Positions 1 through 64,000 of a stretch of DNA of 64,000 nucleotides are shown in pieces. How positions within the stretch are numbered: the first letter of the stretch is position 1; each line of letters starts with the position of its first letter. The position numbers were made by a program, and so were the translations under genes. This stretch comes from a bacterium. GTDB lineage: Bacteria; Patescibacteriota; Minisyncoccia; Sungbacterales; HO2-52-23. Location: positions 4,686 through 68,685 of the forward strand of contig JAUYPE010000006.1 in NCBI GenBank assembly GCA_030697705.1. The letters are read 5' to 3'. Under the pieces are notes generated by a model that was not told the origin of the DNA, ran no database searches, and was given only the letters and a program-made list of their open reading frames with translations.

Positions 1-112
1 TTATATGATCATTGAAAGGGTTTTATATTTGCTTTGAGGTTCCAATTTGGCACCTCAAAAATAAAAAACCTTCCCAAGTGGGAAGGCGTGCTGATGCTTT
101 ATGAGTTGTTTT

Positions 113-493
113 TTAATTTTTCTCCGTAGCGGGCGCTTCTTCCAAAGTCGTATCGTCTTCCACTTCTTGGACGGGTTCCGAGTTATTATCCTCCGGGGAA
201 TCAAGACTTTCGTGAAGGCTTACTGTATCATCGCTTTGCACCGGCACTGTCTCATTGTTTATTCCGGTATCTTTCTCACTACCCGAAGAAAGACAGAATT
301 TATTGGTACTTGTAGCAATATAACTCCTGCACTCTTTGTCCGGTGTTGGGCAATCTCTACAGAATATTATTTGCGTCTCCACGCTTGGGAAAGACAGATT
401 TATCCTGTCGGGAGCATTTCCGTACGAAAGAGAGATGGTACCCGAAAAAACTACCACACCTAAAAACACTCGTTTAAGGAACATATCCGCCAC
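113..493 (-). CDS. hypothetical secreted protein (N-terminal signal-peptide-like hydrophobic segment)
   Basis: 126-aa ORF; N-terminus MADMFLKRVFLGVVVFSGTISLSYG looks like a signal peptide; acidic C-terminal tail; no recognisable domain. Confidence 0.35.
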   Translation of the reverse strand: MADMFLKRVFLGVVVFSGTISLSYGNAPDRINLSFPSVETQIIFCRDCPTPDKECRSYIATSTNKFCLSSGSEKDTGINNETVPVQSDDTVSLHESLDSPEDNNSEPVQEVEDDTTLEEAPATEKN

Positions 494-556
494 CTCGTGT
501 TAAGTGTAAATAACTGAAGACCTAAAAGTAATGATAGCAAATATTGAGCCGGAACG

Positions 557-1207
557 CTACTTCTCAAATGTGATGGAGGAAACAATTTGACGCAGTATCT
601 CGACTTGTTTTTCATTGACGGACTTATCGGGAGAAACGGGCGTCATTTCAAAAACTATGCCGGGAAAAGGTGAGTTTGGGATATTCACAAAAGCGGCAAC
701 GCTTTCGCGGGAAAGTACTTGTTCTATCTCCATGTTTCGTATAACAATGGCTTGATCTTTTCCGCTATTCACTGGCCAAAGTTCACCGGGTGTGACTTCT
801 TGATTTCCCCAAATAAATTTTATGGCATATTTTTCTCCCTGTTTTTCATATCCATGTGTATCGGTGATACTTCCGCCCCTTGATGCACTATAGTCTTTTG
901 TAGTACCACCGAAAGAAATCAATTGGTTTGGAGCAAATTCCAATACGCCGGTAAATCTACGCCCCGTTTCGCCACTATGCACTCCCATATCTACCCTCCT
1001 AAAAATGTCTGGATATCGGAAAGAAATGCCAATCTCTTTATTTTGGTATAGTTTCAATTCTCCTGTTTTGTCGTCGATAATTTGCTTGTCTTGTGGTTGT
1101 GGCACAACGTTGTTCGGACCGGCAAGTTTGTCGCTTTTAGACAGGCTCCATACCACTAAGCCACCAATGATGGTGAGTAATACAATAACCAATATCTTAT
1201 TTTTCAT
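557..1207 (-). CDS. hypothetical membrane-anchored protein
   Basis: 216-aa ORF with N-terminal TM helix (ILVIVLLTIIGGLVVW); lies downstream of the M23 peptidase on the same strand. Confidence 0.5.
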   Translation of the reverse strand: MKNKILVIVLLTIIGGLVVWSLSKSDKLAGPNNVVPQPQDKQIIDDKTGELKLYQNKEIGISFRYPDIFRRVDMGVHSGETGRRFTGVLEFAPNQLISFGGTTKDYSASRGGSITDTHGYEKQGEKYAIKFIWGNQEVTPGELWPVNSGKDQAIVIRNMEIEQVLSRESVAAFVNIPNSPFPGIVFEMTPVSPDKSVNEKQVEILRQIVSSITFEK

Positions 1208-1295
1208 AGTAACGCCATTATACCGACAAATCTCAAAAACACAAGAAAAAGGGAAGGTGCGAACACCCTCCCCGGCTCTCTTCTTTCTGCCACAT

Positions 1296-2435
1296 CTACG
1301 GCAGGAAATACATCTGTGAAATAAAGTACTCTTCCGGGCCTGGACTTGCCATGCATCCTTGCGACGGCTTGACGATTAGATCGGTAACGATGCCGTTCCA
1401 ATAGGGCAATCCTAACATGCCAAGAACATATGTCCGCGCGGAATCGTAATTGAACGACCCGGCATGCCATACATCATCAGGTCCGCGGTAGTAGATCACT
1501 ACCGGATTGGCAATACATTTGAAGTTGAGCCGCAATACTAGACGCTTAAAGACGCTTGCGTCCAGCGTGATCTCACGGCTGCATGGCTTTCCATCGCTAT
1601 AGCCGCAGGTCGCTTCCGTAAAGAAACTGCTTCTCCCGACATACGCATAGACTGAACTGCCGTCTACCCACAAGTCGCTATTGGCGGTGCCGAATGCGGT
1701 TACATTTGCCGCACCCCAGAGTTCCTTGTTGCCGTTTTCAGCAAACGTGAAATTGTACGCATAGCCGAGAACAAACGGAAGCGGATTGTGTATCTTTGCC
1801 GTAACCTCAAAATCGGTATCAGCGGTATCAACTCTTCCCGTTGGGAACCACGGATATGGTCCACCATGCTGACGATCCACTTGGAAGTGCAGGTGTGATC
1901 CCGTACTAACTCCATGACACGCATCAGAAGTCGCGTCCCCAGACTCACCGAGAGTTTGACCTTGAGTGATTGTCGCTCCCTGAGTTACAGAAACAGCACG
2001 AAGATGGACATAACTGACATAAGCTTTCTCGCCTGCTTTGTACGGGTTGTTGACTTCTAAAACTACGAGTCCGCCCCATGATGAACTACTGCATTGATCA
2101 TTACCAATTACACGAACAGCAGTTCCCGACATGGCTGCAACGACTGGCGTGCCGCTTTCAACATCAATATCTACACCGGGATGCTTTCCGCATCGCTCTC
2201 CGGCACAGCCAGCTACACGGTTGTAATTGTCGCGATATAACGCCGTGAACATCTGACGTCCCACTGTGCTATCGCAATTTATGGAATGGCTATCACAGTT
2301 GCCACCAGTGCTGGGCGTGCCGTAGTAAGTACCATTGTAATCTGGCATCCCTACTATCGGATTTGTGCCTGCATACGCAGAACCAACAAAACTACCGACC
2401 AAAACGGCAACAAGAAAAAAAGCTTTTACATTCAC
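1296..2435 (-). CDS. M23-family (LytM-like) metallopeptidase with signal peptide
   Basis: 379 aa; signal peptide MNVKAFFLVAVLVGSFVGSAYA; M23 motifs HPGVDIDV...SGTAV and GSHLHFQV (HxH). Confidence 0.75.
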   Translation of the reverse strand: MNVKAFFLVAVLVGSFVGSAYAGTNPIVGMPDYNGTYYGTPSTGGNCDSHSINCDSTVGRQMFTALYRDNYNRVAGCAGERCGKHPGVDIDVESGTPVVAAMSGTAVRVIGNDQCSSSSWGGLVVLEVNNPYKAGEKAYVSYVHLRAVSVTQGATITQGQTLGESGDATSDACHGVSTGSHLHFQVDRQHGGPYPWFPTGRVDTADTDFEVTAKIHNPLPFVLGYAYNFTFAENGNKELWGAANVTAFGTANSDLWVDGSSVYAYVGRSSFFTEATCGYSDGKPCSREITLDASVFKRLVLRLNFKCIANPVVIYYRGPDDVWHAGSFNYDSARTYVLGMLGLPYWNGIVTDLIVKPSQGCMASPGPEEYFISQMYFLP

Positions 2436-2586
2436 TCTCTATCTCCCTTATTTGAGGGTGTCAAAGGACGATGTAGGGCAAAACCATTTGCCCCTATTTC
2501 TTGAAATAATAGCGGATCATTGGTTTTTTATCAATATATTTTTCTTTTTTCTTGATTTTTAGCCAAAAAACAGTACGATAGAGCGT

Positions 2587-5500
2587 ATGACCGATAAGGA
2601 GAAAAAAGCGACGATTCCGGAGCGGGAGGAGGCCATTTTGAAGTTCTGGGAGGAGCGGGAGATCTTCCGGAAGTCGGTGGAAAAGAACAAGAAAGGAAAA
2701 GAATTTGTTTTTTACGAAGGGCCGCCAACGGCAAACGGTCTGCCCGGCATCCATCATGTGGAGGCGCGGGCGTTTAAGGATATTATTCCGCGTTATAAAA
2801 CGATGCGGGGATTTTTCGTCCCGCGCCGTGCCGGATGGGATACGCACGGCCTGCCGGTTGAGCTACAGGTGGAAAAAGAGCTTGGCTTAAAAAATAAGCA
2901 GGATATTGAAAAATACGGTATTGGTGCGTTTAACGCCAAGGCGAAAGAATCCGTCTGGCGCTATAAAGAGGAGTGGGAAAAACTGACGAAGCGGATGGGA
3001 TTCTGGATTGATATGGACAATCCCTACATCACGTACAGCGCTCCCTATATGGAGAGTTCGTGGTGGATTATCCAGCAATTCTGGAAAAAGGGTTTACTGG
3101 AGGAGGACTTTAAGGTCGTTCCATGGTGCACGCGATGCGCTACCGGCTTGTCATCTCATGAATTGGCGCAGGGGTATAAAAAAACGACTGACACGGCCGT
3201 GTATGTGAAGTTTAAACTGGAACCCAATCAAAAGATCGGTGATTTTATGACGGATGACAAGACCTATATTCTGGCGTGGACGACAACGCCATGGACATTG
3301 CCGGGGAATGTGGGGTTAGCGGTGAATCCGAAGCTTGAGTATGTAAAGATAAAATGGGCGAGATCCTTCTATAAGACCCAAGAAGGACAGGAATTGCCGA
3401 TGCATCTAGACGAATATTATGTCATCGCAAAAGATATCTTTCTAAAAGTTGCAGAAAAACATCCAGGCGAAACAAATCGCTATGGCTGGCGGGGTCAGAC
3501 ATATGATATTATTGAAACTTTTACTGGGGAAAAGATTGTAGGGCAAAGATACAAGTCACTCTTCCATGTTAGCGAACTCAAAACAGAAACGGCATACAGG
3601 ATATATTCAGCTGATTTTGTTTCAGCGAGTGAGGGTACCGGTGTGGTGCATACTGCGGTGATGTACGGAGAGGATGACTATGTGTTGGGAAAAAAAGTGG
3701 GATTGCCAACATTTCATACTGTTGACGAGGCGGGAAGATTTGTTGGTTCACTTACAGACGGACTTGCGGGATTGTATGTAAAAGATTCCAGAACGGAAGA
3801 AAAAATTCTTGAAATTTTAAAAAGTAAAAACCTTCTCTTTGCGCAGGAAAAGTACGAGCACGACTATCCGTTCTGCTGGAGGTGCGGGACGCCATTGCTC
3901 TACTACGCGCGGAAGGGATGGTGGGTGAAGACGACGAAGGTGAAGAAAGAACTTATCGCGAATAACGAAACAATCAACTGGGTGCCGGAGCATATTAAGC
4001 ACGGGCGGTTTGGCGAATTTTTGCGTGAGGTGAGGGATTGGGCATTTTCGCGCGAGCGGTATTGGGGAACACCCTTGCCTATTTGGAAGTGCCAAAGTGA
4101 AAAATGCGATCATGTTGAGGTTATAGGTTCGCGCACTGAAATGGCCGAACACGGGAAAAAACTTTATAACGAATATTTCGTCATGCGCCATGGCGAGGCG
4201 ATGACGAATAGCAGAGGGATTATCTCATCGGAGGAGAATAAATACCCGCTCACCGCGAAAGGTCGCGCGCAAGTACAACGCGCGGCGGCACGGCTGAAAA
4301 AACAAGGCATTGATATTGTTATCGCCTCGCCGATTTTGCGTACGCGCGAGAGTGCGAAGATAATCGCAAAGATATTGGCTCTACCCGATGAGAATGTGCA
4401 TTTTGATGCGCGATTAAAGGAGATTGCGCTAGGGTCGTATGAAGGCAAAAAGGAGGGAGAGTATCATCGCGCGTTTAAAAATATACGGGAAAAACTTACC
4501 ACCGCGCTCCCAGGCGGCGAATCGCTTGACGAGGTGCGCCGGAGAATGATGGCGGCGCTTATTGATGCGGAGAAAAAGCATGGGGGTAAAAAAATCCTTT
4601 TCGTGAGCCACGACTATCCGTTGTGGATGCTCATGCGCGGAGCGGAGGGGTACTCGGGCGAGGAGGCGATTGCTCTTCGCGAAAATAACGGAAAAGAAAT
4701 GATGCATTGCGGCTATGCCGAGGTCTACGGGCTCACGCATGCCGACCTGCCGCGTGACGAAAAAGGCGAGGTGAATCTTCACCGACCGTATGTTGATGAT
4801 TTTGTTTTTCCGTGCGTAACATGCGGTGGCATGATGCGGCGTACGCCCGAAGTTGCCGATGGGTGGTTTGACTCGGGTGTTATGCCGTTTGCGCAGAGCC
4901 ACTATCCGTTTAGCTCTGTCCGTCATCCTGAACCCTTCGGACACCCTCAGGATAAACTCCGTGAAGGATCCCGTAAGTTAACGGAATTCCTCGCCCCGAC
5001 GATCGGGACTCGGAATGACGAGGGTGGAGGTTTGGCTTTCCCCGCCGACTATATTTGTGAGGGAGTTGACCAGACGCGCGGATGGTTCTATACGCTTCTT
5101 GCTGTCGCAACACTCCTTGGAAAAAAAGCACCATACAAAAATGTCATTTCGCTCGGGCATGTGCTGGATAAAAACGGACAGAAGATGTCCAAGTCAAAAG
5201 GCAACACGGTAAACGCGTTGGAGATTATTGAGAAGTACGGCATTGATGCCCTGCGCTGGTATTTCTACACGATCAATCCGCCCGGCGAGCCCAAAAAGTT
5301 TGACGAACGGGATGTGGCGAATAGATATCGTGGATTCATTCAGACGCTCTGGAACAGTTTTGTTTTGTTTGACACCTATGTCACTTCGGTTCCCGCAAGA
5401 ATTCCATCAACCATAAAACTTTCTATGCTTGATCGCTGGATTCTGGCGCGGATGGATGAGGTGACAGCGGAGGTGACGCGTGCGCTGGATAGATACGATA

Positions 5501-6282
5501 TTATGGCTGCGGGGCGGGCGCTGGAGGAGTTTTGTATCAACGACTTCTCGCAGTGGTTCTTGCGCCGCTCGCGCCGTCGGTTCCAGCATCCGGCGAGTAA
5601 AAATGAGTATGCTGGCGTTACCGTGGTTACAGGCGCCGTGCTGATGCGCTTAGCTTTTTTAACAGCACCGTTCACGCCGTTTTTGAGCGAGATGATTTTT
5701 CAGGAGTTAAAGAAAAAAATGAAACTTAAAGAGGAAAGCGTGCATCTGGCGGCGTGGCCCGCAGCGCCGAAGAAAATAAGTGCGGCGGACAAAAAACTGA
5801 TATTAGATATGCAGGTAGTTCGTGCGATCTGCTCTGAGGCTCTAAAATTGCGTGCTGAGGTGGGGATGAAGGTGCGCCAACCGTTGAGCAAATTACAAAT
5901 TACGAATGCTGAATTACAAAAAAAGACGGAGCTTCTGGCATTAATTCAAGATGAGGTAAACATAAAAAATATTTCATTTGGGAAAGAAATGTTTCTTGAT
6001 ACGGTACTGACGGTAGAACTTCGTGAAGAGGGGATGGTGCGCGAAGTCATCCGCAATATCCAAGAGATGCGGCGCGATCTGGGACTCACGCCGAGCCACA
6101 AAATCCGCGCGCAATTTTCCGCTACATCAAATGCGCTGGATGAAGTGCTTGGCCGATGGCAAAAAACAATCATGCGCGATGCGGGCGTAAAGGCGTTTAT
6201 TATTGCAGGCAAACGGGTGTTTGCTGCCGAGCGGGAATTAAAATTTGACGATGCGATGCTGTGGTTAGGGATTAAGAAGTAA
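2587..6282 (+). CDS. ileS: isoleucyl-tRNA synthetase (type 2 / eukaryote-like) carrying an inserted histidine-phosphatase domain
   Basis: HIGH-type motif PPTANGLPGIHHV; GWDTHGLPVE; KMSKSKGN; WFDSGVMPF; 1231 aa, unusually long because of an insertion of about 190 aa with RHGE...SHD phosphoglycerate-mutase-family motifs between the ...VIGS and LHRPYVDD segments. Confidence 0.9.
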   Translation: MTDKEKKATIPEREEAILKFWEEREIFRKSVEKNKKGKEFVFYEGPPTANGLPGIHHVEARAFKDIIPRYKTMRGFFVPRRAGWDTHGLPVELQVEKELGLKNKQDIEKYGIGAFNAKAKESVWRYKEEWEKLTKRMGFWIDMDNPYITYSAPYMESSWWIIQQFWKKGLLEEDFKVVPWCTRCATGLSSHELAQGYKKTTDTAVYVKFKLEPNQKIGDFMTDDKTYILAWTTTPWTLPGNVGLAVNPKLEYVKIKWARSFYKTQEGQELPMHLDEYYVIAKDIFLKVAEKHPGETNRYGWRGQTYDIIETFTGEKIVGQRYKSLFHVSELKTETAYRIYSADFVSASEGTGVVHTAVMYGEDDYVLGKKVGLPTFHTVDEAGRFVGSLTDGLAGLYVKDSRTEEKILEILKSKNLLFAQEKYEHDYPFCWRCGTPLLYYARKGWWVKTTKVKKELIANNETINWVPEHIKHGRFGEFLREVRDWAFSRERYWGTPLPIWKCQSEKCDHVEVIGSRTEMAEHGKKLYNEYFVMRHGEAMTNSRGIISSEENKYPLTAKGRAQVQRAAARLKKQGIDIVIASPILRTRESAKIIAKILALPDENVHFDARLKEIALGSYEGKKEGEYHRAFKNIREKLTTALPGGESLDEVRRRMMAALIDAEKKHGGKKILFVSHDYPLWMLMRGAEGYSGEEAIALRENNGKEMMHCGYAEVYGLTHADLPRDEKGEVNLHRPYVDDFVFPCVTCGGMMRRTPEVADGWFDSGVMPFAQSHYPFSSVRHPEPFGHPQDKLREGSRKLTEFLAPTIGTRNDEGGGLAFPADYICEGVDQTRGWFYTLLAVATLLGKKAPYKNVISLGHVLDKNGQKMSKSKGNTVNALEIIEKYGIDALRWYFYTINPPGEPKKFDERDVANRYRGFIQTLWNSFVLFDTYVTSVPARIPSTIKLSMLDRWILARMDEVTAEVTRALDRYDIMAAGRALEEFCINDFSQWFLRRSRRRFQHPASKNEYAGVTVVTGAVLMRLAFLTAPFTPFLSEMIFQELKKKMKLKEESVHLAAWPAAPKKISAADKKLILDMQVVRAICSEALKLRAEVGMKVRQPLSKLQITNAELQKKTELLALIQDEVNIKNISFGKEMFLDTVLTVELREEGMVREVIRNIQEMRRDLGLTPSHKIRAQFSATSNALDEVLGRWQKTIMRDAGVKAFIIAGKRVFAAERELKFDDAMLWLGIKK
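4150..4770 (+). other. in-frame histidine phosphatase (PGAM/CobC-like) domain inserted in ileS
   Basis: YFVMRHGEAMTNSRG...PLTAKG...ASPILRTRESA...LPGGESLDEV...ILFVSHDYPL: RHG catalytic motif, second His in SHD, GGES region; matches the histidine phosphatase superfamily layout. Confidence 0.7.
4918..5022. repeat. palindromic MITE-like repeat, copy A (in-frame inside ileS)
   Basis: gtccgtcatcctgaac...gaaggatcccgtaagttaacggaattcctcg...ctcggaatgacg; shares termini and core with copies at 10559, 18995, 48428, 51198, 54079, 57143; 105 nt = 35 codons, translated as SVRHPEPFGHPQDKLREGSRKLTEFLAPTIGTRNDEG between the conserved HYPF and FPADYI segments. Confidence 0.7.
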
Positions 6283-6288
6283 GAACTC

Positions 6289-6813
6289 ATGCACACCACC
6301 GAAGGTATTATTCTGTCCAAAACGCCGAGCGGGGAGGCGGATGAGCTGGTCACGATGTACACGTGTGCGTACGGCAAGGTGCGTGCGCTCGTGCAGGGCG
6401 TAAAAAAAGAAGAGGCGAAACTGCGCGGGCATCTTGAGGTTTTGTCTCTCTGCACTATAGGTTTGGTGGCGGGTAAAAACGGCGAACGGCTCGTCTACGC
6501 GGAGCTGAAAAACTTCTGGTCGCGCATTCGTACCCATGCAGGCAAGCATTATGCGGCGCATTATATGGTACGGCGCATGGACAATGCGTGCTTTCCCGGC
6601 GAGCGCGACGAGCGGATGTGGACGCTTCTTACGGCGGCATTCATTATTCTTGAGGAGCAGGATTTTACCACACGCGAATTGCAGGATTTTTTGCTCGGTT
6701 TTGAAAAACAGCTTGTGGCGCATTTGGGCTACGGTGACGCGGGAATCGGCTCCACACTCGGTCCGCTCGTGGCGCAGGGAACATTGGCGCGGTATACTGG
6801 AAGCGGTGCTTAG
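6289..6813 (+). CDS. recO: DNA repair protein RecO (short form)
   Basis: N-terminal OB-fold pattern EGIILSKTPSGEADELVTMYTCAYGKVRALVQGVKK typical of RecO; 174 aa (shorter than canonical). Confidence 0.55.
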   Translation: MHTTEGIILSKTPSGEADELVTMYTCAYGKVRALVQGVKKEEAKLRGHLEVLSLCTIGLVAGKNGERLVYAELKNFWSRIRTHAGKHYAAHYMVRRMDNACFPGERDERMWTLLTAAFIILEEQDFTTRELQDFLLGFEKQLVAHLGYGDAGIGSTLGPLVAQGTLARYTGSGA

Positions 6814-6835
6814 TAGGAAGAAAAGAAACCATTTC

Positions 6836-8779
6836 ATGGGTAAAATAGAGGATTTACAACAAGAGCTCTACGCCAAAGAAGGAGACGAGGTGGTTGCCAA
6901 ACGCATGCATCGCCGCGTTTTTTTCCCTGAGCGCATGCGGTCTCCCGAGGCGCATTGGTCCGAGGACGAGGATGTGCGCGCGCCGACAAAAAAAAATAAG
7001 AGTCTCGGGGCGGGTCAACTTATCCTCATCGGACTGGGAGTCTTTCTGTTGATCGGTGCCGTCGTGGCAGCCATTTTTTATTTCATACCGCGCGGTGTGG
7101 GAGTTGAAATAACCATTCGCGACAACGGGCCGGTGGAGTCGGGAGAAGTAGTGACGATCCCCATCTCCATTCGCAATACGTCAAGTGTCGCACTGGAAAA
7201 TGCCGATCTTTCGGTGGTGGTGCCGCCGAGCGCATTAGTCAAGGAAAACGGTTTGGAAATTTCCGCCCCGCCCCGCATCTTACGTCACATCGGCACGATT
7301 CGGGCGGGCGAGGAGGTCGTGGTTGATATTACCGTGCGGTTGTTCGGTGCCGAGGGCGATGAAGAGACGATTGAGGTGGATGTGCTCTATCAACCCGAGA
7401 ACTTAAAGGCACGTTTTTCGGCAAAGCAGAAAAAAAAGTTTATCATCGGGCGCGTGCCGATCGCAATCTTTCTTGAATTTCCCGATACGCTTGCCAAAGG
7501 TCAGGAGACGGAAATTATAGTGCGCTACAGCTCGCAGGCGCGGGACACCTTTCCTGCAATGGCGGTTATGGTTGATTATCCTCCGGGCTTCACATTTCTC
7601 TCCGCCGAGCCTGCGCCTCTTGTCGAGAGTCGTATTTGGGATGTCGGGCGGGTAGATCCGGGCAAGGAGGGTGTGATCAAAATTCATGGTACCGTTTCTG
7701 GCAACGACGCGGAGACGAAGGCGTTTGGAGCGCATATCGGTACCTACAATATAGTGACGAAAGAATGGAAACAATACGCGCAGGTTGCTCGCGAGGCGCA
7801 CATCGCCGTCACGCCTCTTGCGGTGCATAGTGCACTTACCCAGGTGCACGAAGGATCTATCAAGCCGGGTGATCCGCTTTCGTTTGCGGTAAGTTATCAA
7901 AATAATACGCCATTTGCCCTTAAAAATATCTCACTGCAGGTTGAGGTGAACGAGGTAGCGTCCTTGGCAACTGGCGTTACTCTTGCTGGCGGGGAACCTA
8001 GTGTTCTTATCCCGATAAGTTTGCAAATCGGCGACGGCGGCGTGGTGGACGGGACGACGCATCTTGTGCGATGGACGCCGGCAGGAACGGACGCGCTCCG
8101 CGAGTTGGCATCCGAAGCATCGGGTGTTGTCCATTTTTCTGTGAATACTCGCGCTCGTCCGGCGGTGCGGAGCGATCGGGATCAAAATATCTCCGTTCGC
8201 GTCCGGGCAAAAATTACCGCTGCCGGCGTGCCGCAAGAGCTTGCCGGAACGGATCTTGATTCTGAAGAAACGACTGATTTTAAAGTCCGCTCGCTCCTGC
8301 TTACCGCAGGACAGAGCCGTTGGGGCGCCGCGCCGTTCGTAAATACCGGACCGCTTCCGCCGCGCGTGGGGCACAAGACCACCTATGCGGTTTTGTGGGA
8401 GATACGAAATTTCACTAACGATCTTCAAGAGGTGATGGTAGAAGGTACGCTCCCGCCCAATGTGCGGTGGGAGAATACGACGGCGCCCTCAAGCGCGCGC
8501 GTCAGCTATGACGGCGCATCGGGTCTGGTGCGCTGGAGTCCGGGAATTATTCCTGCCGGTACGGGTATTCTCAATCCCGCGCTGTCCCTCGCGTTCCAAG
8601 TGTCTGTTACGCCGGCGGATATTGAAGTAGGAAGGGTCTTGGATCTGGTAAAAAATATTCGCGTGCGGGGCAAAGATGCCTTTACCGGCGATGCGGTTGA
8701 ATCAGTAATACAAACAGTTACGACGAGCGTGGTTGATGTGCAAACAACGGGAGTGCGACTAGACACGGTGGCGCCGTAG
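6836..8779 (+). CDS. large membrane-anchored protein with repetitive beta-rich extracytoplasmic region (function unknown)
   Basis: ATG at 6836 (MGKIEDLQQ) chosen to avoid overlap with recO; TM helix LILIGLGVFLLIGAVVAAIFYFI; about 570 aa of V/T/G-rich repeats. Confidence 0.55.
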   Translation: MGKIEDLQQELYAKEGDEVVAKRMHRRVFFPERMRSPEAHWSEDEDVRAPTKKNKSLGAGQLILIGLGVFLLIGAVVAAIFYFIPRGVGVEITIRDNGPVESGEVVTIPISIRNTSSVALENADLSVVVPPSALVKENGLEISAPPRILRHIGTIRAGEEVVVDITVRLFGAEGDEETIEVDVLYQPENLKARFSAKQKKKFIIGRVPIAIFLEFPDTLAKGQETEIIVRYSSQARDTFPAMAVMVDYPPGFTFLSAEPAPLVESRIWDVGRVDPGKEGVIKIHGTVSGNDAETKAFGAHIGTYNIVTKEWKQYAQVAREAHIAVTPLAVHSALTQVHEGSIKPGDPLSFAVSYQNNTPFALKNISLQVEVNEVASLATGVTLAGGEPSVLIPISLQIGDGGVVDGTTHLVRWTPAGTDALRELASEASGVVHFSVNTRARPAVRSDRDQNISVRVRAKITAAGVPQELAGTDLDSEETTDFKVRSLLLTAGQSRWGAAPFVNTGPLPPRVGHKTTYAVLWEIRNFTNDLQEVMVEGTLPPNVRWENTTAPSSARVSYDGASGLVRWSPGIIPAGTGILNPALSLAFQVSVTPADIEVGRVLDLVKNIRVRGKDAFTGDAVESVIQTVTTSVVDVQTTGVRLDTVAP

Positions 8780-8872
8780 TGTGCTTGTGGTCGGCGGGGC
8801 GCGCGTGGTAGGGTGTCCATGGCGTTATTCTTCCCTATCTTGTAAATTTTTTTGTGTATGACCGATAATCGC

Positions 8873-10183
8873 ATGGAAAAAATCGTCTCGCTCGCCAAGC
8901 GGCGCGGTTTTATCTTCCCCGGCTCCGAAATCTACGGCGGGCTTGCTGGTACGTGGGACTACGGTCCGCTCGGCGTGGAGCTGAAGAATAATCTTAAGCG
9001 CGAATTTTGGCGCACTCTTGTGTATGACCGCGAAGATACGGTGGGTCTGGACGCCGCGATTATGATGAACCCAAAAGTATGGGAAGGGTCGGGTCATACG
9101 CAAGCGTTTTCCGATCCGTTGGTGGAATGTAAAACATGTCACGAACGCTTTCGCGCCGATCATCCGGAAGAGATTGAGGAGCATGCCGCGGGTCACACAA
9201 AGAAAAAGGAGCCGGTCAGCTGGACGGAACCACGGCAATTTAATTTATTGGTTGAGGCAAAACTCGGTGCGGTTGAGGGCGAAAAAACGACCGTATATCT
9301 GCGGGGCGAAATTACGCAGGGCGTGCATGTGAACTTTAAAAATATTATTGATTCGATGCACCGTAAGTTGCCATTCGGTGTGGTGCAAGTCGGCAAGGCG
9401 TTTCGCAATGAGATTACGCCGGGGAATTTTACCTTTCGTTCCCGCGAGTTTGAGCAAATGGAATTGCAATATTATATGAAGCCGGATGAACGTAGCGCGA
9501 AAGAAGTTTTTGACTATTGGAAAAAAGAACGGATGCGATGGTATGTGTCGCTCGGTATGAATGCAGGGCACCTGCGATTTCGCGAGCATGAAGAAGATGA
9601 AAAAGCGCACTATGCGCGCGCCGCGTGGGATATTGAGTATGAAAGTCCGATCGGCTGGAAAGAGATGGAGGGGATTCATCATCGCGGCGACTGGGATCTG
9701 TCGCGGCATTCACAATTCAGCACGGTTGATCTGACCTACTTTGACGAAGAGATAAAAGAGCGCTATGCACCCTGGGTTATTGAGACATCCGGCGGAGTAG
9801 ATCGTGCCCTTCTCTTCTTTTTGCTTGACGCATACAGTGAGCAAGAGGATAAGGGAAAGATTCGGGTTGTTTTAAAACTTCATCCGAAATTAGCTCCCTG
9901 CAAAGCCGCCGTTTTTCCGCTTGTTGCCAATAAGCCGCAGTTGGTTGAAAAAGCACGTAAAATCTACAGCGATTTAAAAAAACACATGGTCGTCGCATGG
10001 GACGACCGCGGTAATATCGGCAAGCGCTATTATGCACAGGATGAAATCGGCACGCCACACTGCATCACGATTGATTATCAGACGCTTGAAGATGATACCG
10101 TCACCGTCCGTGATCGCGATACAATGAAGCAAGACCGAGTAGTCGTCGAAACATTATCGTCATATCTTGAAAGTAAAGAATAA
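8873..10183 (+). CDS. glyQS: glycyl-tRNA synthetase (dimeric class II, GlyQS type)
   Basis: MEKIVSLAKRRGFIFPGSEIYGGLAGTWDYGPLGVELKNN is a canonical GlyRS N-terminus; class II motifs; the ATG at 8873 fits better than the TTG at 8852. Confidence 0.9.
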   Translation: MEKIVSLAKRRGFIFPGSEIYGGLAGTWDYGPLGVELKNNLKREFWRTLVYDREDTVGLDAAIMMNPKVWEGSGHTQAFSDPLVECKTCHERFRADHPEEIEEHAAGHTKKKEPVSWTEPRQFNLLVEAKLGAVEGEKTTVYLRGEITQGVHVNFKNIIDSMHRKLPFGVVQVGKAFRNEITPGNFTFRSREFEQMELQYYMKPDERSAKEVFDYWKKERMRWYVSLGMNAGHLRFREHEEDEKAHYARAAWDIEYESPIGWKEMEGIHHRGDWDLSRHSQFSTVDLTYFDEEIKERYAPWVIETSGGVDRALLFFLLDAYSEQEDKGKIRVVLKLHPKLAPCKAAVFPLVANKPQLVEKARKIYSDLKKHMVVAWDDRGNIGKRYYAQDEIGTPHCITIDYQTLEDDTVTVRDRDTMKQDRVVVETLSSYLESKE

Positions 10184-10187
10184 CCGC

Positions 10188-10508
10188 ATGATTTTGATTC
10201 TTAAGGAAAATCCTAAACTCGCAGATATTCAGAACTATGTGCGACAAATGGAAAAGGAAAGGGGTTTTAATAGTTCCTCAAACATGCAGACCTGTTTTCA
10301 GCTGGGGGAAGAAATAGGCGAGTTGTTCAAAGCAGTCAGAAAGGCGGAAAAGATGAGAATTGACAGCAACTCGGATGTCACTTCCATTGAAGAGGAGTTG
10401 GCCGATATTTTGATCTATATTTCCGCACTAGCAAATCGCTATCATATTGATTTAGAAAAAGCGTTGCGAGAAAAGGAAGAAATAAATAAGAAAAGAGTTT
10501 GGCAATAA
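10188..10508 (+). CDS. MazG-like nucleotide pyrophosphohydrolase
   Basis: EEIGELFKAVRK...ELADILIYISALANRYHIDLEKA matches the MazG/NTP-PPase EExxE...ELADIL signature. Confidence 0.6.
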   Translation: MILILKENPKLADIQNYVRQMEKERGFNSSSNMQTCFQLGEEIGELFKAVRKAEKMRIDSNSDVTSIEEELADILIYISALANRYHIDLEKALREKEEINKKRVWQ

Positions 10509-10511
10509 CTT

Positions 10512-10540
10512 TATGTTCACCAAAACAAAACTGGAGAATG
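10512..10540. repeat. direct repeat duplicating the 5' end of the M16 peptidase gene (copy 1)
   Basis: tatgttcaccaaaacaaaactggagaatg versus tatgttcaccaaaacaaaactggaaaacg at 11188..11216 (true gene start); together they bracket a MITE + toxin-antitoxin cassette. Confidence 0.7.
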
Positions 10541-10558
10541 ACAATACCCATGTATTCT

Positions 10559-10646
10559 GTCCGTCATCCAGAGCGTAGCGAAGGATCCCGTACGATCTCA
10601 GTATACTGAATACTAGCGGGATTCCTCGTTATACTCGGAATGACGG
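10559..10646. repeat. palindromic MITE-like repeat, copy D (intergenic, full length)
   Basis: gtccgtcatccagagcgtagcgaaggatcccgtacgatctcagtatactgaatactagcgggattcctcgttatactcggaatgacgg; terminal inverted repeats ccgtcatcc / ggaatgacgg; central palindrome tcagtatactga. Confidence 0.75.
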
Positions 10647-10713
10647 GCGGGGGGTCAAATGGGTGAGTCCTAGACGGATTGCGGAGTAACTGATTTTTTG
10701 CTATGATCATCCC

Positions 10714-10917
10714 ATGGAAACTATTGCGGTGCTTGAAGAAACAAAGAACTATATCGTGTTGAAGGTTCCCCGAAGCATGATGCGGCGGATGGATTTTGGT
10801 GCGGAAAAGCTGTCGGAAAGGGCTACCCTGAAGATTCTGCGCGAGGGGATGAGTGAGTATCGGGCGGGGAAGACCAAGACATTACGAAGTTTGCGCGATC
10901 TACGGTATGGAAATTAA
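10714..10917 (+). CDS. putative antitoxin of RelE/ParE toxin-antitoxin pair
   Basis: 67-aa ORF overlapping the downstream toxin start by 11 nt, which is typical type II TA coupling. Confidence 0.5.
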   Translation: METIAVLEETKNYIVLKVPRSMMRRMDFGAEKLSERATLKILREGMSEYRAGKTKTLRSLRDLRYGN

Positions 10918-11173
10918 AGAGATAGAGTACTCGGCACACTTCAAAAGAATGTACGGGCATCTTGGTGCTTTGACGCAGAAAAGGGCGGAACAAAGAGAAG
11001 TGTTGTTCCGGAAAGATCCTTTTGATGCAATACTGAAGACACACAAACTCCACGGTAAATTAAAAGATTTTTATTCTTTTTCAGTTGATAGAAAAACGCG
11101 CATTGTCTTTCGGTTGGTCGGCCGCGCAAAAGCGGTCTTTTTGGATGTGGGGAGTCATGATATTTATCAATAG
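10907..11173 (+). CDS. RelE/ParE-family toxin
   Basis: MEIKEIEYSAHFKRMY...KLHGKLKDFYSFSVDRKTRIVFRL...VFLDVGSHDIY: RelE/ParE fold signature (plasmid stabilisation system toxin). Confidence 0.65.
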   Translation: MEIKEIEYSAHFKRMYGHLGALTQKRAEQREVLFRKDPFDAILKTHKLHGKLKDFYSFSVDRKTRIVFRLVGRAKAVFLDVGSHDIYQ

Positions 11174-11188
11174 GTCTCGCTGAAAACT

Positions 11189-12463
11189 ATGTTCACCAAA
11201 ACAAAACTGGAAAACGGGTTGAGGATTCTTATGGCGCCCATGCAGGGGACGAATACGGTGACGATTTTGGTATTGTGCGGCACCGGCTCCGATTACGAGG
11301 TGCGGGAGCAGGGCGGGATTTCGCACTTTTTGGAACACATGTTTTTTAAGGGTACGAAAAATCGTCCCACGCCCGACGCGATTAAACACGAACTTGACGG
11401 TATGGGCTCGCTCTCCAATGCGTTTACCTCGCATGAATTGACGGGCTATCATATCAAAGCAGCGAAGACGTATTTGGATCAGTCGCTCGACCTCCTCGCG
11501 GATATTTATAAAAACTCAACACTTGCGGGCGAGGAGATAGAACGCGAGCGGCAGGTTATTATTGAGGAGTTGCACAAGGATCGTGATACGCCGACGCTGT
11601 ATATCTGGTGGGTGTGGGAGCATCTGCTCTACGGCGACCAGCCGGCAGGGCTGGATGTCATCGGCGAGGAAAAAATCATTCGCGCGCTCACGCCCGAGGA
11701 CTTCCGGAATTATTTCCACAGTCAGTATGTGGCCGAGAACACGGCGGTCGTGGTGGCGGGTAACTTTGACGAGCGCACAACACTCGCGCGTGTGGGCGAG
11801 CTTTTTGGCGATATGCGCCATGCACCACCCGTGCGGAAAAAGCCGGATGTGGCGCTCGGTCAGTCAGCGCCGCAGGCACATTGTGAGTACAAAGAAACCG
11901 ACCAGACGCATCTTGCCATAGGATTCCACGGCTACGATGCTCTGCATCCGAAGCGGTACGCGGCGGATGTGTTAGCGACCTTACTTGGTGGTTCGTGGAG
12001 CGCGCGGATGTGGGATACGATTCGCGACAAAATGGGTCTTGCCTACACGGTGTGGACGAGCCATGAGTCGTACTCAAACCGCGGATTCTTGACCACCTAT
12101 GCGGGTGTGGATCATAAAAATGTAGAGCAGACAATTCGCGCGGCGCTGGAAGAATACAAAAAAATCCGTGATGAAAAAATCCCCGCAGAAGAACTCAAGC
12201 GCGTCAAGGATTATATTCGCGGAACGACGCTCATCGGGCTTGAGGCGTCTAACGCGGTGGCGAGTTTTGTCGGCTCGGAAGAGATGCTCACGGGGAACCC
12301 CATGACAGTTGAGGAGGTTTTTGCTAAGATAGAAGCGGTAACGCCTGATGATCTGCAGGCGGTGGCACGAGAACTCTTTCGTCCTGAAAAACTGAATCTC
12401 GCCATGATCGGGCCGCAGAAGGACTCGGCTAAGTTCAACGCTCTTCTGAAAGAGTTTTCTTAA
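11189..12463 (+). CDS. M16-family zinc peptidase (insulinase-like)
   Basis: HxxEH zinc motif HFLEHMFFKGT; 424 aa, typical M16 length. Confidence 0.85.
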   Translation: MFTKTKLENGLRILMAPMQGTNTVTILVLCGTGSDYEVREQGGISHFLEHMFFKGTKNRPTPDAIKHELDGMGSLSNAFTSHELTGYHIKAAKTYLDQSLDLLADIYKNSTLAGEEIERERQVIIEELHKDRDTPTLYIWWVWEHLLYGDQPAGLDVIGEEKIIRALTPEDFRNYFHSQYVAENTAVVVAGNFDERTTLARVGELFGDMRHAPPVRKKPDVALGQSAPQAHCEYKETDQTHLAIGFHGYDALHPKRYAADVLATLLGGSWSARMWDTIRDKMGLAYTVWTSHESYSNRGFLTTYAGVDHKNVEQTIRAALEEYKKIRDEKIPAEELKRVKDYIRGTTLIGLEASNAVASFVGSEEMLTGNPMTVEEVFAKIEAVTPDDLQAVARELFRPEKLNLAMIGPQKDSAKFNALLKEFS

Positions 12464-12485
12464 GAAAGGGGAGTATCGTTACGTC

Positions 12486-13529
12486 ATGACCACGTATCAT
12501 GCAAAGCATATAAGCATCTCAACCGGAACAATTATCCGATTTTTTGCCGTGGTCATCGGCATCTTCGCGATATATGCGCTTCTTGATGTGATCGTCGCTC
12601 TGCTTTTTGCCGTCATCTTCGCCTCGGCGCTGGAGCCTGCGGTGCGCTGGCTCAAAGCGTGCGGCATACCGCGAATTCTGGGAACCATTCTCCTCTATCT
12701 TGCTCTTGTGGGGCTTTTATTTCTGGCGGTTTATTTTATCGTTCCGATTCTTTTGGACAGCGTAGATGAGTTTTTTGACAGCTATGCGGATCTCCAGAGG
12801 CTCGTTTTTTCGCAAGTGCGAAGCTCCGGCTTCGTGCCTGATTCACTGCTCTCACCCAAGGACTTGCGCACCGCGCTGAATCTTCCACTTAATTATGTGA
12901 ATACATTTGGTGGGGGCGTGGTGAACTTCATCACTAATGCGTTTGGCGGTATCGTCTCGTTCACGCTTGTGGCGGTACTTTCTTTTTATCTCACCGCGCA
13001 GGAGCGCGGGATTGAGAGTTTTTTGCGGCTGATTACGCCGCTGGCGCAGGAGGAGTATGTTATTAGTCTGTGGAAACGCGCGCAGACAAAGCTCGGGCGA
13101 TGGTTTCGGGCCCAAGTACTTCTGGGCGCCATTGTGGGTATCTGCATCTTCTTCGGCCTTTCATTGCTCGGTATGCAGCAAGTGCTTCTATTCGCTCTTC
13201 TTGCCGGTTTGTTTGAGATCATTCCCGTCGTGGGTCCGATTCTCGCCGCGGTCCCCGCCGTCATCGCCGCGTTTCTGGTCTCACCGGGTCTTGGTTTTTC
13301 GGTTATTGTGCTTTATGTCATTGTTCAACAGACGGAAAGTCATATCATCGTGCCGGTGGTCATGCGCCGTGCCGTCGGTTTAAGTCCGTTGGTGGTCGTC
13401 TTGGCGCTCGTCATCGGGGCGCATTTTGGCGGTATTTTCGGTCTTTTGCTTGCGGTACCTCTGACGGCGATCATCGCCGAGTTTGTGGAGGACTGGGACA
13501 AAAAAAAGCGGGTGATCATGCCCGAGTAA
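12486..13529 (+). CDS. AI-2E family transporter (PerM/UPF0118)
   Basis: 347 aa, about 8 TM helices; conserved GLFEIIPVVGPILAAVP motif region typical of the AI-2E family. Confidence 0.65.
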   Translation: MTTYHAKHISISTGTIIRFFAVVIGIFAIYALLDVIVALLFAVIFASALEPAVRWLKACGIPRILGTILLYLALVGLLFLAVYFIVPILLDSVDEFFDSYADLQRLVFSQVRSSGFVPDSLLSPKDLRTALNLPLNYVNTFGGGVVNFITNAFGGIVSFTLVAVLSFYLTAQERGIESFLRLITPLAQEEYVISLWKRAQTKLGRWFRAQVLLGAIVGICIFFGLSLLGMQQVLLFALLAGLFEIIPVVGPILAAVPAVIAAFLVSPGLGFSVIVLYVIVQQTESHIIVPVVMRRAVGLSPLVVVLALVIGAHFGGIFGLLLAVPLTAIIAEFVEDWDKKKRVIMPE

Positions 13530-13598
13530 CGCGCGATTTGCTCTTCTTAAGAAGTCGCTGTGAAGTTCTTTTTTTTGCATGTTCATCTCTTGATCCAC

Positions 13599-14093
13599 TC
13601 ATCCGACGAGCCACAAAGCGAGTACGAGAATTGCTCCTTGAAAGGGGATACCGATGAACGGGTAAGCGCCGAGGCGGATGTTCGTGTGCATGGTATCATG
13701 GAAGTGTTGCACTGGGCGCAAAAGCTCCGCGCGGCGCGTGTAATACACGCCTTGCAAAAAGTCCGGCAGTGCGCCACCAATAACAGCAAGAAGCACCCAT
13801 GAAAATTCACGGACGGTTGTCGGGTGGGCGAGGGCGAGCACGAGCGTGAGACCGAGGATGCCGTCGCACGCCATGTTTCGTGCATCTTTGAGAAAGTGAG
13901 TGCTGTGAAAATGCCATCGGCGCCCTTCGGCGTTCTTTGCCGCACTGATGGATGAGAGGGGGTAGTCCCAATGGGGAACGGCGTCCGAAAGATAATGTGA
14001 GGCGATAGCGATGCAAAAAATAATGATGGGGTGGGCGTGCATGAACGGCTTGGTCAGTGCTACGGCAATTGCGGCGTGGGTAGTGAGGGTCAT
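13599..14093 (-). CDS. putative membrane-bound metal-dependent hydrolase (YdjM/DUF457-like)
   Basis: Start chosen at MTLTTHAAIAVAL (ATG complement at 14091..14093) to avoid overlap with metG; His-rich N-terminus, GALPDF motif, TM helices; the longer 287-aa ORF is a frame-open extension into metG. Confidence 0.4.
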   Translation of the reverse strand: MTLTTHAAIAVALTKPFMHAHPIIIFCIAIASHYLSDAVPHWDYPLSSISAAKNAEGRRWHFHSTHFLKDARNMACDGILGLTLVLALAHPTTVREFSWVLLAVIGGALPDFLQGVYYTRRAELLRPVQHFHDTMHTNIRLGAYPFIGIPFQGAILVLALWLVG

Positions 14094-14141
14094 ATATATG
14101 ATAGTATAGCGGGGACTTTTGGAAAAAGAAAGTTTTACGAC

Positions 14142-15626
14142 ATGTCTTCTATGAACGAAAAAAATAAAAAGTTTTATCTTACGACCGCCATTCCGTATGT
14201 GAACGCAAAACCACACATCGGTCACGCGCTTGAATTTGTGCAGGCGGATGTTATTGCGCGGGTGCACCGGCTTCGCGGCGAGGAGGTATGTCTGCTGTCG
14301 GGCGGGGACGAGAATGCGCTTAAAAACGTGCAGGCGGCGGAGCAGGAGGGAGCGCCCGTGCAGGAGTTTATTGACCGCAATGCGGAATCGTTTGCCGAAC
14401 TTGCCCGCCAGCTTGATGTGCAGTTTGATGTATTCCAAAAAGGGAGCGACCGCACGCACCATTTTCCTTCAAGCCAGGAGCTTTGGCGGCGATGCGCGGC
14501 GGCAGGAGATATTTATAAAAAATCATACGAGGGATTGTATTGTGTCGGTTGTGAGACGTTTTATGCCGTTGACGAATTGAACGGGAGTGGCGAGTGCTTT
14601 GAGCATCCGGGAAAAAAACTTGAACTTGTCGCCGAGGAAAATTATTTTTTCCGCCTCTCGCGATATCAAAATGAATTAATCAAGTTGATTGAGACGGACG
14701 CGCTGGCGATCATGCCGCGCCATCGCAAAAACGAAGTAACTTCTTTTTTAAAACAACCGTTGCAGGACATCAGTATTTCACGCACGAACGCACGGGCGAA
14801 AAATTGGGGCGTGCCGGTGCCGGGGGACGATACCCAGCGCATTTATGTCTGGTTTGACGCGCTCAACATCTACCAGTCCGGCGTGGGATTCGGATGGGAC
14901 GAGGAGCGATATCAAAAGTGGTGGCCGGCGGATGCGCACCTTATCGGCAAAGGAATCCTGCGTTTTCATGCGGTGTACTGGCCGGCGTTTCTCCTCTCCG
15001 CACAACTGCCGGTGCCCAAGGCGCTGTATGTGCACGGTTATATCACGATTGACGGGCAGAAAATGTCCAAGACGCTTGGCAATGGGATTGACCCTTTTGG
15101 TTTAATTGAAAAATATGGCGCGGATCCGGTGCGCTACTACCTCTTGCGCGAAATTCCCTCGGGCGAGGATGGCGACTTCAGTATTAAAAAGTTTGAGGAG
15201 CGCTATAATGGCGACTTGGCAAACGGACTGGGTAATCTCGTGGCACGCGTGGCAACGCTCGGAGAAAAGATCAGTCCTATCTCCTTAAACGATGTCTATC
15301 CAAAAGAGCAACCACGGACTAAGGTTATAGATGAAGCGTATGAAAAGAGGGTAGCGGAATTTCGTTTGAATGAAGCATTGGAATTGATTTGGGGACTTAT
15401 CTCGTTAGGAGATAAGAATATCAATGATGGAAAACCATGGGCGGTATCCGATGAAGCTGAATTACGCCGTATCATCGGCGATGCGTGCCATCTTATCAGC
15501 ACAGTATCGCGTTTGGTCGCTCCATTTATACCAGAGACGGCAAGAAAGATAAATGAACAAATCAGTGTGGGCGAAATGGAAATTATTATAAAAAGGGGTG
15601 CGAATATTTTTCCACGATTGCGATAA
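14142..15626 (+). CDS. metG: methionyl-tRNA synthetase (short form)
   Basis: LTTAIPYVNAKPHIGHALE (HIGH), zinc knuckle CVGCETF...CFEH, KMSKTLGN; start at MSSMNEKNKKFY. Confidence 0.85.
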   Translation: MSSMNEKNKKFYLTTAIPYVNAKPHIGHALEFVQADVIARVHRLRGEEVCLLSGGDENALKNVQAAEQEGAPVQEFIDRNAESFAELARQLDVQFDVFQKGSDRTHHFPSSQELWRRCAAAGDIYKKSYEGLYCVGCETFYAVDELNGSGECFEHPGKKLELVAEENYFFRLSRYQNELIKLIETDALAIMPRHRKNEVTSFLKQPLQDISISRTNARAKNWGVPVPGDDTQRIYVWFDALNIYQSGVGFGWDEERYQKWWPADAHLIGKGILRFHAVYWPAFLLSAQLPVPKALYVHGYITIDGQKMSKTLGNGIDPFGLIEKYGADPVRYYLLREIPSGEDGDFSIKKFEERYNGDLANGLGNLVARVATLGEKISPISLNDVYPKEQPRTKVIDEAYEKRVAEFRLNEALELIWGLISLGDKNINDGKPWAVSDEAELRRIIGDACHLISTVSRLVAPFIPETARKINEQISVGEMEIIIKRGANIFPRLR

Positions 15627-15630
15627 TATC

Positions 15631-16467
15631 ATGCATTCTCTCCTCTTTGATGTCCACACCCATACCCAGTTTGCCGTGTATAAAGACGATAAAGATGCGG
15701 TTATTCGCCGAGCGCTGGATACTGGTGTGTGGCTGGTGAATGTGGGGACGCAACTAGATACCTCACGCGATGCGATTGCGACGGCGCACGAATATCCGGA
15801 GGGCGTGTATGCGACGGTGGGGCTCCATCCGGTGCATACGGAAAAGTCATTTCACGATACAGAGGAATTAGGTGACGGCGCGGAGGCGAAAAGTTTTACG
15901 AGCCGCGGGGAGGCGTTTGATTACGAGTATTATAAAAAATTGGCGCAGGATGCAAAAGTGGTTGCGATAGGCGAATGCGGACTTGATTATTATCGTTTAA
16001 GTGAAGAAACAAAAAACCGCCAACTTCCGGTGTTTCTCGCGCAGATACAACTTGCGCGCGATGTTCAGAAGCCGCTCATGATTCATTGCCGGGACGCATT
16101 TGGCGATTTGATTGACGTGCTGAAAGCCGAAAAAGAAACCTTACCCGAACGGCGGGGCATTATTCATTTTTTTGCCGGGACGAAAGATGATGCCAAGGTC
16201 TTACTTGATCTTGGTTTCTCGTTCTCATTCGGTGGCGTGCTGACATTTGCGCGCGACTACGACGAGGTGGTACGCTATATTCCGCTATCGCATATCACAG
16301 TTGAGACGGACGCGCCGTATATCACACCCGTTCCCTATCGCGGCAAGCGCAACGAGCCAAGCTATATTACCGAGACGGCAAAAAAGTTGGGAGAAATAAA
16401 AGAGCTACCGTACGAGACGGTAGCCCGAGTTACGACCGAGAATGCGCGAGCGCTTTTTTCCGTGTAG
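15631..16467 (+). CDS. tatD: TatD-family metal-dependent deoxyribonuclease/hydrolase
   Basis: LFDVHTHTQF N-terminal metal-binding motif, ...IGECGLDY..., ...ETDAPY... characteristic of TatD. Confidence 0.8.
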   Translation: MHSLLFDVHTHTQFAVYKDDKDAVIRRALDTGVWLVNVGTQLDTSRDAIATAHEYPEGVYATVGLHPVHTEKSFHDTEELGDGAEAKSFTSRGEAFDYEYYKKLAQDAKVVAIGECGLDYYRLSEETKNRQLPVFLAQIQLARDVQKPLMIHCRDAFGDLIDVLKAEKETLPERRGIIHFFAGTKDDAKVLLDLGFSFSFGGVLTFARDYDEVVRYIPLSHITVETDAPYITPVPYRGKRNEPSYITETAKKLGEIKELPYETVARVTTENARALFSV

Positions 16468-16469
16468 CG

Positions 16470-16874
16470 CTAGCGCGTTGCGGCATGAGGACGGAAAGTG
16501 GTGCGGAGTGTCTTATGGAGCTCGTTAAGGACATCATCAACTTTGCGCATACATGTCCGAAGCGTAGTGTTTGCGAATGAGAATATTATCGCCCATTGCT
16601 CCCATTCAGGCGCTTCCGCGAGTGGCGTGCGTGACCAAATAGCGGTGCACCTGCCTCCCGGCGCAAAGAGTCGTCCCAGGTGTTTGGTAACAACCTCTCC
16701 ATCGTTCCGATGGCTTCTAAGACGAAGAGTAACTTCAGCGATGTGCCGATAATCTTGTGTCACATTTATGGTTATCGGAAAACATTTCTCGCCGAATGAG
16801 AGAGTCCCTCTCATATGATAATGGATGTCGTCCCCTATGGCGACACCCGTTACCTCTCCGAGAATCATTGTCAT
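16470..16874 (-). CDS. hypothetical protein
   Basis: 134-aa ORF filling the tatD-leuS gap on the opposite strand; coding-like composition; no recognisable motif. Confidence 0.3.
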   Translation of the reverse strand: MTMILGEVTGVAIGDDIHYHMRGTLSFGEKCFPITINVTQDYRHIAEVTLRLRSHRNDGEVVTKHLGRLFAPGGRCTAIWSRTPLAEAPEWEQWAIIFSFANTTLRTCMRKVDDVLNELHKTLRTTFRPHAATR

Positions 16875-16948
16875 CAGGAATCTCCTTAGTGTAAAGGTAA
16901 AAATATCCAGTCAGTCTCACTAAAGTATCTAAGCAGTATTTTATCCTA

Positions 16949-19600
16949 ATGTCAATCATGCGCTACAATCCCAAAAAAATTGAAGCAAAGTGGCAGAAAA
17001 AATGGCTCGCGGAAAAAATCTACGAGCCGGATTTGACTTCTCAACGAAAAAATTCTCGACAAGATCAAACCGTAAAATTGCGCAAACCGTTTTATAATCT
17101 CATGATGTTTCCGTATCCGTCCGCGGAAGGACTCCACATCGGCGGGATGCGGACGTTTACTGGTGTGGATATATACGGGCGCATTAAACGGATGCAGGGA
17201 CATGACGTTTTTGAGCCCATCGGGCTTGATGCATTCGGTATTCACTCGGAAAACTATGCGCTCAAAACGGGGCGGCACCCGATGAAGCAAGCGGTTATTT
17301 TGAAAAAAAACTTCTACCGCCAGCTTGCCGCAATGGGCAACGGTTTTGCGTGGGATGAACGATTAGAAACGAACGATCCGGACTACTACCGCTGGACGCA
17401 GTGGATCTTTGTGCAGATGTTTCGGCACGGTCTTGCGTACCGCAAAAAACAGGCGGTGAACTGGTGTCCTTCGTGCAAAACGGTGCTTGCCGACGAGCAG
17501 GTCATCACGGGGCGGTGTGAACGGTGCGATAGTGAAGTAATGAAAAAAGAACTGGAACAGTGGTTTTTCCGCACGACAAAGTATGCCGAGCGCCTCCTCA
17601 ATAATCTTGAAAAAATTGACTGGTCGGAACGCGTGAAGATTGCGCAGAGGAATTGGATTGGGAAGTCGGATGGCGCAATAATTCGCTTTCCCCTTACCGA
17701 GATTCCCAGTCAGCCCGACGGTAAACATTTTGTTGATGTTTTTACCACGCGGCCCGATACGCTCTTCGGCGCGACCTTTCTTGTGATCTCTCCGGAGCTG
17801 GCGAAATTCTGGATGGATATCGGGTGGCGGGTGGGCGATGATGTGCGCGACTATGTAAAAACCACGCTTGCCGAGCGGGCGATACAAGCACGAGACGCAG
17901 AACCGAAAAAAACGGGCGTGTTCTCCGGCATCTATGGTATTAACCCCGCAAACCAAGAAAAAATTCCCGTCTGGATTGCGGACTATGTGCTCGCCGGATA
18001 CGGTACCGGTGCCATTATGGCGGTACCTGCACACGACGAACGCGATTTTGAGTTTGCAAAAAAGTATAATCTGCCGATAAAAATCGTTGTCTGTCCGCAC
18101 TATCCGGAGAAGACATGTCCGATTTTGGACGAGGCATACACAGGCGAGGGACACTTGGTTGGTTCAAGTGTATTTGATGGTATGACTTCAATTGCCGCGC
18201 GGGCGACTATTGTCAAACATGTCGGCGGGAAGATAACTATTCAATATCGGCTCCGCGATTGGCTGATCTCTCGTCAGCGCTATTGGGGACCGCCGATTCC
18301 GATGATCTATTGCGAGGCATGCGCACGCAATAAAAAAGGTGAGCGAAACGACACGCCCGGGTGGTATACGGTGCCGGAAAAAAATCTTCCGGTGAAACTG
18401 CCATTTATCAAAAACTTTAGACCTACTGGAACGGATCGGTCGCCACTCGCAAGCGTCGCTTCTTTTTATAAAGTTCGATGTCCGGGGTGTAAAAAAGAGG
18501 CGCGGCGCGAAACGGACGTCTCGGATACCTTTTTGGATTCCGCATGGTATTTTTTGCGCTATCCGAATGTAAAGAATAAAAAAGCCGCATGGGATGCGGC
18601 GATAACCAAAAAAATACTTCCCGTTGATTCATACATCGGCGGGGCGGAGCACTCGGTTTTACATCTCATGTACGCGCGCTTTTTGACGATGGCGTTACAT
18701 GATATTGGTGTTTTGAATTTTTCCGCCAAAGGCGGATCCGCCTCCGGCGGAGAAGAACCGTTTCCAAAATTTCGGGCGCACGGATTGATTACCAAAGACG
18801 GTGCGAAGATGTCCAAGTCAAAGGGCAATGTCGTGAGTCCCGACGAGTACATCAAAGCATACGGCGCCGATGCGGTGCGGATGTACTTGGCGTTTTTGGC
18901 TCCCTTTGAGCAGGACGGAGATTTCCGCGATACGGGCATCCGTGGTATGACGCGGTTTCTTGAGCGCGTTTGGCGGATGATGCAAAACTTCTCCAGCCGT
19001 CATCCTGAAGGAGCGAAGCGACTGAAGGATCCCGCAAAGTTACGGGATGCTTCGCCTACGGCTCAGCATGACATACAGCAGGTGCTCCATCGGACGATAA
19101 AGAAAGTTACGGAAGATATAGAGCACCTGCACTACAACACCGCCATTTCCGCGCTTATGGTTTTGCTCAATAGTTTTGAAAAACATCCGGAGGAGGTCGC
19201 GCAAGAATACGGAGGGGTATTTTTAAAGCTTCTGGCGCCATTTGCCCCGCATGTAGCGGAAGAGTTGTGGCAGCAGATGAATGCTCATACTAATGCTAAA
19301 TTAAAAATGCCAAATGATAAAAAAAAGCATTCAGCATTCAGCATTCAGTATTCAGCATTTCGTTCTGTTCATCGCGAGCCGTGGCCGAAATATAATCCAC
19401 GTTTGATCATGGAACAAACGTTTGAACTTGTCGTGCAGGTCAACGGCAAGGTCCGCGGCCGCGTATCTGTTTCTAGAGGAATAAGCGAGGCGGATGTGGT
19501 CGCCACAGCTCGCGCATTGGAGTCGGTAAAACCTTATTTAGCTGCACTGCCAAAAAAAACAATCTTTGTTCCCGATAAACTTGTAAACTTTGTCGTCTAG
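16949..19600 (+). CDS. leuS: leucyl-tRNA synthetase
   Basis: MMFPYPSAEGLHIGGMRTFTGVDIYGR...GLDAFGIHSE...KMSKSKGN; 883 aa; contains MITE copy B and a heptamer SSR in-frame. Confidence 0.92.
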   Translation: MSIMRYNPKKIEAKWQKKWLAEKIYEPDLTSQRKNSRQDQTVKLRKPFYNLMMFPYPSAEGLHIGGMRTFTGVDIYGRIKRMQGHDVFEPIGLDAFGIHSENYALKTGRHPMKQAVILKKNFYRQLAAMGNGFAWDERLETNDPDYYRWTQWIFVQMFRHGLAYRKKQAVNWCPSCKTVLADEQVITGRCERCDSEVMKKELEQWFFRTTKYAERLLNNLEKIDWSERVKIAQRNWIGKSDGAIIRFPLTEIPSQPDGKHFVDVFTTRPDTLFGATFLVISPELAKFWMDIGWRVGDDVRDYVKTTLAERAIQARDAEPKKTGVFSGIYGINPANQEKIPVWIADYVLAGYGTGAIMAVPAHDERDFEFAKKYNLPIKIVVCPHYPEKTCPILDEAYTGEGHLVGSSVFDGMTSIAARATIVKHVGGKITIQYRLRDWLISRQRYWGPPIPMIYCEACARNKKGERNDTPGWYTVPEKNLPVKLPFIKNFRPTGTDRSPLASVASFYKVRCPGCKKEARRETDVSDTFLDSAWYFLRYPNVKNKKAAWDAAITKKILPVDSYIGGAEHSVLHLMYARFLTMALHDIGVLNFSAKGGSASGGEEPFPKFRAHGLITKDGAKMSKSKGNVVSPDEYIKAYGADAVRMYLAFLAPFEQDGDFRDTGIRGMTRFLERVWRMMQNFSSRHPEGAKRLKDPAKLRDASPTAQHDIQQVLHRTIKKVTEDIEHLHYNTAISALMVLLNSFEKHPEEVAQEYGGVFLKLLAPFAPHVAEELWQQMNAHTNAKLKMPNDKKKHSAFSIQYSAFRSVHREPWPKYNPRLIMEQTFELVVQVNGKVRGRVSVSRGISEADVVATARALESVKPYLAALPKKTIFVPDKLVNFVV
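18995..19073. repeat. palindromic MITE-like repeat, copy B (in-frame inside leuS, short form)
   Basis: agccgtcatcctgaaggagcgaagcgactgaaggatcccgcaaagttacgggatgcttcgcctacggctcagcatgac; translated SSRHPEGAKRLKDPAKLRDASPTAQH in the variable linker before the conserved HRTIKKVTEDIE segment; boundaries approximate. Confidence 0.55.
19327..19360. repeat. tandem heptanucleotide repeat (gcattca x about 4.7) inside leuS
   Basis: gcattcagcattcagcattcagtattcagcattt preceded by an A8 run; encodes HSAFSIQYSAF within an expanded loop near the LeuRS C-terminus. Confidence 0.7.
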
Positions 19601-19700
19601 CGGTCGGTCGGATATTTTTTACAAGGTCGCTTTGGACTTCGTCCGTAAGCGGTTTTTATGCGATACTCTTGGCGTGGATCCGGCGTTTCATTTCCATACT

Positions 19701-21557
19701 ATGTGCGGCATTATCGGTTACATCGGTAAACGGCAAGCGCTGCCTCTCCTTGTGGAGGGATTACGGCGCATGGAGTACCGCGGGTACGACTCGGCTGGCG
19801 TCGCGGTTGCCATGCCGTCAGGTATTTTTACCGCGCATGCGGTGGGGATGATAAATGCGCTCGATGAGAAACTCGCGGCGTTATCCGGCCTGGCGGGAAC
19901 GCTGGGTATTGGCCATACGCGCTGGGCGACGCACGGCGGCGTGACGGAACAAAACGCCCACCCGCACGCCGACTGTACGGGGGACGTTTGGGTCGCGCAT
20001 AACGGCATTATTGAAAATTATAGTGAGTTGAAAAATGAGCTTACGGCGCGCGGGCATGTCTTTCGTTCCGAGACGGATACCGAGGTTCTGCCGCATTTGA
20101 TTGAAGAGGCGGCGCGCGCGTATCCGGAGGCGGGGCTCGGCGAGCAGGTTCGAGTGGCACTGCAAAAGATTATCGGTACCTACGGGATTGTTGTTCTTGA
20201 CCGGCGCGCGCCCGAAACGCTGATTGCGGCGCGCAACTTCAGTCCGCTTTTGATTGGTATCGGAGGTGGCGGTATTGGCGACGGAGAATATTTCGTCGCC
20301 TCGGACGCTTCGGCGGTGCTCAAACACACCAAAGAAGTTATTTATTTGGATGACGGTGAGATCGCTGTGCTCACGCCGCGTGGACATCATGTCTCGGATC
20401 TCGGCCGCAACACGCGGACAAAAACCTCGGAGCGCATTGAGTGGACGGATGATGAGGTCAAAAAAGACGGCTATGCGCACTTTATGCTCAAAGAAATTCA
20501 CGGCGAGCCGGAGGCGATTGAGAATTCCATTCGCGGGCGCATTGTTTTGGAAGAGGGAGGCGCGAGACTGGGCGGTCTGGCTGATGCGCTCGGCGTTCTG
20601 CGGGAGGCGCAAAGAATACTCATCGTCGGTTGCGGGACGGCGTATCATGCGGGGCGCATCGGTGAATATATGCTGGAAGAGTACGCAAGCATTCCCGTAG
20701 AGACCGATATCGCCTCCGAATTTCGCTACCGCAAGCCGGTGTTTCGTCCTGGTGATGTGCTCCTCGCCATCTCGCAGTCGGGCGAGACGGCTGACACGCT
20801 CGCCGCCGTGCGTGAGGCGAAGCAAAAAGGCGTTTTCACTCTCGGCATCGTGAATGTCGTCGGCTCCAGTATCGCGCGGGAAACTCATGCGGGTGTGTAC
20901 CAGCATATCGGTCCGGAGATTGGCGTCGCCTCCACCAAAGCATTCACCTCGCAGGTTGCCATTCTTGCCCTGCTCACGCTTCTCGTCGGTCGCCAGCGCG
21001 ACATGTCGCTTGTGACGGGCGAGCGCATCGGGAGTGAGCTGAAAAAAATCCCCGACCTTATGCGGGAGATTCTCAAGCAAGAGCGTGCGATTAAAAAAAT
21101 CGCGGCGAAATATAAAAATGCGCAAAACTTCTTTTTCCTCGGGCGCAAATATAATCTTCCCGTCGCGCTGGAGGGCGCATTGAAATTAAAAGAAATCTCG
21201 TATGTCCATGCCGAGGGGTGCGGCGCGGGGGAGTTGAAGCATGGGCCGATTGCGATGATTGATAAGCACCTGCCTTCCATCTGTATCGTCCCGCACGACT
21301 CAACCTACGAAAAAATGATCTCCAATATGGAGGAGATTCGTGCCCGCAAAGGTCCCATTATTGCCATCGCAACGGAGGGCGACGAGCGCGTACAGACAAT
21401 CGCCGATGATGTCATCTATATTCCCAAAACACTGGAGATGCTTACCCCGCTCCTTTCAGTCATACCGCTCCAGCTTTTCGCGTATCATTTCGGTGTCCAG
21501 CATGGCCATGACGTTGACAAACCCCGCAATCTCGCCAAGTCCGTGACGGTGGAATAG
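19701..21557 (+). CDS. glmS: glutamine--fructose-6-phosphate aminotransferase
   Basis: MCGIIGYIG N-terminal Cys amidotransferase start; two SIS domains; C-terminal ...KPRNLAKSVTVE. Confidence 0.9.
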   Translation: MCGIIGYIGKRQALPLLVEGLRRMEYRGYDSAGVAVAMPSGIFTAHAVGMINALDEKLAALSGLAGTLGIGHTRWATHGGVTEQNAHPHADCTGDVWVAHNGIIENYSELKNELTARGHVFRSETDTEVLPHLIEEAARAYPEAGLGEQVRVALQKIIGTYGIVVLDRRAPETLIAARNFSPLLIGIGGGGIGDGEYFVASDASAVLKHTKEVIYLDDGEIAVLTPRGHHVSDLGRNTRTKTSERIEWTDDEVKKDGYAHFMLKEIHGEPEAIENSIRGRIVLEEGGARLGGLADALGVLREAQRILIVGCGTAYHAGRIGEYMLEEYASIPVETDIASEFRYRKPVFRPGDVLLAISQSGETADTLAAVREAKQKGVFTLGIVNVVGSSIARETHAGVYQHIGPEIGVASTKAFTSQVAILALLTLLVGRQRDMSLVTGERIGSELKKIPDLMREILKQERAIKKIAAKYKNAQNFFFLGRKYNLPVALEGALKLKEISYVHAEGCGAGELKHGPIAMIDKHLPSICIVPHDSTYEKMISNMEEIRARKGPIIAIATEGDERVQTIADDVIYIPKTLEMLTPLLSVIPLQLFAYHFGVQHGHDVDKPRNLAKSVTVE

Positions 21558-22036
21558 GGTTGTGATAAGCATGGGATCAAGAGAAGCATGGTGCACCAAC
21601 TAAAAAATCCATCCGGAAAGATAGATTTTCTAGCGTGGAGCCAAGGGGAATCGGACCCCTCTATCCGAGTTGTTGATCACGGATCCCTCCCAAAGGTGGC
21701 CCCTCGGGCTCCACAAAAGTATGGTATCATTTTTAAAACAAAAAGAAAGCCCGAGATCGCTCTCGGACATTCGGGATCCTCTTGAATCCGTGATCAACAT
21801 AATCAGTGTACTCCTAGCGGTAGGAGAGTGTCAAGTGTCATCACTGGCAGTGGCTTAATTGAAAATTGCGATGCAATGGCATAGATAGAGAGTTATTATA
21901 ATGTATTAGTGGTAGATGTCAATGACTTTTGAGTTTATCCACAGGCATACTTGGCACCATTGCATGACAGGGCAAGAGCCCTTGCCCACTTTCAAATTAC
22001 CCTGCGGATAATGTGGATCATTGGTCTGCCTTTTTT

Positions 22037-23143
22037 ATGAAGCTTTACGAGTACGAAGGAAAGGAATTGTTCAAGAAATATAATATTCCCGTGCCGAAGG
22101 GAGTGGTTGTTTCGCGTGGGGAGGAGGTGCCGGATGGGGACGAGCCCGTGTTTCTCAAAGCGCAGGTAAAGTCGGGAGACAGGAAAAAAGAAGGGGGGAT
22201 TCTAGAGGCGAAAAACCACGCCGCGGCGATGAAGGGTGCGTGGGAACTTTTGGATAAGAAAATAAAAGGGGAGCAGGTGGAAAAAGTATTGGTAGAGGAG
22301 CGCGTGGATGCGGCGAAAGAATACTATGTAAGTTTTAGTTACGACTCGGACTATCGTGCGCCGGTGCTTTCGGTCTCAACCAAGGGCGGATCGGGGATTG
22401 CTAAAGCGCATATCGTTCCCGTTGATATGCTCTGGGGCGTGCCGAATTTTTTTCTGCGCGATGCCCTCACCGCGGCGGGATTTCCCCAAGAAGATATCGC
22501 GGGCGTGAGCCGCGTGGCGCAGAGCTCGTACTCCCTTTTCATCAAAGAATACGCGCTTCTTGCCGAGATGAATCCGTTATTCAAAACGAAAGATGGCGCG
22601 TTTGTTGCCGGAGACGCAAAAATAATTCTGGATGACGAGAAATATAATCCCGGCGAGCGGAGATTTTTGGACATGGATGGAGATATCGCGGTATTGGCAT
22701 CAGGGGGCGGCGCGTCGCTTTTGAATATGGATGCGCTCTTGCGATGCGGCGGCCGGCCGGCAAATTATACCGAATACTCGGGAAATCCCAAGAGCGATGT
22801 GGTCAAAGAATTGACGAAACGCGTGTTAAGTCGTCCGGGGCTCAAAGGATGCTGGGTGGTGGGCGGGACGGCGAACTTTACCGATATTTATGAAACGCTA
22901 AAAGGATTTTTGGATGGTTTGCGGGGAGTTACACCGAAGCCGAATTACCCGATCGTTATCCGTCGTGACGGGCCGCGTCGTGCCGAGGCGTTTGCCATGC
23001 TCAAAGAAGTTAGTGAAAAAGAAGGGTATGATTTTCATCTATTCGGATCCGATACGGCAATGGCGGATACGGCAAAGATTATGGTACGGGAGGCGTATGG
23101 GAAAAAGAAGAGATCGCCGCGCGGTTCTCAAAAAACAGCATGA
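22037..23143 (+). CDS. SucC-like ATP-grasp subunit (succinyl-CoA synthetase beta / citryl-CoA synthetase / ACL B-type subunit)
   Basis: MKLYEYEGKELFKKYNIPVPKG matches the SucC N-terminus MNLHEYQAKQLF..YG.P.P; ATP-grasp then CoA-ligase domain; 368 aa. Confidence 0.75.
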   Translation: MKLYEYEGKELFKKYNIPVPKGVVVSRGEEVPDGDEPVFLKAQVKSGDRKKEGGILEAKNHAAAMKGAWELLDKKIKGEQVEKVLVEERVDAAKEYYVSFSYDSDYRAPVLSVSTKGGSGIAKAHIVPVDMLWGVPNFFLRDALTAAGFPQEDIAGVSRVAQSSYSLFIKEYALLAEMNPLFKTKDGAFVAGDAKIILDDEKYNPGERRFLDMDGDIAVLASGGGASLLNMDALLRCGGRPANYTEYSGNPKSDVVKELTKRVLSRPGLKGCWVVGGTANFTDIYETLKGFLDGLRGVTPKPNYPIVIRRDGPRRAEAFAMLKEVSEKEGYDFHLFGSDTAMADTAKIMVREAYGKKKRSPRGSQKTA

Positions 23144-24045
23144 GTATTTTGATTGATAAAAAAACACGAATCCTTATTCAGGGTATCACTGGTAACGAAG
23201 GAGCGCGCGCGTGCCGCGAGGCACTGGCGTATGGGACAAAAGTTCTTGCCGGTGTGACGCCGGGAAAGGGCGGACAGAGAGTGGAGGGTGTTCCGGTGTA
23301 CAACACAATTGCCGAGGCGATGCGCATACACGCCGCGATAAATACCTCGCTCATCGTCGTGCCCGGAGTGTTCGTCAAAGATGCGGCACTTGAGGCGATT
23401 CATGCGCGTATTCCGCTCATTGTGATACTGACTGAACATGTACCGGCGGCGGACGCGGCATTGATAGTGCACACCGCGCGGCGGTATGGCGTGCGAATTG
23501 TCGGACCCTCATCCATCGGCATCATCTCGCCGGGAAAGGCAAAAATCGGAAGCATTGGGACGGCTGAAATTGCGCATGTTTTTCGCCCGGGACCGATCGG
23601 TGTTATTTCCAAAAGTGGGGGAATGACGGCCGAGATTGCGGTAGTGCTTGGGCGTGCGGGATTCGGGCAGAGCACCGTGGTCGGCATCGGTGGGGATTTG
23701 ATTATCGGCTCGGATTTTGCCGATCTGCTGGTGCTCTACAAAGATGACCCCGAGACTCGCGCCATTGTTTTATTCGGCGAGGTTGGTGGGACGTACGAGG
23801 AGCGGGCGGCGGAGTATATCGCGCAGGCGAGGTTTAAAAAGCCGGTTGTGGCGCTGATTGCCGGACGGTTTGCGGAGGCGTTGTCGGAAGAGACGGTGCT
23901 CGGGCATGCGGGCGCCATCGTCGCGCGCGGACGGGGAAGTTACGCCTCAAAAATCCGCGCGCTCAAAAAAGCCGGCGTGCATATCGCGTCAAGCGTTGAG
24001 GAGATCCCGCTCATTTTGAAACGGGTTATGGGAAGAAAAAAATAA
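23140..24045 (+). CDS. SucD-like CoA-binding alpha subunit with phosphohistidine motif
   Basis: ILIQGITGNEGA (CoA-binding), GPSSIGIISPGK, phosphohistidine loop VLGHAGAIVA; 301 aa; 4-nt overlap with upstream gene. Confidence 0.8.
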   Translation: MSILIDKKTRILIQGITGNEGARACREALAYGTKVLAGVTPGKGGQRVEGVPVYNTIAEAMRIHAAINTSLIVVPGVFVKDAALEAIHARIPLIVILTEHVPAADAALIVHTARRYGVRIVGPSSIGIISPGKAKIGSIGTAEIAHVFRPGPIGVISKSGGMTAEIAVVLGRAGFGQSTVVGIGGDLIIGSDFADLLVLYKDDPETRAIVLFGEVGGTYEERAAEYIAQARFKKPVVALIAGRFAEALSEETVLGHAGAIVARGRGSYASKIRALKKAGVHIASSVEEIPLILKRVMGRKK

Positions 24046-24051
24046 AGGTTT

Positions 24052-24528
24052 ATGGCGGATAAGAAAAAAATCTTGACGCTCTGTATCATCCGCGAGCCTG
24101 GCAGAGTTTTGCTTGGCATGAAGAAGCGGGGATTCGGCGCCGGCAGGTGGAATGGTTTTGGCGGGAAGGTGTGCGAAGAGGAAACAGTAGAGGCCGCGGC
24201 GCGGAGGGAGTTGTACGAAGAAGCGAGTGTCCGTGTGAAGAAATTAAAAAAAGTTGGCATACTGGACTTCAGTTTTGAGTACAATTCTGATCTGCTGGAG
24301 GTTCATGTTTTTAAGGGGGAGGGCATACGGGGAAATCCTTATGAAAGCGAGGAGATGCGACCCCGGTGGTTTTCACTTGACGAGGTACCCTTTCACGAGA
24401 TGTGGCCGGATGACAAATATTGGTTTCCTTTGTTTCTTGCGGATAAAAGCTTTCGCGGTAGATTCCATTTCGGACCGGATGATATGATCGTGGATCAGGC
24501 GCTTTCCGAAGAAGAAAAAATACGATGA
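24052..24528 (+). CDS. NUDIX hydrolase (MutT/MTH1-like)
   Basis: NUDIX box GFGGKVCEEETVEAAARRELYEEASV. Confidence 0.8.
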   Translation: MADKKKILTLCIIREPGRVLLGMKKRGFGAGRWNGFGGKVCEEETVEAAARRELYEEASVRVKKLKKVGILDFSFEYNSDLLEVHVFKGEGIRGNPYESEEMRPRWFSLDEVPFHEMWPDDKYWFPLFLADKSFRGRFHFGPDDMIVDQALSEEEKIR

Positions 24529-25268
24529 TGAAATGGAAAACGGCAATCAGTACGCATAAAGACGGCGAGTTGTATGTCCGCGGGCATGCGCTTGCCGGTC
24601 TCATTAACAAGCACTCGTTTACCGAGATGATTTTTCTTTTGCTTGCCAAGAGAATGCCGAATGAAAAAGAAGTGAAATTGCTTGATGCTGTCCTGGTTTC
24701 GTGCGCCGAGCACGGTGTTGAAGCACCTTCGGCGTTTTCGGCGCGTGTGTCTGTCTCTACGGGAAATTCGCTTCACGCGGCGTTGGCGGCGGGGATTCTC
24801 GCGACCGGCGAGTGGCATGGCGGCGCGCTTGAAAAAGCCGCGGAATACCTGCAGTCGGAAAAAACTCCCTCACAAATCGTACGGGATGTCAGGGAATCAG
24901 GCGGGCGGCTTGCGGGATTGGGTCACAAGATCTACAAAGACAAAGACCCGCGGGCGGAGCTTTTATTTGCCAAAGCGAAAGAACTGGGATTTTCCGGCAA
25001 CTATGTTCTGCGCATGCACGAGTTACAGAATGAGCTGGAGAAACAAAGCGGAAAAAAACTGCCGATCAATATTGATGGTGCCGGCGCGGCGTTAATTTCC
25101 GAGCTTGGATTTGACTGGCGCTTAGGCAAAGCAATCTTTGTGCTCGGGCGACTGCCGGGGATGATCGCGCATGCGCACGAGGAGATGGTGAATGAAAAGC
25201 CGTATCGTCGCTTCAGTGAAGAAGATGTGGAGTATGTTGGACCGGAGCCGAGAGAAGAATTTTTATGA
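24525..25268 (+). CDS. citryl-CoA lyase-like protein (small citrate-synthase-family protein)
   Basis: GEWHGGALE (the HGG motif of citrate synthase), GLGHKIYKDKDPRAELL matching the citrate-synthase signature G-[FY]-G-H-x-[IV]-x-K-x-D-P-R, and INIDGAGA resembling the NVDFYSG region; 247 aa, like Ccl / the C-terminal domain of ATP-citrate lyase. Confidence 0.7.
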   Translation: MMKWKTAISTHKDGELYVRGHALAGLINKHSFTEMIFLLLAKRMPNEKEVKLLDAVLVSCAEHGVEAPSAFSARVSVSTGNSLHAALAAGILATGEWHGGALEKAAEYLQSEKTPSQIVRDVRESGGRLAGLGHKIYKDKDPRAELLFAKAKELGFSGNYVLRMHELQNELEKQSGKKLPINIDGAGAALISELGFDWRLGKAIFVLGRLPGMIAHAHEEMVNEKPYRRFSEEDVEYVGPEPREEFL

Positions 25269-25696
25269 TTACGTACCGACGCCTTAAAAAAACGGATGCC
25301 GTAACGAGTCGCGCGGTGCATGCGCTGTGTGCCGAACTTTCCAAAGATGCAGGGAAAAATTATTCCGCCGTGCTCCTTGCTCGTGCGGTGAAAGAAAAAA
25401 ACAATTTTATTTGTGCGGCGTATGAACGTGGTGTGCTGGTCGGCATGGCGACACTCGTACATGCCGTAACGTTAAAAGGTATGTGCGGACGCATTGAGGA
25501 TGTGGTCGTACATGAAACCATGCGGGGCAAGGGTGTCGGGCGGGAGCTTATGCGACGTTTAATGAAAGAAGCGCGGCGGCAAAAAATAAAACAGCTGGAG
25601 CTGACGAGTCGTCCGAAGCGCACCGCGGCAAACAAACTCTATCAATCACTCGGATTCACGATACGGGAAACAAATGTTTACCGTATGATGCTATGA
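25265..25696 (+). CDS. GNAT-family N-acetyltransferase
   Basis: RIEDVVVHETMRGKGVGRELMRRLMKEAR acetyl-CoA binding motif A (Q/RxxGxG/A). Confidence 0.7.
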   Translation: MITYRRLKKTDAVTSRAVHALCAELSKDAGKNYSAVLLARAVKEKNNFICAAYERGVLVGMATLVHAVTLKGMCGRIEDVVVHETMRGKGVGRELMRRLMKEARRQKIKQLELTSRPKRTAANKLYQSLGFTIRETNVYRMML

Positions 25697-26364
25697 AGAA
25701 AAAACAGCTGACAGCGCGGGCACTTCTTTGCGTTTTGGATTTTGACGGTGTGCTGTTTGATGACGGGAAATTCAAAGAGGCGCACCAAAGAGCGTTTAAG
25801 CGATACGGTGTTTCACCGCGCCTCTATGAGGATATCTATCATGAGGCAAAGCGGTTAACGGGCGGACATTACGCACCGCCGATCCATTACGCGCTCATCT
25901 CTCGGCGTGTGCCTTTGTTGTCTCGCGCGCTTCTCCATAAAAAAAGTGCGACTCTCGTCAGGCAGTCACGGCAGTATTTGTATGCGGATGTAAAACCGTT
26001 TCTTCAGTGGTGTGATGAGTCAGATGTGGTTCTGGCACTCGTGAGCACCGGTCACTCTTTTCAAAAGAAAAAAATTTCGGCAAGCGGTCTTGCGCCGTTT
26101 TTTAAAAAAACAGTCGTAACGAAAGATATTTCAAAAGTCGCGGGGATACGCGCGGTCATGGGGAAGGTAGGACATCGGCGAGTTGTGTTTGTAGATGACA
26201 AGCATAAGGTACTTGATGAGGTTAAAAGAGAACTTCCCGAAGTATTTACCGTCAGGATGGAGCGGCATAAGCGGGAAGCGGATGAGCGGGTCGATGAGAG
26301 CGTTCGCAACTTTGCGGGAGTCAAAAAAATAATCCATGCCATCAAAACAAAAAGCGCATTATAA
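25693..26364 (+). CDS. HAD-superfamily hydrolase
   Basis: Motif I DFDGVL, motif II LVSTG, motif IV FVDDK. Confidence 0.6.
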   Translation: MKKKQLTARALLCVLDFDGVLFDDGKFKEAHQRAFKRYGVSPRLYEDIYHEAKRLTGGHYAPPIHYALISRRVPLLSRALLHKKSATLVRQSRQYLYADVKPFLQWCDESDVVLALVSTGHSFQKKKISASGLAPFFKKTVVTKDISKVAGIRAVMGKVGHRRVVFVDDKHKVLDEVKRELPEVFTVRMERHKREADERVDESVRNFAGVKKIIHAIKTKSAL

Positions 26365-27346
26365 AAAAACAAAACTGCCGCGCGTTGTCGCCATAGGCGG
26401 GGGGCATGGCACTGCGGTTGTTTTGGAAGGGCTCCGCGACTATCCGGTTGATGTCTCGGCGATTGTCTCTATGGCGGATGACGGCGGCTCAAGCGGCATA
26501 CTCCGCCGCGAGCTGGGAGTTCTGGCGCTGGGCGATGTGCGGAGGGCTCTAGTTGCGCTTGCGGGTGATGAGTGTCGCCTGCTTGCAGATATAGCCGAGT
26601 ATCGCTTTACCAAAGGCGCGCTTGCGGGGCATGCTCTCGGCAATCTGATGCTGGTGGCGCTGGAGCGCATGACAGGATCATTTTCCAAGGGTCTCCATGC
26701 GGCGCATGAACTTTTTGGCGTGCGCGGACATGTCATACCCGTTACGCTTGAGTCGGCGGAATTATGCGCTGAATATGCCGATGGTTCTGTCGTACGCGGT
26801 GAGAAAAACATTGATATGCCGAAACGCGCCATTGTCCCTGCCATCCGGCGCGTATGGCTGGAGCCGAACGCGTCTCCGAATCCTGAAGCATTGGTCGCGA
26901 TCCGCAGTGCCGATGTGATTATATTCGGACCGGGGGATCTCTATACCAGTATCGTACCGAATATCTTGGTGCGCGGTGTTGCGGAGGCGATTAAAAAATC
27001 ATCCGCCAAAAAAATAATGATCGTAAACTATCGCACTAAGCGAAGCGAAACAAACGGTTTTTCCGCCACGGACTTTGTGCGAGAGCTTGAGCGGTATCTC
27101 GGTGAAGGTGTGCTTGATGTCGCACTGTGTGCAATAACGCGCGTGTCGCCGGACCGGCTGGCGGAAATGTTACGCGAAGGAGGGGAGCCGGTTTCGTACG
27201 CGGATCGCGGCGTCTCGCGCGCACAGCTGATCATCCGCTCTCTTTTAACAACGCGCGGTATTCTGCGGCATGATCCCAAAAAACTCGCCCGTGCGATCAT
27301 GGCTCTTTTACCGGCGAAACAAAAAAATGGAAATCGTCGCGCTTGA
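26336..27346 (+). CDS. YvcK/CofD-family protein (gluconeogenesis factor / UPF0052)
   Basis: VVAIGGGHGTAVVLEGL...VSAIVSMADDGGSSG matches the YvcK signature GGGTG...ADDGGSSG. Confidence 0.75.
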   Translation: MPSKQKAHYKKTKLPRVVAIGGGHGTAVVLEGLRDYPVDVSAIVSMADDGGSSGILRRELGVLALGDVRRALVALAGDECRLLADIAEYRFTKGALAGHALGNLMLVALERMTGSFSKGLHAAHELFGVRGHVIPVTLESAELCAEYADGSVVRGEKNIDMPKRAIVPAIRRVWLEPNASPNPEALVAIRSADVIIFGPGDLYTSIVPNILVRGVAEAIKKSSAKKIMIVNYRTKRSETNGFSATDFVRELERYLGEGVLDVALCAITRVSPDRLAEMLREGGEPVSYADRGVSRAQLIIRSLLTTRGILRHDPKKLARAIMALLPAKQKNGNRRA

Positions 27347-27965
27347 ACATTCGGTACCTCCCGAACTTATTACTTGTGCAGTTGCACTGCTCCGCGGTGG
27401 CGGTGTTGCAATCCTGCCGACCGATACCGTCTATGGTATGGTGTGCGACGCATCAAACGCCGCGGCGATCCGTCGGATGTTTGCTTTAAAAAAACGCCCG
27501 AAAGAAAAAGCATTTCCCGTTTTTGTACGTGATATTCCTACCGCGCGCCGCCTTGCGTATATTGCCGATGCCAAGGCGCGATTTCTTGAGCGTGTGTGGC
27601 CGGGAGCGGTGACGGTGTTATTTAACCATAAAGGAAAACTGCCTAAGGTATTGACCGGCGGCTCGCAAAAAATAGGCATGCGGATGCCAGATCATCCGTT
27701 GCTCCGCGCATTACTTGACGAGTATGCCGCGCCGCTCGCACAAACGTCGGCTAACACGTCCGGCGCGCCTCCCGCAAAGACAAGCGAGGAGGTCTGCGCC
27801 TATTTTCCCGATGGCGGCGATGAGCCGGATTTGTTTGTTGATGCGGGTGCGATTGCGGGCGCGGCGTCCACGATCATTGATTACTCCGGCAATCAGACGC
27901 TTCTTGTTCGCACGGGCGTTATGTCCCGAGAGCGGCTTGATGAATTGTTTAAGAGTATGTTATAG
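27327..27965 (+). CDS. tsaC: L-threonylcarbamoyladenylate synthase (YrdC/TsaC family)
   Basis: LLRGGGVAILPTDTVYGMVCDASN...KKRP..KAFPVFVRD...SANTSGAP: YrdC fold motifs. Confidence 0.8.
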   Translation: MEIVALEHSVPPELITCAVALLRGGGVAILPTDTVYGMVCDASNAAAIRRMFALKKRPKEKAFPVFVRDIPTARRLAYIADAKARFLERVWPGAVTVLFNHKGKLPKVLTGGSQKIGMRMPDHPLLRALLDEYAAPLAQTSANTSGAPPAKTSEEVCAYFPDGGDEPDLFVDAGAIAGAASTIIDYSGNQTLLVRTGVMSRERLDELFKSML

Positions 27966-27975
27966 TCCGCCTATC

Positions 27976-28653
27976 ATGCTTCTTTCCCGCAATGCGATTT
28001 TACGTCATTACCAACAAGGGAATATCGTCATTGATCCGTTTGACGAGCGGAAATTAAAAACAGTGAGTTATGATGTGTCGCTCGGCGATTGGTTTTGGCG
28101 CGAGGGGCATCCAGAGGGGCGTGCGACTGTGCACAATCTTTACGACGAAGAATCCACGAAGCGTGTGTGGCAAGGGCCGTTTCAGGCCGAGGCGCGGGAT
28201 GCGGTGTGCGAGCGGCTGGGAATGGATTTGAAAAATATTAAAACGGCGGACAAGATTATTCTCTTGCGTCCCGGCGAAACGGTGCTGGCGCATACAGAAG
28301 AATTTATCGGTGGTCGTGATCGTGCCGTCGCCAAAATGTACGCGCGCTCAAGCATGGGGCGCAATTTTATTGAGGTGTGCAAGGACGCCGGCTGGGGCGA
28401 TATCGGGTACTTCAACCGCTGGACGATGGAGGTGACGAACAATTCACAGTACTTTACTATTCCGTTGGTAGTGGGAAGGCGCGTCGGGCAGATGGTTTTT
28501 TATGAAGTAGAGCCGATCAGTGCCGTTCCCGATTATGTGAAAGAAGGCGGCAAATACCAGTACTCACAGGATATTGAAGAAGTTAAAAAATCATGGAATC
28601 CCCATATGATGATTCCGCAGATGCATAAGGATTGGGAAGTTGGCTCGGAATAG
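27976..28653 (+). CDS. dcd: dCTP deaminase / dUTPase-fold enzyme
   Basis: MLLSRNAILRHYQQGNIVIDPFDE...VSYDVSLGD...ILLRPGETVLAHTEEFIGG typical of dCTP deaminase; internal ATG chosen because the upstream part of the ORF overlaps tsaC in another frame. Confidence 0.7.
   Translation: MLLSRNAILRHYQQGNIVIDPFDERKLKTVSYDVSLGDWFWREGHPEGRATVHNLYDEESTKRVWQGPFQAEARDAVCERLGMDLKNIKTADKIILLRPGETVLAHTEEFIGGRDRAVAKMYARSSMGRNFIEVCKDAGWGDIGYFNRWTMEVTNNSQYFTIPLVVGRRVGQMVFYEVEPISAVPDYVKEGGKYQYSQDIEEVKKSWNPHMMIPQMHKDWEVGSE
28585..28642. repeat. direct repeat (copy 1 = native 3' end of dcd)
   Basis: aaaaaatcatggaatccccatatgatgattccgcagatgcataaggattgggaagtt; near-identical copy at 29396..29452. Confidence 0.75.
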
Positions 28654-28727
28654 CAATTATATCGTAATGGGCGCTCTGCTATGGAGGAAGATTGGAAATT
28701 TTTAGATAAATAGGTTATAATACACCC

Positions 28728-28931
28728 ATGAAAAAATCTACGCTCCCTATCATTGATGTCAAAAAATATGGCGGTAAACAGGTGGCGATTGTGAGAGGAA
28801 AAATCGTTGCGTCTGGCGACTCAACGCGAGAGGTGCTTGTGCGCGCACGGCGGAAGGTTTCCCCTAAAGACAAGAATGCTATCTGGTTACTTACTGTCCC
28901 GCGAGGGCTTACAATGGTTTATCGTTTATGA
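28728..28931 (+). CDS. small hypothetical protein (partner of retropepsin-like protease)
   Basis: 67 aa, MKKSTLPIIDVKKYGGKQVAIVRGKIVASGDS...; 4-nt overlap with downstream protease gene. Confidence 0.4.
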   Translation: MKKSTLPIIDVKKYGGKQVAIVRGKIVASGDSTREVLVRARRKVSPKDKNAIWLLTVPRGLTMVYRL

Positions 28932-29377
28932 CGCTCGTAATACCATACGGAATACGGTTGGCGGGGGATGAAGGGCGGGTTGAAACGGTGCCGGTAGCGT
29001 ATATTCGAGTGCGATATGGTGCTTTCGAAATCCCCGGAATTTTTGTCGTTGATTCAGGAGCAACTACGACTCTTTTGCCCGCTTCCGATGCTGACGAGCT
29101 GGGAATTTCTTTGAAGAAGGGTGGGGAACGAGTCGCGATACAGGGCGCTACTGGTCATGTACTTATGGGATGTCGTCATAGGGTTGATATGGTCATTGAT
29201 AATTTTTTTCTCCATGCCGTACCGGTTATTTTTGCGCGAGCAAAAAACATCCCTCGCGTACTCGGTCGCGAGGGCGTGTTTTCGCGATTTGGGATTCTTT
29301 TTGACGAAGCACGACGGCGTACTGCACTACTTGATGCTCATAAAGAACGAAAAGCCATTGACGGTTTGTTATCATAA
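28928..29377 (+). CDS. retropepsin-like (clan AA) aspartic protease
   Basis: IFVVDSGATTTLL: the D-S/T-G-A catalytic motif with hydrophobic-hydrophobic-D context of retroviral-type aspartyl proteases; 149 aa. Confidence 0.65.
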   Translation: MTLVIPYGIRLAGDEGRVETVPVAYIRVRYGAFEIPGIFVVDSGATTTLLPASDADELGISLKKGGERVAIQGATGHVLMGCRHRVDMVIDNFFLHAVPVIFARAKNIPRVLGREGVFSRFGILFDEARRRTALLDAHKERKAIDGLLS

Positions 29378-29395
29378 GACGCGTATCAACCTACC

Positions 29396-29452
29396 CAAAA
29401 ATCGTGGAATCCCCACATGATGATTCCGCAGATGCATAAGGATTGGGAGGTT
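29396..29452. repeat. direct repeat (copy 2, duplicate of dcd 3' end)
   Basis: cccaaaaatcgtggaatccccacatgatgattccgcagatgcataaggattgggaggtt, about 54/57 identical to 28585..28642. Confidence 0.75.
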
Positions 29453-29628
29453 AACTTGTCGTAGCGCTTTCGCTTTTTATTTTGCCCAGCGACAAAATAT
29501 GCTAAGCATCAACACGGTTTCTCTCGGCGACCATCGGGACCGTGCAAACTGTGTCTCAAATTGTCTCAAAATAAAAGCAAAAGCGCCTGCGAACTCGCAA
29601 GATAATGATCGGGGGGGGGATACATTTT

Positions 29629-30894
29629 ATGAAGTATCTCAAAAAATCAGATCCGCACATCGCAAAACTCATTGTGGCAGAAACGAAGCGTCAACAAGAG
29701 ACGCTTGATTTGATTCCGTCCGAAAACATCGTCTCGTCGGCGGTACGGGAGGCACTCGGATCGGCACTGACGAATAAGTATTCGGAAGGGTATCCGAACA
29801 AACGCTACTATGCGGGGAATGCTGTTATTGATGATATTGAACTACTTGCACAAGAACGGGCAAAAAAAGTTTTCCGGTTAGGCAGTGAATGGTCAGTAAA
29901 TGTACAGGCATTATCCGGTTCGCCCGCGAATATGGCGGTATATTTTGCATTGCTGAAGCCCGGAGATACCTTGCTTGGCATGAGTAGACCATTTGGCGGG
30001 CACTTAACCCATGGCGACGCGGTGAACTTCTCAGGGCAGATTTTTAAGTCAGTGCTCTACACAGTCGCCCACGACGGATATCTTGATTATGGGGAGGTGC
30101 ATAAATTGGCAAAACAGCACAAGCCGAAGCTGATTGTCGCGGGAGCGAGCGCGTATTCGCGCATTATTGATTTTGAAAAGTTCGCCAAAATTGCGCATGA
30201 AGTTGGCGCTTATCTTCTCGTAGACATGTCGCATATTTCTGGTTTGGTTGTTGCGGGCGTACATCCCTCGCCTTTTCCCCATGCTGATGTCGTGATGACA
30301 ACAACACATAAAACATTGCGCGGACCGCGAGGAGCACTTATTTTTAGCCGGAACGATAAGATGATTGCGTCGCGCACAAAAGAAGGAAAAGAAATAAGCA
30401 TCACACGGGCGATTGACAGTGCGGTATTTCCGGGACTGCAGGGCGGACCGCATGACAATCAAACCGCGGCGATTGCTGTGGCGCTGGGTGAGGCGATGAA
30501 ACCGGCGTTTAGGGTATATGGGAAGCAGATTGTAAAAAACGCCAAAGCGCTCGCAAAAAATTTGCAAAAACTCGGATTTAAAATCATTTCAGGCGGGACA
30601 GATAATCATCTGATGTTGATTGATATGACACCCCTCGGCATGTCCGGGCGCGAGGCGCAGGATAAGCTTGAATCAGTCGGCATTATTGTGAATCGCAATA
30701 CGATTCCTTACGATACGCGCTCCGCCTTTGATCCATCCGGTATCCGCATCGGCACACCCTCTCTCACGACGCGCGGGATGAAGGAAAAAGAAATGGCGTT
30801 GATTGCCGGATTCCTTCATGCTACCGTGCAGGGGGAAAGTATTGGCACTTTGAAAAAACAGGTCTTGGCACTCTGCCGAAAGTTTCCCGTCTGA
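29629..30894 (+). CDS. glyA: serine hydroxymethyltransferase
   Basis: LIPSENIVS...YSEGYPNKRYYAGN...TTTHKTLRGPRG (PLP lysine); start MKYLKK at 29629, an upstream in-frame ATG at 29605 is also possible. Confidence 0.92.
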   Translation: MKYLKKSDPHIAKLIVAETKRQQETLDLIPSENIVSSAVREALGSALTNKYSEGYPNKRYYAGNAVIDDIELLAQERAKKVFRLGSEWSVNVQALSGSPANMAVYFALLKPGDTLLGMSRPFGGHLTHGDAVNFSGQIFKSVLYTVAHDGYLDYGEVHKLAKQHKPKLIVAGASAYSRIIDFEKFAKIAHEVGAYLLVDMSHISGLVVAGVHPSPFPHADVVMTTTHKTLRGPRGALIFSRNDKMIASRTKEGKEISITRAIDSAVFPGLQGGPHDNQTAAIAVALGEAMKPAFRVYGKQIVKNAKALAKNLQKLGFKIISGGTDNHLMLIDMTPLGMSGREAQDKLESVGIIVNRNTIPYDTRSAFDPSGIRIGTPSLTTRGMKEKEMALIAGFLHATVQGESIGTLKKQVLALCRKFPV

Positions 30895-30931
30895 CGGCAA
30901 AGTTGTTTTTAAAAGAGATGGGAGAATAATC

Positions 30932-31111
30932 GTGAAAAAACTCCTCGCGGTTGTTGGTGCGGCGCTGTCTCTTGCGGGGCTCTATGTCTTTTTCCGGTTT
31001 GAGTTGCTGTGGTGGCATATAGTCGTAGGGTGGGGTGCAAAAATCGTGATTGTTGGCTTCATCGGAGCGATTGTTTGGCGATGGCGCAAGAGGCGTCAAA
31101 GCAATGCATAA
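30932..31111 (+). CDS. small membrane protein (GTG start), hypothetical
   Basis: GGGAGA Shine-Dalgarno 7 nt upstream of GTG; 59 aa with two hydrophobic helices (LLAVVGAALSLAGLYVFF, IVIVGFIGAIVW); not in the supplied ORF track because it is under 60 aa. Confidence 0.3.
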   Translation: MKKLLAVVGAALSLAGLYVFFRFELLWWHIVVGWGAKIVIVGFIGAIVWRWRKRRQSNA

Positions 31112-31173
31112 ATAAAGGGGAGCGTGCCCATCGCGCGCTTCCTTTTTTCATATTCGTCTGTTAGGATGCGAGC

Positions 31174-32007
31174 ATGATTATTGTTGACGGAAAAGCGATC
31201 GCGGCGGGTATTCTTGACGAGGTGCGGAACGAGGTCGCCGCATCAAAAAAGAAACTGCGCCTCGGTGTGGTGGTTGTGGGAAATGATGTGGTGACGCGCC
31301 ATTTTGTGATGGAGAAGCGCCGTGTCGCCGAGTCGGTCGGTATTGATATGCGGGTCTATCCATTTCCGGAGACGGTCATGCCGAATGAACTCCGTGCCCG
31401 CGTTACCGAGCTTGTGCGCGAGGAGCACAATACGGGCATCATTATTCAACTTCCTCTGCCATCGCACCTGCCGCGCCAGCATATCCTTAATGCCGTCACG
31501 CCGGAGAAAGATATTGATATGCTCTCCGCGCGCGCGGTGGGAAATTTCACCGTGGGCAAGGGAGTTCTCGTCCCGCCCGTCGTGGGTGCCATTCAGGAAA
31601 TTGCCGCGGCTCACGGGGTTGAATTTATTGGAAAAAATATCGTGGTGGTCGGTGCCGGTCCATTGGTGGGGCGGCCGGTGGTGCTATGGCTTCTGCGATC
31701 CGGCGCGACTTTTAGCGTCGTGCGTAAAAGTACCCCCGATCCCGCATCGTTTTTACGTTCCGCGGATATTATTATCTCCGGCATCGGTAAGCCGCGTTTT
31801 ATTACCGGTGTGATGGTAAAGACAGGCATTGCCGCGTTTGATGCGGGGACGGCGGAATCGGAGGGTAAAATCGCAGGGGACTTTGATGATGATTCTGTTG
31901 CACCGAAATGTTCGCTTATCACACCCGTCCCCGGAGGTATCGGACCGCTCACCGTCGCCATACTTTTGCGAAATCTTGTTCTGCTGGCACGCAGTCGCAA
32001 AAAATAA
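31174..32007 (+). CDS. folD: bifunctional methylene-THF dehydrogenase / methenyl-THF cyclohydrolase
   Basis: MIIVDGKAIAAGI...LGVVVVGND..., NAD(P)-binding GKNIVVVGAGPLVGRPV, ...PVPGGIGPLTVA. Confidence 0.9.
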   Translation: MIIVDGKAIAAGILDEVRNEVAASKKKLRLGVVVVGNDVVTRHFVMEKRRVAESVGIDMRVYPFPETVMPNELRARVTELVREEHNTGIIIQLPLPSHLPRQHILNAVTPEKDIDMLSARAVGNFTVGKGVLVPPVVGAIQEIAAAHGVEFIGKNIVVVGAGPLVGRPVVLWLLRSGATFSVVRKSTPDPASFLRSADIIISGIGKPRFITGVMVKTGIAAFDAGTAESEGKIAGDFDDDSVAPKCSLITPVPGGIGPLTVAILLRNLVLLARSRKK

Positions 32008-32151
32008 TCGCCAGTACGCGCGCTCTCAAGCCGATCGTGGTATGCATGCTTCTGTTCCGGAATGCGTATCTTATGGTATAATAGAAAGCGTAAAAACGCT
32101 TTCAGCTTTCTGCCATTTTTTATGGCATACCTTTTTCCGGTCAGAAAAACA

Positions 32152-34278
32152 ATGTTTTATCGTACGATCGCTTTGCTCGCGTTCGGTATATTTTTTGTGG
32201 AAGTATTCGTGTGGCAAGCGGCGCAACCTTCGTTCCCATGGGGATCTTCCCCGCGGCGGGAATTCGCCGCCGTCGGTTCTTTGGCGGGTGACGGGGAGGT
32301 GGTACAGAATACGGAGGTTGCGGCAAACTTTTCAGCCGATGAATTGGAAGATATCGTCACTCCCGCGGTTGTGCGTGTGATCCAGCATATCAGCGGAACG
32401 GTGGTTCTCGCCGGTTTTTCGGTGGATGCGGCATCCCTCACCTTCACGCCCGCTCCGCTCCAAAAAAAAATACCTATTGATGTGTATGCGAGCGGCGCGG
32501 GATTCTTTGTCAATCCCGACGGATATGCGTTGGTAAGTGCGCGTACTGTTTCCCTTGAGGGGGCGAAACAGGTGCTTATTACTCGCACGATTGAAATGGC
32601 GCTTTCGCAATCGGTGGTAGAGCCATCGGGAGGTGCGAAGAATGAGCGACACGCCGTGCTTAAGGCAAATATCGCGCGCTACCTGCGCGAGAAGAGCGTT
32701 TTTCATCTGGAACAGACGAGTGTCATTGCCAACCCCTCCTCTCCAAAAAAGAAGGTGGCGGATCTCTTTACGGACGGCTATCCTGTGAGAATTCTTAGTG
32801 CCAATGAACATTTTCTTGAAGATGGCCGTGATGTTGCGCTGGTACATATTGATCAAGAGGGCGTTCCGGCGCTCGCTTTGAGCGGTGTGGTGGCACCCGA
32901 GGTCGGTACGTCGCTTTTCGTTGCTGGTGTTCCCTTCTCGCATGCCGTAGCGGCGGCTCCCGTTGGTGCGGTCACTTCCTCATTGATAAAAAATACCCTC
33001 GGCGGTGCCGTGCGGGGGTCTGCGGGTGTCACCACGCTCTTTGCCACGGATGCTCATCTTGCTCCGGAGATGAGCGGTGCGCCAATCGTCAATCAGGACG
33101 GCACCGTTGTTGGGATGGCGGTATTCGTCTCAAAACTCCCTCTTGCACAATCGGAAATGTCTCCGGCATTTATGCTCGGCGTCTCTTCCCTTCGTGACGA
33201 GCTGACCGGTCGTTTTATTATTCCCCGCGAGGGCGTCTACTCGGTCGCGGTTCGCAAAGGGATCGACTTGTTGCATAATCGCCGTTGCAGTGAAGCACTT
33301 GCCGCGTTCACCGAGGCGCGGCGAACGAATGCACTCTTTTTCTCCGCGGATCGCCTTACTGCGTATGAAGGGCAATGCGACTCGTTCACCATCGGCGGTA
33401 TTTCTCTTACGCTTCTCTGGGAAGACATACAGAATAGGACACGCTCTTTAAACAGACAGGTTCGCCTTGCGATTCTGGGTGGTGCCTCCTTGCTGATCAT
33501 ATTGCTCGTGATAGTGGTTCATCTTTCCCGCAAGGTCACCAAGGAACGCGCGCTTCACCGTATCAATGAAAATCTTACTTCAAAAAAGACTCCACCGAGG
33601 AGTATCCTGGGGCTTCCCCGCCAGCCGGTGCTCCAGCAGAAATATAAACCGTCGCCGACTTTTCTCAAACCGACACATTTTCCTTATGTGCGCAAAAAGG
33701 TACTGCCGCCGCTCTTGACGGATACGCCCGAGTCCTCCGAGTTGCCGCCTGTCTCCCCAATCGCGTCCGTACCGCTTATCTCGTCGGTGCCCCGCGAGTT
33801 GGTAATCCCCCCCGACGCGGTCGAGCAAAAAATAATTCATCAACTCTCCGATGAGGAGGAGGCGCGAATACTGAAAAAAAAGTCACCCTCGCGCTCTCTG
33901 CCGCCAACCGGACCGATTATGGAGGGAGGCATCCTGTCCGGTATTGATGAAGCGATCGGACTTGAGCGACCGCGTGATCCTCGTCTGCGCACCATGCTTC
34001 ACCAGCTGGCAACCGAGGACGAGAATAGCGCAGCGCATCATCATATGCCCGCCGCCGACGCACTATGGGCGCTCCCCGACGATTCTACCGCAGAACACAA
34101 AGACGACATGGTGCAAGCAAAGGAGTTTGTACCCCCCGATGTTGATCCGACCGTTTTTGCCTATGTGCGCGATGCGCATCGTTCCAGGATGAGCCGTGAG
34201 ATGATCACAGAGGAGCTTACGCGGGCGGGTTGGCCGCGTGAGGCGATTAAACGAGCACTTGACGCGCGGGACAGATAA
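32152..34278 (+). CDS. membrane-anchored trypsin-like (S1) serine protease with second TM and proline-rich C-terminal region
   Basis: N-terminal TM; candidate catalytic Ser in ...HLAPEMSGAPIVNQDGTVVGMAV (GDSGGP-like); internal TM ILGGASLLIILLVIVV; P-rich low-complexity tail; start codon uncertain (32122/32152). Confidence 0.55.
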   Translation: MFYRTIALLAFGIFFVEVFVWQAAQPSFPWGSSPRREFAAVGSLAGDGEVVQNTEVAANFSADELEDIVTPAVVRVIQHISGTVVLAGFSVDAASLTFTPAPLQKKIPIDVYASGAGFFVNPDGYALVSARTVSLEGAKQVLITRTIEMALSQSVVEPSGGAKNERHAVLKANIARYLREKSVFHLEQTSVIANPSSPKKKVADLFTDGYPVRILSANEHFLEDGRDVALVHIDQEGVPALALSGVVAPEVGTSLFVAGVPFSHAVAAAPVGAVTSSLIKNTLGGAVRGSAGVTTLFATDAHLAPEMSGAPIVNQDGTVVGMAVFVSKLPLAQSEMSPAFMLGVSSLRDELTGRFIIPREGVYSVAVRKGIDLLHNRRCSEALAAFTEARRTNALFFSADRLTAYEGQCDSFTIGGISLTLLWEDIQNRTRSLNRQVRLAILGGASLLIILLVIVVHLSRKVTKERALHRINENLTSKKTPPRSILGLPRQPVLQQKYKPSPTFLKPTHFPYVRKKVLPPLLTDTPESSELPPVSPIASVPLISSVPRELVIPPDAVEQKIIHQLSDEEEARILKKKSPSRSLPPTGPIMEGGILSGIDEAIGLERPRDPRLRTMLHQLATEDENSAAHHHMPAADALWALPDDSTAEHKDDMVQAKEFVPPDVDPTVFAYVRDAHRSRMSREMITEELTRAGWPREAIKRALDARDR

Positions 34279-34369
34279 TTAAAAACTCCAGACGGGGTAT
34301 CCGATGTGCCCATACGACTCACCCCTTTCAGGAAATTCGTGAAAAATACAGATTTTTTTGTTCAATAAT

Positions 34370-35758
34370 TTATCTCAATACGTTATACACGATTGTAGGT
34401 GAAGTGTTGATTTGTTTTTCCTGTCGGAGGAGTGTACGAACTTCTCCCACCACATAAAGGGAGCCGGTGATGAGCACGAGTCCGTCATCCGCGAGTGTCG
34501 CGCGAGCTTTCTTTAGTGCTTCGTGGGGAGAGGCGGTGCAGGCAATAGGAGCAGTAATTCCCTTCGCGTATAAAAGTTCGGCGAGCGCCGCAGGATCCAT
34601 GCCGGTGCTTTTCCCCGTATCCGTTACGGCGGAGCTTTGTGTAAATCTGAAGTCGACAATCAACGGCGCGAGGATATCAAGCATGCTCGCAACATCTTTT
34701 CCTGTCTTTGCCCCGAAAACGCAGGATATTTTTTTGTCGGGAAAAATTTCACGAATGGCATCAACTAATGCCCGCATTTTTGCGGGATTGTGCGCGCCGT
34801 CAAGAACAATAAGCGGGGAGCGCGAAATAATTTCCATGCGTCCGGGTACGCGGCATGCGGCCAGACCCTGGCGAAATGCGACAGGCGCTATGGCAACTCT
34901 TGTTTCTTCCAGCGCTTCAACTGCGGCGACGGCGCATGCGGCATTTTCTATTTGGTGCCGACCGAGGAGGGAGATTGTTAAATCAGTATAATTTTTTTTT
35001 GAGGTCGTGATGGAAAATCGGGAACCATTGCTATTGGATGCGGTGATGGAATAGGTGACATCTCTGCCGATGAGCATAAGGAGTGCATTTTTTTCACGGC
35101 ATCTGTTTTCTATGATCTCGCGCACGCTTGGCTGTTTTGCGGCACTTATGACTTGCATGCCTTGTTTTATAATCCCTGCCTTGTCGCGCGCGATTTCCTC
35201 CACCGTATTGCCGAGAATTTCCGTGTGGTCCAGGTCAACATTCGTGAGTACCGCGACGGGCGGCGCAAGAACATTTGTCGCATCCCGTTCGCCGCCGAGA
35301 CCAACCTCAACCACCGCGATCTCAACACCCGAGCGGCGGAAGTGTTCAAACGCGAGTGAGACGAGGACCTCAAAATAAGTTGGGGTGCCAAAGCTGCCGG
35401 TTTTCTCCACTTCTTCAACAAACGGGCGAATCCACGAAACCAGCACGGCAAAATCTTCCTGCGTAATTGCTACGCCGTTTATCTGTATTCGCTCGCCGAT
35501 ATACTCCAAATGGGGTGAGACATGGAGTCCCGTCTTATATCCCGCCGCTGTGAGAATAGAGCTAATAAGATAGCATGTTGATCCCTTCCCCGATGTTCCG
35601 CCAACATGCACACTCTTAAAACTCCGCTCCGGATTCCCGATACGTGCAAGCAGGGCTTGGATTCTTTCAAGCCGCAAATTCTGCACGAGCGGTGTTCCGG
35701 CTTTCGGAATCAATGACTCAACATACGCGAGGGATTGGGGGAAAGAAAAACGATCCAT
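34370..35758 (-). CDS. folC: folylpolyglutamate synthase / dihydrofolate synthase (Mur ligase family)
   Basis: P-loop HVGGTSGKGST; Mur-ligase middle and C domains; 462 aa. Confidence 0.85.
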   Translation of the reverse strand: MDRFSFPQSLAYVESLIPKAGTPLVQNLRLERIQALLARIGNPERSFKSVHVGGTSGKGSTCYLISSILTAAGYKTGLHVSPHLEYIGERIQINGVAITQEDFAVLVSWIRPFVEEVEKTGSFGTPTYFEVLVSLAFEHFRRSGVEIAVVEVGLGGERDATNVLAPPVAVLTNVDLDHTEILGNTVEEIARDKAGIIKQGMQVISAAKQPSVREIIENRCREKNALLMLIGRDVTYSITASNSNGSRFSITTSKKNYTDLTISLLGRHQIENAACAVAAVEALEETRVAIAPVAFRQGLAACRVPGRMEIISRSPLIVLDGAHNPAKMRALVDAIREIFPDKKISCVFGAKTGKDVASMLDILAPLIVDFRFTQSSAVTDTGKSTGMDPAALAELLYAKGITAPIACTASPHEALKKARATLADDGLVLITGSLYVVGEVRTLLRQEKQINTSPTIVYNVLR

Positions 35759-35766
35759 TGCATTAT

Positions 35767-36120
35767 CCTACAGATTTATTAAAAAAAGTCAGTTACCCGC
35801 GAGAGCGCACAAGTGTCCTCGAACAAATGCCAGGGGTGGAGATTGTAGAACAGAACATTCAGGTTGATCACATCCACACCGTGATGATCATCCCATCCAA
35901 GTATGCGGTAAGCGCGGTGGTCGCACAACTGAAGGCGAAGAGTGCCGGAAGGCTGCGGAAAAAGTTTGTATGGCTTGATAAGATGTATTGGAAAGAACTG
36001 AACATCGTTTGGTCGCCTGGCTTCTTTGTTGCTACCGTGGGACTGGACGAGAAACACATTATTCACTATGTCAGATGGCAACAACGCCAGGATTCAGGAC
36101 AGTTAAAACTGAATTTTTGA
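35767..36120 (+). pseudogene. tnpA: IS200/IS605-family Y1 transposase TnpA, 5'-truncated relic
   Basis: VEIVEQNIQVDHIHTVMIIPSKYAVSAVVAQLKAKSAGRLRKKFVWLDKMYWKELNIVWSPGFFVATVGLDEKHIIHYVRWQQ: HuH (HIH) and catalytic-Tyr region of IS200 TnpA. The N-terminal beta-strand (xYHxVWCPKYRR) is absent; folC begins on the opposite strand at 35758 and would overlap it. Confidence 0.7.
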
Positions 36121-36185
36121 TTCAGTTTTAACCTTGTTTTCCGCCACCGCCGAATTTCGCGCCAGTGAAACTGGCGCACCTCCTA

Positions 36186-37115
36186 CTAGCTGTTCATTAT
36201 AAATTCTATAATAGCGTAGGTCGCCCAAAAAACCAAAAGCATATATCCTTCCTTTTTTGTGATTATTCGTCCCGAACGCATAAAATGCAGAAGCACAAGT
36301 GAAGCGACTACCATAAATGCTCCTGTGATATAAACAATTTTTATAGGAAAAAAGAAAGGACTAATGAGAGAAAGAACTCCCACGACAATAGTTGCGTCTG
36401 CCAGCACCGACCCTAAAATATCACCAATCGCTAGTCCGTCATCCTTTCTCTTTATCGATTTGAGCGAATAAAACAATTCCGGCATCGTCGTCCCAAAACT
36501 AACAACAAGCATAGCAATAAGAATCGGCGTTATTTTCAGTGCGTGGGCTAACTCGATTGCTGAGGTTACTGTAAAGTGCGCGCCGACCAACAAAAGAGCC
36601 ATGGCAAAAAGCAGAAGAGTAAAATTTTTATATTTTCCGCTCCCATCGTGTGACCTCTCCGATACCTCTCTGCTGTTTTTAAAAACAAGATAGTAAAAAA
36701 GCGTACCAGCAATAATAAGAGCCGCACCCTCAACTCGGGAATAGTGACCGTTTAGTCCAAAGACAAGCGGTAGTAAGAGAAAAAACGGGTATAGGTGGAC
36801 ATGTTTTAATATCTTGCTTTCAATTTTTATTCCTCGTCTGGCGTATATGCTTAAAATTGCGAAAATGAGCGTCAAGTCGGCAATATTTGATCCGAACAAT
36901 GTGCCGAGACCGAACTCGGGGATTCCTTCAACCACTGAACTTATTGCAATGAGCGTTTCAGGCAAAATTGAAATAAAGGCGACTATGATAAAACTGATAA
37001 TGTATTTTGGGAGATGAAAATTTCTCGCAAGTTTTGTGGAATATTTAGTGGCCAGCGTCGCGCCCCTAACAACCAGAAGTAATGAAAAGATGAAAATTAA
37101 AAGATTTTCTATCAT
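36186..37115 (-). CDS. Ca2+/cation antiporter (CaCA family, YrbG-like)
   Basis: Two alpha-repeat signatures GSNIADLTL and GDILGSVLAD; about 10 TM; 309 aa. Confidence 0.75.
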   Translation of the reverse strand: MIENLLIFIFSLLLVVRGATLATKYSTKLARNFHLPKYIISFIIVAFISILPETLIAISSVVEGIPEFGLGTLFGSNIADLTLIFAILSIYARRGIKIESKILKHVHLYPFFLLLPLVFGLNGHYSRVEGAALIIAGTLFYYLVFKNSREVSERSHDGSGKYKNFTLLLFAMALLLVGAHFTVTSAIELAHALKITPILIAMLVVSFGTTMPELFYSLKSIKRKDDGLAIGDILGSVLADATIVVGVLSLISPFFFPIKIVYITGAFMVVASLVLLHFMRSGRIITKKEGYMLLVFWATYAIIEFIMNS

Positions 37116-37246
37116 GATTGTTTCCTAAAAGATAATGTGCAGCTTTTTAATTTCTTTTGAACTAGACCATCCCGGCTGGCTTACTGGTCGGAGGTTTATC
37201 TCAAAATTCATAATTTCATATGCATAAGACCCATTGCCGCATACTT

Positions 37247-37930
37247 TTATGAATGACTTTGCGCCTTACGGTAAAACCAATATCCTCCTCCTGCCATAAT
37301 GCCCGTGGTCAAGAGATAGCCCAGTATGATGAGAAACGGGTGCGCAGTAATATATGCCGACAGCAGACTGCCAAAAGCGACCAGGAGTGCCGCGGGTCCA
37401 ATTCCTATAGGCACAAGCAGAGCAAGAAATTTCCAAAAGGGCATAGTGGTAAGTCCGGCGGCATAGGTTACTCCCTCCGGAAATGAAAAGAAAACAAGGC
37501 GCGCATGAATAAGACCGCGCGGCGTTCCCAAATAGGCGAGAATGATATCAATGATCTTCATGCCTGGTTTTGTAACAAAATACTGCACGACTTTTCGTCC
37601 GAATATGCGGCTGATGAAAAACGCAATGGCACTTCCTAAAAGATCGCCTAAAGATGTGTAGATAAAGCCATGCCAAAAACCGAATGCGGCTCCCGCAATC
37701 GGGTAGAGCGGGGATCCGCCAAGAGGAGCAATAACCAACGTGGATGCTTTGAGCAGAATGACGATAAAAGGTCCCCAAATGCCCGCCGCCGCAATCCGTT
37801 CGCGCGTTTCGCTTATGCCTAAAAATTGCGCAAAGAAATAAATTGCGGCGATGGTAAGACCAAGCCAGAGTATGTTGAGCATCGTCTCTTGATAGCCGGC
37901 TTTTACGCCTTTCAGCTGAATTTTTGACAT
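37247..37930 (-). CDS. DedA/TVP38-family membrane protein
   Basis: 227 aa polytopic; FPEGVTYAAGLT and GxxxxGxxxY motifs typical of DedA/SNARE-associated family. Confidence 0.75.
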   Translation of the reverse strand: MSKIQLKGVKAGYQETMLNILWLGLTIAAIYFFAQFLGISETRERIAAAGIWGPFIVILLKASTLVIAPLGGSPLYPIAGAAFGFWHGFIYTSLGDLLGSAIAFFISRIFGRKVVQYFVTKPGMKIIDIILAYLGTPRGLIHARLVFFSFPEGVTYAAGLTTMPFWKFLALLVPIGIGPAALLVAFGSLLSAYITAHPFLIILGYLLTTGIMAGGGYWFYRKAQSHS

Positions 37931-38091
37931 AACTACTGGGATATTCTTATGTCAATATCCTGGGGTTTGGCGTTTCCTCGCCTTCAGGCGAAGGCTTCAG
38001 CAGGTTAGTTCTCGTTCATTCCTTATTTTGCCTGTTGTCCATCGTATTCAGACGGTCACTGGGAACCTGTGTACTTTTAGCGCACAGTGGT

Positions 38092-38484
38092 TCAATTGGC
38101 GACACAAGTTCCGTCAAAAAATCCAAAAGGTGGCTCAAGGTCAATAGCAAGCGTTTTGCTTAACTTAGAGAAATTTCCCTTAAGTGTTTTTTGCGGATAT
38201 GTTTCGAAAATCTGAAGTTGGTCGCCCGCTTCTTCAATGTGTCCGTAGTATTCAACCCATTCATTCGGAATCTCTAAGTTGATTGAGCCATTGGAATCGC
38301 TCCTAACCCATGGTCTATATTCCGTTAATTTCATATAGACGGTCATAGGTCGAGTGGTGCCATTGAGAGATATTTCACCAGAGCATTGGAAACTTGATTC
38401 TACCTCAGAAAAGTTGGCAGCAAAGAAAAACAAAACAACAATGCCCAATACGCCAGACCCAACATATTTGAGTGATTTTTTCAT
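38092..38484 (-). CDS. hypothetical secreted protein
   Basis: Signal peptide MKKSLKYVGSGVLGIVVLFFFAANF; 130 aa; no domain recognised. Confidence 0.45.
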   Translation of the reverse strand: MKKSLKYVGSGVLGIVVLFFFAANFSEVESSFQCSGEISLNGTTRPMTVYMKLTEYRPWVRSDSNGSINLEIPNEWVEYYGHIEEAGDQLQIFETYPQKTLKGNFSKLSKTLAIDLEPPFGFFDGTCVAN

Positions 38485-38553
38485 AGATTTATTTTTTATG
38501 GTTTAATGCTCCCCAACACCATGTAGTAAAAGATACGCCTAATGTCAAAATTA

Positions 38554-39303
38554 TCATTTAGTGGGCGAGGGGAGAGTCGAACTTTCACTTGCTCTCGTGT
38601 ACTCTCTTCGCTTTTCAGTTGAGAAAATTGCTAAAGTATTTTGTGCGATCATCCACTTTCTTTGCAGGCAAGGTAATCCTTCTTGATAATACATCCAGCT
38701 CAGTAAGTTTATAGAATCTTTCTTCGCGAATTTGAGTTGCCACATACTTGTTGTTTGGTCTTTTCGCGTTGGCTTTTCTTCGTTTAGGTGTCCCTTTATG
38801 GCAAAAATTCTTTCCATATTTTTCTGTATCCATTCCATGTGCTCTTGACTCGCAGATAGAAATCTAACAAATAGGCGGGTATAGGTATATTTCGGATTCT
38901 TATATGTATTATAGTAATCAGTGTATGTAGAGATTGATCCGTCGCCATCCAAGTGTCCCCGAAGAAAGTCGGCGAAATAATCGTCAGGAATTTTTATCTT
39001 CCCAATGGTGTAGGTTTTCGCAGGAAACAGGCCAATCGTGAGTAACCAATTATAGAACTGAATATTACCGAACTGGACTCTATAACTGGGCTTCGTTGCG
39101 TACCCATTATTATGAGACACCGCCATTTTATTTTGAATGCCAAGGCATCGCCTAAATGTCTTTAGTTGTTCTGTTTCAGATGAACGCATTATGATATGCC
39201 TACCATCTTTTGAAAGACATCCATCAGTAACAAGAAGCCCCACCGCATAAGCAAGCTCTGATGTCCATAAAAACTCTTTTTCCGGCAATTTCATTTTTGC
39301 CAT
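38554..39303 (-). CDS. LAGLIDADG-family homing endonuclease (two-motif monomeric type)
   Basis: Motif 1 LAYAVGLLVTDGCLS and motif 2 FLRGHLDGDGSIS; start placed at MAKMKL (ATG complement 39301..39303) because the upstream part of the ORF is the tRNA-Leu gene read as protein. Confidence 0.8.
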   Translation of the reverse strand: MAKMKLPEKEFLWTSELAYAVGLLVTDGCLSKDGRHIIMRSSETEQLKTFRRCLGIQNKMAVSHNNGYATKPSYRVQFGNIQFYNWLLTIGLFPAKTYTIGKIKIPDDYFADFLRGHLDGDGSISTYTDYYNTYKNPKYTYTRLFVRFLSASQEHMEWIQKNMERIFAIKGHLNEEKPTRKDQTTSMWQLKFAKKDSINLLSWMYYQEGLPCLQRKWMIAQNTLAIFSTEKRREYTRASESSTLPSPTK

Positions 39304-39309
39304 AAAGTA

Positions 39310-39393
39310 TGGGCGAGGCGGGATTTGAACCCGCACGGGATTACTCCCACACGATTTTGAGTCGTGATCGTCTGCCAATTCCGACACTCGCCC
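39310..39393 (-). tRNA. tRNA-Leu (anticodon CAA), class II with long variable arm
   Basis: Manual fold: acceptor GGGCGAG/CTCGCCC + A73; D-arm TCG-GAATTGGCAGA-CGA; anticodon stem CACGA/TCGTG with loop CTCAAAA (CAA); variable arm GGGAGTAATCCC; T-arm GCGGG-TTCAAAT-CCCGC; no encoded CCA. Confidence 0.85.
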
Positions 39394-39442
39394 ATTTCAC
39401 GGTTGATGATAGGATAAAAATCTGCTAAAGTAAAGGTATTCT

Positions 39443-40327
39443 ATGCAGAGCAAACTTCCTCAACGAACAAAAAAATTATGCCTTTGTGGATGTGGTGAGG
39501 TGCTCAAAATCCATGAATATACTCGACGGGATAGTGGCGGAGTAAGTTATCTTGTTTATAATTTTGTCATAGGCCATAGCAAGCGGGGCATAAACGGATT
39601 TAATATGGAAATCCACCGTTCGCGCTTATGTCAGTGTGGGTGCGGACAATATACCACAAAGTTCAGAGGACGCCATAATCGTTTTATGAGGAAACACGAG
39701 AATAATGGAAGAGTCCCGTGGAATAAAGGGAAGGCGTTTTCTGATGAAGTAAGAAAAAAGATGAGTCTGGCAAGACTAGGGAAGGAGCCGGCGAACAAGA
39801 CGGTAATAGATTTAATTGCGCTCCATAGACATTATATACATGAAAAAAAGACGATCTCTACGGTGAGTAGGGAGATTAATATTTTAACGGATGCAATTAA
39901 AAATAGACTGCGGGCTTTGGGATGGAGCCGTACCACAAAAGAATCATGTGCGACGGATGCATTTCGTGAGCAGATGCGACAGATAAGAATAAAAACATTG
40001 ACTTCTCGGCAAGCAATAGAGAGTCCAAATAAACTTGAGAAATCAGTGTATGAAGCATTGGATCGGATGAATATCCCCTACGAAAAACAGGTGCCGCTTT
40101 TCGGCAAGTTCGTAGTGGATGTTTTGTTTCCTCAACAGCATCTAGTGCTTGAAATTTTCGGGAGATATTGGCATCGTATGCCTCAAAATGTGAGAAAGAA
40201 CTATTCAAAAAAGAAATACTTGGAAAAATGTGGTTACCGAGTTGAAGAAGTTTGGGATAACGAAATTAAGGAAAAAGGAGTTGATTCTGTGTTGGAGAAA
40301 GTTGTAGAGAAATATGCATTAATATGA
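39443..40327 (+). CDS. homing-endonuclease-like protein: duplicated CxCGCG zinc knuckles + NUMOD3 motif + C-terminal DUF559/Vsr-like PD-(D/E)xK nuclease domain
   Basis: LCLCGCGEV and LCQCGCGQY knuckles; NUMOD3-like VPWNKGKAFSDEVRKKMSLARLGK; C-terminal FVVDVLFPQQHLVLEIFGRYWH...YLEKCGYRVEEVWDNEI resembles DUF559/Vsr endonuclease fold; stop overlaps parA start (ATGA). Confidence 0.6.
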   Translation: MQSKLPQRTKKLCLCGCGEVLKIHEYTRRDSGGVSYLVYNFVIGHSKRGINGFNMEIHRSRLCQCGCGQYTTKFRGRHNRFMRKHENNGRVPWNKGKAFSDEVRKKMSLARLGKEPANKTVIDLIALHRHYIHEKKTISTVSREINILTDAIKNRLRALGWSRTTKESCATDAFREQMRQIRIKTLTSRQAIESPNKLEKSVYEALDRMNIPYEKQVPLFGKFVVDVLFPQQHLVLEIFGRYWHRMPQNVRKNYSKKKYLEKCGYRVEEVWDNEIKEKGVDSVLEKVVEKYALI

Positions 40328-41100
40328 CTCGCGTCTTAAGTGTATGTAACTTTAAGGGTGGTGTTGGAAAATCAACAACGACGCAGAATCTCGCCGTCTT
40401 TCTTTCTGCTCTTGGCTCGCGCGTGCTGGTGGTTGATATGGATCCGCAGGCGAATGCGACCTCGGGTATGGGACTCAATCCCCGGCGGCTCCGACACTCG
40501 CTCTACGACGCGCTCATCGGTCGCACATCCGCAGAGGAGATCATAAAAAAAACGGGACTCTCGGGCGTGGATATGCTTCCCGCGGTTGCGGCGATGGCGG
40601 GGGCGGGGATTGAGTTGGTTGACATGCCGAATCGCGAGTATAAACTGAAAGAGGTTCTCGCGCCCCTGCGCGACCAGTATGACTTTATCATTATTGATTC
40701 GCCGCCGAGCATGGGACTCCTTACGCTCAACGCGTTGACGGCCGCTTCACGCATTATCATTCCCGTGCAGTGCGAGTATTATGCACTGGAAGGACTTGCC
40801 GATCTTTTGGGGACGATTCAAATGGTGAACGCAAATTTAAAGGTGAAGATCTGCATTATGGGCGCACTGCTCACGATGTATGACCAAAAGTCGCGATTGC
40901 ATCGGGAGGTTGCCGAGGAGATTCGGCGAAAATTTCGCGGCTATGTGTTTAACGCCGTTATTCCGCGCAATGCTTCTCTTGCGGAAGCGCCGTCTTTTGG
41001 AAAAACTATTTTACAATACGATCCCTACAGCCACGGGGCGAAAGCGTATCGCGCGCTTGCCGAAGAGGTTTTACAGCTGGAGGGCTTGCGGGCGGTGTGA
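40324..41100 (+). CDS. parA: chromosome partitioning ATPase ParA/Soj
   Basis: Deviant Walker A NFKGGVGKSTTTQNLA; ...VVDMDPQANATSG...; 258 aa. Confidence 0.9.
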   Translation: MTRVLSVCNFKGGVGKSTTTQNLAVFLSALGSRVLVVDMDPQANATSGMGLNPRRLRHSLYDALIGRTSAEEIIKKTGLSGVDMLPAVAAMAGAGIELVDMPNREYKLKEVLAPLRDQYDFIIIDSPPSMGLLTLNALTAASRIIIPVQCEYYALEGLADLLGTIQMVNANLKVKICIMGALLTMYDQKSRLHREVAEEIRRKFRGYVFNAVIPRNASLAEAPSFGKTILQYDPYSHGAKAYRALAEEVLQLEGLRAV

Positions 41101-41116
41101 GGATTATGTTCGGCTT

Positions 41117-41185
41117 GTCATTGCGAGGAGCCGAAGGCGACGCGGCAATTACAAAAAGATTGCTTCGGCTTCACCTCGCAATGAC
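41117..41185. repeat. 69-bp perfect-ended palindrome between parA and parB
   Basis: gtcattgcgagg agccgaag gcgacgcggcaattacaaaaagattg cttcggct tcacctcgcaatgac; termini resemble the MITE family termini gtcattccgag / ctcggaatgac. Confidence 0.6.
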
Positions 41186-41196
41186 AGTATCAAATT

Positions 41197-42291
41197 ATGT
41201 CAGATGCACTGGGAAAAGGTCTTGAGTCGCTCATTCCGCACCGTGATCCGGAGCGGAAATCTGCCCCTGCGATAATTGCCGCTGAACGCGAGGGTGGAAA
41301 CGTTCAAGAGCCGGAAGAAATCGCGGTGCATACCGCCGATAACGATGGTGTCGTGGCGGGTACTCCCGGAATCGCGGAGCCGGTTGTTTTTTCTGCATCG
41401 GCCACTACCGGAAGCGGCGCGACTGCACCTTCGCGGAGTTATCAGGATCACTTCCAGCCACGGCGCGGCGATTCTATTTATTGGATTGAACTGGAACGTA
41501 TTGAGCCGAATCCCTTCCAGCCGCGGCGGGAGTTTGGCGAGGATGCTTTGCGCGAGCTGGCGGATTCCATCCGTGAACACGGCGTGCTCCAGCCGATTTT
41601 AGTAACAAAGCGCGAACAGGAGACGTCGACGGGACTTGACGTGCGTTACCAGCTTATTGCCGGCGAACGGCGTTGGCGTGCGGCAAAACTTGCCGGACTT
41701 TCGCAGGTCCCCGCCGTCATCCGGCGCGGAATGCCCGACGACCGCATTAAGCTCGAACTTGCGATTATTGAAAATGTCCAGCGCGAGGACTTGAATGCCA
41801 TGGATCGCGCGCTTGCCTATAAACAACTCACCGACCAATTCCATCTCGTCCAGCGGGAAATTGCGGCGCGTATCGGCAAGTCGCGCGAAATGGTCGCCAA
41901 CACGCTCCGGCTTCTCGCGCTCTCACCCGAGATGCAAGGCGCGCTCCGGAGCGGGAAGATTTCCGAGGGGCACGCGCGGGCGATTCTCATGGCGGGGGAC
42001 GACGCGGGCAAACAAGCCGAGATGTATACCACTATTCTCTCCGATCGCTTAAATGTGCGGGAGGCCGAGGGTCGCGCGCGGCAAATTGCCGGTAAGTCAT
42101 TGACCTTGCGCAAACGCCCCGCCTCCGACGAAACGAATCCCGAAATGCGGGCGTGGACTGCGCGCCTCCAGGACCGTTTCGGAACGAAAGTACGGCTCCA
42201 GCGCATCGGCGAACGGGGAAAAATCGTCGTGGAGTTTTATTCCGAGGAGGAGCTTCGGGCACTTCTGCAAAAACTCGTGCAGGAAGCGTAG
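41197..42291 (+). CDS. parB: chromosome partitioning protein ParB/Spo0J with extended N-terminus
   Basis: IELERIEPNPFQPRREF...LRELADSIREHGVLQPILV...YQLIAGERRWRAAKLAGL (ParB box), HTH; about 120-aa low-complexity N-terminal extension. Confidence 0.9.
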   Translation: MSDALGKGLESLIPHRDPERKSAPAIIAAEREGGNVQEPEEIAVHTADNDGVVAGTPGIAEPVVFSASATTGSGATAPSRSYQDHFQPRRGDSIYWIELERIEPNPFQPRREFGEDALRELADSIREHGVLQPILVTKREQETSTGLDVRYQLIAGERRWRAAKLAGLSQVPAVIRRGMPDDRIKLELAIIENVQREDLNAMDRALAYKQLTDQFHLVQREIAARIGKSREMVANTLRLLALSPEMQGALRSGKISEGHARAILMAGDDAGKQAEMYTTILSDRLNVREAEGRARQIAGKSLTLRKRPASDETNPEMRAWTARLQDRFGTKVRLQRIGERGKIVVEFYSEEELRALLQKLVQEA

Positions 42292-42345
42292 TCCCGCTTT
42301 CTATAATGGACTGGGAAATTTAGACTCATTCCTCATCTTATTGGC

Positions 42346-43500
42346 ATGAATCAAGAAGTAATAAATACAGATAATCGTTCCCCAAAGGAGAGTTCCGATG
42401 GGGATCGGGAAAAAATAAAGTCGGCGGTGGAGCGCGAAATCTCGGAACGGGTGCACGATCGCTTTGGCGACCACCCTGACCGGGGTCCGGAACGGTCTCG
42501 GTTTTTCTTTCACCGTCCGGAGCATCCCGCCGCCGTCCGGGAACGCGCATGGCGAATTATGAAGCTTGCCCGGGAACACGGGATGGACGACGCGGATGAT
42601 GAGGCGGTACTTGCCGCAGATACTGCCGCGCAAGCACACGACCTCGTGATACGCTTTCATGAGATTAATGATTCGGTATCTCCCCGCCACGGAGAGATTG
42701 ATCGCTATCGCGGATGGGGCGGTCGGGCTCCCGAGGCGATCAGGACGGTACTCAATGAAAGGAGTATTAAGGGCAATGAAGAGGCAAGTTGGGATGAACT
42801 GGAAAAAATGCTTGACGATCACGATCCCGAAAAAAAGGTCTATACGGATCGCGTGCGCAATCTTGCCAAAAAAGCGATTGCGGCGACCTATCCCGAGGTG
42901 CCGTTTCCCTTTCCCGCATTTCCCGAGGGTGCGACGGTTATTGAAGGACGGGATCTCGCTCCCTATTTGTTTCGAACAAATGACGGATTGCTCGCCGGTC
43001 TTAAATTCGATCAGCCCGAGCTGACCGACGAAAGTCCGCTTGCCGTATTCGCCGTCGCCATGGGCGACTTGGCGTACGGTGGCGTGGTGGATGCCGAGAG
43101 TTTCAAGGAGCACGGTGATGAAGAGTGGGCGGAAACGCATCCGCGCATGATACGCGAGATTGAGGCGGATATTGCGGAGAAAAATGATGAGGCGAGTATC
43201 AAGGAAAAAGCGCGTATCGCGGCGAGTATCATCGGTTGGCAGAGCGCGCAACCCGGGTTCCTCTTGTGGCAAAAAATTCGTTTTTACGAGCATCTGCCGG
43301 GATCTTCCAACTTTAAAACGGCAATGAGCGCGGAGTATCGGCATTTTGACGAAAATATCCTTGCCGCCGCAGACCGTGTTGAGGCGTTTAAGAAATTTAT
43401 CCCGCTCAAAGATGCGGTATTTTACACCAGTCCGGAGGGCGCGTATGAGGCAGATCAGCTTTTCCGCAATATGGTGCGGGAGATGCATTGCTCCGTCTGA
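42346..43500 (+). CDS. hypothetical acidic soluble protein
   Basis: 384 aa, D/E-rich, coding-like composition; the antisense 395-aa ORF (42301..43488) has R/F/I-rich antisense-like composition and was rejected. Confidence 0.5.
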   Translation: MNQEVINTDNRSPKESSDGDREKIKSAVEREISERVHDRFGDHPDRGPERSRFFFHRPEHPAAVRERAWRIMKLAREHGMDDADDEAVLAADTAAQAHDLVIRFHEINDSVSPRHGEIDRYRGWGGRAPEAIRTVLNERSIKGNEEASWDELEKMLDDHDPEKKVYTDRVRNLAKKAIAATYPEVPFPFPAFPEGATVIEGRDLAPYLFRTNDGLLAGLKFDQPELTDESPLAVFAVAMGDLAYGGVVDAESFKEHGDEEWAETHPRMIREIEADIAEKNDEASIKEKARIAASIIGWQSAQPGFLLWQKIRFYEHLPGSSNFKTAMSAEYRHFDENILAAADRVEAFKKFIPLKDAVFYTSPEGAYEADQLFRNMVREMHCSV

Positions 43501-43577
43501 ACGGGCACAGAGGACATTCTTTATAAAAATGACCCATCATGAAGCGATAGGTCTTTTCTGAAGCGAGCGCAGGATGT

Positions 43578-43925
43578 TTATTGAGGCGGCGTGGACGCCC
43601 ATGCAATAATCGTGGGCACTTGCGCAGGGCGGTTCTGCTGAAATCGGATGAGGAGCGGCACTGCTTCTTCCCGCGAGAGTTGACGAAAGTTCCAGCGCAG
43701 AAAATTGATCCCGTACAGTGCTTGTTCATGGGGAGCGGGGAGTATCAGATATTGACTGGCGTCAAGAACAAAAACCGGTATGGTTGAATGTTCGGCGAGT
43801 GTTGTCACAATGTTTGACGGATTTGCGTGTGCGGTGTCAAAACACCACAGAATAAGTTTTTCAAGAACGTGAGTGGTAAATGTCAGCTCTGTCATGGTCG
43901 CCATTCTCCTTTTTCTGCCGAGCAC
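43578..43925 (-). CDS. hypothetical protein
   Basis: 115-aa ORF between the hypothetical gene and topA; no motif recognised. Confidence 0.3.
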   Translation of the reverse strand: MLGRKRRMATMTELTFTTHVLEKLILWCFDTAHANPSNIVTTLAEHSTIPVFVLDASQYLILPAPHEQALYGINFLRWNFRQLSREEAVPLLIRFQQNRPAQVPTIIAWASTPPQ

Positions 43926-43985
43926 TCAGTGATATAAGGGTGTCTTTATAAGTACCACATGAGAAGAAAAGTATCAATCATTCAT

Positions 43986-46223
43986 CTATTCGCGCATGGG
44001 AGACGGTTCCGAAGTTTGCGTATCCTCTGCCGGGGCGCGTGGGTCTTTCCATGAGGCGAAATTGCAGGTGGGATACCGCGAACAGCCGTAAAACATCCGC
44101 TTCCGGCGGGTGAATTTTTTTATAACCTCGCCCTCGGTACAGATGGGGCACTTCATACCGATGGTCTCAGGATCTTTTTTGATTGCTTTGGCGTTTTTGC
44201 ATTCGGGGAAACCAGAGCAGGCGAGAAACTTGCCGAAACGCCCGCGTTTAATGATCATCGGCTTGCCGCACTTCTCGCACACCTCGTCCGTCGTCTCGTC
44301 CGTATCTTGTTTCTGCACCTCTTCATATTTGGCTTCCAATAATGTGGCGAAGGGCTCGTAAAACTCGCGGATGACGGGTTGCCACGCGGCGGTACCCTCC
44401 GCAATTTCATCAAACTCCCCTTCCATTTTTGCGGTAAACTGGCTGTCAACGATTTGTGGGAAGTGTTCCACAAGCATGTCATTGACCGTGTATCCCGTTT
44501 CGGTGGGTACGAGCCGCCGCCGCTCATCGCGCTCCACATAGTGCCGGTCCTGAATCGTCGCAATGGTTGGCGCATAGGTGGATGGTCTGCCGATGCCGTT
44601 TTGTTCCAGGAGTTTAATAAGCGATGCTTCGGTATAGCGGGGCGGCGGTTCGGTAAAGTGCTGGAGTGGCGAGAGGGTAAGGGGTGTGAGCGGGTCGTGT
44701 TCCGTCAGTTCCGGAAGCGTGATTTCCATGAATTTTGTGGGATATACTTTTAAAAATCCGTCAAACTTCATCGTCTGTCCTGTCGCGCGAAAAAGATAGG
44801 ACTGTACGTCTGTCGTAGTAGTCTTAGGTGTTGCGGCGATGTCAACACTCGTTGCATCAAAAAGCGCATCCGCCATTTGCGTAGCGATAGTGCGCCGCCA
44901 GATAAGCTCGTAGAGCTTGTGTTGCCGTTTATCAAGAAAGCTCTCAACCGATAAGGGCGTGCGAAGCGGATCTGTGGGGCGGATCGCTTCATGCGCCTCC
45001 TGCGCGCCTTTTGATTTTGTTTTGAAACGGCGTGCGGTCGGGACGAGATAATTTTTGCCAAGTTCTGTTTCAATATACCGGCGCGTCCCGCTCATGGCCT
45101 CCTGACCGATAGTGAGAGAGTCGGTGCGCATATAGGTGATGAGTCCGACGGCGCCCGCACCGCCGAGATCCACGCCTTCGTAGAGTTGTTGCGCGACCGC
45201 CATGGTAGCGCGTGCGGAAAAACCAAGCCGGCGGAACGCTTCTTGCTGGAGGGTTGATGTGGTGAATGGCGGAAGCGGATGTTTGACGCTTGCCCGCTTT
45301 TCAATCAATGCAACCCGCCACGCTGCATGTTCCAGTTCTTTTACAATGCGGTTGGCCGCTTCGCCGTCGCGGATGGCAAACTTATCCATTACCGCTCCGT
45401 TTATTTTCACCAATGCGGCATGGAACGGCTCGGTATTTTTTTGCGTTTTATTTGCGTGTTCTTCATGTTTGATCAAATCCGCCTCAATCGTCCAGTACTC
45501 TTCTTTGTTGAATTTCTGGATTTCGCGTTCGCGCTCCACAACAAACCGGACGGCGACGGATTGCACACGTCCCGCCGAGAGACCGCGGTAGAGTTTTTTC
45601 CACAAAAACGGCGAGAGTTTATAGCCGACCAAACGATCCAAAATACGCCGTGCCTGCTGGGCGTCTACGAGGTGCTCATCCAGCGTGCGGGGATGCATGA
45701 GCGCTTCTTTGATGGCATGCTCGGTAATTTCATGAAAAACAATCCGCTCAACGGGTTTTTCAAGTGCCGCGGCAGGTTCTTTTTTTGTTTTTGGTTTGGG
45801 TGCGGGGTTTTCCGCCGGTGCGATTCCCGATGCTTCAGCCGCGTCTTCTTTCGCTTTTTTTCGCGCTCCCGCCCGCGCCTCTTTTCTCGCCTCCGCCGCG
45901 TGGTCTATGCGAATGCCGAGCGCATACAAAAGATGCCACGCAATCGCCTCACCCTCGCGGTCTTCGTCAGTTGCCAGGATGATCTTGCCGGCTTTTGCCG
46001 CGGCGGTCTTGAGACGTTTTACGGTAGCGGTTGCCTTTTTGGGGATAATATAATGAGGAGCGAAATTGTCTTCCGGATCAACGCCGAGTGTAGAGGTCGG
46101 GAGATCGCGCACATGACCGTAGCTTGAGTCCACGATAAAGTTACTTCCCAAAAATCGCGCAATGGTACGTGCCTTGGTGGGTGACTCCACAATGACAAGC
46201 GATTTTTTTTCTTTGCGTGGCAT
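43986..46223 (-). CDS. topA: DNA topoisomerase I
   Basis: Toprim N-terminus KSLVIVESPTKARTIARFLG...SYGHVRDLP; catalytic Tyr region; two C-terminal zinc ribbons (CEKCGKPM...CSGFPEC, CPICTEG...GCSRYPTC); an internal A/K/E-rich low-complexity insert. Confidence 0.92.
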   Translation of the reverse strand: MPRKEKKSLVIVESPTKARTIARFLGSNFIVDSSYGHVRDLPTSTLGVDPEDNFAPHYIIPKKATATVKRLKTAAAKAGKIILATDEDREGEAIAWHLLYALGIRIDHAAEARKEARAGARKKAKEDAAEASGIAPAENPAPKPKTKKEPAAALEKPVERIVFHEITEHAIKEALMHPRTLDEHLVDAQQARRILDRLVGYKLSPFLWKKLYRGLSAGRVQSVAVRFVVEREREIQKFNKEEYWTIEADLIKHEEHANKTQKNTEPFHAALVKINGAVMDKFAIRDGEAANRIVKELEHAAWRVALIEKRASVKHPLPPFTTSTLQQEAFRRLGFSARATMAVAQQLYEGVDLGGAGAVGLITYMRTDSLTIGQEAMSGTRRYIETELGKNYLVPTARRFKTKSKGAQEAHEAIRPTDPLRTPLSVESFLDKRQHKLYELIWRRTIATQMADALFDATSVDIAATPKTTTTDVQSYLFRATGQTMKFDGFLKVYPTKFMEITLPELTEHDPLTPLTLSPLQHFTEPPPRYTEASLIKLLEQNGIGRPSTYAPTIATIQDRHYVERDERRRLVPTETGYTVNDMLVEHFPQIVDSQFTAKMEGEFDEIAEGTAAWQPVIREFYEPFATLLEAKYEEVQKQDTDETTDEVCEKCGKPMIIKRGRFGKFLACSGFPECKNAKAIKKDPETIGMKCPICTEGEVIKKFTRRKRMFYGCSRYPTCNFASWKDPRAPAEDTQTSEPSPMRE

Positions 46224-46289
46224 TATCTTGACTTTATAGAGTATTCTTGTTTTGTTGTCAAACGGCGTGCTTGGTAAATATATAAAGGG

Positions 46290-47384
46290 TTACATGATAC
46301 GCTGATAGGTGCCAGCGCCAAGATTCCGGACTCTGCCCTGCAATTCCAATAGAGAAAGTGAAGCGATCAGTGGTGCTGTTTCTCCGGAAATGGCTTGTTT
46401 GAGCGTATCAATCGTTTGCGGCTCTTCCAATAAATCAAGGAGCATCCGATCGGCTTCGGAGAGTGTATCGCGCGTGGCGGTCAGTGTCGCGGCGGGCGTA
46501 ATGCCGAGCTCAACCAAGATATCGGCAGTAGAGAGAATAAGTTTGGCGCCCTCTTGAATGAGCAGATTCGCACCGCGCGCTGTGGGAGAGAAAATAGAAC
46601 CGGGAACGGCGAAAACCTGGCGGTTATGCTCCAGCGCAAAACGCGCGGTAATAAGCGCGCCTGACTTTTCCCGCGCCTCAACGACGACGATGCCCTTGCA
46701 GATACCCGAGACGATGCGGTTCCGCTGGGGGAAGTGTTCTTTTAACGGTGGCGTGCCCGGTGGGTATTCGCTTACGACTACGCCGTTTTCTTTTATTATT
46801 CGTTCTGAAAGATTCCAATTTTCGCGCGGGAAAAAAGAAGCACGATCAAGTCCCGATCCCAATATGCCGATAGTTGTGCCTTTGCGCTCCAGTGTCGCTG
46901 TGTGCGCCGTCGCGTCAATGCCGGTCGCAAGACCGCTGACCACCGTGATGCCGGCCTCGGCGAGCTCATGCGCAAGGAGTTCTGCGACTTCAATCCCATA
47001 GCGCGTCGTGCGCCGCGTGCCGACGAGCGCGATGGCAATAGAGTGTGCTGTTAGCGCCTCGACTGCACCTTTGCCGTACAGGGCGGCGGGAGGATTGGGA
47101 ATTTCTTTTAATAATTCCGGATACACATCACTGTCCTCGGCAATCATCCAGATGTTTGCTTGGGCGAGTTTTGCAAATTCTTTTTCCGGGTCAATGTGCG
47201 GGCGGTGTTCTATCAATGCGGCAACGGCGGGAGGAAAGATCCCGCACTCGGCAAGCTCTCCGGCGTTTGCCTCCCACACGCTGGCAAAACTGCCAAAGTG
47301 CTCCCGCAGGGTGCGGAGCGTTTTTTGCCCCACCTGCGGTACGAGATTCAACGCGTGGAGGTAGCTGTATTCGTGTTCGTCCAT
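46290..47384 (-). CDS. dprA: DNA processing protein DprA (Smf)
   Basis: Rossmann-like DprA core GLATGIDATAHTATLE...TIGILGSGLD...NRIVSGICKGIVVVEAREKSGALITA; C-terminal wHTH. Confidence 0.85.
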   Translation of the reverse strand: MDEHEYSYLHALNLVPQVGQKTLRTLREHFGSFASVWEANAGELAECGIFPPAVAALIEHRPHIDPEKEFAKLAQANIWMIAEDSDVYPELLKEIPNPPAALYGKGAVEALTAHSIAIALVGTRRTTRYGIEVAELLAHELAEAGITVVSGLATGIDATAHTATLERKGTTIGILGSGLDRASFFPRENWNLSERIIKENGVVVSEYPPGTPPLKEHFPQRNRIVSGICKGIVVVEAREKSGALITARFALEHNRQVFAVPGSIFSPTARGANLLIQEGAKLILSTADILVELGITPAATLTATRDTLSEADRMLLDLLEEPQTIDTLKQAISGETAPLIASLSLLELQGRVRNLGAGTYQRIM

Positions 47385-47527
47385 TGCCTCCTACTATAGA
47401 AGAAAGGTAACCGATTGTACATGAGGTTGAGGAGGTATTCTTGGACTGTGTTGTTATTAAATAATAAGTATGGTATTAATTACTGTGGTCATTCACAAGG
47501 AAGTTTTTGAAGAAGAGAGGGTAGAGT

Positions 47528-47752
47528 ATGCCTTACAGCGCTTTTGCCTTAATTTGGGAGTTTATGGAGGATCCCAGTGCAGTTATTCTTGCCCAGAGTG
47601 TGGAAGAAGCGGCACGACTGGCGGGGGGAGTTCTTGGCGATAGAGTGGAAAACAGCTGGGAAGTCCGGTATTATAGGCATCTGTTTGGTCCTGCATCTTC
47701 GGAAGAGGAAAAGGCATTAATTGACGAAGTTGCGGGGAGTGAAGAAGGGTGA
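47528..47752 (+). CDS. small hypothetical protein
   Basis: 74-aa acidic ORF followed by a + strand intrinsic-terminator-like hairpin at 47910..47938. Confidence 0.25.
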   Translation: MPYSAFALIWEFMEDPSAVILAQSVEEAARLAGGVLGDRVENSWEVRYYRHLFGPASSEEEKALIDEVAGSEEG

Positions 47753-47909
47753 CTGATATATCATCGTTTTCCAATAACCGTTATGCTGGTGCCCGAAGAG
47801 GAGTATGCCCGTGGCTACATTTACAATCTGCCTCTTGTCGTCCATCCGGATATTCAGATAAAGATGATCGTGGGAATGGGGTGAGCAACGGTAACGAGTA
47901 GCATCTGAT

Positions 47910-47938
47910 CTGCAGGAAATTTTCCTGCGGATTTTTTA
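47910..47938 (+). terminator. putative intrinsic terminator
   Basis: ctgcaggaaattttcctgcgg hairpin followed by ATTTTTTAT. Confidence 0.4.
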
Positions 47939-47941
47939 TGT

Positions 47942-50080
47942 TCACAAAAGTGCCGATTCGTTTCTCGCCTCCTCAACCGCCTCGCCGAGCATTTGGTAAT
48001 AAAGATTCAAGCCGATTTTATTGATGGCGCCCGATTGCTTGCGACCAAGAATATTGCCCGCGCCGCGGATTTCCAAATCGCGCAGGGCGAGCTGATATCC
48101 TGCGCCAAGTTCGGCGTATTCTTGCAGTGCCTCCAGCCGTTCTGTCGCTTTTTGGGTAAGATGTTTGGGACGATACAAAAAATACGCATACGCCTGATCC
48201 GTCCCACGGCCAATCCTACCGCGGAGCTGGTGCGCCTGCGCGAGTCCGAGCCGCGTCGCGTCGTCTACGATGAGCGTATTGGCAGATGAGATATCCAAAC
48301 CGTTTTCAATAATAGTGGTGGCAAGAAGAATATCTATTTTTCCCTCGCGAAACTCATTCATCGTGCGGATGATCGCGTCTTCCCCCATCCGGCCGTGCAT
48401 GATCGCGATGCGGGGTTTAACCCTTATTCCGTCATCCAGAGTCCCGACTCGTCGGGACGAAGGATCCCGTAAATTAACGGGATTCCTCTCCGCCCCAGGC
48501 GGCTCGGAATGACGGACAAAACGGGTAAATCCCAGCTTAGCTTTTTTTGCAAGCATGCGCTCAAGTTTCTGCTTCACCGCGCCGATCGTTTCTATCCTAT
48601 TATGGAGAAAATAAACCTGCCCGCCGCGTTCGCGTTCGCGAAGAATCGCCTCGGCAATGAGCTTGGCGGAATAAGGGAGGACGAGCGTCTGGATGGCGAG
48701 GCGGCCGGGCGGCGGGGTATCCAGTGTGGAAATGTCGCGAAGCCGCGCAAGGGTAAGTTGCATAGTGCGGGGGATGGGCGTTGCCGAGAGTGAGAGTATA
48801 TCAACATCGGCGCAAATTTCTTTTAAGCGTTCTTTTTGTTTAACACCGAAGCGCTGTTCTTCGTCCAGAATTACCATACCGAGATTCTTGAACGCCACAT
48901 CGCGTGAGAGGAGCCGGTGTGTGCCGATGATGCAATCAATTTTTCCATTCTGCACCTCGTCAAGCATGCGTGTTTGTTCTGCGGGAGAGGCGAGCCGGGA
49001 AATCATGCGGACGGAGACAGGGAGAGCGGCGAATCGCTCGCGGAACGTCCGTTCGTGCTGTGCGGCGAGGACGGTGGTGGGAGCCAAAACGGCGACCTGT
49101 GCGCCGGAGGCGATAATGCGCATCGCCGCGCGGATGGCAACCTCCGTTTTACCGAATCCCACATCGCCGCAGAGGACGCGATCCATGGGTGCATCACGTG
49201 CCATGTCGGCGAGGATTTCGTTTTCCGCTCGCGACTGGTCTTCTGTTTCTTGATAAGGGAAACTTTCGCGGAGTCGTGCTTCCATGTCGTTGTCCCCCGT
49301 GCGGGGAGGGCGCCGTGCGAGGGAACGCTTGGCATAGAGTGCAAGAAGTGCCCGCGCAAGTTTTTCTGTTTCTTCCTTTACTTTTCGTTTGGTATTCATC
49401 CACAGCGAACCGCCCAAACGATGTACGCGGGGTAACTCAAACCCCACATAGGGCGAGAGCCGCTCGTACTGCACGCGCGGTACAAATAGACGATCCGGCT
49501 CCGCTCCCTCGCGCGGCGGCGCGTATTCTATGATGAAAAAGTCATCCGTCGGTATGTCCGTTCCCAAAATGTTTTTTTGCCGCGCGTCTGTCCCCATGCC
49601 GTGAAAGATACCAATGCCGTGGTCAATATGGACGACGAAACTTCCCGGAGCGAGGTTCTCCATCGTTGTTTTTTGCGAGATGCGCGGTTTTGCGTGCGGC
49701 AGTTCTTCCGTCGGCGGGCGCTGGACAAGCGATGCGATCGTATTTCCCGAAAACTCAATCAAATAAGGTACAGCCGTATTAATCGGCCAGATCTCTATGA
49801 CCCCGCCGCGTACGGCGAAAAGCCCGCGACTCCGCACCGTTTGCACGCGCTCATAGCTAAAACCGGATAGCCGCCGTGCAAGTTCCGCCGGCTTCATGAC
49901 CAAGTCCTGCTCAACAAAAAATGCATGCTCCCGCCACCACGGATTCGCCATCCGCGCCTTCTTAATTGATTCCTGATTTTCCGCGTACCACAAAACATCC
50001 CTCTCCAAATTTTGGGGGGTTACCGAGACGATGAGGAGTTCTTGTGGTGGTGCCGCGCCCTGCGGCGCTTTGCCAGCCAT
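47942..50080 (-). CDS. mfd: transcription-repair coupling factor Mfd, short form lacking the UvrB-homology N-terminal domains
   Basis: Walker A CGDVGFGKTEVAIRAA, motif II DEEQRFGV, C-terminal TRCF domain; 712 aa versus about 1150 canonical; contains MITE copy C in-frame. Confidence 0.8.
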   Translation of the reverse strand: MAGKAPQGAAPPQELLIVSVTPQNLERDVLWYAENQESIKKARMANPWWREHAFFVEQDLVMKPAELARRLSGFSYERVQTVRSRGLFAVRGGVIEIWPINTAVPYLIEFSGNTIASLVQRPPTEELPHAKPRISQKTTMENLAPGSFVVHIDHGIGIFHGMGTDARQKNILGTDIPTDDFFIIEYAPPREGAEPDRLFVPRVQYERLSPYVGFELPRVHRLGGSLWMNTKRKVKEETEKLARALLALYAKRSLARRPPRTGDNDMEARLRESFPYQETEDQSRAENEILADMARDAPMDRVLCGDVGFGKTEVAIRAAMRIIASGAQVAVLAPTTVLAAQHERTFRERFAALPVSVRMISRLASPAEQTRMLDEVQNGKIDCIIGTHRLLSRDVAFKNLGMVILDEEQRFGVKQKERLKEICADVDILSLSATPIPRTMQLTLARLRDISTLDTPPPGRLAIQTLVLPYSAKLIAEAILRERERGGQVYFLHNRIETIGAVKQKLERMLAKKAKLGFTRFVRHSEPPGAERNPVNLRDPSSRRVGTLDDGIRVKPRIAIMHGRMGEDAIIRTMNEFREGKIDILLATTIIENGLDISSANTLIVDDATRLGLAQAHQLRGRIGRGTDQAYAYFLYRPKHLTQKATERLEALQEYAELGAGYQLALRDLEIRGAGNILGRKQSGAINKIGLNLYYQMLGEAVEEARNESALL
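48428..48517. repeat. palindromic MITE-like repeat, copy C (in-frame inside mfd, read on minus strand)
   Basis: ttccgtcatccagagtcccgactcgtcgggacgaaggatcccgtaaattaacgggattcctctccgccccaggcggctcggaatgacgga; 90 nt = 30 codons; encodes VRHSEPPGAERNPVNLRDPSSRRVGTLDDG immediately before the conserved RIAIMHGRM segment. Confidence 0.65.
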
Positions 50081-50166
50081 CTCCGCATTATAGAGAAATG
50101 CCGATATTCTACAAGTGTTACGGTGTTCTGAATAAAATCAGGACGGGATTAGTAATCCTCCTCTCA

Positions 50167-50601
50167 CTACTCTAAGAAATATCCTGAATCTAATCGTATA
50201 TTTTCATCAGCGAAGACGGTGTCACTGACTATTCGTTGATCGTTCTTTAGTTTATTAATGACGGTATCAAGATCCCTCAATGTTTCAGTAGAAATTTCCA
50301 AAATGTAAGCGTTTTTATAGGGATATTCTCCGAAAATTTTAGCTCCAATCTCAAGGGCTATGGATTTAGCCACTGCTGTGTGGCTAGGGTTAGGCACGCC
50401 ACTCCTGGAGGTCGAACGGAGATGTATCAGGATCCGATGCATTTGTTTTTCTGTCAAGGGTCTTAGCGGCTGGTTGGTGGTTGCGGCGGGGGCTTGAATG
50501 GCAGGAATGATCGCAAAGGGTTTGTTGAAAGAAAGATATGCTACCGTGCCAGCAAAAACTAGCACAAGAATGCCAGTAATAATGACAATTTTTTTATCCA
50601 T
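50167..50601 (-). CDS. hypothetical membrane-anchored protein
   Basis: 144 aa with N-terminal TM (IVIITGILVLVFAGTVAYL). Confidence 0.45.
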   Translation of the reverse strand: MDKKIVIITGILVLVFAGTVAYLSFNKPFAIIPAIQAPAATTNQPLRPLTEKQMHRILIHLRSTSRSGVPNPSHTAVAKSIALEIGAKIFGEYPYKNAYILEISTETLRDLDTVINKLKNDQRIVSDTVFADENIRLDSGYFLE

Positions 50602-50612
50602 GATAATGGTCG

Positions 50613-51176
50613 TTAACTATTATACTCATTCATGGCGCGACTACCGCCGGTGGTGATGGCGATTTCCAGTGCCACTAGGGTTTTTTTGGCTATTTTCTTA
50701 ATTAATTTTACCTCGTCGGGAGTGAAGTGCTTTAAGACGAGGCGGTCGGCGGGGATGTCGCGCTTGCCCGCGATGCCAATCCGAAAGCGCCAGAATTCGT
50801 TTGTCTTTAGGGCGCGAATGACCGAGTCCACGCCCTTGTGTCCAGCAGAGCGTTTGGCGTATGAAAGTTTGGCGGAACCCAATGCAATATCCGCGTCGTC
50901 GTGGACGAGAAATATATGAGCGGGTTTGATTTTGTAAAACACTGCGATGGGGCCGGCCGCTTTGCCGGAGTTGTTCATGAGCGTATCAGGAAGGGCGAGG
51001 ATGATTTTTTCTTTGCCGATGTTACCTTCACTTATGAGTGTTTTCCATTTTTTTTCCGTGCGAAATTCAGGAAAGTTGTGGGCTTTGGCGAAGTCCATAA
51101 CAACATCGCGTCCCGCATTATGGCGCGTTTTCTCGTATTCTTTTCCCGGATTGCCGAGTCCGATAATGAGGAGCAC
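50613..51176 (-). CDS. pth: peptidyl-tRNA hydrolase
   Basis: MLLIIGLGNPGKEYEKTRHNAG N-terminal Pth signature; 187 aa. Confidence 0.9.
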   Translation of the reverse strand: MLLIIGLGNPGKEYEKTRHNAGRDVVMDFAKAHNFPEFRTEKKWKTLISEGNIGKEKIILALPDTLMNNSGKAAGPIAVFYKIKPAHIFLVHDDADIALGSAKLSYAKRSAGHKGVDSVIRALKTNEFWRFRIGIAGKRDIPADRLVLKHFTPDEVKLIKKIAKKTLVALEIAITTGGSRAMNEYNS

Positions 51177-51197
51177 AGTTAAAGCTTATGGTTTTTG

Positions 51198-51282
51198 TCC
51201 GTCATTCTGAACGCAGTGAAGAATCCCGTATGATTTCAGTATGTTGAACATTAACGGGATTCCTCGCTTCGCTCGGAATGAC
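51198..51282. repeat. palindromic MITE-like repeat, copy E (intergenic pth/lepB)
   Basis: tccgtcattctgaacgcagtgaagaatcccgtatgatttcagtatgttgaacattaacgggattcctcgcttcgctcggaatga. Confidence 0.75.
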
Positions 51283-51363
51283 AAGAGGGCGAAAAATATA
51301 GTATTTGTAGGATTTTGAGGGTTATTATTTGCCAATAGAGCTTAGGTCAACTATACTCTACGC

Positions 51364-51963
51364 ATGATTGAGAGTAAAGATGGCGAAGTGGGCGAAATGT
51401 CTGCGCCGGAGACACAAAAAAAACCAACACAGGGGTGGTACGAATTTCTCCGCTTTGCCGCCGTCGCGTTGGCGTTGGCGCTTTTCGTCCGCTTTTATGT
51501 CGCCCAGCCGTTTATTGTCCGTGGCGCCTCCATGGAGCCGAATTTCGAGGATCGCGAATATCTCGTCATTGATGAGGCATCGTACCACTTTCGCGAGCCG
51601 GAACGTGGCGAGGTTGTTGTCTTCCGCTATCCGCGGAATACGGATGAATTTTTTATCAAGCGCATTATCGGTCTTCCGGGTGAGCAGGTAGTCATCTCCG
51701 GCGGGCATGTCAAAATAATAAATGCCGCACATCCGGAAGGTTTCGTGCTAGGCGAGTCCTATCTTTCCGCGGATGTGGGAACGTATCTTGACCAGACGAA
51801 GACGCTTGCCGCCGGACAATATTTCGTTCTGGGGGACAACCGCCCCGCCTCCTCCGACTCCCGTGTGTGGGGGGTCTTGGACAGGGGCTTCATCGTCGGT
51901 CGCGTATTTTTCCGTGCATGGCCGCTGACGCGACTGGGTATTGTATTAGACAACGGGCAGTAG
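51364..51963 (+). CDS. lepB: signal peptidase I
   Basis: TM anchor; catalytic Ser box RGASMEPNF; Lys box and GDNRPASSDSRVWG C-terminal box. Confidence 0.85.
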   Translation: MIESKDGEVGEMSAPETQKKPTQGWYEFLRFAAVALALALFVRFYVAQPFIVRGASMEPNFEDREYLVIDEASYHFREPERGEVVVFRYPRNTDEFFIKRIIGLPGEQVVISGGHVKIINAAHPEGFVLGESYLSADVGTYLDQTKTLAAGQYFVLGDNRPASSDSRVWGVLDRGFIVGRVFFRAWPLTRLGIVLDNGQ

Positions 51964-51998
51964 ACGTTTTAATTGGATAATCCTTTTATCCCCCTCTT

Positions 51999-53393
51999 AT
52001 GCCGAAAGCACGAACCGCCGGAGTGCCGTTTCTCATTCCTACCGATCGCCCGCCCGCACGCGAACTTTTGTTTGCGCATATACGCACCACTTTCGGCACC
52101 TTGGCGGGTTTTTACGGATTTAATGCGATGCATGTTGCGCCTCTTTTGGAAGCAAGCACTCTCTCACCGCTTGCCAAAGCGGGATTACTTGAGGAAGTTT
52201 CTCCCGTTACGGCAAAAACCAAGACGGGTGAGGATTTTATCCTGCGACCAAGTACCGTTCTGCTTATCCTTGCCGCGTACGGGCCGTACAAAATGAACGA
52301 CTTGCCTCATCCGCTCAAGGTCTCATGCGGCGGCGAGGTTTTTTCCCTCGGGACGGGAGTCGAGGGACGGCTTAAGACCACCTCCGAGGAGGGGATTGTG
52401 ATGATCGGCGAGGAGGGACCTATTGCCGAAGCCGAGATTGTGCAGGTGCTGTGGCGCGCGTTGCAGGAGTTTGGCGCGAGTGCGGAACGTGTACGTATGG
52501 AGGTGAGTGCAACGGGGTGTACCCAATGTCGCGCGGGATTCCGGTCTTCTTTTAACGCGCACTTCCGCACGCGTCTTGCACGCCTGTGTACGGCATGCAA
52601 GCGCCGGTTTAAAAAAAATCCCACCCAGATACTGACCTGCACCGAAGAAAAGTGCGCTGCGCTCTCGGCAACCGCCCCCTCTATTCTTGATTTTTTGTGC
52701 GAACCGTGCAAGAAACATCTGCGGGGTTTTCTGGAGTTTTTGGATGAGATCGGTATCTCATATTTTCTGGATGCGAAATATTTTCGCGAGGGTTCATGGT
52801 ACCATCAATTGATTTTCCGTATTGTTACCAATGACGCCGAGATTTCCCTGCCGGAGGCGGAGGGAGTCGCCGACGGGATGGTTGCGGATGCACCAACGGA
52901 TGTTCCGACGGTGGCGCCGACCGGCAGTGCCGTGACGCGCCTGCGGGGCATGGTATTGGCCGAGGGTGGGCGCGTCTCCAAAGCAGGGGAGCTACTCGTA
53001 GGGAGACGACTTGATGCGGTGGCGGGGGTGCTTAATCCCGAAAATATTGAACGGGCGCGGCACGCATGGAAACTGCCCGATCCCGAGCCGCCCGTCCCTC
53101 ATATTTTTTTGGCGCAGTTGGGTGAATACGCCAAGCGCAAGAGTATGAATATTTTTGAATTGCTTCGACGCGAGGGCATTCCGGTGCGCGAATCGCTCGG
53201 GCGGGATTCGCTCAAATCCCAGCTCACGGTTGCCGCCAAGATCGGTGCGCGCATGGCGTTGATCCTCGGTCAGAAAGAGGCGATCGACGGAACGGTCATC
53301 GTGCGCGAGGTTGAGTCAGGTATTCAGGAGACGGTTCCGCAAGAGAAGCTTATTGATCTCTTGCGCCGCTACTTGAAAAAAAACGGGGAGTAG
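51999..53393 (+). CDS. hisS: histidyl-tRNA synthetase-like class II aaRS (divergent motif 2)
   Basis: N-terminus GVPFLIP...RELLFAHIRTTFGTLAGFYGFNAMHVAPLLE fits HisRS motif 1; HisRS insertion-domain pattern LDFLCEPCKKHL...GISYFLDAKYFREGSWYHQLIFRIV; AEGGRVSK...AVAGV; C-terminal anticodon-binding domain ...GARMALILGQKEAIDGTVIVREVESG; motif-2 Arg residues are not obvious. Confidence 0.6.
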   Translation: MPKARTAGVPFLIPTDRPPARELLFAHIRTTFGTLAGFYGFNAMHVAPLLEASTLSPLAKAGLLEEVSPVTAKTKTGEDFILRPSTVLLILAAYGPYKMNDLPHPLKVSCGGEVFSLGTGVEGRLKTTSEEGIVMIGEEGPIAEAEIVQVLWRALQEFGASAERVRMEVSATGCTQCRAGFRSSFNAHFRTRLARLCTACKRRFKKNPTQILTCTEEKCAALSATAPSILDFLCEPCKKHLRGFLEFLDEIGISYFLDAKYFREGSWYHQLIFRIVTNDAEISLPEAEGVADGMVADAPTDVPTVAPTGSAVTRLRGMVLAEGGRVSKAGELLVGRRLDAVAGVLNPENIERARHAWKLPDPEPPVPHIFLAQLGEYAKRKSMNIFELLRREGIPVRESLGRDSLKSQLTVAAKIGARMALILGQKEAIDGTVIVREVESGIQETVPQEKLIDLLRRYLKKNGE

Positions 53394-53438
53394 GATATAA
53401 CAGAGTGGCGGGGTTGTTATCCCCCGCTTGTAGTTTTT

Positions 53439-53780
53439 ATGGATGGATGCCTATTTTGCGGAATTGCCGGTGGAGCGGTAAAAACCGAGATGGTTTTTGC
53501 GGATGACGCCGTGTGCGTCTTTCGCGACATCCACCCCAAGGCGCCGGTGCATTTCTTGATCATTCCGCGCGAACATATTGAGTCAATCGCTCATCTGGAG
53601 GAGCATCACGCGGCTATCGTCGCGCAGCTTATCTTTACGGCAAAACGCGTTGCGGCGGAACAGGGGCTTGAGGGCTACAAACTAGTGTTTAATGTCGGAC
53701 GGGACGGTGGGCAGGTCATTGACCATCTGCATCTCCACCTCCTCGGCGGATGGAAAGATGGAGAAAAGATAAGTGGTTAG
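53439..53780 (+). CDS. HIT-family (histidine triad) nucleotide-binding protein
   Basis: HLHLHLLGG histidine triad; CLFCGI N-terminal zinc motif. Confidence 0.85.
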   Translation: MDGCLFCGIAGGAVKTEMVFADDAVCVFRDIHPKAPVHFLIIPREHIESIAHLEEHHAAIVAQLIFTAKRVAAEQGLEGYKLVFNVGRDGGQVIDHLHLHLLGGWKDGEKISG

Positions 53781-53825
53781 TATCAGCTATTTATCATTCA
53801 GCATTTGTAATTTATCATTCTTGTT

Positions 53826-54059
53826 ATGGTTGAAGTACGAAGACGGGAACACGAAACGATAGGTGCGATGTTGCGCCGCTTCACGCGTCGCGTCCAGCAG
53901 TCGGGCGTGCTTATGCAGGTACGCAAAAAGCGCTTCTATAAGTCCGCACCAACCCGCCGCGCCATACGCGCTGGCGCCCTGCGCCGCACCGAGGTGACGC
54001 GCGAGCGAATCAAGCTTCAGAAGCTCGGCAAGCTTAACGAGGAGGAGCGGCGGAAATAA
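53826..54059 (+). CDS. rpsU: 30S ribosomal protein bS21
   Basis: MVEVRRREHETIGAMLRRFTRRVQQSGVLMQVRKKRFYKSAPTRR parallels the bS21 consensus (VxVRENExxDxALRRFKRxxxKAGVLxEVRRRxxYEKP). Confidence 0.8.
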   Translation: MVEVRRREHETIGAMLRRFTRRVQQSGVLMQVRKKRFYKSAPTRRAIRAGALRRTEVTRERIKLQKLGKLNEEERRK

Positions 54060-54078
54060 AGTAGGAGGTGTAATCAGA

Positions 54079-54188
54079 GTCATTCCGAGCGTGAGCGACT
54101 GCCAGGAGGCGTCCCGTGAGGGGGGAATTCCGTTAATATTCAGCATACTGAAATTGTACGGGATCCTTCGCTACGCTCTGGATGACGG
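54079..54188. repeat. palindromic MITE-like repeat, copy F (intergenic, opposite orientation)
   Basis: gtcattccgagcgtgagcgactgccaggaggcgtcccgtgaggggggaattccgttaatattcagcatactgaaattgtacgggatccttcgctacgctctggatgacgg. Confidence 0.75.
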
Positions 54189-54201
54189 AGTTGTTTTTGC
54201 T

Positions 54202-54663
54202 ATGACTCTCCAAGAGCGGATTATCGCAGACATGAAGGATGCCATGCGGGCTCATGACGAGCTCCGTGTTTCTGTTTTGCGGATGCTTATCGCCGCGGTA
54301 AAAAACAAAGAAATTGCCGAGCGGGGACGAGGGAAGAGCGGTGAGTTGTCCGATGATGAGGTTTTGGCGGTATTCAAGACGGAGGTAAAAAAGCGGCGCG
54401 ACGGTGCGGAGGGATTCCGCGTGGGCGGGCGCTCTGAATCTGCGGAAAAAGAAGACGCCGAACGGTTGATGATCGAGCTCTATCTTCCTGCCGAACTCTC
54501 GGATGAGGAGATAAAAAAACTCGTCCAACCGCTTGCGGAAGGACGAGGTGCTGATGAGTTCGGTCGCGTTATGGGTGCGGCGATGAAAGCCGTTGCAGGT
54601 CGTGCGAACGGCGACCGTATCGGTGCAATCGTGAAGAAGATGCTTGGCGGGGTAAAGACCTAG
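54202..54663 (+). CDS. GatB/YqeY-domain protein
   Basis: LQERIIADMKDAMRAHDELRVSVLRMLIAAVKNKEI matches the YqeY N-terminus; ATG at 54202 chosen because the upstream part of the ORF is MITE copy F. Confidence 0.7.
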   Translation: MTLQERIIADMKDAMRAHDELRVSVLRMLIAAVKNKEIAERGRGKSGELSDDEVLAVFKTEVKKRRDGAEGFRVGGRSESAEKEDAERLMIELYLPAELSDEEIKKLVQPLAEGRGADEFGRVMGAAMKAVAGRANGDRIGAIVKKMLGGVKT

Positions 54664-55208
54664 CGGAGACAGCAGAACTGGAAGTCTAATTGATATCGGA
54701 AGCCACTGGTAAGATCTTCGGGATCTTCTGCGAATAGAATACGCTCGGCTCCGCAGATACGAAAAGGATCTCTTCTGTTCCAGTAGCATCTATACTCAAA
54801 ACCATCTTCGATCAGACAATTGGAAATTGGTCCCCGAAACAGAGATGTAGTGTCGACTCTCTTGAGCATGCTCTCCAAAAACGCGAATGTCTTTTTTACT
54901 TGCCTCGGATCTCCAAGAGCATACCCATCATACGCCATGTGTGCAATTGGAACAAAAGGACCGAACTCATCGGTGCGCTCAAAATACATCTCGCGGCCGA
55001 AAAATGGATTATCAAGCGGGCCAGTTCCGTCCCACTGGTCTGTAAAACGCCACTGCGGCCAGCGCTCGTCATTGAATGTATACATCCAGCCGCCATGAGA
55101 AAGTTGTATGGCTCTCGTCTCTCCTCCTGAAGCGTAGGTCTTCTGTTTTGCCGTAACCATGAACTCAAGAAAGTTATGGTCGTCAAGGAGTGTTTTTGGC
55201 TGTGCCAT
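54660..55208 (-). CDS. hypothetical protein
   Basis: 182 aa, W/F-rich soluble protein; no motif recognised. Confidence 0.45.
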   Translation of the reverse strand: MAQPKTLLDDHNFLEFMVTAKQKTYASGGETRAIQLSHGGWMYTFNDERWPQWRFTDQWDGTGPLDNPFFGREMYFERTDEFGPFVPIAHMAYDGYALGDPRQVKKTFAFLESMLKRVDTTSLFRGPISNCLIEDGFEYRCYWNRRDPFRICGAERILFAEDPEDLTSGFRYQLDFQFCCLR

Positions 55209-55228
55209 GGTCTACTTCCTCTCAAAAT

Positions 55229-55636
55229 ATGAAGGTGCATATTCAATCAACACTAACGACTATAATAGATTCTCCATCTAGTTTTGTCAACTCTCTTCCT
55301 GCTATAATCAAGAGACGATTACCAGAAGAGATTGCCATCGTCAGCGTCTCGTCCAAGGAGTCGCAAAAGTTAAACCGTCTCTATCGCACAAAAGACAGAC
55401 CGACGAATGTCCTGTCTTTTTTTTATGATAAAACCTACGGTGAAATTATCGTCTGTCCGGCGGCTATCCGCGCGGAAGCAAGGGTGGCGGGGAATTCTTA
55501 TAAATACCAGATGACATGGATGATAGTGCATGGTATGATCCATCTGGCGGGGGTCCATCATGAAGTATCGGCTATGGCGGAACAGGAGTTTGAACGGATT
55601 GAACGGCGAGCGCGGCAAAACATCAAGAACGAATGA
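55229..55636 (+). CDS. ybeY: rRNA maturation endoribonuclease YbeY
   Basis: Zinc-binding motif HGMIHLAGVHH (H-x-x-x-H-x-x-G-x-x-H). Confidence 0.85.
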   Translation: MKVHIQSTLTTIIDSPSSFVNSLPAIIKRRLPEEIAIVSVSSKESQKLNRLYRTKDRPTNVLSFFYDKTYGEIIVCPAAIRAEARVAGNSYKYQMTWMIVHGMIHLAGVHHEVSAMAEQEFERIERRARQNIKNE

Positions 55637-55637
55637 T

Positions 55638-55958
55638 ATGAACACGGTACCGAAAAAAATACAGGAGGTCGTGGATAAAATTGTTCGGGAGTATCAACCG
55701 GAGAAAATAATTCTCTTCGGCTCATGGGCGTGGGGAACGCCACACGAAGACAGTGATGTGGATTTGTTTATTATGAAAGAGAGCGAGCAAAAAAGGATAG
55801 ATCGCGAGCGAGAACTAAGAAAAAAACTCTATGGTAATAGATTCCCGCCTCTGGATCTGTTTATGTATACACCCGCAGAAACGGCGCGCAGATTATCCAT
55901 GGATGATTTTTTTATAAAGGAAATTATAGAAAAGGGAAAAGTATTGTATGCAAAATAA
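55638..55958 (+). CDS. minimal nucleotidyltransferase (MNT) of an MNT/HEPN pair
   Basis: KIILFGSWAWGTPHEDSDVDLFI = GS...G...S/DxD nucleotidyltransferase motif; 106 aa; overlaps the HEPN gene by 11 nt. Confidence 0.75.
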   Translation: MNTVPKKIQEVVDKIVREYQPEKIILFGSWAWGTPHEDSDVDLFIMKESEQKRIDRERELRKKLYGNRFPPLDLFMYTPAETARRLSMDDFFIKEIIEKGKVLYAK

Positions 55959-57120
55959 ATTTTCTTCTCAAGAACTACTCGTAGCGGAGTGGATTAAACG
56001 CGGAGAAGACGACGAGCAGAATGTTCGTTCAATTCTTCTGCATCGCGATGGCACGCCAAATGCGGCTTGTCTTCTTTCACATCAGATGGCGGAGAAGTAC
56101 CTGAAAGCTTTTTTGGTTTTGACTAAAAAATGGTTTCCGAGAATACATCCATTGGATAAGTTGGTGGAACTTTGTGAAGAAATTGACATTTCTTTTAGAG
56201 AGTTAAATGATACTGCCGCTGATCTCAATCCGTTTTATACTCCCGCGCGATATCCGGGCGATTATCCTGATTTTTCGTGGAAAGATGCTGAAGAAGCATC
56301 TCTCTTAGCATTACGCATTAAAGAATTTGTACTCCCACGGCTTGAAACAGGAAGGGAAAAACAAGAAAAGAATGGTTTTGGTATCATCGGCATTTTGATC
56401 ACCGTTGCGACTATTGTGCTTGTCGGTGGTGGCGGGTTGTATGTGTGGGAGATTCAGCAACAAAAAGCCATTGAACAAATCGGGATTGAAAAAATCAAAG
56501 AAGGTCAAACGGTTCTATTTGGCAACGAAGCAGGCAAACTCTGCGGTCCGCAACCCCCGGTAATCTGTCAGGTGGGATTTGCGTTGGGATGCCGGATTGC
56601 CGACAAGCAATGGGGTTGCTATCCTGTTGATAACAGCGCTGATACCTCCACATGGAAGACCTACCGGAATGAAAAACATGGGTTTGAGGTGATGTATCCA
56701 ATTGGATTTACATTAAGTGCTGAAACAGAAAATGAAATAATATTTACCCACCGTCTGATAAGCGGATATCAAATTAGTATAAAAAAATATAATTGCGAGA
56801 ATATTAGCATTGATCGATGTAGTGTGCAAAACATTTTTGATGTTTCTAGGGAATCACTAGATGAGGTAATTGAAAACCACGAGTTCGTTAGTGAGGCACA
56901 GACGATAATAGTTGCTGGGCAAAAAGCCAAGACATTCACCTGGTTTACGATAGGAGATGGAGCGCGCTTGATACTTGTACCCCATCCAACAAAAAAATAT
57001 TTATATGATATTGGTGTGTCTTTTGGATTTGATCCGGGAAGTGGTAGAAACCGAGAAGATGTAGCACTGGATACTGAAACTGTTTCGATGCTCATCAATA
57101 GCTTCAAATTTACCAAATAA
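55948..57120 (+). CDS. HEPN-domain protein fused to a transmembrane segment and a 230-aa C-terminal extracytoplasmic domain
   Basis: N-terminal 130 aa: HEPN-like helices and ...LSHQMAEKYLKAFL...; then TM GFGIIGILITVATIVLVGGGGLYVW; Cys-containing beta-rich C-terminal domain; no stop codon or obvious internal start between the parts. Confidence 0.55.
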   Translation: MQNKFSSQELLVAEWIKRGEDDEQNVRSILLHRDGTPNAACLLSHQMAEKYLKAFLVLTKKWFPRIHPLDKLVELCEEIDISFRELNDTAADLNPFYTPARYPGDYPDFSWKDAEEASLLALRIKEFVLPRLETGREKQEKNGFGIIGILITVATIVLVGGGGLYVWEIQQQKAIEQIGIEKIKEGQTVLFGNEAGKLCGPQPPVICQVGFALGCRIADKQWGCYPVDNSADTSTWKTYRNEKHGFEVMYPIGFTLSAETENEIIFTHRLISGYQISIKKYNCENISIDRCSVQNIFDVSRESLDEVIENHEFVSEAQTIIVAGQKAKTFTWFTIGDGARLILVPHPTKKYLYDIGVSFGFDPGSGRNREDVALDTETVSMLINSFKFTK

Positions 57121-57142
57121 TTTTAGGACTTACGCATTTTAT

Positions 57143-57233
57143 CCGTCATTCAAGGTGTAGCGAAGGATTTTTCGTACGATTTCAGTATACTGAAAATAGT
57201 AACGGGATTCCTCGCGGGTGCTCGGAATGACGG
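57143..57233. repeat. palindromic MITE-like repeat, copy G (intergenic upstream of ftsA)
   Basis: ccgtcattcaaggtgtagcgaaggatttttcgtacgatttcagtatactgaaaatagtaacgggattcctcgcgggtgctcggaatgacgg. Confidence 0.75.
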
Positions 57234-57292
57234 ATAGGGGAGAGAGAAGGTCTCCTTTTGTTATCATTCTTTATTCTTACTTCTTCATTTCT

Positions 57293-58528
57293 ATGGCGGC
57301 GCGTACTATTATTGCGGCATTGGATGTGGGTACCTCAACCGTGCAGACGGTTGTGGCGGAGCGTGCCCGCGGGGAGCAGGAGCTCCATATTTTGGGTGTA
57401 GGCATCGTGCCGTCGCAGGGTATTCGCCGCGGCGCAGTGGTTGATCTGGAGGAGGCGACAGCCGCGATTCGGGCATCAGCCGAGGCGGCGAGCCGCGCGG
57501 CGGGCGTACCGGTAACATCGGTGTGGCTTTCCGTCGGCGGATCGCAGGTTTCCGTCTCGTCTTCGCGGGGTGTTATTGCCGTCTCGCGTGCGGACGGGGA
57601 AATCTCGCCCGAGGATGTGCGGCGCGCTATTGCGGCGGCCGAGACATTCGTCCCGAGAAATCCCAATAAAGAGACGCTCCATATCATTCCCCGCGATTTC
57701 AAAGTGGACCACGAGAGCGGGGTGAAGGATCCCGTGGGGATGCACGGTGTGCGGCTGGAGGTGGATACGCTTATTATAGAGTGCTCTAGTCCGTTTTTAA
57801 AAAATCTTATTAAATGCGTGGAAGGGGCGGGACTTCGCGTTGAGGATTATGTATTCGGACCGCTTGCTGCCGCCGAGGTGGCGCTCACGAAGCGGCAAAA
57901 AGAACTTGGTGTCATGCTGGTGGATATCGGCGGCGGGACGGCGAGTTTTATTATTTTTGACGAGGGAATGCCAGTGCATGCTGGTGTTTTACCCGTAGGC
58001 GGGATGCACATTACCAACGATGTTGCCATTGGATTTCGTACGCATGTGGATGTCGCCGAGGCGATGAAGTGCACGCATGGCTCATGCTTGCCTACGCTCT
58101 TCACTAAAAAAGACAACATCCGGCTTGCGGAATTCATACCTGACGAGAGCGCGGTCTATTCGCGCCGTGAGCTTGCCGAAATGATCGAGGCGCGACTTCA
58201 TGATATCTTTGAACTGCTTCGCAAGGAGCTCAAAAAAATAGATCGGCGCCACTTACTTCCGGCTGGCGTCATTCTTACGGGAGGGTCATCGGTTTTACCG
58301 GGTGTGGTGCAGGCGACGCGCGAGGAGTTCGGTTTGCCCGTGGAGGCTGGGCAGCTCCATATGGGGGATAATTTGGATGAGCGGCTCACGCCTTCCCTTG
58401 CCGCCGCATGCGGTGTGCTTGCATGGGCGAATCAGCACACGACCACCTCCTTCTCTCTTTTTGAGGAGCACTCGCTTCGTGTGCGGAAAAGCAAGGTGGT
58501 GAGGTGGCTTAAATCTCTCCTGCCCTAG
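57293..58528 (+). CDS. ftsA: cell division protein FtsA
   Basis: Actin-fold N-terminus IIAALDVGTSTVQTVVAE...; ...DIGGGTASFIIF...; 411 aa. Confidence 0.9.
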   Translation: MAARTIIAALDVGTSTVQTVVAERARGEQELHILGVGIVPSQGIRRGAVVDLEEATAAIRASAEAASRAAGVPVTSVWLSVGGSQVSVSSSRGVIAVSRADGEISPEDVRRAIAAAETFVPRNPNKETLHIIPRDFKVDHESGVKDPVGMHGVRLEVDTLIIECSSPFLKNLIKCVEGAGLRVEDYVFGPLAAAEVALTKRQKELGVMLVDIGGGTASFIIFDEGMPVHAGVLPVGGMHITNDVAIGFRTHVDVAEAMKCTHGSCLPTLFTKKDNIRLAEFIPDESAVYSRRELAEMIEARLHDIFELLRKELKKIDRRHLLPAGVILTGGSSVLPGVVQATREEFGLPVEAGQLHMGDNLDERLTPSLAAACGVLAWANQHTTTSFSLFEEHSLRVRKSKVVRWLKSLLP

Positions 58529-58757
58529 GGTGGTTGTGAGGTCTGAAAAGGTGGGTATAAGGTGTGGAAGAGGTGGGGATGAATTTTGGTATGCGATGCA
58601 CTCTTGGGGTACTAAGGGCTTTTTTGGCTCACAGTGTGATTTTTTTGATAAAAATGATACCTGCTTGCAGGCGAAGAGTGCGCATGGTACAAGGTAAGGG
58701 TATGGTTATGCTTAAGAGAGCGGTTGATCGTGATGGGCTGATAAATTTTTAAATGAT

Positions 58758-59861
58758 ATGCCCCAACAAAAACCAGATATTGAAACCTACGCGCGCATCA
58801 AAGTTGTCGGCGTGGGCGGCGGCGGTGGCAAGGCCGTGACGCGTATGATTGACCACAAGATCAGCGGCGTTGATTTCATTACCATCAATACCGACGCGCA
58901 GGATCTGCACTTTACCAAGGCGCGGACGAAAATTCACGTGGGTAAAAATTTGACCAAAGGACTCGGTGCGGGCATGAATCCTGAAGTGGGGCGCCAGGCC
59001 GCGGAAGAAAACCGCGACGAGATTCATGAAGCGCTCAAAGGCGCGGATATGATTTTTCTCACCGGCGGGCTCGGAGGCGGGACATGTTCGGGTGCCTCGC
59101 CCATTGTGGCGGAGGTGGCGCGCGAGGCGGGTGCGTTGGTTATCGGCGTCGTTACTAAGCCCTTCAGTTTTGAGGGTATCCAGCGTGCGCGTCTTGCCGA
59201 AGAGGCGTGGCAATTACTGCGTGATCGGGTCGACGCGCTCATTACCATCCACAATGACCGCATGCTTGGCGTTATCGGCAAAGAAACGCCGTTGCTTGGG
59301 GCGTTTGCGATTTGCGATGACGTACTTCGCCAGGCGGTGCAAGGAATCTCTGATTTAATTATTACGCCGGGTATCATCAATGTTGATTTTGCGGACGTGC
59401 GGGCAATTATGTCCGATGCCGGTTCCGCGCTTATGGGCGTGGGTCTGGGATCAGGGGAAGATCGTGCGGTAGTTGCGGCGCGCGCGGCCGTCAGCTCGCC
59501 TTTGCTTGACGTTTCCATAAACGGTGCGCGTGGGGTGCTCTTTAATGTCTCGGGTGGGACGGATCTCACAATGTGGGAGATTAATGAGGCGGCGCGCGTT
59601 ATTACCGAATCCATTGACCGCGATGCGAAGGTAATTTTCGGCGCAGTGCACGATGAGCATTTGAAAAAAGGTGAGGTGAAGATCACGGTCATCGCGACGG
59701 GATTTTCCGCGCCGCACGGAGGAATTGGGTCTACTCCGCGGGCGGAAGAGCATACAGAGCATGAGGAGGAGCGGCATGCCGCGACCCCTGCCCCTGCGGA
59801 ACGATCACATCGGATGGATGATATTGACATCCCGGCATTTCTCCGCCGTCGTGGAGTGTAA
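58758..59861 (+). CDS. ftsZ: cell division GTPase FtsZ
   Basis: IKVVGVGGGGGKAVTRM (tubulin GGGTG(S/T)G signature), ...FLTGGLGGGTCSGASP..., NVDFADV T7 loop. Confidence 0.93.
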   Translation: MPQQKPDIETYARIKVVGVGGGGGKAVTRMIDHKISGVDFITINTDAQDLHFTKARTKIHVGKNLTKGLGAGMNPEVGRQAAEENRDEIHEALKGADMIFLTGGLGGGTCSGASPIVAEVAREAGALVIGVVTKPFSFEGIQRARLAEEAWQLLRDRVDALITIHNDRMLGVIGKETPLLGAFAICDDVLRQAVQGISDLIITPGIINVDFADVRAIMSDAGSALMGVGLGSGEDRAVVAARAAVSSPLLDVSINGARGVLFNVSGGTDLTMWEINEAARVITESIDRDAKVIFGAVHDEHLKKGEVKITVIATGFSAPHGGIGSTPRAEEHTEHEEERHAATPAPAERSHRMDDIDIPAFLRRRGV

Positions 59862-59957
59862 AAAATGTTACGGATCGGTTGGAAAAAGCATCATAGCAAT
59901 AAATAAGCCGGGGATCTTGTGGATCCTCGGCTAATACTTTGTTGGCTATGGGGAGTC

Positions 59958-60344
59958 CTATTTCTCGCAGTTTTCAAAAATTTCAGGATTCTGCATAATG
60001 ACAAGTCCTGCGGTGTTAATATCAGGGTCAGGTAAAAGTCTCCGCCGCAAGATTTGTGGAACTGGCAGTAACTTTTCTAATCCCACAGGCTTCAACAGGA
60101 TTGAAATAGGATCTTTACTCGTTGTCTCGCCGATCATAATTGCGACTAAGACATCTTGATAGTGCAAGTGCACCGTCTGCATGCCTTTTTTTGGCGAGTT
60201 GACAAAGGCACTTACCTTCACATCTTTGTAAACACAGACATGATTTGGTGGTCTTGCCATTGGTTTTTTTGGTTTTGAATGAGCTATTACCGCTTGGCAA
60301 CTAACCAACATTGTGATCAGAAGCAGGATCGCAAACTTTCTCAT
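59958..60344 (-). CDS. hypothetical lipoprotein
   Basis: Signal peptide + lipobox-like MLVSC; 128 aa. Confidence 0.45.
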   Translation of the reverse strand: MRKFAILLLITMLVSCQAVIAHSKPKKPMARPPNHVCVYKDVKVSAFVNSPKKGMQTVHLHYQDVLVAIMIGETTSKDPISILLKPVGLEKLLPVPQILRRRLLPDPDINTAGLVIMQNPEIFENCEK

Positions 60345-60548
60345 ACCTTTCTCCTCGTTGTAGATAAGATCCAGGTGACCGATTGCGAATCTATCATAGT
60401 ACTTTCTTTATATTTTGTCAACCTTTACCTTTTTATCCACAGTTTTTTTGACCTGTATTTTTAAGAGGCGTATACTGCAAGCAGACACAGTGATTTTATC
60501 AATTTTCTCCGGAAAAAGTTCTCTTTCGTCCGAAAAACTCCTCTTCGG

Positions 60549-63374
60549 ATGAAAGAGTATTTTTGTCTCTCAATCTCTATGGCAAAGACAGCAGTAACAA
60601 GCGAGATGGCGGGTGTTTTGGGGGGTAAGGCGCATATAGGGGCGAGGGATTTAAAGAAACGACTGCCGTTGAAGCGGATGTTTACTAAGGAAGGCGTTCA
60701 TCCTTTTGATAAAATTGCGTGGAAGCAGGTGCGCGTAATGGTGCGCGGGAGCGGGATGAATACCACCGCCGAGGAGCGGGAGCTTGAGTTTCCCGAATTT
60801 TGGTCCGACAACGCGACGAGCATCGCTGGCTCTAAGTATTTCCGTGGACGCATCGGTTCCGCGGGACGCGAGACATCCGTGCGCTCTATGATTACGCGCG
60901 TGGTGACTGTCATCCGCGGATGGGGCGTGGAGTTCGGCTATTTTGACGGCGCGGCGGAGGCGGATATTTTTGCGGCGGAGCTCACCCATATTCTTCTGCA
61001 TCAAAAAGCGGCGTTTAACTCGCCCGTGTGGTTTAATGTTGGTGTAGAAAGCCCGCCCCAGTGCTCGGCATGCTTTATCCTCGCGGTGGAGGACAGTATG
61101 GAGTCTATTTTGGAGTGGATTACCACCGAGGGAATGATTTTCAAACGCGGTTCGGGTGCTGGTGTGAATCTCTCACCGCTTCGCTCCACGAAAGAAACGC
61201 TCACCCATGGCGGACGCTCCTCGGGACCGGTCTCGTTTATGCGGGGTGGGGATGCGGTGGCGGGGATGATCGCCTCGGGTGGTTCCACGCGGCGCGCGGC
61301 AAAGATGGTGGTGATGAATATTGATCATCCCGACATCATGCAGTTTATTCGTTGCAAGGCGGAGGAGGAGAAAAAAGTCCACGCGCTGATTAAAGCGGGG
61401 TACAATATGTACGACCTCAACAATCCCGCATGGAACTCCATTCAATATCAAAATGCCAACAACTCTGTGCGCGTGACCGACGAATTCATGCACGCCGTGG
61501 AGGAGGATGAGACGATTGCGACGCGTTATATCACGACAGGCGAGATTGCCAGCGAATACAAAGCTCGCGAACTCATGCGCGAGATTGCGCAGGCGGCGTG
61601 GGAGTCGGGGGATCCGGGCATGCAGTATGACACGACGATTAACCGCTGGCACACCGCAAGCAACACCGGACGGATCAATGCGTCAAACCCGTGTTCAGAA
61701 TATATGCACTTGGATAACAGCGCATGTAATCTCGCTTCTATCAATCTTCTGAAGTACCTCGATGCCGACGGCTCGTTTGCGGTGCGTGATTTCGCGCACA
61801 CGGTTGATATTATGATTCTTGCCCAAGAGATTGTCGTGGATGGCTCGCGCTATCCGACGGAAAAAATCGCTAAGAATTCACATGATTTTCGCCAACTTGG
61901 GCTCGGATTTGCCAATTTGGGCGCGCTTCTGATGACCTGGGGATATCCCTACGACTCGGAGCGGGCGCGGCATACCGCAGGAGCGCTCACGGCGCTTATG
62001 TGCGGTGAGGCGTACCGTTACTCGGCCGAGATAGCACGGCGCATGGGACCGTTTGCCGGCTATGCCATAAATCGCGAACCGATGCTCGGCGTTTTGGCGA
62101 TGCATCGCGACGGCATGCGGCGCGTGAGGCGCGACCGCACGGCCGACGCGGCAATTCACGAGGCGGCGCAAAAAAGCTGGGACGAAGCATTGGCGCTCGG
62201 CACGAAATACGGCGTGCGCAATTCGCAGGTGACCGTTATTGCACCGACGGGTACCATCGCGCTCATGATGGACTGTGCGACGACGGGCGTGGAGCCGGAG
62301 TTTGCGCTCGTAAAGATGAAAAAACTCGTCGGTGGTGGGACGATGAAATTCGTCAATACTTCGGTTTCGGCCGCATTGGATAAGTTGGGTTACGGCAAAG
62401 AGGCGACCATTGAGATTGTCGCGTATCTGGAAAGAACCGGTACAATTGAAGGTGCGCCGCATATCAAAGACGAGCACTTGGCGGTCTTTGACTGCGCCAT
62501 TCAGCCGGCGAACGGCAAGCGCTCCATCTCATGGCAGGGGCATGTCAAAATGGTTGCCGCCGTTCAGCAATTCATCTCCGGCGCGATTTCCAAGACCTTC
62601 AATATGCCTGCTGAAACGACGGTGGAGGAGATTATGGATGCCTATATGATGGGATGGAAGCTGGAGCTTAAGGCGTTTGCTGTCTACCGCGACGGATCCA
62701 AAGCCGCCCAGCCGCTCACGGTGGCGGGTGACACGAAGGGTGGGAAAAAAGAAGAAATAACGCACAAGCCTCTCCGCCGCCATCTGCCCGCAACGCGCGC
62801 GTCCGAAACGCATAAGTTCTCCATCGCCGGTCATGAGGGATTTTTAACCTACAGCATGTATGAAGACGGCGCGCTTGCCGAGATTTTTATCCGCATGTCA
62901 AAACAGGGCTCAACACTCGCTGGTTTATTAGATGTCTTTGCCATCGCCGTTTCTATTGCGCTCCAATATGGCGTGCCGCTTAAAACGATGACGCGCCGCT
63001 TCTCCTACGGTCGTTTTGAGCCTGCCGGCTACACGGATAATCCCGCCATTCAGGTGGCAACCTCCATCACGGATTATATCTTCCGGTATCTCGCGATACG
63101 CTTCCTTCCGGAAGCCGATCTTGATGAGTTAGGAATAAAAGCACCCGTTAAAGAAATTGAGGTATCGGGAGAAAAAACGGATCTGCCCGCCATGCACAGT
63201 AGCGTAACACCGGCTCCCTCGCTGGTTGTAGAGGAGCATCGAGAGACGGTGCGGAGTGAGATAAAGACCGTAGTATATGCGGACAGCGTCTGCCGCCAGT
63301 GCGGGGGGATGCTTATCCAGACAGGCACGTGCAAAACCTGTATCCAATGCGGCACGAGTAACGGAGGGTGTTGA
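60549..63374 (+). CDS. nrdJ: adenosylcobalamin-dependent (class II) ribonucleotide reductase
   Basis: Active-site region NPCSEYMHLDNSACNLASINL; ATP-cone-less class II architecture; C-terminal zinc ribbon CRQCGGMLIQTGTCKTCIQCG; 941 aa; alternative start at 60579. Confidence 0.88.
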   Translation: MKEYFCLSISMAKTAVTSEMAGVLGGKAHIGARDLKKRLPLKRMFTKEGVHPFDKIAWKQVRVMVRGSGMNTTAEERELEFPEFWSDNATSIAGSKYFRGRIGSAGRETSVRSMITRVVTVIRGWGVEFGYFDGAAEADIFAAELTHILLHQKAAFNSPVWFNVGVESPPQCSACFILAVEDSMESILEWITTEGMIFKRGSGAGVNLSPLRSTKETLTHGGRSSGPVSFMRGGDAVAGMIASGGSTRRAAKMVVMNIDHPDIMQFIRCKAEEEKKVHALIKAGYNMYDLNNPAWNSIQYQNANNSVRVTDEFMHAVEEDETIATRYITTGEIASEYKARELMREIAQAAWESGDPGMQYDTTINRWHTASNTGRINASNPCSEYMHLDNSACNLASINLLKYLDADGSFAVRDFAHTVDIMILAQEIVVDGSRYPTEKIAKNSHDFRQLGLGFANLGALLMTWGYPYDSERARHTAGALTALMCGEAYRYSAEIARRMGPFAGYAINREPMLGVLAMHRDGMRRVRRDRTADAAIHEAAQKSWDEALALGTKYGVRNSQVTVIAPTGTIALMMDCATTGVEPEFALVKMKKLVGGGTMKFVNTSVSAALDKLGYGKEATIEIVAYLERTGTIEGAPHIKDEHLAVFDCAIQPANGKRSISWQGHVKMVAAVQQFISGAISKTFNMPAETTVEEIMDAYMMGWKLELKAFAVYRDGSKAAQPLTVAGDTKGGKKEEITHKPLRRHLPATRASETHKFSIAGHEGFLTYSMYEDGALAEIFIRMSKQGSTLAGLLDVFAIAVSIALQYGVPLKTMTRRFSYGRFEPAGYTDNPAIQVATSITDYIFRYLAIRFLPEADLDELGIKAPVKEIEVSGEKTDLPAMHSSVTPAPSLVVEEHRETVRSEIKTVVYADSVCRQCGGMLIQTGTCKTCIQCGTSNGGC

Positions 63375-63401
63375 TCAAGAAAATAAAAAATAGCAGAGGA
63401 T

Positions 63402-63426
63402 GAAGAATCCTCTGCTTGGCGTGCTT
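63402..63426. terminator. bidirectional intrinsic-terminator-like hairpin between convergent genes
   Basis: agcagaggatgaagaatcctctgct hairpin immediately 3' of nrdJ and 3' of the minus-strand small gene. Confidence 0.45.
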
Positions 63427-63436
63427 ATGTCTTCGC

Positions 63437-63712
63437 CTAGCGATCCAGTAGTTCTCCGTTTTGCCGCGAAGATGGCCGGTCGCAGTATTCTTTTTGTGCC
63501 TTTGGAGTAAATCCAACTCCACAGTTTGGACAGAAGATATTGGAGGGGAGGCCACCGCTTTCATCGGAAATGGTTCCTGTATTGCAATAACATCCATTGT
63601 AGCAGAAGGGCTCCGCAAGCCATCTCTGGACATCATTTAGTGCTTGTTCTTCCTGTTCCAAAGGCACACAAAGAACGATATACACATATCCACTTTCTGT
63701 GTTTTTTTCCAT
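63437..63712 (-). CDS. small Cys-rich hypothetical protein
   Basis: Start at MEKNTESGYVYIV; CYNGCYCN...CPNCG cysteine cluster; 91 aa. Confidence 0.35.
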   Translation of the reverse strand: MEKNTESGYVYIVLCVPLEQEEQALNDVQRWLAEPFCYNGCYCNTGTISDESGGLPSNIFCPNCGVGFTPKAQKEYCDRPSSRQNGELLDR

Positions 63713-63881
63713 CGATACTACCCTCTTGTTTTTTGATGTGATAGGACTCTCTTTATGATACACACTTTACACTTTGATTGACAACGGGAGGGGGAAGACG
63801 GTGGCGGCACTCAGTACTGCATGTGATAGAGGAGACGCTTTCCGCATTGCAATGGGCTTGTCAGTGTGCTAGATTGTAGAT

Positions 63882-64000
63882 ATGTTACACTACTCTGTAA
63901 AACTACAAGCTCAGAAAGAGGGCGGGTTCACCGTTACCGTTCCTGCATTGCCGGGGTGTATTTCGGAGGGTGAGACCATGGAGGAGGCATTGGAAAATAT
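63882..64000 (+). CDS. HicB-like antitoxin (UPF0150), 5' partial at window end
   Basis: MLHYSVKLQAQKEGGFTVTVPALPGCISEGETMEEALEN matches HicB N-terminal pattern (...GGY.V.VPdLPGC.S.GdT.EEA). Confidence 0.5.
   Translation, partial: MLHYSVKLQAQKEGGFTVTVPALPGCISEGETMEEALEN

Follow-up and report, generated by a model that had tools for sequence, protein, structure and literature searches.

The four genes at positions 22037-25268 of the window, that is, the whole 64-kb stretch of DNA analyzed here, are best read as a two-step citrate cleavage system that probably supplies acetyl-CoA for sugar acetylation, with a NUDIX gene as a passenger. All of them lie on the + strand and encode, in this order, a large (22037-23143, 368 aa) and a small (23140-24045, 301 aa) subunit of a predicted ligase, a NUDIX protein (24052-24528, 158 aa), and a citrate synthase (CS)-like protein of 247 aa (24525-25268), the candidate citryl-CoA lyase. 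A GTG at 22013 could act as an alternative start of the first gene, although the ATG at 22037 is favored because homologues begin there with MKLxExEGK. The genes are intact and translationally coupled: the two subunit genes overlap by 4 nt (ATGA), 6 nt separate the small subunit from the NUDIX gene, and the latter overlaps the lyase gene by 4 nt. The overlaps run on downstream into genes for a GNAT protein (4 nt), a HAD protein (4 nt), and a YvcK protein (29 nt). The close packing claimed in a preliminary description of this DNA is thus confirmed, and the motifs it had named, GHAGA, HGG, and the CS signature, were all found at the residues given below.

The large subunit is well supported by sequence comparison as a putative beta-like subunit of citryl-CoA synthetase, combining an ATP-grasp domain with a citrate-binding domain of the ATP-citrate lyase (ACL) type. 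It matches the Pfam families ATP-grasp_2 (110.9 bits, far over the cut-off) and Citrate_bind (PF16114, 81.5 bits against a cut-off of 26.8). In Pfam terms, a citrate-binding domain of the ACL/CCS type replaces the Ligase_CoA domain of SucC, and the protein fails the NCBIfam SucC model with 173 bits, the cut-off being 370. Its best whole-chain match in the PDB is CcsA from Hydrogenobacter thermophilus (6HXQ_B, E = 4e-42). The C-domain alone is closest to AclB from Chlorobium (8.5e-25), followed by CcsA (3e-20), human ACLY (3e-14), and SucC (3e-11), whereas the ATP-grasp half scores higher with Thermus SucC (92.5 bits) than with CcsA (72.3 bits). When the AlphaFold model was used in a fold search, Thermus SucC (2e-34) ranked just above CcsA (1e-32), with AclB at 3e-23, so the overall shape is non-discriminating.

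The motifs of the large subunit include SGGGAS (aa 222-227), NYTEYSGNP (243-251), ANFTD (279-283), and IRRDGP (308-313), while the SucC-type C-domain motifs NGAGL, NFLDxGGGA, and FGGIxR are missing. Residues G249, N280, T282, and R309-R310 are among those invariant across the aligned large-subunit homologues (n = 15). Counted along the alignment, G309, N346, T348, and R379 of human ACLY, which we take to be the citrate ligands in PDB 3MWD, fall on G249, N280, T282, and R310 of the window protein. In NJ trees, the large subunit falls outside canonical CcsA instead of being nested in it. Fragments of the AclB C-domain scored 121-130 bits on profiles built from CPR/DPANN sequences, compared to 70 on the canonical CCS profile, and those of ACLY scored 76-87 bits, compared to 50.

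The small subunit would be the alpha-like partner, holding the CoA-binding and phosphohistidine domains, an assignment that rests on operon linkage since the protein is indistinguishable from SucD by sequence. It matches CoA_binding and Ligase_CoA/Succ_CoA_lig in Pfam, far over the cut-off, and its GHAGA motif (aa 255-259, nt 23902-23916) contains the catalytic histidine. Against the NCBIfam SucD model it reaches 306 bits, under the cut-off of 336. Its PDB matches are led by SucD (2YV2, 2e-87), ahead of CcsB (6HXQ_A, 1e-67) and AclA (6HXJ_B, 2e-45), identities are 48-49% with SucD and 42% with a CcsB, and the tree does not separate it from SucD. In the related loci, the small-subunit gene always lies between those of the large subunit and Ccl.

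The CS-like protein is well supported, again by comparison with known families, as a predicted citryl-CoA lyase with a citrate-synthase fold devoid of its N-terminal part. Pfam Citrate_synt, again far over the cut-off, covers it with the C-terminal portion of the profile only (positions 162-355 of 357). It passes the NCBIfam citryl-CoA lyase model (NF004869, 270.9 bits against a cut-off of 212) and stays far under the cut-off of every NCBIfam citrate-synthase model, the methylcitrate/citrate synthase II model giving 118 bits. The closest structure is Ccl from H. thermophilus (6HXP, 2.4e-66), the best citrate synthase reaching 5e-29. Identity amounts to 46% with that Ccl, 40% with a Leptospirillia Ccl, and 29% with E. 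coli GltA, and the protein scores 227 bits with free Ccl versus 60 with the CCL module of AclA. The HGG motif occupies aa 98-100 and the CS signature GLGHKIYKDKDPRAELL aa 131-147 (nt 24915-24965); the candidate catalytic residues are H98 (HGG), H134 (GLGHKIYK), and D184 (NIDG). The form of about 240 aa is kept in more than 60 loci, which argues against a decaying citrate synthase. Profile cut-offs, PDB matches, and the Citrate_bind domain therefore support the earlier suggestion of a CcsAB plus Ccl system or split ACL over a succinyl-CoA synthetase accompanied by a truncated CS. The contrary outcome considered there, with the CS-like protein among citrate synthases and the ligase subunits inside the succinyl-CoA synthetase clade, was not found for the lyase and the large subunit, while the small subunit is inseparable from SucD.

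The NUDIX protein matches its Pfam family far over the cut-off and is, from its sequence, of the MTH1/NUDT1 type, that is, a predicted 8-oxo-dGTP/2-OH-dATP diphosphatase. Its identity to human MTH1 is 57% over 150 aa (E = 1e-55), with the Nudix box at aa 37-60, WPDD (Trp117/Asp119/Asp120 in MTH1) at 118-121, and RWNGFGGK (the Asn33 region) retained. The two proteins differ in that the window protein is bacterial, encoded inside a citrate-cleavage operon, and of predicted function. None of 80 other loci has a NUDIX gene at this position; it occurs in the operon only in an 89%-identical relative and is missing from that place in a 73% relative, while MTH1-type proteins are common at other places in CPR genomes. 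The gene is a passenger that entered the operon in this lineage, outside the mechanism, and its earlier reading as a hint of CoA housekeeping does not hold.

Upstream of the module lies glmS (19701..21557, + strand; glutamine--fructose-6-phosphate transaminase, NF001484, 787.5 bits against a cut-off of 381), with the start set at the Met-Cys of MCGIIGY. The spacer between them (21558..22036) measures 479 bp where the 89%-identical relative has just 53 bp, and returned no match in an Rfam search. Its minus strand has a perfect TTGACA-16-TATAAT at 21922-21895, and the spacer also contains a terminator-like hairpin at 21768-21749. This lineage-specific spacer may separate transcription units here. 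Downstream, and on the same strand, the GNAT acetyltransferase (25265..25696, 143 aa, Acetyltransf_1), whose start overlaps the Ccl stop, is a probable consumer of acetyl-CoA. In a profile search against the PDB, glucosamine-6-phosphate N-acetyltransferases appear at 3e-11 to 2e-8, below the top and among many GNATs, and this search does not support assigning the protein to them. It is followed by a HAD-superfamily hydrolase or mutase (25693..26364, 223 aa, HAD_2) and a YvcK/CofD-related UDP-GlcNAc-binding protein (26336..27346, 336 aa, TIGR01826, 304.8 bits against a cut-off of 196). No GlmU-like gene is present in the 64-kb window, and the surroundings of the module showed no citrate transporter. 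Searches of the 64-kb window by tblastn with GltA, SdhAB, and SucABCD from E. coli recovered module genes only, as did those with IDH and aconitase from Leptospirillia, in agreement with the claim that no other TCA genes occur in it.

The three-gene module is found in at least 311 GTDB species genomes, mostly of Patescibacteria and DPANN, and is not, as had been thought, unexpected in a reduced genome. Among 80 loci, the large subunit, small subunit, and Ccl are colinear in 62 according to clustering and in a larger number according to BLAST, with the colinear loci spanning 38-63% large-subunit identity. Amino-sugar-type neighbors occur within 7 kb in 56 of the 80, a figure that overstates the number of independent events because CPR neighborhoods are partly inherited in small, syntenic genomes. 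These comprise 36 loci with UDP-GlcNAc-type neighbors (GlmS, YvcK, GlmU-like, GNAT) and 20 with other amino-sugar or glycan genes, in at least eight gene orders from Parcubacteria, Kerfeldbacteria-like lineages, Woesebacteria, and DPANN. GlmS lies within 7 kb in 27 loci (directly upstream in 17), YvcK adjoins the module in 21, GNAT orthologues in 12, and the HAD gene recurs in eight. YvcK, GlmS, and WbuX pass their cut-offs, Arch_glmU reaches 270 bits against a cut-off of 292, and DegT, GDP-mannose dehydratase, GT2, and Acetyltransf_3 were found through Pfam. Four loci include acetyl-CoA-forming enzymes, either Tdh and Kbl or an acetylating acetaldehyde dehydrogenase with an aldolase. No TCA gene, aconitase and IDH included, adjoins the module in the 80 loci. 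The nucleotide-sugar role suspected from the GNAT and HAD genes is strengthened by this conserved linkage to GlmS, YvcK, and GlmU-like genes.

In the proposed mechanism, the two subunits would form an ADP-forming citryl-CoA synthetase. ATP bound on the ATP-grasp domain would phosphorylate the GHAGA histidine of the small subunit, and the phosphoryl group would pass to citrate held in the ACL-type domain. CoA bound to the small subunit would then attack citryl-phosphate to give citryl-CoA, which the free-standing lyase would cleave into acetyl-CoA and oxaloacetate by means of the citrate-synthase fold's His/His/Asp triad. The cell would scavenge the citrate, either from a host or from its environment, and use the acetyl-CoA to acetylate amino sugars of the cell envelope, for example UDP-GlcNAc, at N or O; oxaloacetate would be a by-product. 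The lack of a visible TCA cycle, together with the conserved GlmS, YvcK, GNAT, HAD, and GlmU-type neighbors, makes this supply of acetyl-CoA for amino-sugar acetylation the most likely physiological role.

Since ACL and CCS/CCL catalyze reversible reactions close to equilibrium, and the sequence fixes no direction, the same enzymes could instead run backwards, as the preliminary description had already raised. The lyase would condense acetyl-CoA and oxaloacetate to citryl-CoA, and the ligase would release ATP and citrate, giving a fermenter a step of substrate-level phosphorylation in the manner of an ATP-yielding citrate synthase. The acetyl-CoA-forming enzymes of the four loci could feed such a route instead of working alongside the module as parallel sources. 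However, a C4 acid would be spent for the same ATP as is gained from converting acetyl-CoA to acetate, the citrate would have no visible sink (neither aconitase nor IDH appears in the window or the 80 loci), and conserved neighbors that consume acetyl-CoA or belong to hexosamine metabolism fit supply better than disposal, making the reverse route unlikely. A related acid such as 2-methylcitrate, homocitrate, malate, or another hydroxy-acid, yielding a different pair of acyl-CoA and keto-acid, is a somewhat less probable substrate still. The clade does stand apart from both characterized groups, ACL and the CCS of Aquificae and Leptospirillum, and methylcitrate synthases belong to the citrate-synthase family; but the four positions that align with citrate ligands of ACLY show no variation, and the lyase, so close to a characterized Ccl, scores far higher on the citryl-CoA lyase model than on that of methylcitrate/citrate synthase II.

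Participation in a reductive TCA (rTCA) cycle, complete here or shared between symbiont and host, is very improbable. CCS/CCL is the signature of the rTCA variant of Aquificae and Leptospirillum, and a preprint discusses a syntrophic rTCA cycle for DPANN/CPR homologues (bioRxiv 10.1101/2022.10.25.513756). Against this, no TCA or rTCA gene was found in the 64-kb window or beside the module in the 80 loci, CPR and DPANN genomes are reported without the cycle, and in a true rTCA organism the cluster runs CcsA-CcsB-IDH-Ccl-aconitase. Least credible of all is an ordinary SucCD accompanied by a citrate synthase that is truncated and possibly in decay. Many of the homologues are named in this sense by JGI and NCBI ("succinyl-CoA synthetase beta subunit", or else "ATP-grasp domain-containing protein"), and the SucD-like small subunit and the top rank of Thermus SucC in the fold search agree with it. 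It is already contradicted by the profile cut-offs: the large subunit falls far short of the SucC model and has Citrate_bind in place of the SucC-type C-domain motifs, and the CS-like protein passes the Ccl cut-off in a short form that is widely kept.

Citrate-cleavage homologues in CPR and DPANN are already known from the same 2022 preprint, which places sequences carrying SCS or CS annotations with CCS/CCL. For a Gracilibacterium, the consulted part of an earlier study describes a fused, two-subunit "ATP citrate lyase", "rarely detected in CPR", and proposes that external citrate is made into acetyl-CoA plus oxaloacetate (Sieber et al. 2019, mBio, PMC6851277). The consulted passages of these two sources make no mention of a breadth of at least 311 genomes, of unfused ACL-type motifs, or of the GlmS/YvcK/GlmU linkage, and the literature searched did not yield the hexosamine link.

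Compared to the CcsA/CcsB and Ccl of Hydrogenobacter thermophilus and Leptospirillum (6HXQ, 6HXP), the window system shares the three polypeptides with an unfused lyase, the GHAGA loop, the 46% lyase identity, and CcsA as the best whole-chain match. However, the solved H. thermophilus chains are longer (429, 353, and 268 residues against 368, 301, and 247), those of a Leptospirillia MAG having 434, 322, and 264 aa, and canonical CcsA has a PF24948 segment that most CPR large subunits, the one in the window included, lack. The citrate-domain motifs are of the ACL type (ASGGGAS, NYTEYSGNP, ANFTD) instead of the CCS type (FGGGGS, NFTDIGGNP, ANNTR), the canonical CCS are separate in NJ trees, and their context is IDH and aconitase, whereas that of the window clade is hexosamine or glycan genes.

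With ACL (AclA/AclB from Chlorobium, 6HXJ; human ACLY, 3MWD/6HXH) it shares the overall predicted chemistry, the ACLY ligand-aligned residues, and, in AclB, the nearest PDB relative of the large-subunit C-domain. ACL, however, has its small subunit and CCL module fused, whereas the window genes are separate with a NUDIX gene between them, the lyase is nearer to free Ccl than to AclA, and the small subunit is nearer to SucD than to AclA. As proposed for the window system, eukaryotic ACLY does not serve carbon fixation: the cytosolic acetyl-CoA that it makes goes into acetylation and the synthesis of hexosamines. With SucCD, finally, the window proteins share the superfamily and the arrangement in two subunits, and similarity to SucC/SucD is at least as high as to CcsA/CcsB in the ATP-grasp half and the small subunit. 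They differ in that both subunits fall under the SucC/SucD cut-offs, the large-subunit C-domain is of the citrate-binding type, and a citryl-CoA lyase gene always accompanies a pair of this kind.

The preliminary description proposed an operon for split citrate cleavage at 22037-25268, and its four genes are all real and intact. They lie on the forward strand and encode a large subunit (22037-23143, 368 aa), a small subunit (23140-24045, 301 aa), a NUDIX hydrolase (24052-24528, 158 aa) and a protein resembling citrate synthase (CS; 24525-25268, 247 aa). The two ligase genes overlap by 4 nt, 6 nt separate the second of them from the NUDIX gene, and the NUDIX and CS-like genes again overlap by 4 nt; overlaps continue into genes for a GNAT (25265-25696), a HAD protein (25693-26364) and the CofD-like protein YvcK (26336-27346), all on the same strand. 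The start of the large subunit is placed at ATG 22037, which fits the conserved N-terminus of the homologues, while GTG 22013 does not. The motifs quoted for these proteins are likewise where they had been placed: the small subunit has GHAGA at aa 255-259, and the CS-like protein has HGG at aa 98-100 and GLGHKIYKDKDPRAELL at aa 131-147. A contig of the Patescibacteria-type MAG GCA_034376815.1 matches the window, whose gene content is typical of that group and includes aminoacyl-tRNA synthetases, FtsA/FtsZ, SHMT, and FolD.

The CS-like protein is a citryl-CoA lyase (Ccl). It scores 270.9 bits against the citryl-CoA lyase model NCBIfam NF004869/PRK06224, above the cut-off of 212, whereas all citrate and methylcitrate synthase models remain far under theirs (best CS-type score 118 bits, against 421). 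Its best PDB match is the Ccl of Hydrogenobacter thermophilus, 6HXP (E 2.4e-66), compared with 4.7e-29 for the top-ranked CS and roughly 1e-15 for the lyase modules of ATP-citrate lyase (ACL), and its sequence is 46% identical to that enzyme, 40% to the Ccl of a Leptospirillia MAG, and 29% to GltA of E. coli. The Pfam Citrate_synt match runs from position 162 to 355 of a 357-position profile and so takes in just the C-terminal two-thirds of the CS fold. The His/His/Asp positions are kept as H98 (HGG), H134 (GLGHKIYK), and D184 (NIDG), and the protein is predicted to cleave (3S)-citryl-CoA without hydrolysis of the thioester.

The large subunit combines an ATP-grasp_2 domain (110.9 bits) with the citrate-binding domain Citrate_bind (PF16114, 81.5 bits); Pfam finds no match in it to Ligase_CoA, the C-domain of SucC, and the protein reaches 173.3 bits on the NCBIfam SucC model, whose cut-off is 370. 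When the whole chain is searched against the PDB, CcsA of H. thermophilus, a subunit of citryl-CoA synthetase (CCS), ranks best (4e-42), with Thermus SucC a close second (2e-37) because the ATP-grasp half is SucC-like. The C-terminal domain alone gives another order, led by Chlorobium AclB (8.5e-25), followed by CcsA (3e-20), human ACLY (3e-14), and SucC (3e-11). In a clean alignment of this domain, the proteins from CPR and DPANN, the small-genome bacterial and archaeal groups holding homologues, share ASGGGAS, PANYTEYSGNP, GGTANFTDI, and IRRDGP with ACL. The corresponding motifs differ in canonical CCS (FGGGGS, ANFTDIGGNP, GGTANNTRI) and in SucC (NGAGL, NFLDxGGGA, FGGIxR). By residue counting along the alignment, G309, N346, T348, and R379 of human ACLY, which we take to be its citrate ligands in PDB 3MWD, align with G249, N280, T282, and R310 of the window protein, and these four are invariant across 15 homologues. 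A fold search based on the AlphaFold-predicted large subunit (pLDDT 84.6, pTM 0.58) did not tell SucC, CcsA, and ACL apart, with domain orientation accounting for an rmsd of ~12-13 Å.

Profile scores and trees agree. The C-domains score 121-130 bits (AclB) and 76-87 bits (ACLY) on CPR/DPANN profiles, against 70 and 50 bits on the canonical CCS profile. The canonical CcsA set, retrieved separately, comes from Aquificae, Nitrospirota, and Leptospirillia, and forms its own clade in neighbor-joining (NJ) trees (support 0.99-1.00), so that the window protein, which falls in a Parcubacteria clade (0.87-0.99), does not group with characterized CcsA. Canonical CCS and SucC stand together against CPR/DPANN and ACL (0.95-0.96), and in the NJ tree of the C-domain, built on a clean 145-column alignment, ACL fragments lie between canonical CCS and the CPR/DPANN group (0.83). 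The architecture is therefore that of CCS plus Ccl, and the citrate-binding domain is ACL-like. An ACL-type domain within an unfused CCS/CCL-type system is put forward as a lead, because the large-subunit trees are distance-based, include few references, and represent ACL by fragments only.

The small subunit consists of CoA-binding and His-loop domains and is not fused to the lyase. It scores 306.1 bits on the NCBIfam SucD model, below the cut-off of 336, and is most similar to SucD (2e-87, 48-49% identity), followed by CcsB (1e-67, 42%) and AclA (2e-45). Its tree lacks resolution, with SucD references scattered among CPR sequences on short branches. The 4-nt overlap with the large-subunit gene ties it to the ligase, and the same gene order is kept in related loci.

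The NUDIX protein is of the MTH1/NUDT1 type, with the corresponding activity predicted. It matches human MTH1 with an E-value of 1e-55 and 57% identity, and keeps the Nudix box, RWNGFGGK, and WPDD; the base-recognition residues compared were the Asn33 region, Trp117, Asp119, and Asp120. Only this organism and an 89%-identical groundwater relative have a NUDIX gene separating the small-subunit and lyase genes; a 73% Sungbacteria relative has none there. Genes of the MTH1 type are common elsewhere in CPR genomes, and in other lineages the same position is occupied by unrelated small genes, mostly for small membrane or unknown proteins, among which no shared functional theme was found. The NUDIX gene is thus a passenger, and the idea that it serves the module as a CoA or nucleotide-sugar pyrophosphatase was rejected on these grounds. 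This strikingly eukaryote-like sanitizer of the nucleotide pool is widespread in CPR, being present in Nomura-, Wildermuth-, Giovannoni-, Buchanan-, Falkow-, Taylor-, and Sungbacteria.

The module itself is far from restricted to this lineage. More than 120 cluster representatives of the large subunit exist at 54% identity or more, and every named one belongs to the CPR (Sung-, Portnoy-, Colwell-, Wildermuth-, and Spechtbacteria, and Minisyncoccia). When GTDB was scanned at one genome per species with two restrictive peptide patterns specific to this type, NY[TV]EYSGN and GDIA[IV]LASG, at least 311 genomes were confirmed to carry the module. The best 80 of these include many Parcubacteria, Microgenomates (~44% identity), DPANN archaea (~38%), and one Acidobacteriota MAG; the record titles "uncultured Saccharibacteria" and "Gammaproteobacteria" among them are probably placeholders.

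In nearly all of these best 80 loci, the genes for the large subunit, the small subunit, and the lyase are colinear, and in none of them do TCA genes adjoin the module. Amino-sugar or glycan-type neighbors lie within 7 kb of it in 56 of the 80, in at least eight gene orders and in lineages whose large subunits share only 38-60% identity. The most frequent is GlmS, present in 27 loci and immediately upstream of the module in 17, followed by a YvcK-type UDP-GlcNAc-binding protein (21), a GlmU-like bifunctional nucleotidyltransferase/acetyltransferase of the archaeal type (18), small GNATs and DegT aminotransferases (12 each), GDP-mannose-dehydratase-type enzymes (11), and HAD proteins and Gfo/Idh/MocA oxidoreductases (eight each). 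GT2 glycosyltransferases, Acetyltransf_3 GNATs, WbuX amidotransferase, LbH sugar acetyltransferases, TviB-like UDP-GlcNAc dehydrogenase, and DltB-like MBOATs also recur. The window follows this pattern in the order GlmS, a 479-bp spacer, the module with its NUDIX gene, GNAT, HAD, and YvcK; no GlmU-like, DegT, epimerase, or glycosyltransferase genes were found in it. YvcK scores 304.8 bits on TIGR01826 (cut-off 196), and the GNAT, considered as a GlcN-6-P N-acetyltransferase of the GNA1 type, matches GNA1 structures in a profile search at 3e-11 to 2e-8, behind an uncharacterized GNAT (1e-18) and a diamine acetyltransferase. A housekeeping role for CoA or nucleotide sugars had been suggested from the NUDIX, GNAT, and HAD genes; the part of that suggestion resting on the NUDIX gene falls away, while the conserved linkage to GlmS, YvcK, and GlmU-like genes upholds the nucleotide-sugar part drawn from GNAT and HAD.

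Four of the loci also carry other acetyl-CoA-forming enzymes beside the module (compared loci L037:7683-10628, L063, L012:5196-7004, and L020:2392-4300), either an L-threonine dehydrogenase-like enzyme (Tdh) with glycine C-acetyltransferase (Kbl), or an acetylating acetaldehyde dehydrogenase with 4-hydroxy-2-oxovalerate aldolase and a TPP enzyme. In three Parcubacteria loci (L024:3639-6998, L025, and L033), GlmS reaches 1118-1119 aa because an intein with a LAGLIDADG homing endonuclease lies inside its glutaminase domain. The spacer between GlmS and CcsA in the window (21558-22036) shrinks to just 53 bp in L083/L084, the relative with 89% identity. The minus strand of the window spacer bears TTGACA-16-TATAAT, a perfect match to the sigma-70 consensus (21922-21895), together with a hairpin resembling a terminator (21768-21749), and could give a transcript of ~150 nt; the spacer has no Rfam match, a fold z-score of -1.3, and no repeat of its sequence in the window.

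Elsewhere in the window, the stretch 36000-40400 has a GC content of 0.41-0.44, against ~0.52 in the rest, and contains tRNA-Leu(CAA) (39309-39394), a LAGLIDADG-like ORF on the minus strand (38554-39387), and, at 39443-40327, an ORF resembling a NUMOD3/DUF559 endonuclease; the stretch is possibly a mobile-element island at a tRNA gene. At 28728-29377, directly downstream of dCTP deaminase, a DUF5678 gene (67 aa) overlaps a gene for a retropepsin-like aspartyl protease (149 aa), a pair kept in the related contigs L001 and L002. Ahead of the gene for a HEPN-domain protein of 390 aa (55948-57120) lies a small ORF (55560-55958) resembling a nucleotidyltransferase (…FGSWAWGTPHEDSDVDLF); the two likely form a HEPN/MNT toxin-antitoxin-type pair, with Pfam confirmation for the HEPN partner only.

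The reading of the module as a two-step citrate-cleavage system, advanced in the preliminary description, is supported by the Ccl score above its cut-off, the Citrate_bind domain in the large subunit, and the SucC and SucD scores below theirs. Judged by family membership and conserved residues, ATP-dependent two-step cleavage is the best-supported function. The ligase would pass from phospho-His through citryl-phosphate to citryl-CoA, which the free lyase would split by retro-Claisen cleavage into acetyl-CoA and oxaloacetate. From the conserved neighborhood and the absence of TCA genes, we infer that the acetyl-CoA, drawn from scavenged citrate, would serve the acetylation of amino sugars for UDP-GlcNAc and other envelope glycans.

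There are four rival readings. The same enzymes working in reverse would constitute an ATP-yielding citrate synthase; nothing in their sequences sets the direction, and the acetylation-related neighbors speak for acetyl-CoA as the product, which leaves reversal unlikely. A substrate other than citrate would be compatible with the grouping of the window protein apart from characterized CcsA, and is less likely still given the four invariant positions aligned with ACLY. A preprint (bioRxiv 10.1101/2022.10.25.513756) states that DPANN and CPR sequences annotated as succinyl-CoA synthetase (SCS) or CS form a monophyletic group with CCS/CCL, and discusses syntrophic rTCA; such a role, possibly a shared one, is very improbable for loci with no adjoining TCA genes. 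The least credible is a plain SCS with a truncated CS, favored by the SucD-like small subunit and rejected on the curated cut-offs and the motifs.

CPR and DPANN have almost no central metabolism, and the module bears on what they must obtain from hosts. Found in at least 311 species-level genomes, it is still labeled "succinyl-CoA synthetase + citrate synthase" or left nameless, and metabolic reconstructions therefore miss an acetyl-CoA route. If the neighborhood reflects function, citrate is scavenged and its acetyl unit is expected in the N-acetyl groups of peptidoglycan or glycans. If the inferred role is wrong, the correct re-annotation of a common gene cluster still stands.

The module belongs to a large, mostly mis-annotated CPR/DPANN clade of the known CCS/CCL type of citrate cleavage. 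Surveys of DPANN report CCS/CCL in a few MAGs, and a 2026 Nanobdellota preprint still tallies "succinyl-CoA synthetase alpha" together with "zero citrate synthase". Sieber et al. 2019 (PMC6851277) describe an ACL of two subunits, from one Gracilibacterium, as "rarely detected in CPR" and propose the use of external citrate. The literature searched yielded no paper that connects the module with GlmS, GlmU, YvcK, or amino-sugar acetylation. Two leads go beyond that literature: an unfused system whose citrate domain is of the ACL type, and the conserved linkage to genes for hexosamine and glycan acetylation.

In an rTCA organism of the Leptospirillia (L087:5001-11305), CcsA, CcsB, IDH, Ccl, and aconitase follow one another on one strand, whereas the CPR module has no such neighbors, and in H. 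thermophilus (L086) ccsA and ccsB are not adjacent, so CcsB for comparison was taken from the Leptospirillia locus. In ACL, the CoA-binding/His subunit carries the lyase module as a C-terminal fusion; in the window, unlike ACL, the small subunit ends at 24045 and the lyase is a separate protein, with the NUDIX gene between them. ACL-type motifs in this three-gene architecture bear on the origin of ACL from a CCS/CCL-like ancestor. A tentative and rather doubtful proposal is that the CPR/DPANN module represents a third citrate-cleaving lineage, an "unfused ACL" with an ACL-type large subunit, a separate SucD-like small subunit, and a free Ccl, acting as a dedicated source of acetyl-CoA for envelope amino-sugar acetylation (the GlmS, GlmU, and YvcK pathway) in ultra-small symbionts without a TCA cycle. 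Were this so, citrate from the host or community would be a key imported metabolite, and the module would offer a prokaryotic parallel to the eukaryotic link from ACLY to hexosamines and acetylation.

Follow-up and report, generated by a model that had tools for sequence, protein, structure and literature searches.

A DUF5678-protease gene pair between dcd and glyA

Within the window, the whole 64,000-nt stretch of DNA analysed here, two small genes lie between dcd and glyA and are bracketed by the 3′ end of the essential gene dcd and a second copy of that end. The region comprises the following features, where an asterisk in a peptide marks the stop.

27976-28653, plus strand: dcd, encoding a dCTP deaminase-like protein of 225 aa; intact (Pfam DCD, 1.3e-30)
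28586-28641, plus strand: left repeat copy, functional and part of dcd; contains a 32-nt core and is followed by the dcd tail GSE*
28654-28727, plus strand: 74-nt spacer with a promoter-like site, TTGGAA (28692-28697), 18 nt, TATAAT (28716-28721)
28728-28931, plus strand: gene for a DUF5678 protein of 67 aa (Pfam DUF5678, 8.9e-8, 32.3 bits, cut-off 23.2)
28928-29377, plus strand: gene for a retropepsin-like (clan AA) aspartic protease of 149 aa, assigned from Pfam, motif and model
29378-29396, plus strand: 19-nt spacer forming the junction, from the protease stop to the abrupt start of the right copy
29397-29464, plus strand: right repeat copy, a putative remnant of a dcd 3′ end (..KSWNPHMMIPQMHKDWEVNLS*) with an in-register stop
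29465-29628, plus strand: 164-nt spacer before glyA, either native upstream region or the remains of an older insert
29629-30894, plus strand: glyA, encoding serine hydroxymethyltransferase (Pfam SHMT, 4.9e-165); the conserved downstream neighbour of dcd

At E<=1e-40 the dcd product had 1076 homologues, and the closest of those carrying a name came from Candidatus Sungbacteria. Between the dcd stop and the right repeat copy, the 743-nt insert (28654-29396) encodes only the DUF5678 protein and the protease, which correspond to the 67-aa protein and the 149-aa aspartic protease with a VVDSGATT motif described in the initial annotation. The two genes overlap by ATGA. The promoter-like site ahead of them agrees with the consensus at 10 of 12 positions, a consensus match only, and a similar site precedes the first gene in most members of the cassette family. 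GC content and skew of the insert were the same as those of its flanks, and composition therefore gave no sign of a foreign origin. No Rfam family matched the 164-nt spacer or the cassette region. The whole window carries one tRNA gene, a tRNA-Leu.

The protease matched the Pfam families gag-asp_proteas (PF13975; 39.3 bits, cut-off 28.2) and Asp_protease_2 (PF13650; 38.1 bits, cut-off 24.3) and fell below the cut-off against TIGR02281; its Pfam matches consisted of the protease domain and one sub-threshold hit, with nothing else. Two segments of the protein were invariant among homologues, D42-S-G-A within the VVDSGATT active-site motif (24 homologues for D42-S43-G44-A45) and G113-R-E. An AlphaFold2 model (pLDDT 80.6) gave Rickettsia APRc (PDB 5c9f; E 2.8e-6) as its best Foldseek match and also matched HIV-1 protease (E about 1e-4), and the protein is predicted to adopt the retropepsin fold. 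APRc and the window protease share the D-S/T-G-A active-site motif; they differ in sequence, at about 20% identity, and in that the window protease is always paired with DUF5678. Its closest homologues, P0123 and P0130, are sited at loci other than dcd.

The 95 homologues of the DUF5678 partner share an invariant K12-K13-Y-G-G-K-Q-V-A20 segment. Its AlphaFold2 model (pLDDT 84.8) shows a small alpha/beta fold, and a fold search of the PDB with this model returned no significant match and hence no functional clue.

The duplicated dcd 3′ end

The direct repeat consists of 28586-28641 and 29397-29452, 56 nt in each copy, of which 53 are identical. A duplication of the dcd end between 28585 and 28642, with 54 of 57 positions identical, had been reported for this locus; the duplication is real, and the figures needed correction, since position 28585 (A) mismatches 29396 (C). 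Nor is the repeat literally the last 57 nt of dcd, as had been stated. The left copy occupies nucleotides -68 to -13 counted from the dcd end (KSWNPHMMIPQMHKDWEV) and so stops 12 nt short of the end of the gene. These last 12 nt, three codons and a stop, are identical between the two dcd ends at only 5 of 12 positions and are still in register, reading GGCTCGGAATAG (GSE*) beside the left copy and AACTTGTCGTAG (NLS*) beside the right. With the in-register tail included, the repeat measures 68-69 nt.

All three mismatches between the copies (TCA/TCG, CAT/CAC and GAA/GAG) are synonymous in the dcd frame. They leave a 32-nt core (28608-28639) in which both copies are identical and where nucleotide conservation among 20 relatives peaks locally near the dcd end, at 0.81 compared with an average of 0.72 over the gene. 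Across 120 dcd homologues, KSWNPHMMIPQMHKDWEV was conserved and the last three residues were variable, with neither an NLS nor a GSE ending found in any of the 120.

No other direct repeat at a separation of up to 6 kb in the 64-kb window is as long as that of the dcd end. With a minimum of 24 nt and 85% identity, the window yielded only one further direct repeat, which brackets its other cassette, a toxin-antitoxin pair at 10.5-11.2 kb, where 27 nt of the 5′ end of an M16 peptidase gene are repeated. The initial annotation had drawn a parallel between these two cassettes, and the architecture is indeed the same.

The right copy was examined as a possible part of a real downstream gene, a reading that had been raised against the duplication. 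Its frame contained no ORF of at least 40 aa, and its conservation was at the nucleotide level. The right copy is best read as what remains, without function, of the 3′ end of a second dcd allele. The 19-nt junction spacer that precedes it had no motif in common with the matching flank of 45 other cassettes.

The dcd-glyA junction in relatives and the cassette family at other genes

Synteny of dcd and glyA was found in most of 80 related species. Empty sites, in which dcd lies 2-8 nt from glyA, were present in the relatives L007/L009, L014 and L016, and the two genes were close in many others. The empty-site genomes are of other species and have a single dcd end before glyA. The comparison with L007, L014 and L016 bears out the earlier view that the pair is an accessory insert in an otherwise conserved junction. 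No same-species genome lacking the cassette was found; look-ups with the exact dcd, protease and glyA proteins gave only cassette-bearing or repeat-broken contigs. The closest relative, L005, has a dcd that is 97% identical in protein and about 85% identical in nucleotides, and a sliding identity window against it was flat along the gene, with no visible crossover point in dcd.

Other cargo occupies the same position in some relatives. L005, L006 and L010 each carry an MNT-HepT pair between dcd and glyA together with a second dcd end, which has an in-register stop in L006 and L010 and is fused into the downstream ORF in L005. The tails of the paired dcd ends differ, being NSV*/GAV* in L006 and GSA*/TNI* in L010. 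The MNT-HepT cassettes of the three species share a common junction between HepT and the remnant and have diverged as much as the host genes (62-80% nucleotide identity), and they may be old and vertically inherited. In both L005 and L006 the first nucleotides of the remnant (AAATGATCC) overlap with the HepT stop (AAATGA) at this junction, a possible microhomology. Each MNT-HepT remnant resembled the resident dcd end of its own genome most closely (34/34 in L006). The same dcd-glyA gap in L013 holds a distant DUF5678-protease pair.

We also compared the cassette family at other loci. The DUF5678 gene lay directly upstream of the protease gene in 53 of 53 loci, which answers in the affirmative the earlier question of whether the two genes travel together. 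Tight bracketing by repeats of 22-128 nt was detected for 10 of 35 distinct cassettes, compared with 4 of 2882 random 650-nt control segments. Since repeats were detected by a seed-and-extend procedure, which requires a high-identity block, ascertainment accounts in part for the fact that every case has one. The sequences repeated around DUF5678-protease cassettes include those of dcd, glyA, atpG, the region upstream of tuf and at least eight others. This bracketing across the family strongly indicates a mechanism that leaves the target gene intact and is common to both cassettes of the window, as the initial annotation had proposed.

Several of these loci retain detail at the boundaries. In L017 the pair is placed after glyA, and a glyA 3′ remnant starts 9 nt later as a mosaic of 41 nt at 88% identity and 60 nt at 98%, followed by a diverged but homologous 19-codon tail with an in-register stop. 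In L012 both copies have an identical block of 33 nt directly at the junction, joined to glyA N-termini that clearly differ. A 31-nt repeat brackets the cassette upstream of tuf in L089, and successive cassettes in L140 are separated by the atpG 5′ end, which is present in three copies. The recurrence of such a scar at many similar cassettes hints at how these units may enter genomes without a mobility enzyme of their own.

Entry route and cargo

If the recipient's gene end had been copied from one template and the remnant had then drifted, a synonymous fraction of 0.36 would be expected among the differences between repeat copies. With reading frames fixed from the known peptide, the 15 repeat pairs whose frame could be assigned contained 43 synonymous and 7 non-synonymous codon differences (binomial P = 4.6e-13), with no stops and no frameshifts. 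This synonymous excess, taken with the diverged in-register tails, suggests that the two copies look like different alleles of a gene end and not like a copied target. Later allelic replacement of one copy was considered as a source of the difference and rejected, as the identical core is flanked by mismatches on either side in the window and in L017.

We infer that the cassette was probably acquired from a related Sungbacteria-like genome through recombination anchored on the conserved dcd 3′ end. The incoming DNA would have brought a dcd end of its own beside the cassette. Recombination would then have left dcd complete, with the other allele of its end remaining beyond the cassette as a scar, in which 19 conserved codons are followed by three that differ and by a stop. 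Two variants of this route fit the locus equally well. A linear fragment from a relative might have recombined with dcd by homology at one end and been joined illegitimately within the recipient's dcd end at the other, that is, by homology-facilitated illegitimate recombination. Alternatively, a circle carrying the cassette and a gene end might have entered through one crossover of the Campbell type within the 32-nt core, in which case the insert could be excised again by repeat-by-repeat recombination.

The linear variant has an experimental counterpart, in that natural transformation reportedly integrates foreign DNA by means of one homologous anchor and one illegitimate join, as is said of work by de Vries and Wackernagel in 2002 and by Prudhomme et al. 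in 2002. As in that process, no enzyme encoded by the element would be needed, and the structure of the dcd locus fits if the illegitimate join fell inside the recipient gene end. Homology-facilitated illegitimate recombination is, however, an experimental process; the literature searched held no earlier link between it and toxin-antitoxin cassettes or gene-end duplicates, and a search on illegitimate recombination with duplication found nothing relevant. Some observations count against import from a relative. About half of the cassettes have no repeat, and the finding that MNT-HepT remnants are closest to their resident copies would require gene conversion or re-integration.

We considered whether a tyrosine or serine integrase, since lost or acting in trans, could have used an attachment site in the dcd 3′ end and supplied an element-borne replacement end. 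In the icd gene of E. coli, e14 and phage 21 provide such a replacement 3′ end, so that the function of the gene is retained and its original end, now displaced, lies downstream as a partial duplicate with mostly silent differences. The dcd locus resembles this arrangement in its architecture, with two complete dcd ends that have different tails and of which only the left is attached to the gene, and in the synonymous differences of a duplicated 3′ end whose displaced copy is a pseudogene. In addition, the repeats of two different cassettes, the window pair and MNT-HepT, overlap the same 32-nt dcd core. e14 and phage 21, however, have their own integrase, a single fixed site and a length of many kilobases, unlike the 0.74-kb insert here, which has no integrase and belongs to a family that uses many targets. 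No recombinase was found between the repeats at the window locus, nor an integrase between those of L005, L006, L010 and L017, and the flanks of 45 cassettes yielded no inverted repeats, conserved end motif or site. The family is bracketed by at least a dozen unrelated sequences without a common motif on inspection, the repeat length varies from 22 to 128 nt, and a separate lost integrase would be required for every case. Classical site-specific integration, which the initial annotation had offered as one possibility, is not supported by these comparisons, and an integrase-based origin in general is unlikely.

Other mobile units were rejected on structural grounds. An integron cassette would end in an attC site and have an integron integrase nearby, but only 19 nt separate the protease stop from the repeat, and no conserved or palindromic 3′ element occurs across 45 cassettes. 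For a transposon or insertion sequence, there are no terminal inverted repeats, no transposase and no short identical target duplication; the repeats are long and non-identical, and their tails have diverged.

Among described phenomena, the closest is the insertion with long target duplication known around restriction-modification genes (Nobusato et al. 2000, Gene 259:99; Furuta, Abe and Kobayashi 2010, PMC2853133). It is recognised by a repeat of >30 bp, an insert of <20 kb without mobility genes and a repeat that is single-copy where the insert is absent (PMC2853133); it has been without a mechanism since 2000, and a role of double-strand breaks has been proposed (PMC2853133). By this definition the recipient's own dcd end might have been copied on both sides of a true insertion and then have diverged, and the dcd locus has the repeat, the insert size, the lack of mobility genes and the single-copy empty site. 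It also shares with the published cases a small, putatively addictive gene unit, direct repeats of >30 bp and variable repeat length, and some published repeats likewise overlap gene 3′ ends (PMC2853133). Some repeat pairs are moreover perfect, with 34/34 positions in L006 and 33/33 in L012. A drifting remnant, however, would not give the 43:7 synonymous excess (P = 4.6e-13). The tails or N-termini past the identical block are homologous, strongly diverged and in register in the window, L006, L010, L017 and L012, and identity is mosaic, passing from diverged to near-identical and back to diverged. The copies therefore behave as different alleles and not as a copied target. The cargo here is a DUF5678-protease pair and not a restriction-modification system, and because it cuts no DNA the double-strand-break idea does not apply. 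The setting differs too, being a CPR (candidate-phyla-radiation) genome with very short intergenic spacers and repeats of gene ends. Long target duplication is accordingly an improbable account of this locus.

The duplication might alternatively be an old, immobile arrangement, in which an ancestral partial dcd duplicate has had its cargo swapped later and gene conversion has kept the copies alike. The common HepT-remnant junction of the three species' MNT-HepT cassettes, as diverged as dcd itself, and the affinity of every remnant to its own resident copy speak for this. The window's right copy, however, has 24 nt at its upstream end that the MNT-HepT remnants lack and thus cannot be derived from them. 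Clean empty sites exist in close relatives, the scar recurs at many other genes, and gene conversion leaves the synonymous excess unexplained. We regard such an arrangement as very improbable.

The dcd-end duplication is not an assembly artefact. A misjoin of two strain variants of the dcd end could be suspected because three independent short-read assemblies all break within the repeat, but breaks inside the 32-nt identical core are what short-k-mer assembly (k = 31 graphs) would be expected to give. The same contigs independently support both sides of the right copy. In contig JAXMJB010000083.1 of GCA_034376815.1 and in Logan SRR26726066_6935, the protease is followed by the right copy's first 24-34 nt, with the two bases that distinguish it present, and Logan SRR13727529_67240 extends from the core of that copy across the NLS tail and into glyA. 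As the same architecture also occurs in many unrelated assemblies, a misjoin is scarcely credible.

Returning to recombination at a conserved gene end as the preferred route, it matters because the entry of toxin-antitoxin pairs and comparable small selfish or defence modules into chromosomes without mobile-element genes is still called unclear (PMC13617665). That study (2026) describes toxin-antitoxin islets whose integration is unclear and proposes that they are acquired by way of mobile elements and then spread by recombination at the core genes beside them (PMC13617665). Like these islets, the window pair consists of overlapping co-directional small genes with a promoter-like site of their own and a patchy distribution, situated between core genes near bona fide toxin-antitoxin pairs. 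Unlike in the islets, a retropepsin-like protease is no established toxin family, DUF5678 is uncharacterised, and a specific recombination scar is visible. The locus and its relatives make this scar readable through resident and imported alleles, mosaic identity around a short identical block, many gene ends and arrays. The route thereby becomes testable through a search for the native copy, for circles, and for dependence on RecA and competence. The route further offers a possible reason for insertion hot spots at the ends of essential genes where genomes are very compact.

A more speculative extension, which we hold to be possible though doubtful, is that the cassettes are recombinase-free mobile elements, with a short piece of a conserved essential gene's end as a portable homology arm, the host's homologous recombination for entry into any related genome, repeat-by-repeat exit and retention through addictive cargo. 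If so, repeated events would build arrays of cassettes at gene ends, comparable to the three atpG starts in L140, and the cassettes would be a functional analogue of tRNA-gene integration or of integrons that works without an integrase. Such elements would explain the spread of toxin-antitoxin pairs in streamlined CPR genomes, and the DUF5678-retropepsin pair would constitute a new protease-based toxin-antitoxin or defence family.

The organisation of the pair resembles a type II toxin-antitoxin layout, with two small co-directional overlapping genes, a promoter-like site and constant pairing. From this context, the cargo may act like a toxin-antitoxin or addiction pair in which the partner restrains the protease, and the DUF5678 protein is a candidate inhibitor or antitoxin. 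Searches of Pfam and NCBIfam matched no known toxin or antitoxin family and gave the protease and DUF5678 only, PADLOC matched the protease only weakly, to the candidate PDC-M08B (8.4e-5), and a literature search on DUF5678, or on retropepsins with toxin-antitoxin systems, found nothing relevant. This uncharacterised, strictly paired protease module is a candidate for a new toxin-antitoxin or defence family. Addictive cargo would explain both the persistence of unstable repeat-flanked inserts and why such inserts hold toxin-antitoxin pairs. The cargo of other repeat-bracketed inserts was likewise toxin-antitoxin-like, comprising MNT-HepT, MNT-HEPN, AbiEii and YafQ/RelE-like cargo, the last assigned by a weak Pfam match under the cut-off (E 2.9e-4).

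The insert between dcd and glyA

Two small overlapping genes and a second copy of the dcd 3' end separate dcd from glyA in the window:

27976-28653, dcd, followed by a 74-nt spacer
28728-28931, 67-aa gene (DUF5678)
28928-29377, 149-aa gene (protease), with an ATGA overlap with the 67-aa gene and a 19-nt spacer after its stop
29397-29464, right copy of the dcd end, followed by a 164-nt spacer
29629-30894, glyA

The direct repeat reported in the initial annotation exists, with coordinates and a count (54/57) that were wrong by one or two bases: 28586-28641 matches 29397-29452 at 53 of 56 positions, ending 12 nt short of the dcd end rather than comprising the last 57 nt of the gene. All three mismatches are third-position and synonymous. 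The final 12 nt past the repeat are only 5/12 identical yet in register, each with three codons and a stop (GSE vs NLS). No second direct repeat as long was found within 6 kb anywhere in the window, and a scan of the window (at least 24 nt, 85%) returned as sole additional direct repeat one that brackets a second, RelE-like cassette. Both right-copy junctions were confirmed by independent assemblies, whose breaks fall inside the exact 32-nt core, as is inevitable for k = 31 graphs.

The 67-aa product matched Pfam DUF5678 and the 149-aa product two retropepsin-type families, all above threshold. Protease residues D42-S-G-A and G113-R-E were invariant among 24 homologues, and its AlphaFold2 model (pLDDT 80.6) was nearest to the Rickettsia retropepsin-like protease 5c9f and HIV-1 protease. 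The DUF5678 model was a confident small alpha/beta unit (pLDDT 84.8), for which a search found no solved structural relative. A promoter-like site (TTGGAA, 18 nt, TATAAT) lies 5' of the pair. Among 57 metagenomic loci recovered with a protease alignment, 53 included upstream DNA, and in all 53 the DUF5678 gene was immediately upstream of the protease gene; the two therefore form an obligate pair and do travel together, as the initial annotation had asked.

Origin of the second gene end

We compared the two copies codon by codon in 15 repeat pairs, with the reading frame set by the functional gene. The differences comprised 43 synonymous and 7 non-synonymous changes, with no stops or frameshifts. 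Under a null model in which one template is duplicated, the remnant drifts and the gene tolerates silent changes only, about 36% silent changes are expected (binomial P = 4.6e-13 for the excess). A two-allele origin is further supported by the in-register but unlike tails and by two related loci. In L012, the glyA N-termini on the two sides of a RelE/ParE-like pair (judged from sequence) are clearly different, apart from an identical 33-nt block that directly adjoins the junction. In L017, glyA precedes the DUF5678-protease pair, and a glyA 3' remnant starting 9 nt past the pair's stop is an identity mosaic: 41 nt (88%), a palindromic insertion, 60 nt (98%) and a homologous but strongly diverged tail of 19 codons with an in-register stop. 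Together these patterns suggest that both copies diverged while part of working genes, and therefore that one copy was imported. Non-synonymous decay was seen in the older remnants L005 and L010, as expected once they had been inserted. Allelic replacement of one copy at a later time was rejected, as mismatches flank the identical core on both sides.

The same scar was found at other genes. The set examined comprised 35 distinct DUF5678-protease cassettes, each flanked on either side by 300 nt or more; 10 were tightly bracketed by repeats of 22-128 nt, compared with 4 of 2882 random control segments from the same loci. Counting looser or more diverged cases (L017, L089, L118, L136, L140) moves the bracketed fraction towards one half. 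Detection is biased towards pairs with an identical block. The bracketing repeats all differ in sequence, and several have a stop codon as their exact end or begin just before a start codon. In L089, the pair and an FMN reductase gene stand between two copies of a 31-nt promoter-like sequence from upstream of tuf. L140 (4453-9265, contig Ga0155009_110) is a cassette array built at one gene start: the atpG 5' end occurs three times (repeats of 82 and 67 nt, 93-94% identical), and these copies separate from the functional atpG first the DUF5678-protease pair with a 349-aa gene, and then an MNT-HEPN pair with a 223-aa gene and an AbiEii gene.

Several further features were observed at these loci. 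The palindromic insertion in the L017 glyA remnant (11109-11138, about 30-32 nt, ATTATCCCCACGCCTATACTTTAGGTGTGGGG) is missing from functional glyA. In two Sungbacteria genomes (L089, 146-629 and 2851-3760; L090, 3430-3777), the str operon is broken by small accessory genes: rpsG and fusA are parted by a HicB-HicA pair, fusA and tuf by Phd-like-looking, DUF2283 and MazG-like-looking genes, and the DUF5678-protease pair accompanies them. In L041 (1358-2012), a 74-nt repeat of a gene 5' end (MIIFLYGPDDYRREAKKREILAEF) lies 581 nt upstream of the functional copy, and 9/9 differences are synonymous.

The dcd-glyA junction in relatives and routes of insertion

The nearest dcd homologues were from Candidatus Sungbacteria and other Parcubacteria, and dcd then glyA was the common arrangement among 80 species-level dcd loci. 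The empty-site comparison proposed in the initial annotation was possible in other species: the gap is 2-8 nt in L007/L009, L014 and L016 and ranges from overlap to about 100 nt in many further loci. No same-species genome with an empty site was found. In L005, L006 and L010, the gap holds an MNT-HepT pair, and a second dcd end comes after it in every case. The L006 copy matches the resident end at 34/34 positions and has a different tail (GAV-stop vs resident NSV-stop), the L010 copy is degraded and still in register (TNI-stop vs GSA-stop), and in L005 the copy forms a fusion with an ORF downstream. The gap is also occupied in L013, by a distant DUF5678-protease pair, and L035 has an MNT-HepT pair next to glyA. 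Because both kinds of pair occupy this gap across relatives, the junction is a hot spot for small modules of two genes. The right copy in the window includes 24 nt of upstream sequence that the MNT-HepT remnants lack, indicating that this insertion was an independent event. The MNT-HepT cassettes have diverged as much as their host genes, yet each remnant at these loci is nearest to its own resident dcd end; such closeness needs gene conversion or repeated re-integration.

The called 199-aa ORF in L005 (4078-4677) takes its start codon and N-terminus from the displaced dcd 3' remnant (MIPQMHEDWKISSG...), a possible case of gene birth or extension out of a recombination scar. Three overlapping direct-repeat families (64-84 nt, 97-100% identical, spaced about 875-920 nt) 3' of glyA in L013 (10486-12313) suggest either a tandemly repeated unit or a further array of cassettes. 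In L064 (4432-10403), three copies (93% identical) of a MITE-like element of 156-170 nt, with inverted similarity between its termini, lie in a 6-kb region around dcd.

The identical 32-nt core falls on the best-conserved nucleotides near the dcd end, and would be where diverged genomes recombine most feasibly. A linear fragment from a relative could bring its dcd end and the cassette, pair at one side with the resident dcd and be joined illegitimately, at the other, inside the end of the resident gene. This would be homology-facilitated illegitimate recombination, which is known in naturally transformable bacteria. By this route, with dcd-glyA gaps down to 2-8 nt, nearly any join elsewhere would destroy a gene, which would account for scars at gene ends. 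The overlap of the HepT stop codon with the first remnant bases in L005 and L006 (AAATGA) may be a microhomology join. Alternatively, a circle of cassette and gene end could enter by a single crossover in the core and later be released through recombination between the repeats. Each route would give exactly this structure, and the data do not separate them.

The nearest published parallel is insertion with long target duplication, reported around restriction-modification genes (PMC2853133), whose formal criteria describe the present structure except for its cargo. It assumes a duplicated target, which the allele pattern here contradicts, and the cause proposed for it, cargo that breaks DNA (PMC2853133), cannot apply to this cassette. 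Site-specific integration, one of two mechanisms suggested in the initial annotation, is unlikely since the insert in the window has no recombinase gene, the cassette ends have no inverted repeats or common motif, and the targets are many; e14 and phage 21 in icd have the same structure, whereas the insert here lacks an integrase.

Putative role of the pair and other features of the window

Repeat-flanked inserts should be easily lost through recombination between their repeats, and the cargo among inserts found via repeats is almost all toxin-antitoxin pairs. The DUF5678-protease pair occupies the same niches and has the same layout, with a small upstream gene, an overlapping larger gene and its own promoter-like site. 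On these grounds it is most likely a putative module for addiction or defence whose small protein would hold the protease in check. PADLOC gave only a weak match to the candidate system PDC-M08B, and a literature search found no paper on DUF5678 or on a retropepsin toxin-antitoxin pair. The integration of chromosomal toxin-antitoxin systems was still called unclear in a 2026 study (PMC13617665); the ordinary-looking insert described here and many of its relatives carry an informative recombination scar.

The initial annotation had likened the dcd insert to a toxin-antitoxin cassette in the window, and this second cassette (10512-11214) does have the same architecture:

10714-10917, antitoxin-like 67-aa gene
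10907-11173, 88-aa gene, YafQ/RelE-like by a weak match below threshold

It stands between two copies (26/27 identical) of a 27-nt stretch from the 5' end of an M16 peptidase gene (MFTKTKLE), the left copy being a dead start just 3' of a MazG-like gene.

A palindromic element of roughly 90 nt occurs twice in the window, at 10555-10650 (+) in the left part of the RelE-like cassette and at about 54110-54200 (-) between an rpsU-like ORF and the next gene. The copies have a 28-nt exact match, where chance expectation is none, and fold into a long hairpin no stabler than shuffles (z = -1.2); it may belong to the REP/MITE-like repeats. Between folC and a Na/Ca exchanger gene lies a small gene for an IS200-like Y1 transposase (35644-36120, +; Pfam Y1_Tnp, 9.5e-17). 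At about 22013-25268, a row of ATP-grasp_2/Citrate_bind, CoA_binding/Ligase_CoA and Citrate_synt genes, with a NUDIX gene between, resembles an ATP-citrate-lyase-like set, which would be unusual-looking in a CPR genome.

Follow-up and report, generated by a model that had tools for sequence, protein, structure and literature searches.

A palindromic repeat read in frame in mfd of a Patescibacteria bacterium: a probable CGTC-tagged REP dimer in a loop of helicase lobe 2

An 87-nt palindromic repeat, equal to 29 codons and bounded by CCGTCAT...ATGACGG, lies in frame within the mfd gene of a CPR (Patescibacteria) bacterium, in a 64,000-nt (64-kb) stretch of DNA hereafter called the window. We consider it probable, at roughly 80%, that a non-autonomous dimer of CGTC-tagged REP units was inserted into a permissive loop of lobe 2 of Mfd and is translated through, with Mfd remaining functional. 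A repeat in frame in mfd had been noticed in a sequence-only reading of the window, and this observation was confirmed: the open reading frame is uninterrupted over 712 amino acids and includes the peptide as described (...FTRFVRHSEPPGAERNPVNLRDPSSRRVGTLDDGIRVKPRIAIMHGRMGE...). The core of that reading, concerning the repeat, its orientation and the start of its peptide, is supported; the locus was right, and the extent given for it, 48428-48517 (90 nt), is revised to 48429-48515 (87 nt). The gene and the parts of the element are as follows, the arms and the spacer being named on the mRNA strand.

47942..50080, minus strand: mfd, short form, 712 aa, NCBI protein MDZ4299383.1, uninterrupted open reading frame with UvrB_inter, RID, DEAD and Helicase_C domains
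48429..48515, minus strand: palindromic element, inverted dimer of two CGTC-tagged REP-like units, Mfd residues 523-551 (RHSEPPGAERNPVNLRDPSSRRVGTLDDG)
48479..48515, minus strand: 5' arm with CGTC tag, stem ATTCC/GGAAT and tail CCC
48469..48478, minus strand: short apical spacer, GTTAATTTAC
48429..48468, minus strand: 3' arm with tail, stem GGAT/ATCC, hairpin GTCCCGAC-GA-GTCGGGAC and end ...CTCTGGATGACGG

The 5' arm carries a hairpin, CCGCC-TGG-GGCGG, in place of the loop, and the spacer is without the stop-rich TCAGTATACTGA loop that is found in intergenic copies of the same repeat. The two termini, CGTCATTCCGAG and CGTCATCCAGAG, are complementary at 10 of 12 positions, and what had been called palindromic ends are near-palindromic, not exactly complementary. 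The whole mfd copy is predicted to fold with an energy of -48.9 kcal/mol (z = -5.3 as RNA and -4.7 as DNA), and the mRNA strand of mfd is the strand on which the arm mismatches turn into G-U pairs. Single arms gave weak nearest-neighbour folds of -1 to -3.5 kcal/mol with non-significant z; the hairpin of the REP monomer is therefore an architectural description without energetic support. ARAGORN detected no tRNA-like gene at the mfd element, although its fold is cloverleaf-like, and Rfam returned no family for the element in the 64-kb window at gathering thresholds or in five element-bearing loci at E <= 1.

A total of seven copies, with no further match, were identified in the window by an nhmmer profile (E 1e-13 to 2e-22). 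The terminal 12-mer occurs six times at no more than one mismatch against 0.48 occurrences expected, and six were reached in none of 100 shuffles; the mfd repeat is no chance feature. Weak 11-mer matches at 22626, 28106 and 31375, all within genes, were rejected as chance. Among the seven copies, three are genic and stand in frame in intact ileS, leuS and mfd. The other six copies, and one element of a related second family (family B), are listed below.

4920..5021, plus strand: ileS copy, 102 nt, in frame, residues about 779-812 (RHPEPFGHPQDKLREGSRKLTEFLAPTIGTRND)
10561..10646, plus strand: intergenic copy, 86 nt, apical loop long, flanked by genes for a class II aaRS and an M16 peptidase
18997..19074, plus strand: leuS copy, 78 nt, more degenerate, in frame, residues about 684-708 (RHPEGAKRLKDPAKLRDASPTAQHD)
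51199..51284, plus strand: intergenic copy, 86 nt, between the divergently transcribed pth and lepB
54077..54188, minus strand: intergenic copy, 112 nt, the sole copy inverted on the plus strand
57142..57233, plus strand: intergenic copy, 92 nt, between a HEPN-domain gene and ftsA
41115..41187, unstranded: element of the related second family (TGTCATTGCGAGG...CCTCGCAATGACAG), between parA and parB

All seven copies are inverted dimers with the tags outermost, and their whole-copy folds range from -30 to -52 kcal/mol. The tag is CGTC in 11 of the 14 arms, TGTC in two and AGTC in one, and stays unpaired in single-arm folds. The arms read CGTC-AT... and end in ...AT-CCC, with a predicted stem of 5 bp, a 2x2 mismatch of GA/AG type and 2 bp; the tail CCC, present in nearly all arms (GGATCCC or GAATCCC), is likewise unpaired in the arm folds. 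The loops in most arms of the intergenic copies are CGAAG, CGCAG or CGTAG. At the loop positions of the mfd copy, hairpins of 13 nt and 17-18 nt were found as against the 4-5-nt loops of the family definition, and the mfd copy is thus a decorated variant. No direct repeat or target-site duplication was found flanking any of the seven copies.

The arms show most of the architecture of CGTC-tagged REPs, and an inverted dimer of such units (REPIN- or RPE-like) describes the element better than a classical MITE does; a target-site duplication was not seen, and no IS parent is known. CGTC REPs are defined by an unpaired CGTC (or TGTC/CCTC) end, a stem of 8-9 bp opening with A-T/T-A, a 4-5-nt loop and a 3-nt unpaired tail of consensus CCA; they occur mostly as inverted (HH) dimers folding as one large stem-loop, and have no linked transposase (Di Nocera, De Gregorio & Rocco 2013, BMC Genomics 14:522; PMC3733652). 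They are mainly intergenic, with some copies within open reading frames, notably of DNA-repair genes and of tRNA synthetases including an ileS, and have been described in Proteobacteria, Chlorobi, Bacteroidetes, Spirochaetes and Thermotogae, mfd not being among the hosts (PMC3733652). The published REP-coded peptides are of the RHP..., VIP...GMT and SF...ND types (PMC3733652), and suggest that the tags are outermost in the published HH dimers as well. The present family shares with CGTC REPs the CGTC/TGTC tag, the CGAAG-type loop of most intergenic arms, the 3-nt tail, a putative stem beginning with AT, the tags-out inverted dimers, the peptide start RHP and the location of copies in repair and tRNA synthetase genes. 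It differs in the tail (CCC instead of CCA), in the stem (5 bp, 2x2 mismatch and 2 bp instead of a clean 8-9 bp), in the extra GC-rich hairpins that replace the 4-5-nt loops in the genic copies, and in the host lineage, CPR/Patescibacteria.

Rickettsia palindromic elements RPE-1 to RPE-8/10 were reportedly described by Ogata et al. in 2000 (Science 290:347) and 2002 (Genome Res). These elements, summarised in a review (PMC10969869), are palindromes some 100-150 bp long that occupy many housekeeping genes in frame and add surface segments that fit the host fold; the present copies, with their predicted translation, resemble them in these respects. The host is a CPR bacterium here and an obligate intracellular alphaproteobacterium there, RPE-1 is longer and unrelated in sequence, and the link between the two is the published assignment of RPE-4 and RPE-6 to the CGTC-4 and CGTC-1 repeats (PMC3733652). 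As in REPINs, which are mobilised by RAYT transposases (Bertels & Rainey 2011, PMC3116915), two inverted REP units with a short spacer form one long hairpin, and non-autonomy with long-term persistence is counted as a further likeness; unlike REPINs, the tag is CGTC and not GTAG, and the single-copy, REP-flanked RAYT (a Y1 HUH transposase) that REPINs need was not seen in the 64-kb window. In-frame MITEs such as ERIC, QMITE1 and Chunjie (review PMC10969869) are also small, have inverted termini and form translational fusions without destroying the host frame, but are IS-derived or lineage-specific and typically have target-site duplications, none of which are evident here. The phenomenon is a known one, and the CPR/Sungbacteria lineage is new to it. 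The literature search gave no paper linking REPs with Patescibacteria, and a full-text search with the terminal sequence strings gave just unrelated primers.

The three genic copies (102, 78 and 87 nt) are all multiples of three in length, with no stop in the used frame; among the 24 frames of the intergenic copies (86, 86, 112 and 92 nt), 20 contain stops. Relative to its gene, the mfd copy runs opposite to those in ileS and leuS, as had been proposed, with nhmmer scores of 54.9 bits on the plus strand and 22.7 bits on the minus strand, on which the gene lies. Despite this inversion, the peptides of the three genic copies all follow the pattern RH(P/S)E...(N/D/H)D. It was correctly recognised before that the CGTCAT termini encode R-H-(S/P)-E whichever strand is read; the termini being near-palindromic, with a match at 10 of 12 positions in the mfd copy, the start carries S or P depending on orientation. 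Palindromy contributes to the common start but does not suffice alone, because the same one of the three frames is also needed. One frame is always closed by TGA within the terminal ATGAC, in either orientation owing to the near-palindromic ends. Of the two remaining frames, RH...ND is the hydrophilic one, giving the most polar peptide, and is the one used by nine of the 10 distinct dimers (11 occurrences) that stand in frame in the homologue sets of Mfd and IleRS. The view that the elements keep an open frame in both orientations holds for the family but not for the mfd copy, which is stop-free only in the orientation used and has stops in all three frames of the other. From its sequence, the insert of 29 codons is predicted to be translated as part of Mfd. 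Excision as an intein, as an intron or otherwise at the RNA level was rejected: the 87 nt lack intein or intron features, and the selectively stop-free, 3n state of the genic copies would be needless if they were removed.

Within the protein, Mfd residues 510-554 stand opposite just two residues of M. smegmatis Mfd. Of the 120 closest homologues of this Mfd, 118 lack the insert, and an 87%-identical sister (P0002) carries it. With the loop in place, the match to Helicase_C extends over profile positions 40-108; after in-silico deletion of residues 515-553 it becomes contiguous over 8-108 and scores higher. The insert therefore interrupts the Helicase_C fold and splits lobe 2, and does not precede this lobe as had been suggested. 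Residues 522-552 were modelled by AlphaFold with pLDDT < 50 and no secondary structure, between a helix (496-515) and a strand (558-561), and the insert is probably a disordered coil forming a surface loop. The 46-aa insert region had no candidate match in a word-index protein search, and an exhaustive phmmer search of 1.84 billion representative proteins gave no homologue of the insert peptide, with one irrelevant low-complexity match. An xYDR/xDDR motif is present in the same Mfd loop of many orthologues; its derivation from a decayed REP terminus is unsupported, the sole DNA locus checked (L164) having no GTCAT/ATGAC palindrome and a weak fold.

Comparison with the sister genome indicates what is conserved in the element. 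The two mfd genes share 87% amino-acid and 64% third-codon identity, and the two genomes have diverged to 82% nucleotide identity. For this one genome pair, the element is 93% identical at third codon positions and the rest of mfd 63%; just 0.6% of 29-codon segments reach the level of the element. Five nucleotide changes separate the two elements, four of them in the 13 hairpin-loop positions. The four amino-acid differences in the element are all non-synonymous changes, and its 28 wholly internal codons contain no synonymous change. The high third-codon identity and the siting of changes in loops together mean that the nucleic-acid structure is conserved and the peptide is not. The repeats also turn over between the two genomes. 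The sister mfd has an extra in-frame element in the RID loop, which belongs to the second family, the orthologue of the 54077..54188 copy is oppositely oriented, and one family B copy was found in the sister alone. In an orthologue with 76% identity, no element occupies the ileS site, and neither a target-site duplication nor an insertion scar was seen between the filled and empty sites.

Beyond the window, the repeat family was found in frame in genes of other organisms for ArgRS (twice), Obg, KsgA, a GT4 glycosyltransferase and a U32 peptidase, and the same sequence architecture recurs in many phyla. In such hosts one DNA family gives differing peptides, set by phase. A metagenome scan gave no locus with a fixed-length short-loop pattern and 43 loci with a relaxed pattern. 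Among the neighbours of elements in about 160 fetched loci, only generic families were found, with no recurrent gene or transposase, and no transposase or other mobilising gene was identified within the 64-kb window.

The conservation of the stems could mean that the element is kept for a nucleic-acid structure useful to the host, with the peptide as a by-product; the structure might be a four-way hairpin of mRNA tuning translation or decay of mfd, ileS and leuS, a DNA cruciform, or a protein-binding site. Synonymous sites that are far more conserved than those in the rest of mfd, changes confined to loops, the strong predicted fold, the G-U pairing on the mfd mRNA strand and the RNA-level roles proposed in the literature for transcribed REPs are all in its favour, but the comparison concerns one genome pair, transcription runs through the ileS and leuS copies the other way round, and gene conversion within or between palindromic copies also predicts conserved stems without any function. 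Any host role must be dispensable, as the insert is absent from 118 of 120 homologues and copies vary between sister genomes, and on balance we regard this explanation as unlikely. Exaptation of the 29-residue peptide as a surface module of Mfd, for instance as a new interaction loop of the translocase, is considerably less probable. In-frame retention in two genomes at 82% nucleotide identity would agree with it, and Di Nocera et al. raised, as a speculation, the idea that repair proteins are modified by inserted REPs (PMC3733652), but four non-synonymous changes with no synonymous one are the opposite of purifying selection at the protein level, and the predicted disorder, the lack of homologues among the proteins searched and the differing peptides encoded by the same DNA family in other hosts point the same way. 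Repeats can produce assembly errors in metagenome-assembled genomes, but a mis-assembled repeat or a pseudogenised mfd is hardly credible here, since the 712-aa frame is intact, all helicase motifs align to solved Mfd structures, an identical protein is present on two contigs of independent source (NCBI and Logan), an independent groundwater assembly has the orthologous in-frame insert on two contigs, and the substitution pattern points to strong purifying selection on a gene predicted to be functional. Equally improbable is a classical MITE, that is, an IS deletion derivative moved in trans by a DDE transposase with target-site duplication: the MITE label given earlier suits a small, non-autonomous, multicopy palindromic repeat with terminal inverted repeats and presence/absence between sister genomes, but no target-site duplication was seen at the seven copies or the filled/empty ileS site, the termini bear the REP CGTC tag and AT-initiated stem in an architecture that spans phyla without a lineage-specific IS match, and neither a transposase recurring beside the copies nor a parent IS was found.

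We thus favour insertion of a CGTC-REP dimer followed by read-through. The element would have entered a structurally permissive loop of the second RecA-like lobe, presumably by transposition, in the common ancestor with the sister genome, and would be read through as a hydrophilic, probably disordered surface loop of 29 residues that is nearly neutral for Mfd function. The in-frame state would be the outcome of a selection filter, not of design: the insertions that persist would be those of 3n length, free of stops and located in tolerant loops of needed genes. With one frame closed by the TGA in ATGAC, the polar RH...(N/D)D frame is the one seen of the other two. After insertion, the four-way hairpin of DNA or RNA is kept and the peptide is not; this may be caused by gene conversion within the element or between copies, or by selection on the structure.

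A wider proposal, which we consider speculative and rather improbable, is that CPR bacteria harbour a coding-compatible subfamily of CGTC-REP dimers that, always in one frame, has inserted time and again into the same loops of genes for translation and repair, and is held by selection on the four-way structure. The hypothesised subfamily would be marked by an apical loop that is short and free of stops, and by additional GC hairpins. If the proposal is true, an intragenic structured element would have a host-level role, such as control of translation or mRNA fate or service as a programmed-inversion site, and would not be inert selfish DNA.

Translated palindromic repeats of REP/RPE type in essential genes are a known but under-studied phenomenon, which now includes the tiny, gene-dense genomes of CPR bacteria, and mfd joins the list of repair genes that bear such inserts. 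In CPR genomes, inserts of this kind inflate protein alignments and annotations and make them confusing, and they should be recognised as repeat-derived. The filled, empty and inverted sites between sister genomes, together with the recurrent insertions in the same IleRS and Mfd loops, the bias to one frame and the conservation of stem but not of peptide, offer a natural data set on the upkeep of such elements.

An open reading frame at 47942..50080 on the minus strand encodes, without interruption, an Mfd of 712 residues that includes ...FTRFVRHSEPPGAERNPVNLRDPSSRRVGTLDDGIRVKPRIAIMHGRMGE..., and within this frame the repeat proper (CCGTCAT...ATGACGG) occupies 48429-48515, that is 87 nt or 29 codons corresponding to residues 523-551. 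The in-frame element recognized in mfd by the sequence-only reading was upheld, and its extent, taken there as 48428-48517 (90 nt), was revised. The identical protein was found on two contigs (NCBI and Logan), and an in-frame insert at the orthologous mfd site on two contigs from other samples. The Mfd is a short form with Pfam domains UvrB_inter, RID, DEAD and Helicase_C; the N-terminal UvrB-homology module is mostly missing, the TRCF C-terminal domain gives no Pfam match, and its homologues are 633-746 residues long.

The terminal 12-mer of the repeat occurs six times in the window with at most one mismatch (0.48 expected), and a repeat search linked seven loci to one another. An nhmmer profile built from these loci detected exactly seven copies in the 64 kb searched (E 1e-13 to 2e-22) and nothing beyond them. 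By these three lines of evidence the mfd repeat is not a chance occurrence. The seven copies (family A) and one copy of a related second palindromic family (family B; CGTC/TGTC-ATTGCGAGG...GAAGCAATC...) are as follows.

Palindromic repeat copies in the window
4920-5021, family A, in ileS, 102 nt
10561-10646, family A, intergenic, 86 nt
18997-19074, family A, in leuS, 78 nt
48429-48515, family A, in mfd, 87 nt
51199-51284, family A, intergenic, 86 nt
54077-54188, family A, intergenic (YqeY-S21), 112 nt
57142-57233, family A, intergenic, 92 nt
41115-41187, family B, between parA and parB

Pfam and PDB searches identified the three host frames as IleRS, LeuRS and Mfd. The lengths of the genic copies (102, 78 and 87 nt) are all multiples of three and the used frame is free of stops in all three, whereas the four intergenic copies (86, 86, 112 and 92 nt) contain stops in 20 of 24 frames, a contrast that translation of the genic copies would predict and that their excision would not require.

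Each half-element consists, in order, of CGTC, ATTCCGAG / ATCCWGAG, a short loop (CGAAG, CGCAG or CGTAG in intergenic copies), CGAGGAAT / GAAGGAT, and CCC. The halves face each other in inverted orientation, CGTC ends outward, with 6-10 nt between them in genic copies and about 25 nt in intergenic copies. The arm stem (5 bp, a 2x2 mismatch and 2 bp) is only marginally stable alone. The mfd copy carries GC-rich hairpins in place of the loops, so that the whole element is predicted to fold as a four-way junction, at -48.9 kcal/mol as RNA (z = -5.3) and -25.4 kcal/mol as DNA (z = -4.7). No family in Rfam matched the element.

Orientation is well defined, since each copy scores far better with nhmmer in one direction (54.9 vs 22.7 bits for mfd), and the mfd copy indeed lies opposite to the ileS and leuS copies relative to the host gene, as first read. 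On the plus strand, six of the seven family A copies share one orientation regardless of gene direction. TTYTGTC stands immediately 5' of one CGTC tag in four of the seven copies (flanks of 4920, 10561, 48515 on the minus strand, and 51199), with a G-rich run past the opposite end; relative to these flanks, which may represent either a target motif or an asymmetrically extended part of the element, the interior of the mfd copy is flipped.

The same element frame is used in ileS, leuS and mfd, the peptides starting with RHPE, RHPE and RHSE and ending with ND, HD and DD. The proposal that either orientation gives the same peptide start proved correct, because CGT CAT (T/C)C. opens both strands and yields R-H-(S/P). 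Besides this palindromic start, two more facts are needed to account for the shared frame. The frame CCG TCA ... is always closed, on either strand, by the TGA that falls in frame within the terminal ...A ATG ACG G. This leaves RH...ND and VI...MT, of which the used RH...ND is the more hydrophilic: GRAVY is -1.33, -1.64 and -1.53 in the genic copies, compared with +0.12 for mfd read in the other open frame. Of the 10 distinct in-frame dimers (11 occurrences) in the Mfd and IleRS homologue sets, 9 use the RH frame, as do both inserts of a metagenomic ArgRS. The further suggestion that an open frame is kept in both orientations does not hold for each copy: all three frames of the mfd copy contain a stop in the orientation that is not used.

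Residues 510-554 of Mfd align with two residues in solved Mfd structures, and among the 120 closest homologues (Sungbacteria-like CPR) the insert is carried only by the query and P0002, the Mfd of a sister genome (87% identical in the codon alignment); orthologues at about 60% identity lack it, with sequences such as MLRSL-AKKPRIGVIHG. Helicase_C matched the intact protein over profile positions 40-108 only, downstream of the insert, and after in-silico removal of residues 515-553 it matched contiguously over 8-108 (77.7 vs 68.1 bits). The insert therefore splits the fold of RecA lobe 2, and does not precede helicase lobe 2 as had been supposed. In an AlphaFold2 model (60-sequence alignment; mean pLDDT 79.5), residues 522-552 lack secondary structure (pLDDT <50) between a helix at 496-515 and a strand at 558-561. 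In the loop matching residues 510-555, many orthologues among the homologues P0009-P0120 have different insertions, 10-50 residues long and unrelated in appearance, often with an xYDR/xDDR motif; no REP palindrome was detected at the one such DNA locus inspected (L164).

The ileS copy, about 40 residues facing 7 in T. thermophilus IleRS, is likewise an insertion, and an orthologue with 76% identity has a cleanly empty site. The leuS copy fills a linker of similar length to that of T. thermophilus LeuRS and is thus not a clear net insertion. IleRS (2587-6282, plus strand) also contains a complete histidine-phosphatase domain (His_Phos_1, PF00300, E 5e-35; residues 531-697, about 4177-4677) between segments of the catalytic core, where T. 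thermophilus IleRS has 6 residues opposite a stretch of about 204. The same architecture recurs in most of the 120 closest IleRS homologues (Sungbacteria/Parcubacteria). In leuS, about four units of the heptanucleotide GCATTCA (about 19277-19365, residues about 777-805) are read in frame (HSAFSIQYSAF) within a stretch extra to T. thermophilus LeuRS, and leuS thus holds two unrelated in-frame repeats.

Conservation was compared for one genome pair, the window and the sister genome. The mfd genes share 87% amino-acid identity and only 64% third-position identity, indicating strong purifying selection. Within the element, identity is 93% both overall and at third-codon positions, against 82% and 63% for the rest of mfd, and only 0.6% of 29-codon windows reach its third-position identity. 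Its four amino-acid differences are all non-synonymous, and four of its five nucleotide changes fall within its 13 hairpin-loop positions (binomial estimate about 0.002). The loop residues flanking the insert are highly diverged between the sisters. A search of 1.84 billion representative proteins returned no homologue of the insert peptide. These observations place the constraint on nucleic-acid stems and not on protein. In this one pair, such stem conservation could reflect selection on structure, or gene conversion that homogenizes the palindrome internally or the copies with one another.

The sister mfd has an extra in-frame family B element in the RID loop (RHCEES...ARND) that is absent from the window mfd, and another family B copy lies between S21 and HIT in the sister alone, the window site being empty (sister positions 10501-10607 and about 6315-6365 of its locus L118). 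The orthologous YqeY-S21 region carries a family A copy in both genomes in inverted orientation (54077-54188 vs L118 5854-5990), which suggests that the palindrome flipped in place or was inserted anew at the same position. An Mfd with 54% identity (P0103) has an independent hit in the RID loop, and near residue 779 of IleRS differing RHPE...QND dimers occur in three homologues (P0124, P0136 and P0164), closer orthologues being empty. Elements repeatedly land or persist in these two loops, which might reflect a permissive structure or a preference for the target. No target-site duplication was visible around the copies or between filled and empty ileS sites, and no gene recurred beside elements in the fetched loci.

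CGTC-tagged REPs are defined by an unpaired CGTC/TGTC tag, an 8-9-bp stem opening with two A-T pairs, a 4-5-nt loop and a 3-nt tail, occurring mostly as inverted dimers without a dedicated transposase, their mobilizing activity being stated as unknown (PMC3733652). Intragenic copies are found especially in uvrA/B/C/D, recBCD, polA, dnaE2 and tRNA synthetases, including one isoleucyl-tRNA synthetase; peptides of three frame types are coded (RHPREGGDP..., VIPAKAGI...AGMT and SFPRKRES...RFRGND), and Rickettsia RPE-6 and RPE-4 are equivalent to CGTC-1 and CGTC-4 (PMC3733652). The window element has largely this architecture, but differs in its interrupted stem, in the tail (CCC instead of CCA) and in the GC-rich hairpins that replace the short loops in mfd. 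Its behavior is the same as that already known for RPEs and intragenic CGTC REPs. In the literature searched, the Sungbacteria-like CPR lineage, mfd as a host, the decorated short-loop variant, the high genic fraction (three of seven copies) and the conservation of stem over peptide appear to be undescribed.

In-frame copies of the same repeat family also occur twice in a single ArgRS gene and in genes for the Obg GTPase of Udaeobacter, a Lachnospiraceae U32 peptidase, KsgA/RsmA and a GT4 glycosyltransferase (loci L120, about 11.6-13.5 kb, L010, L055, L108 and L156). An inner-stem pattern scan with one genome per species gave more than 117 loci against about 28 estimated by chance, most with GTCATYCTGAG at both termini, from Clostridia, Verrucomicrobia (Udaeobacter), Acidobacteria, Nitrospirota, Chloroflexi and several CPR groups, a range that makes the family far wider than the five phyla reported in 2013. 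The arm variant ...CCTGARCCCTTCG...CTCAGGRTAAACTCCGYGAAGGATCCCG of the ileS copy (4933-4962) was also found in Udaeobacter, Acidobacteria and unassigned metagenome contigs (L011, L016, L017, L121 and L144), indicating that whole repeat modules are conserved across phyla.
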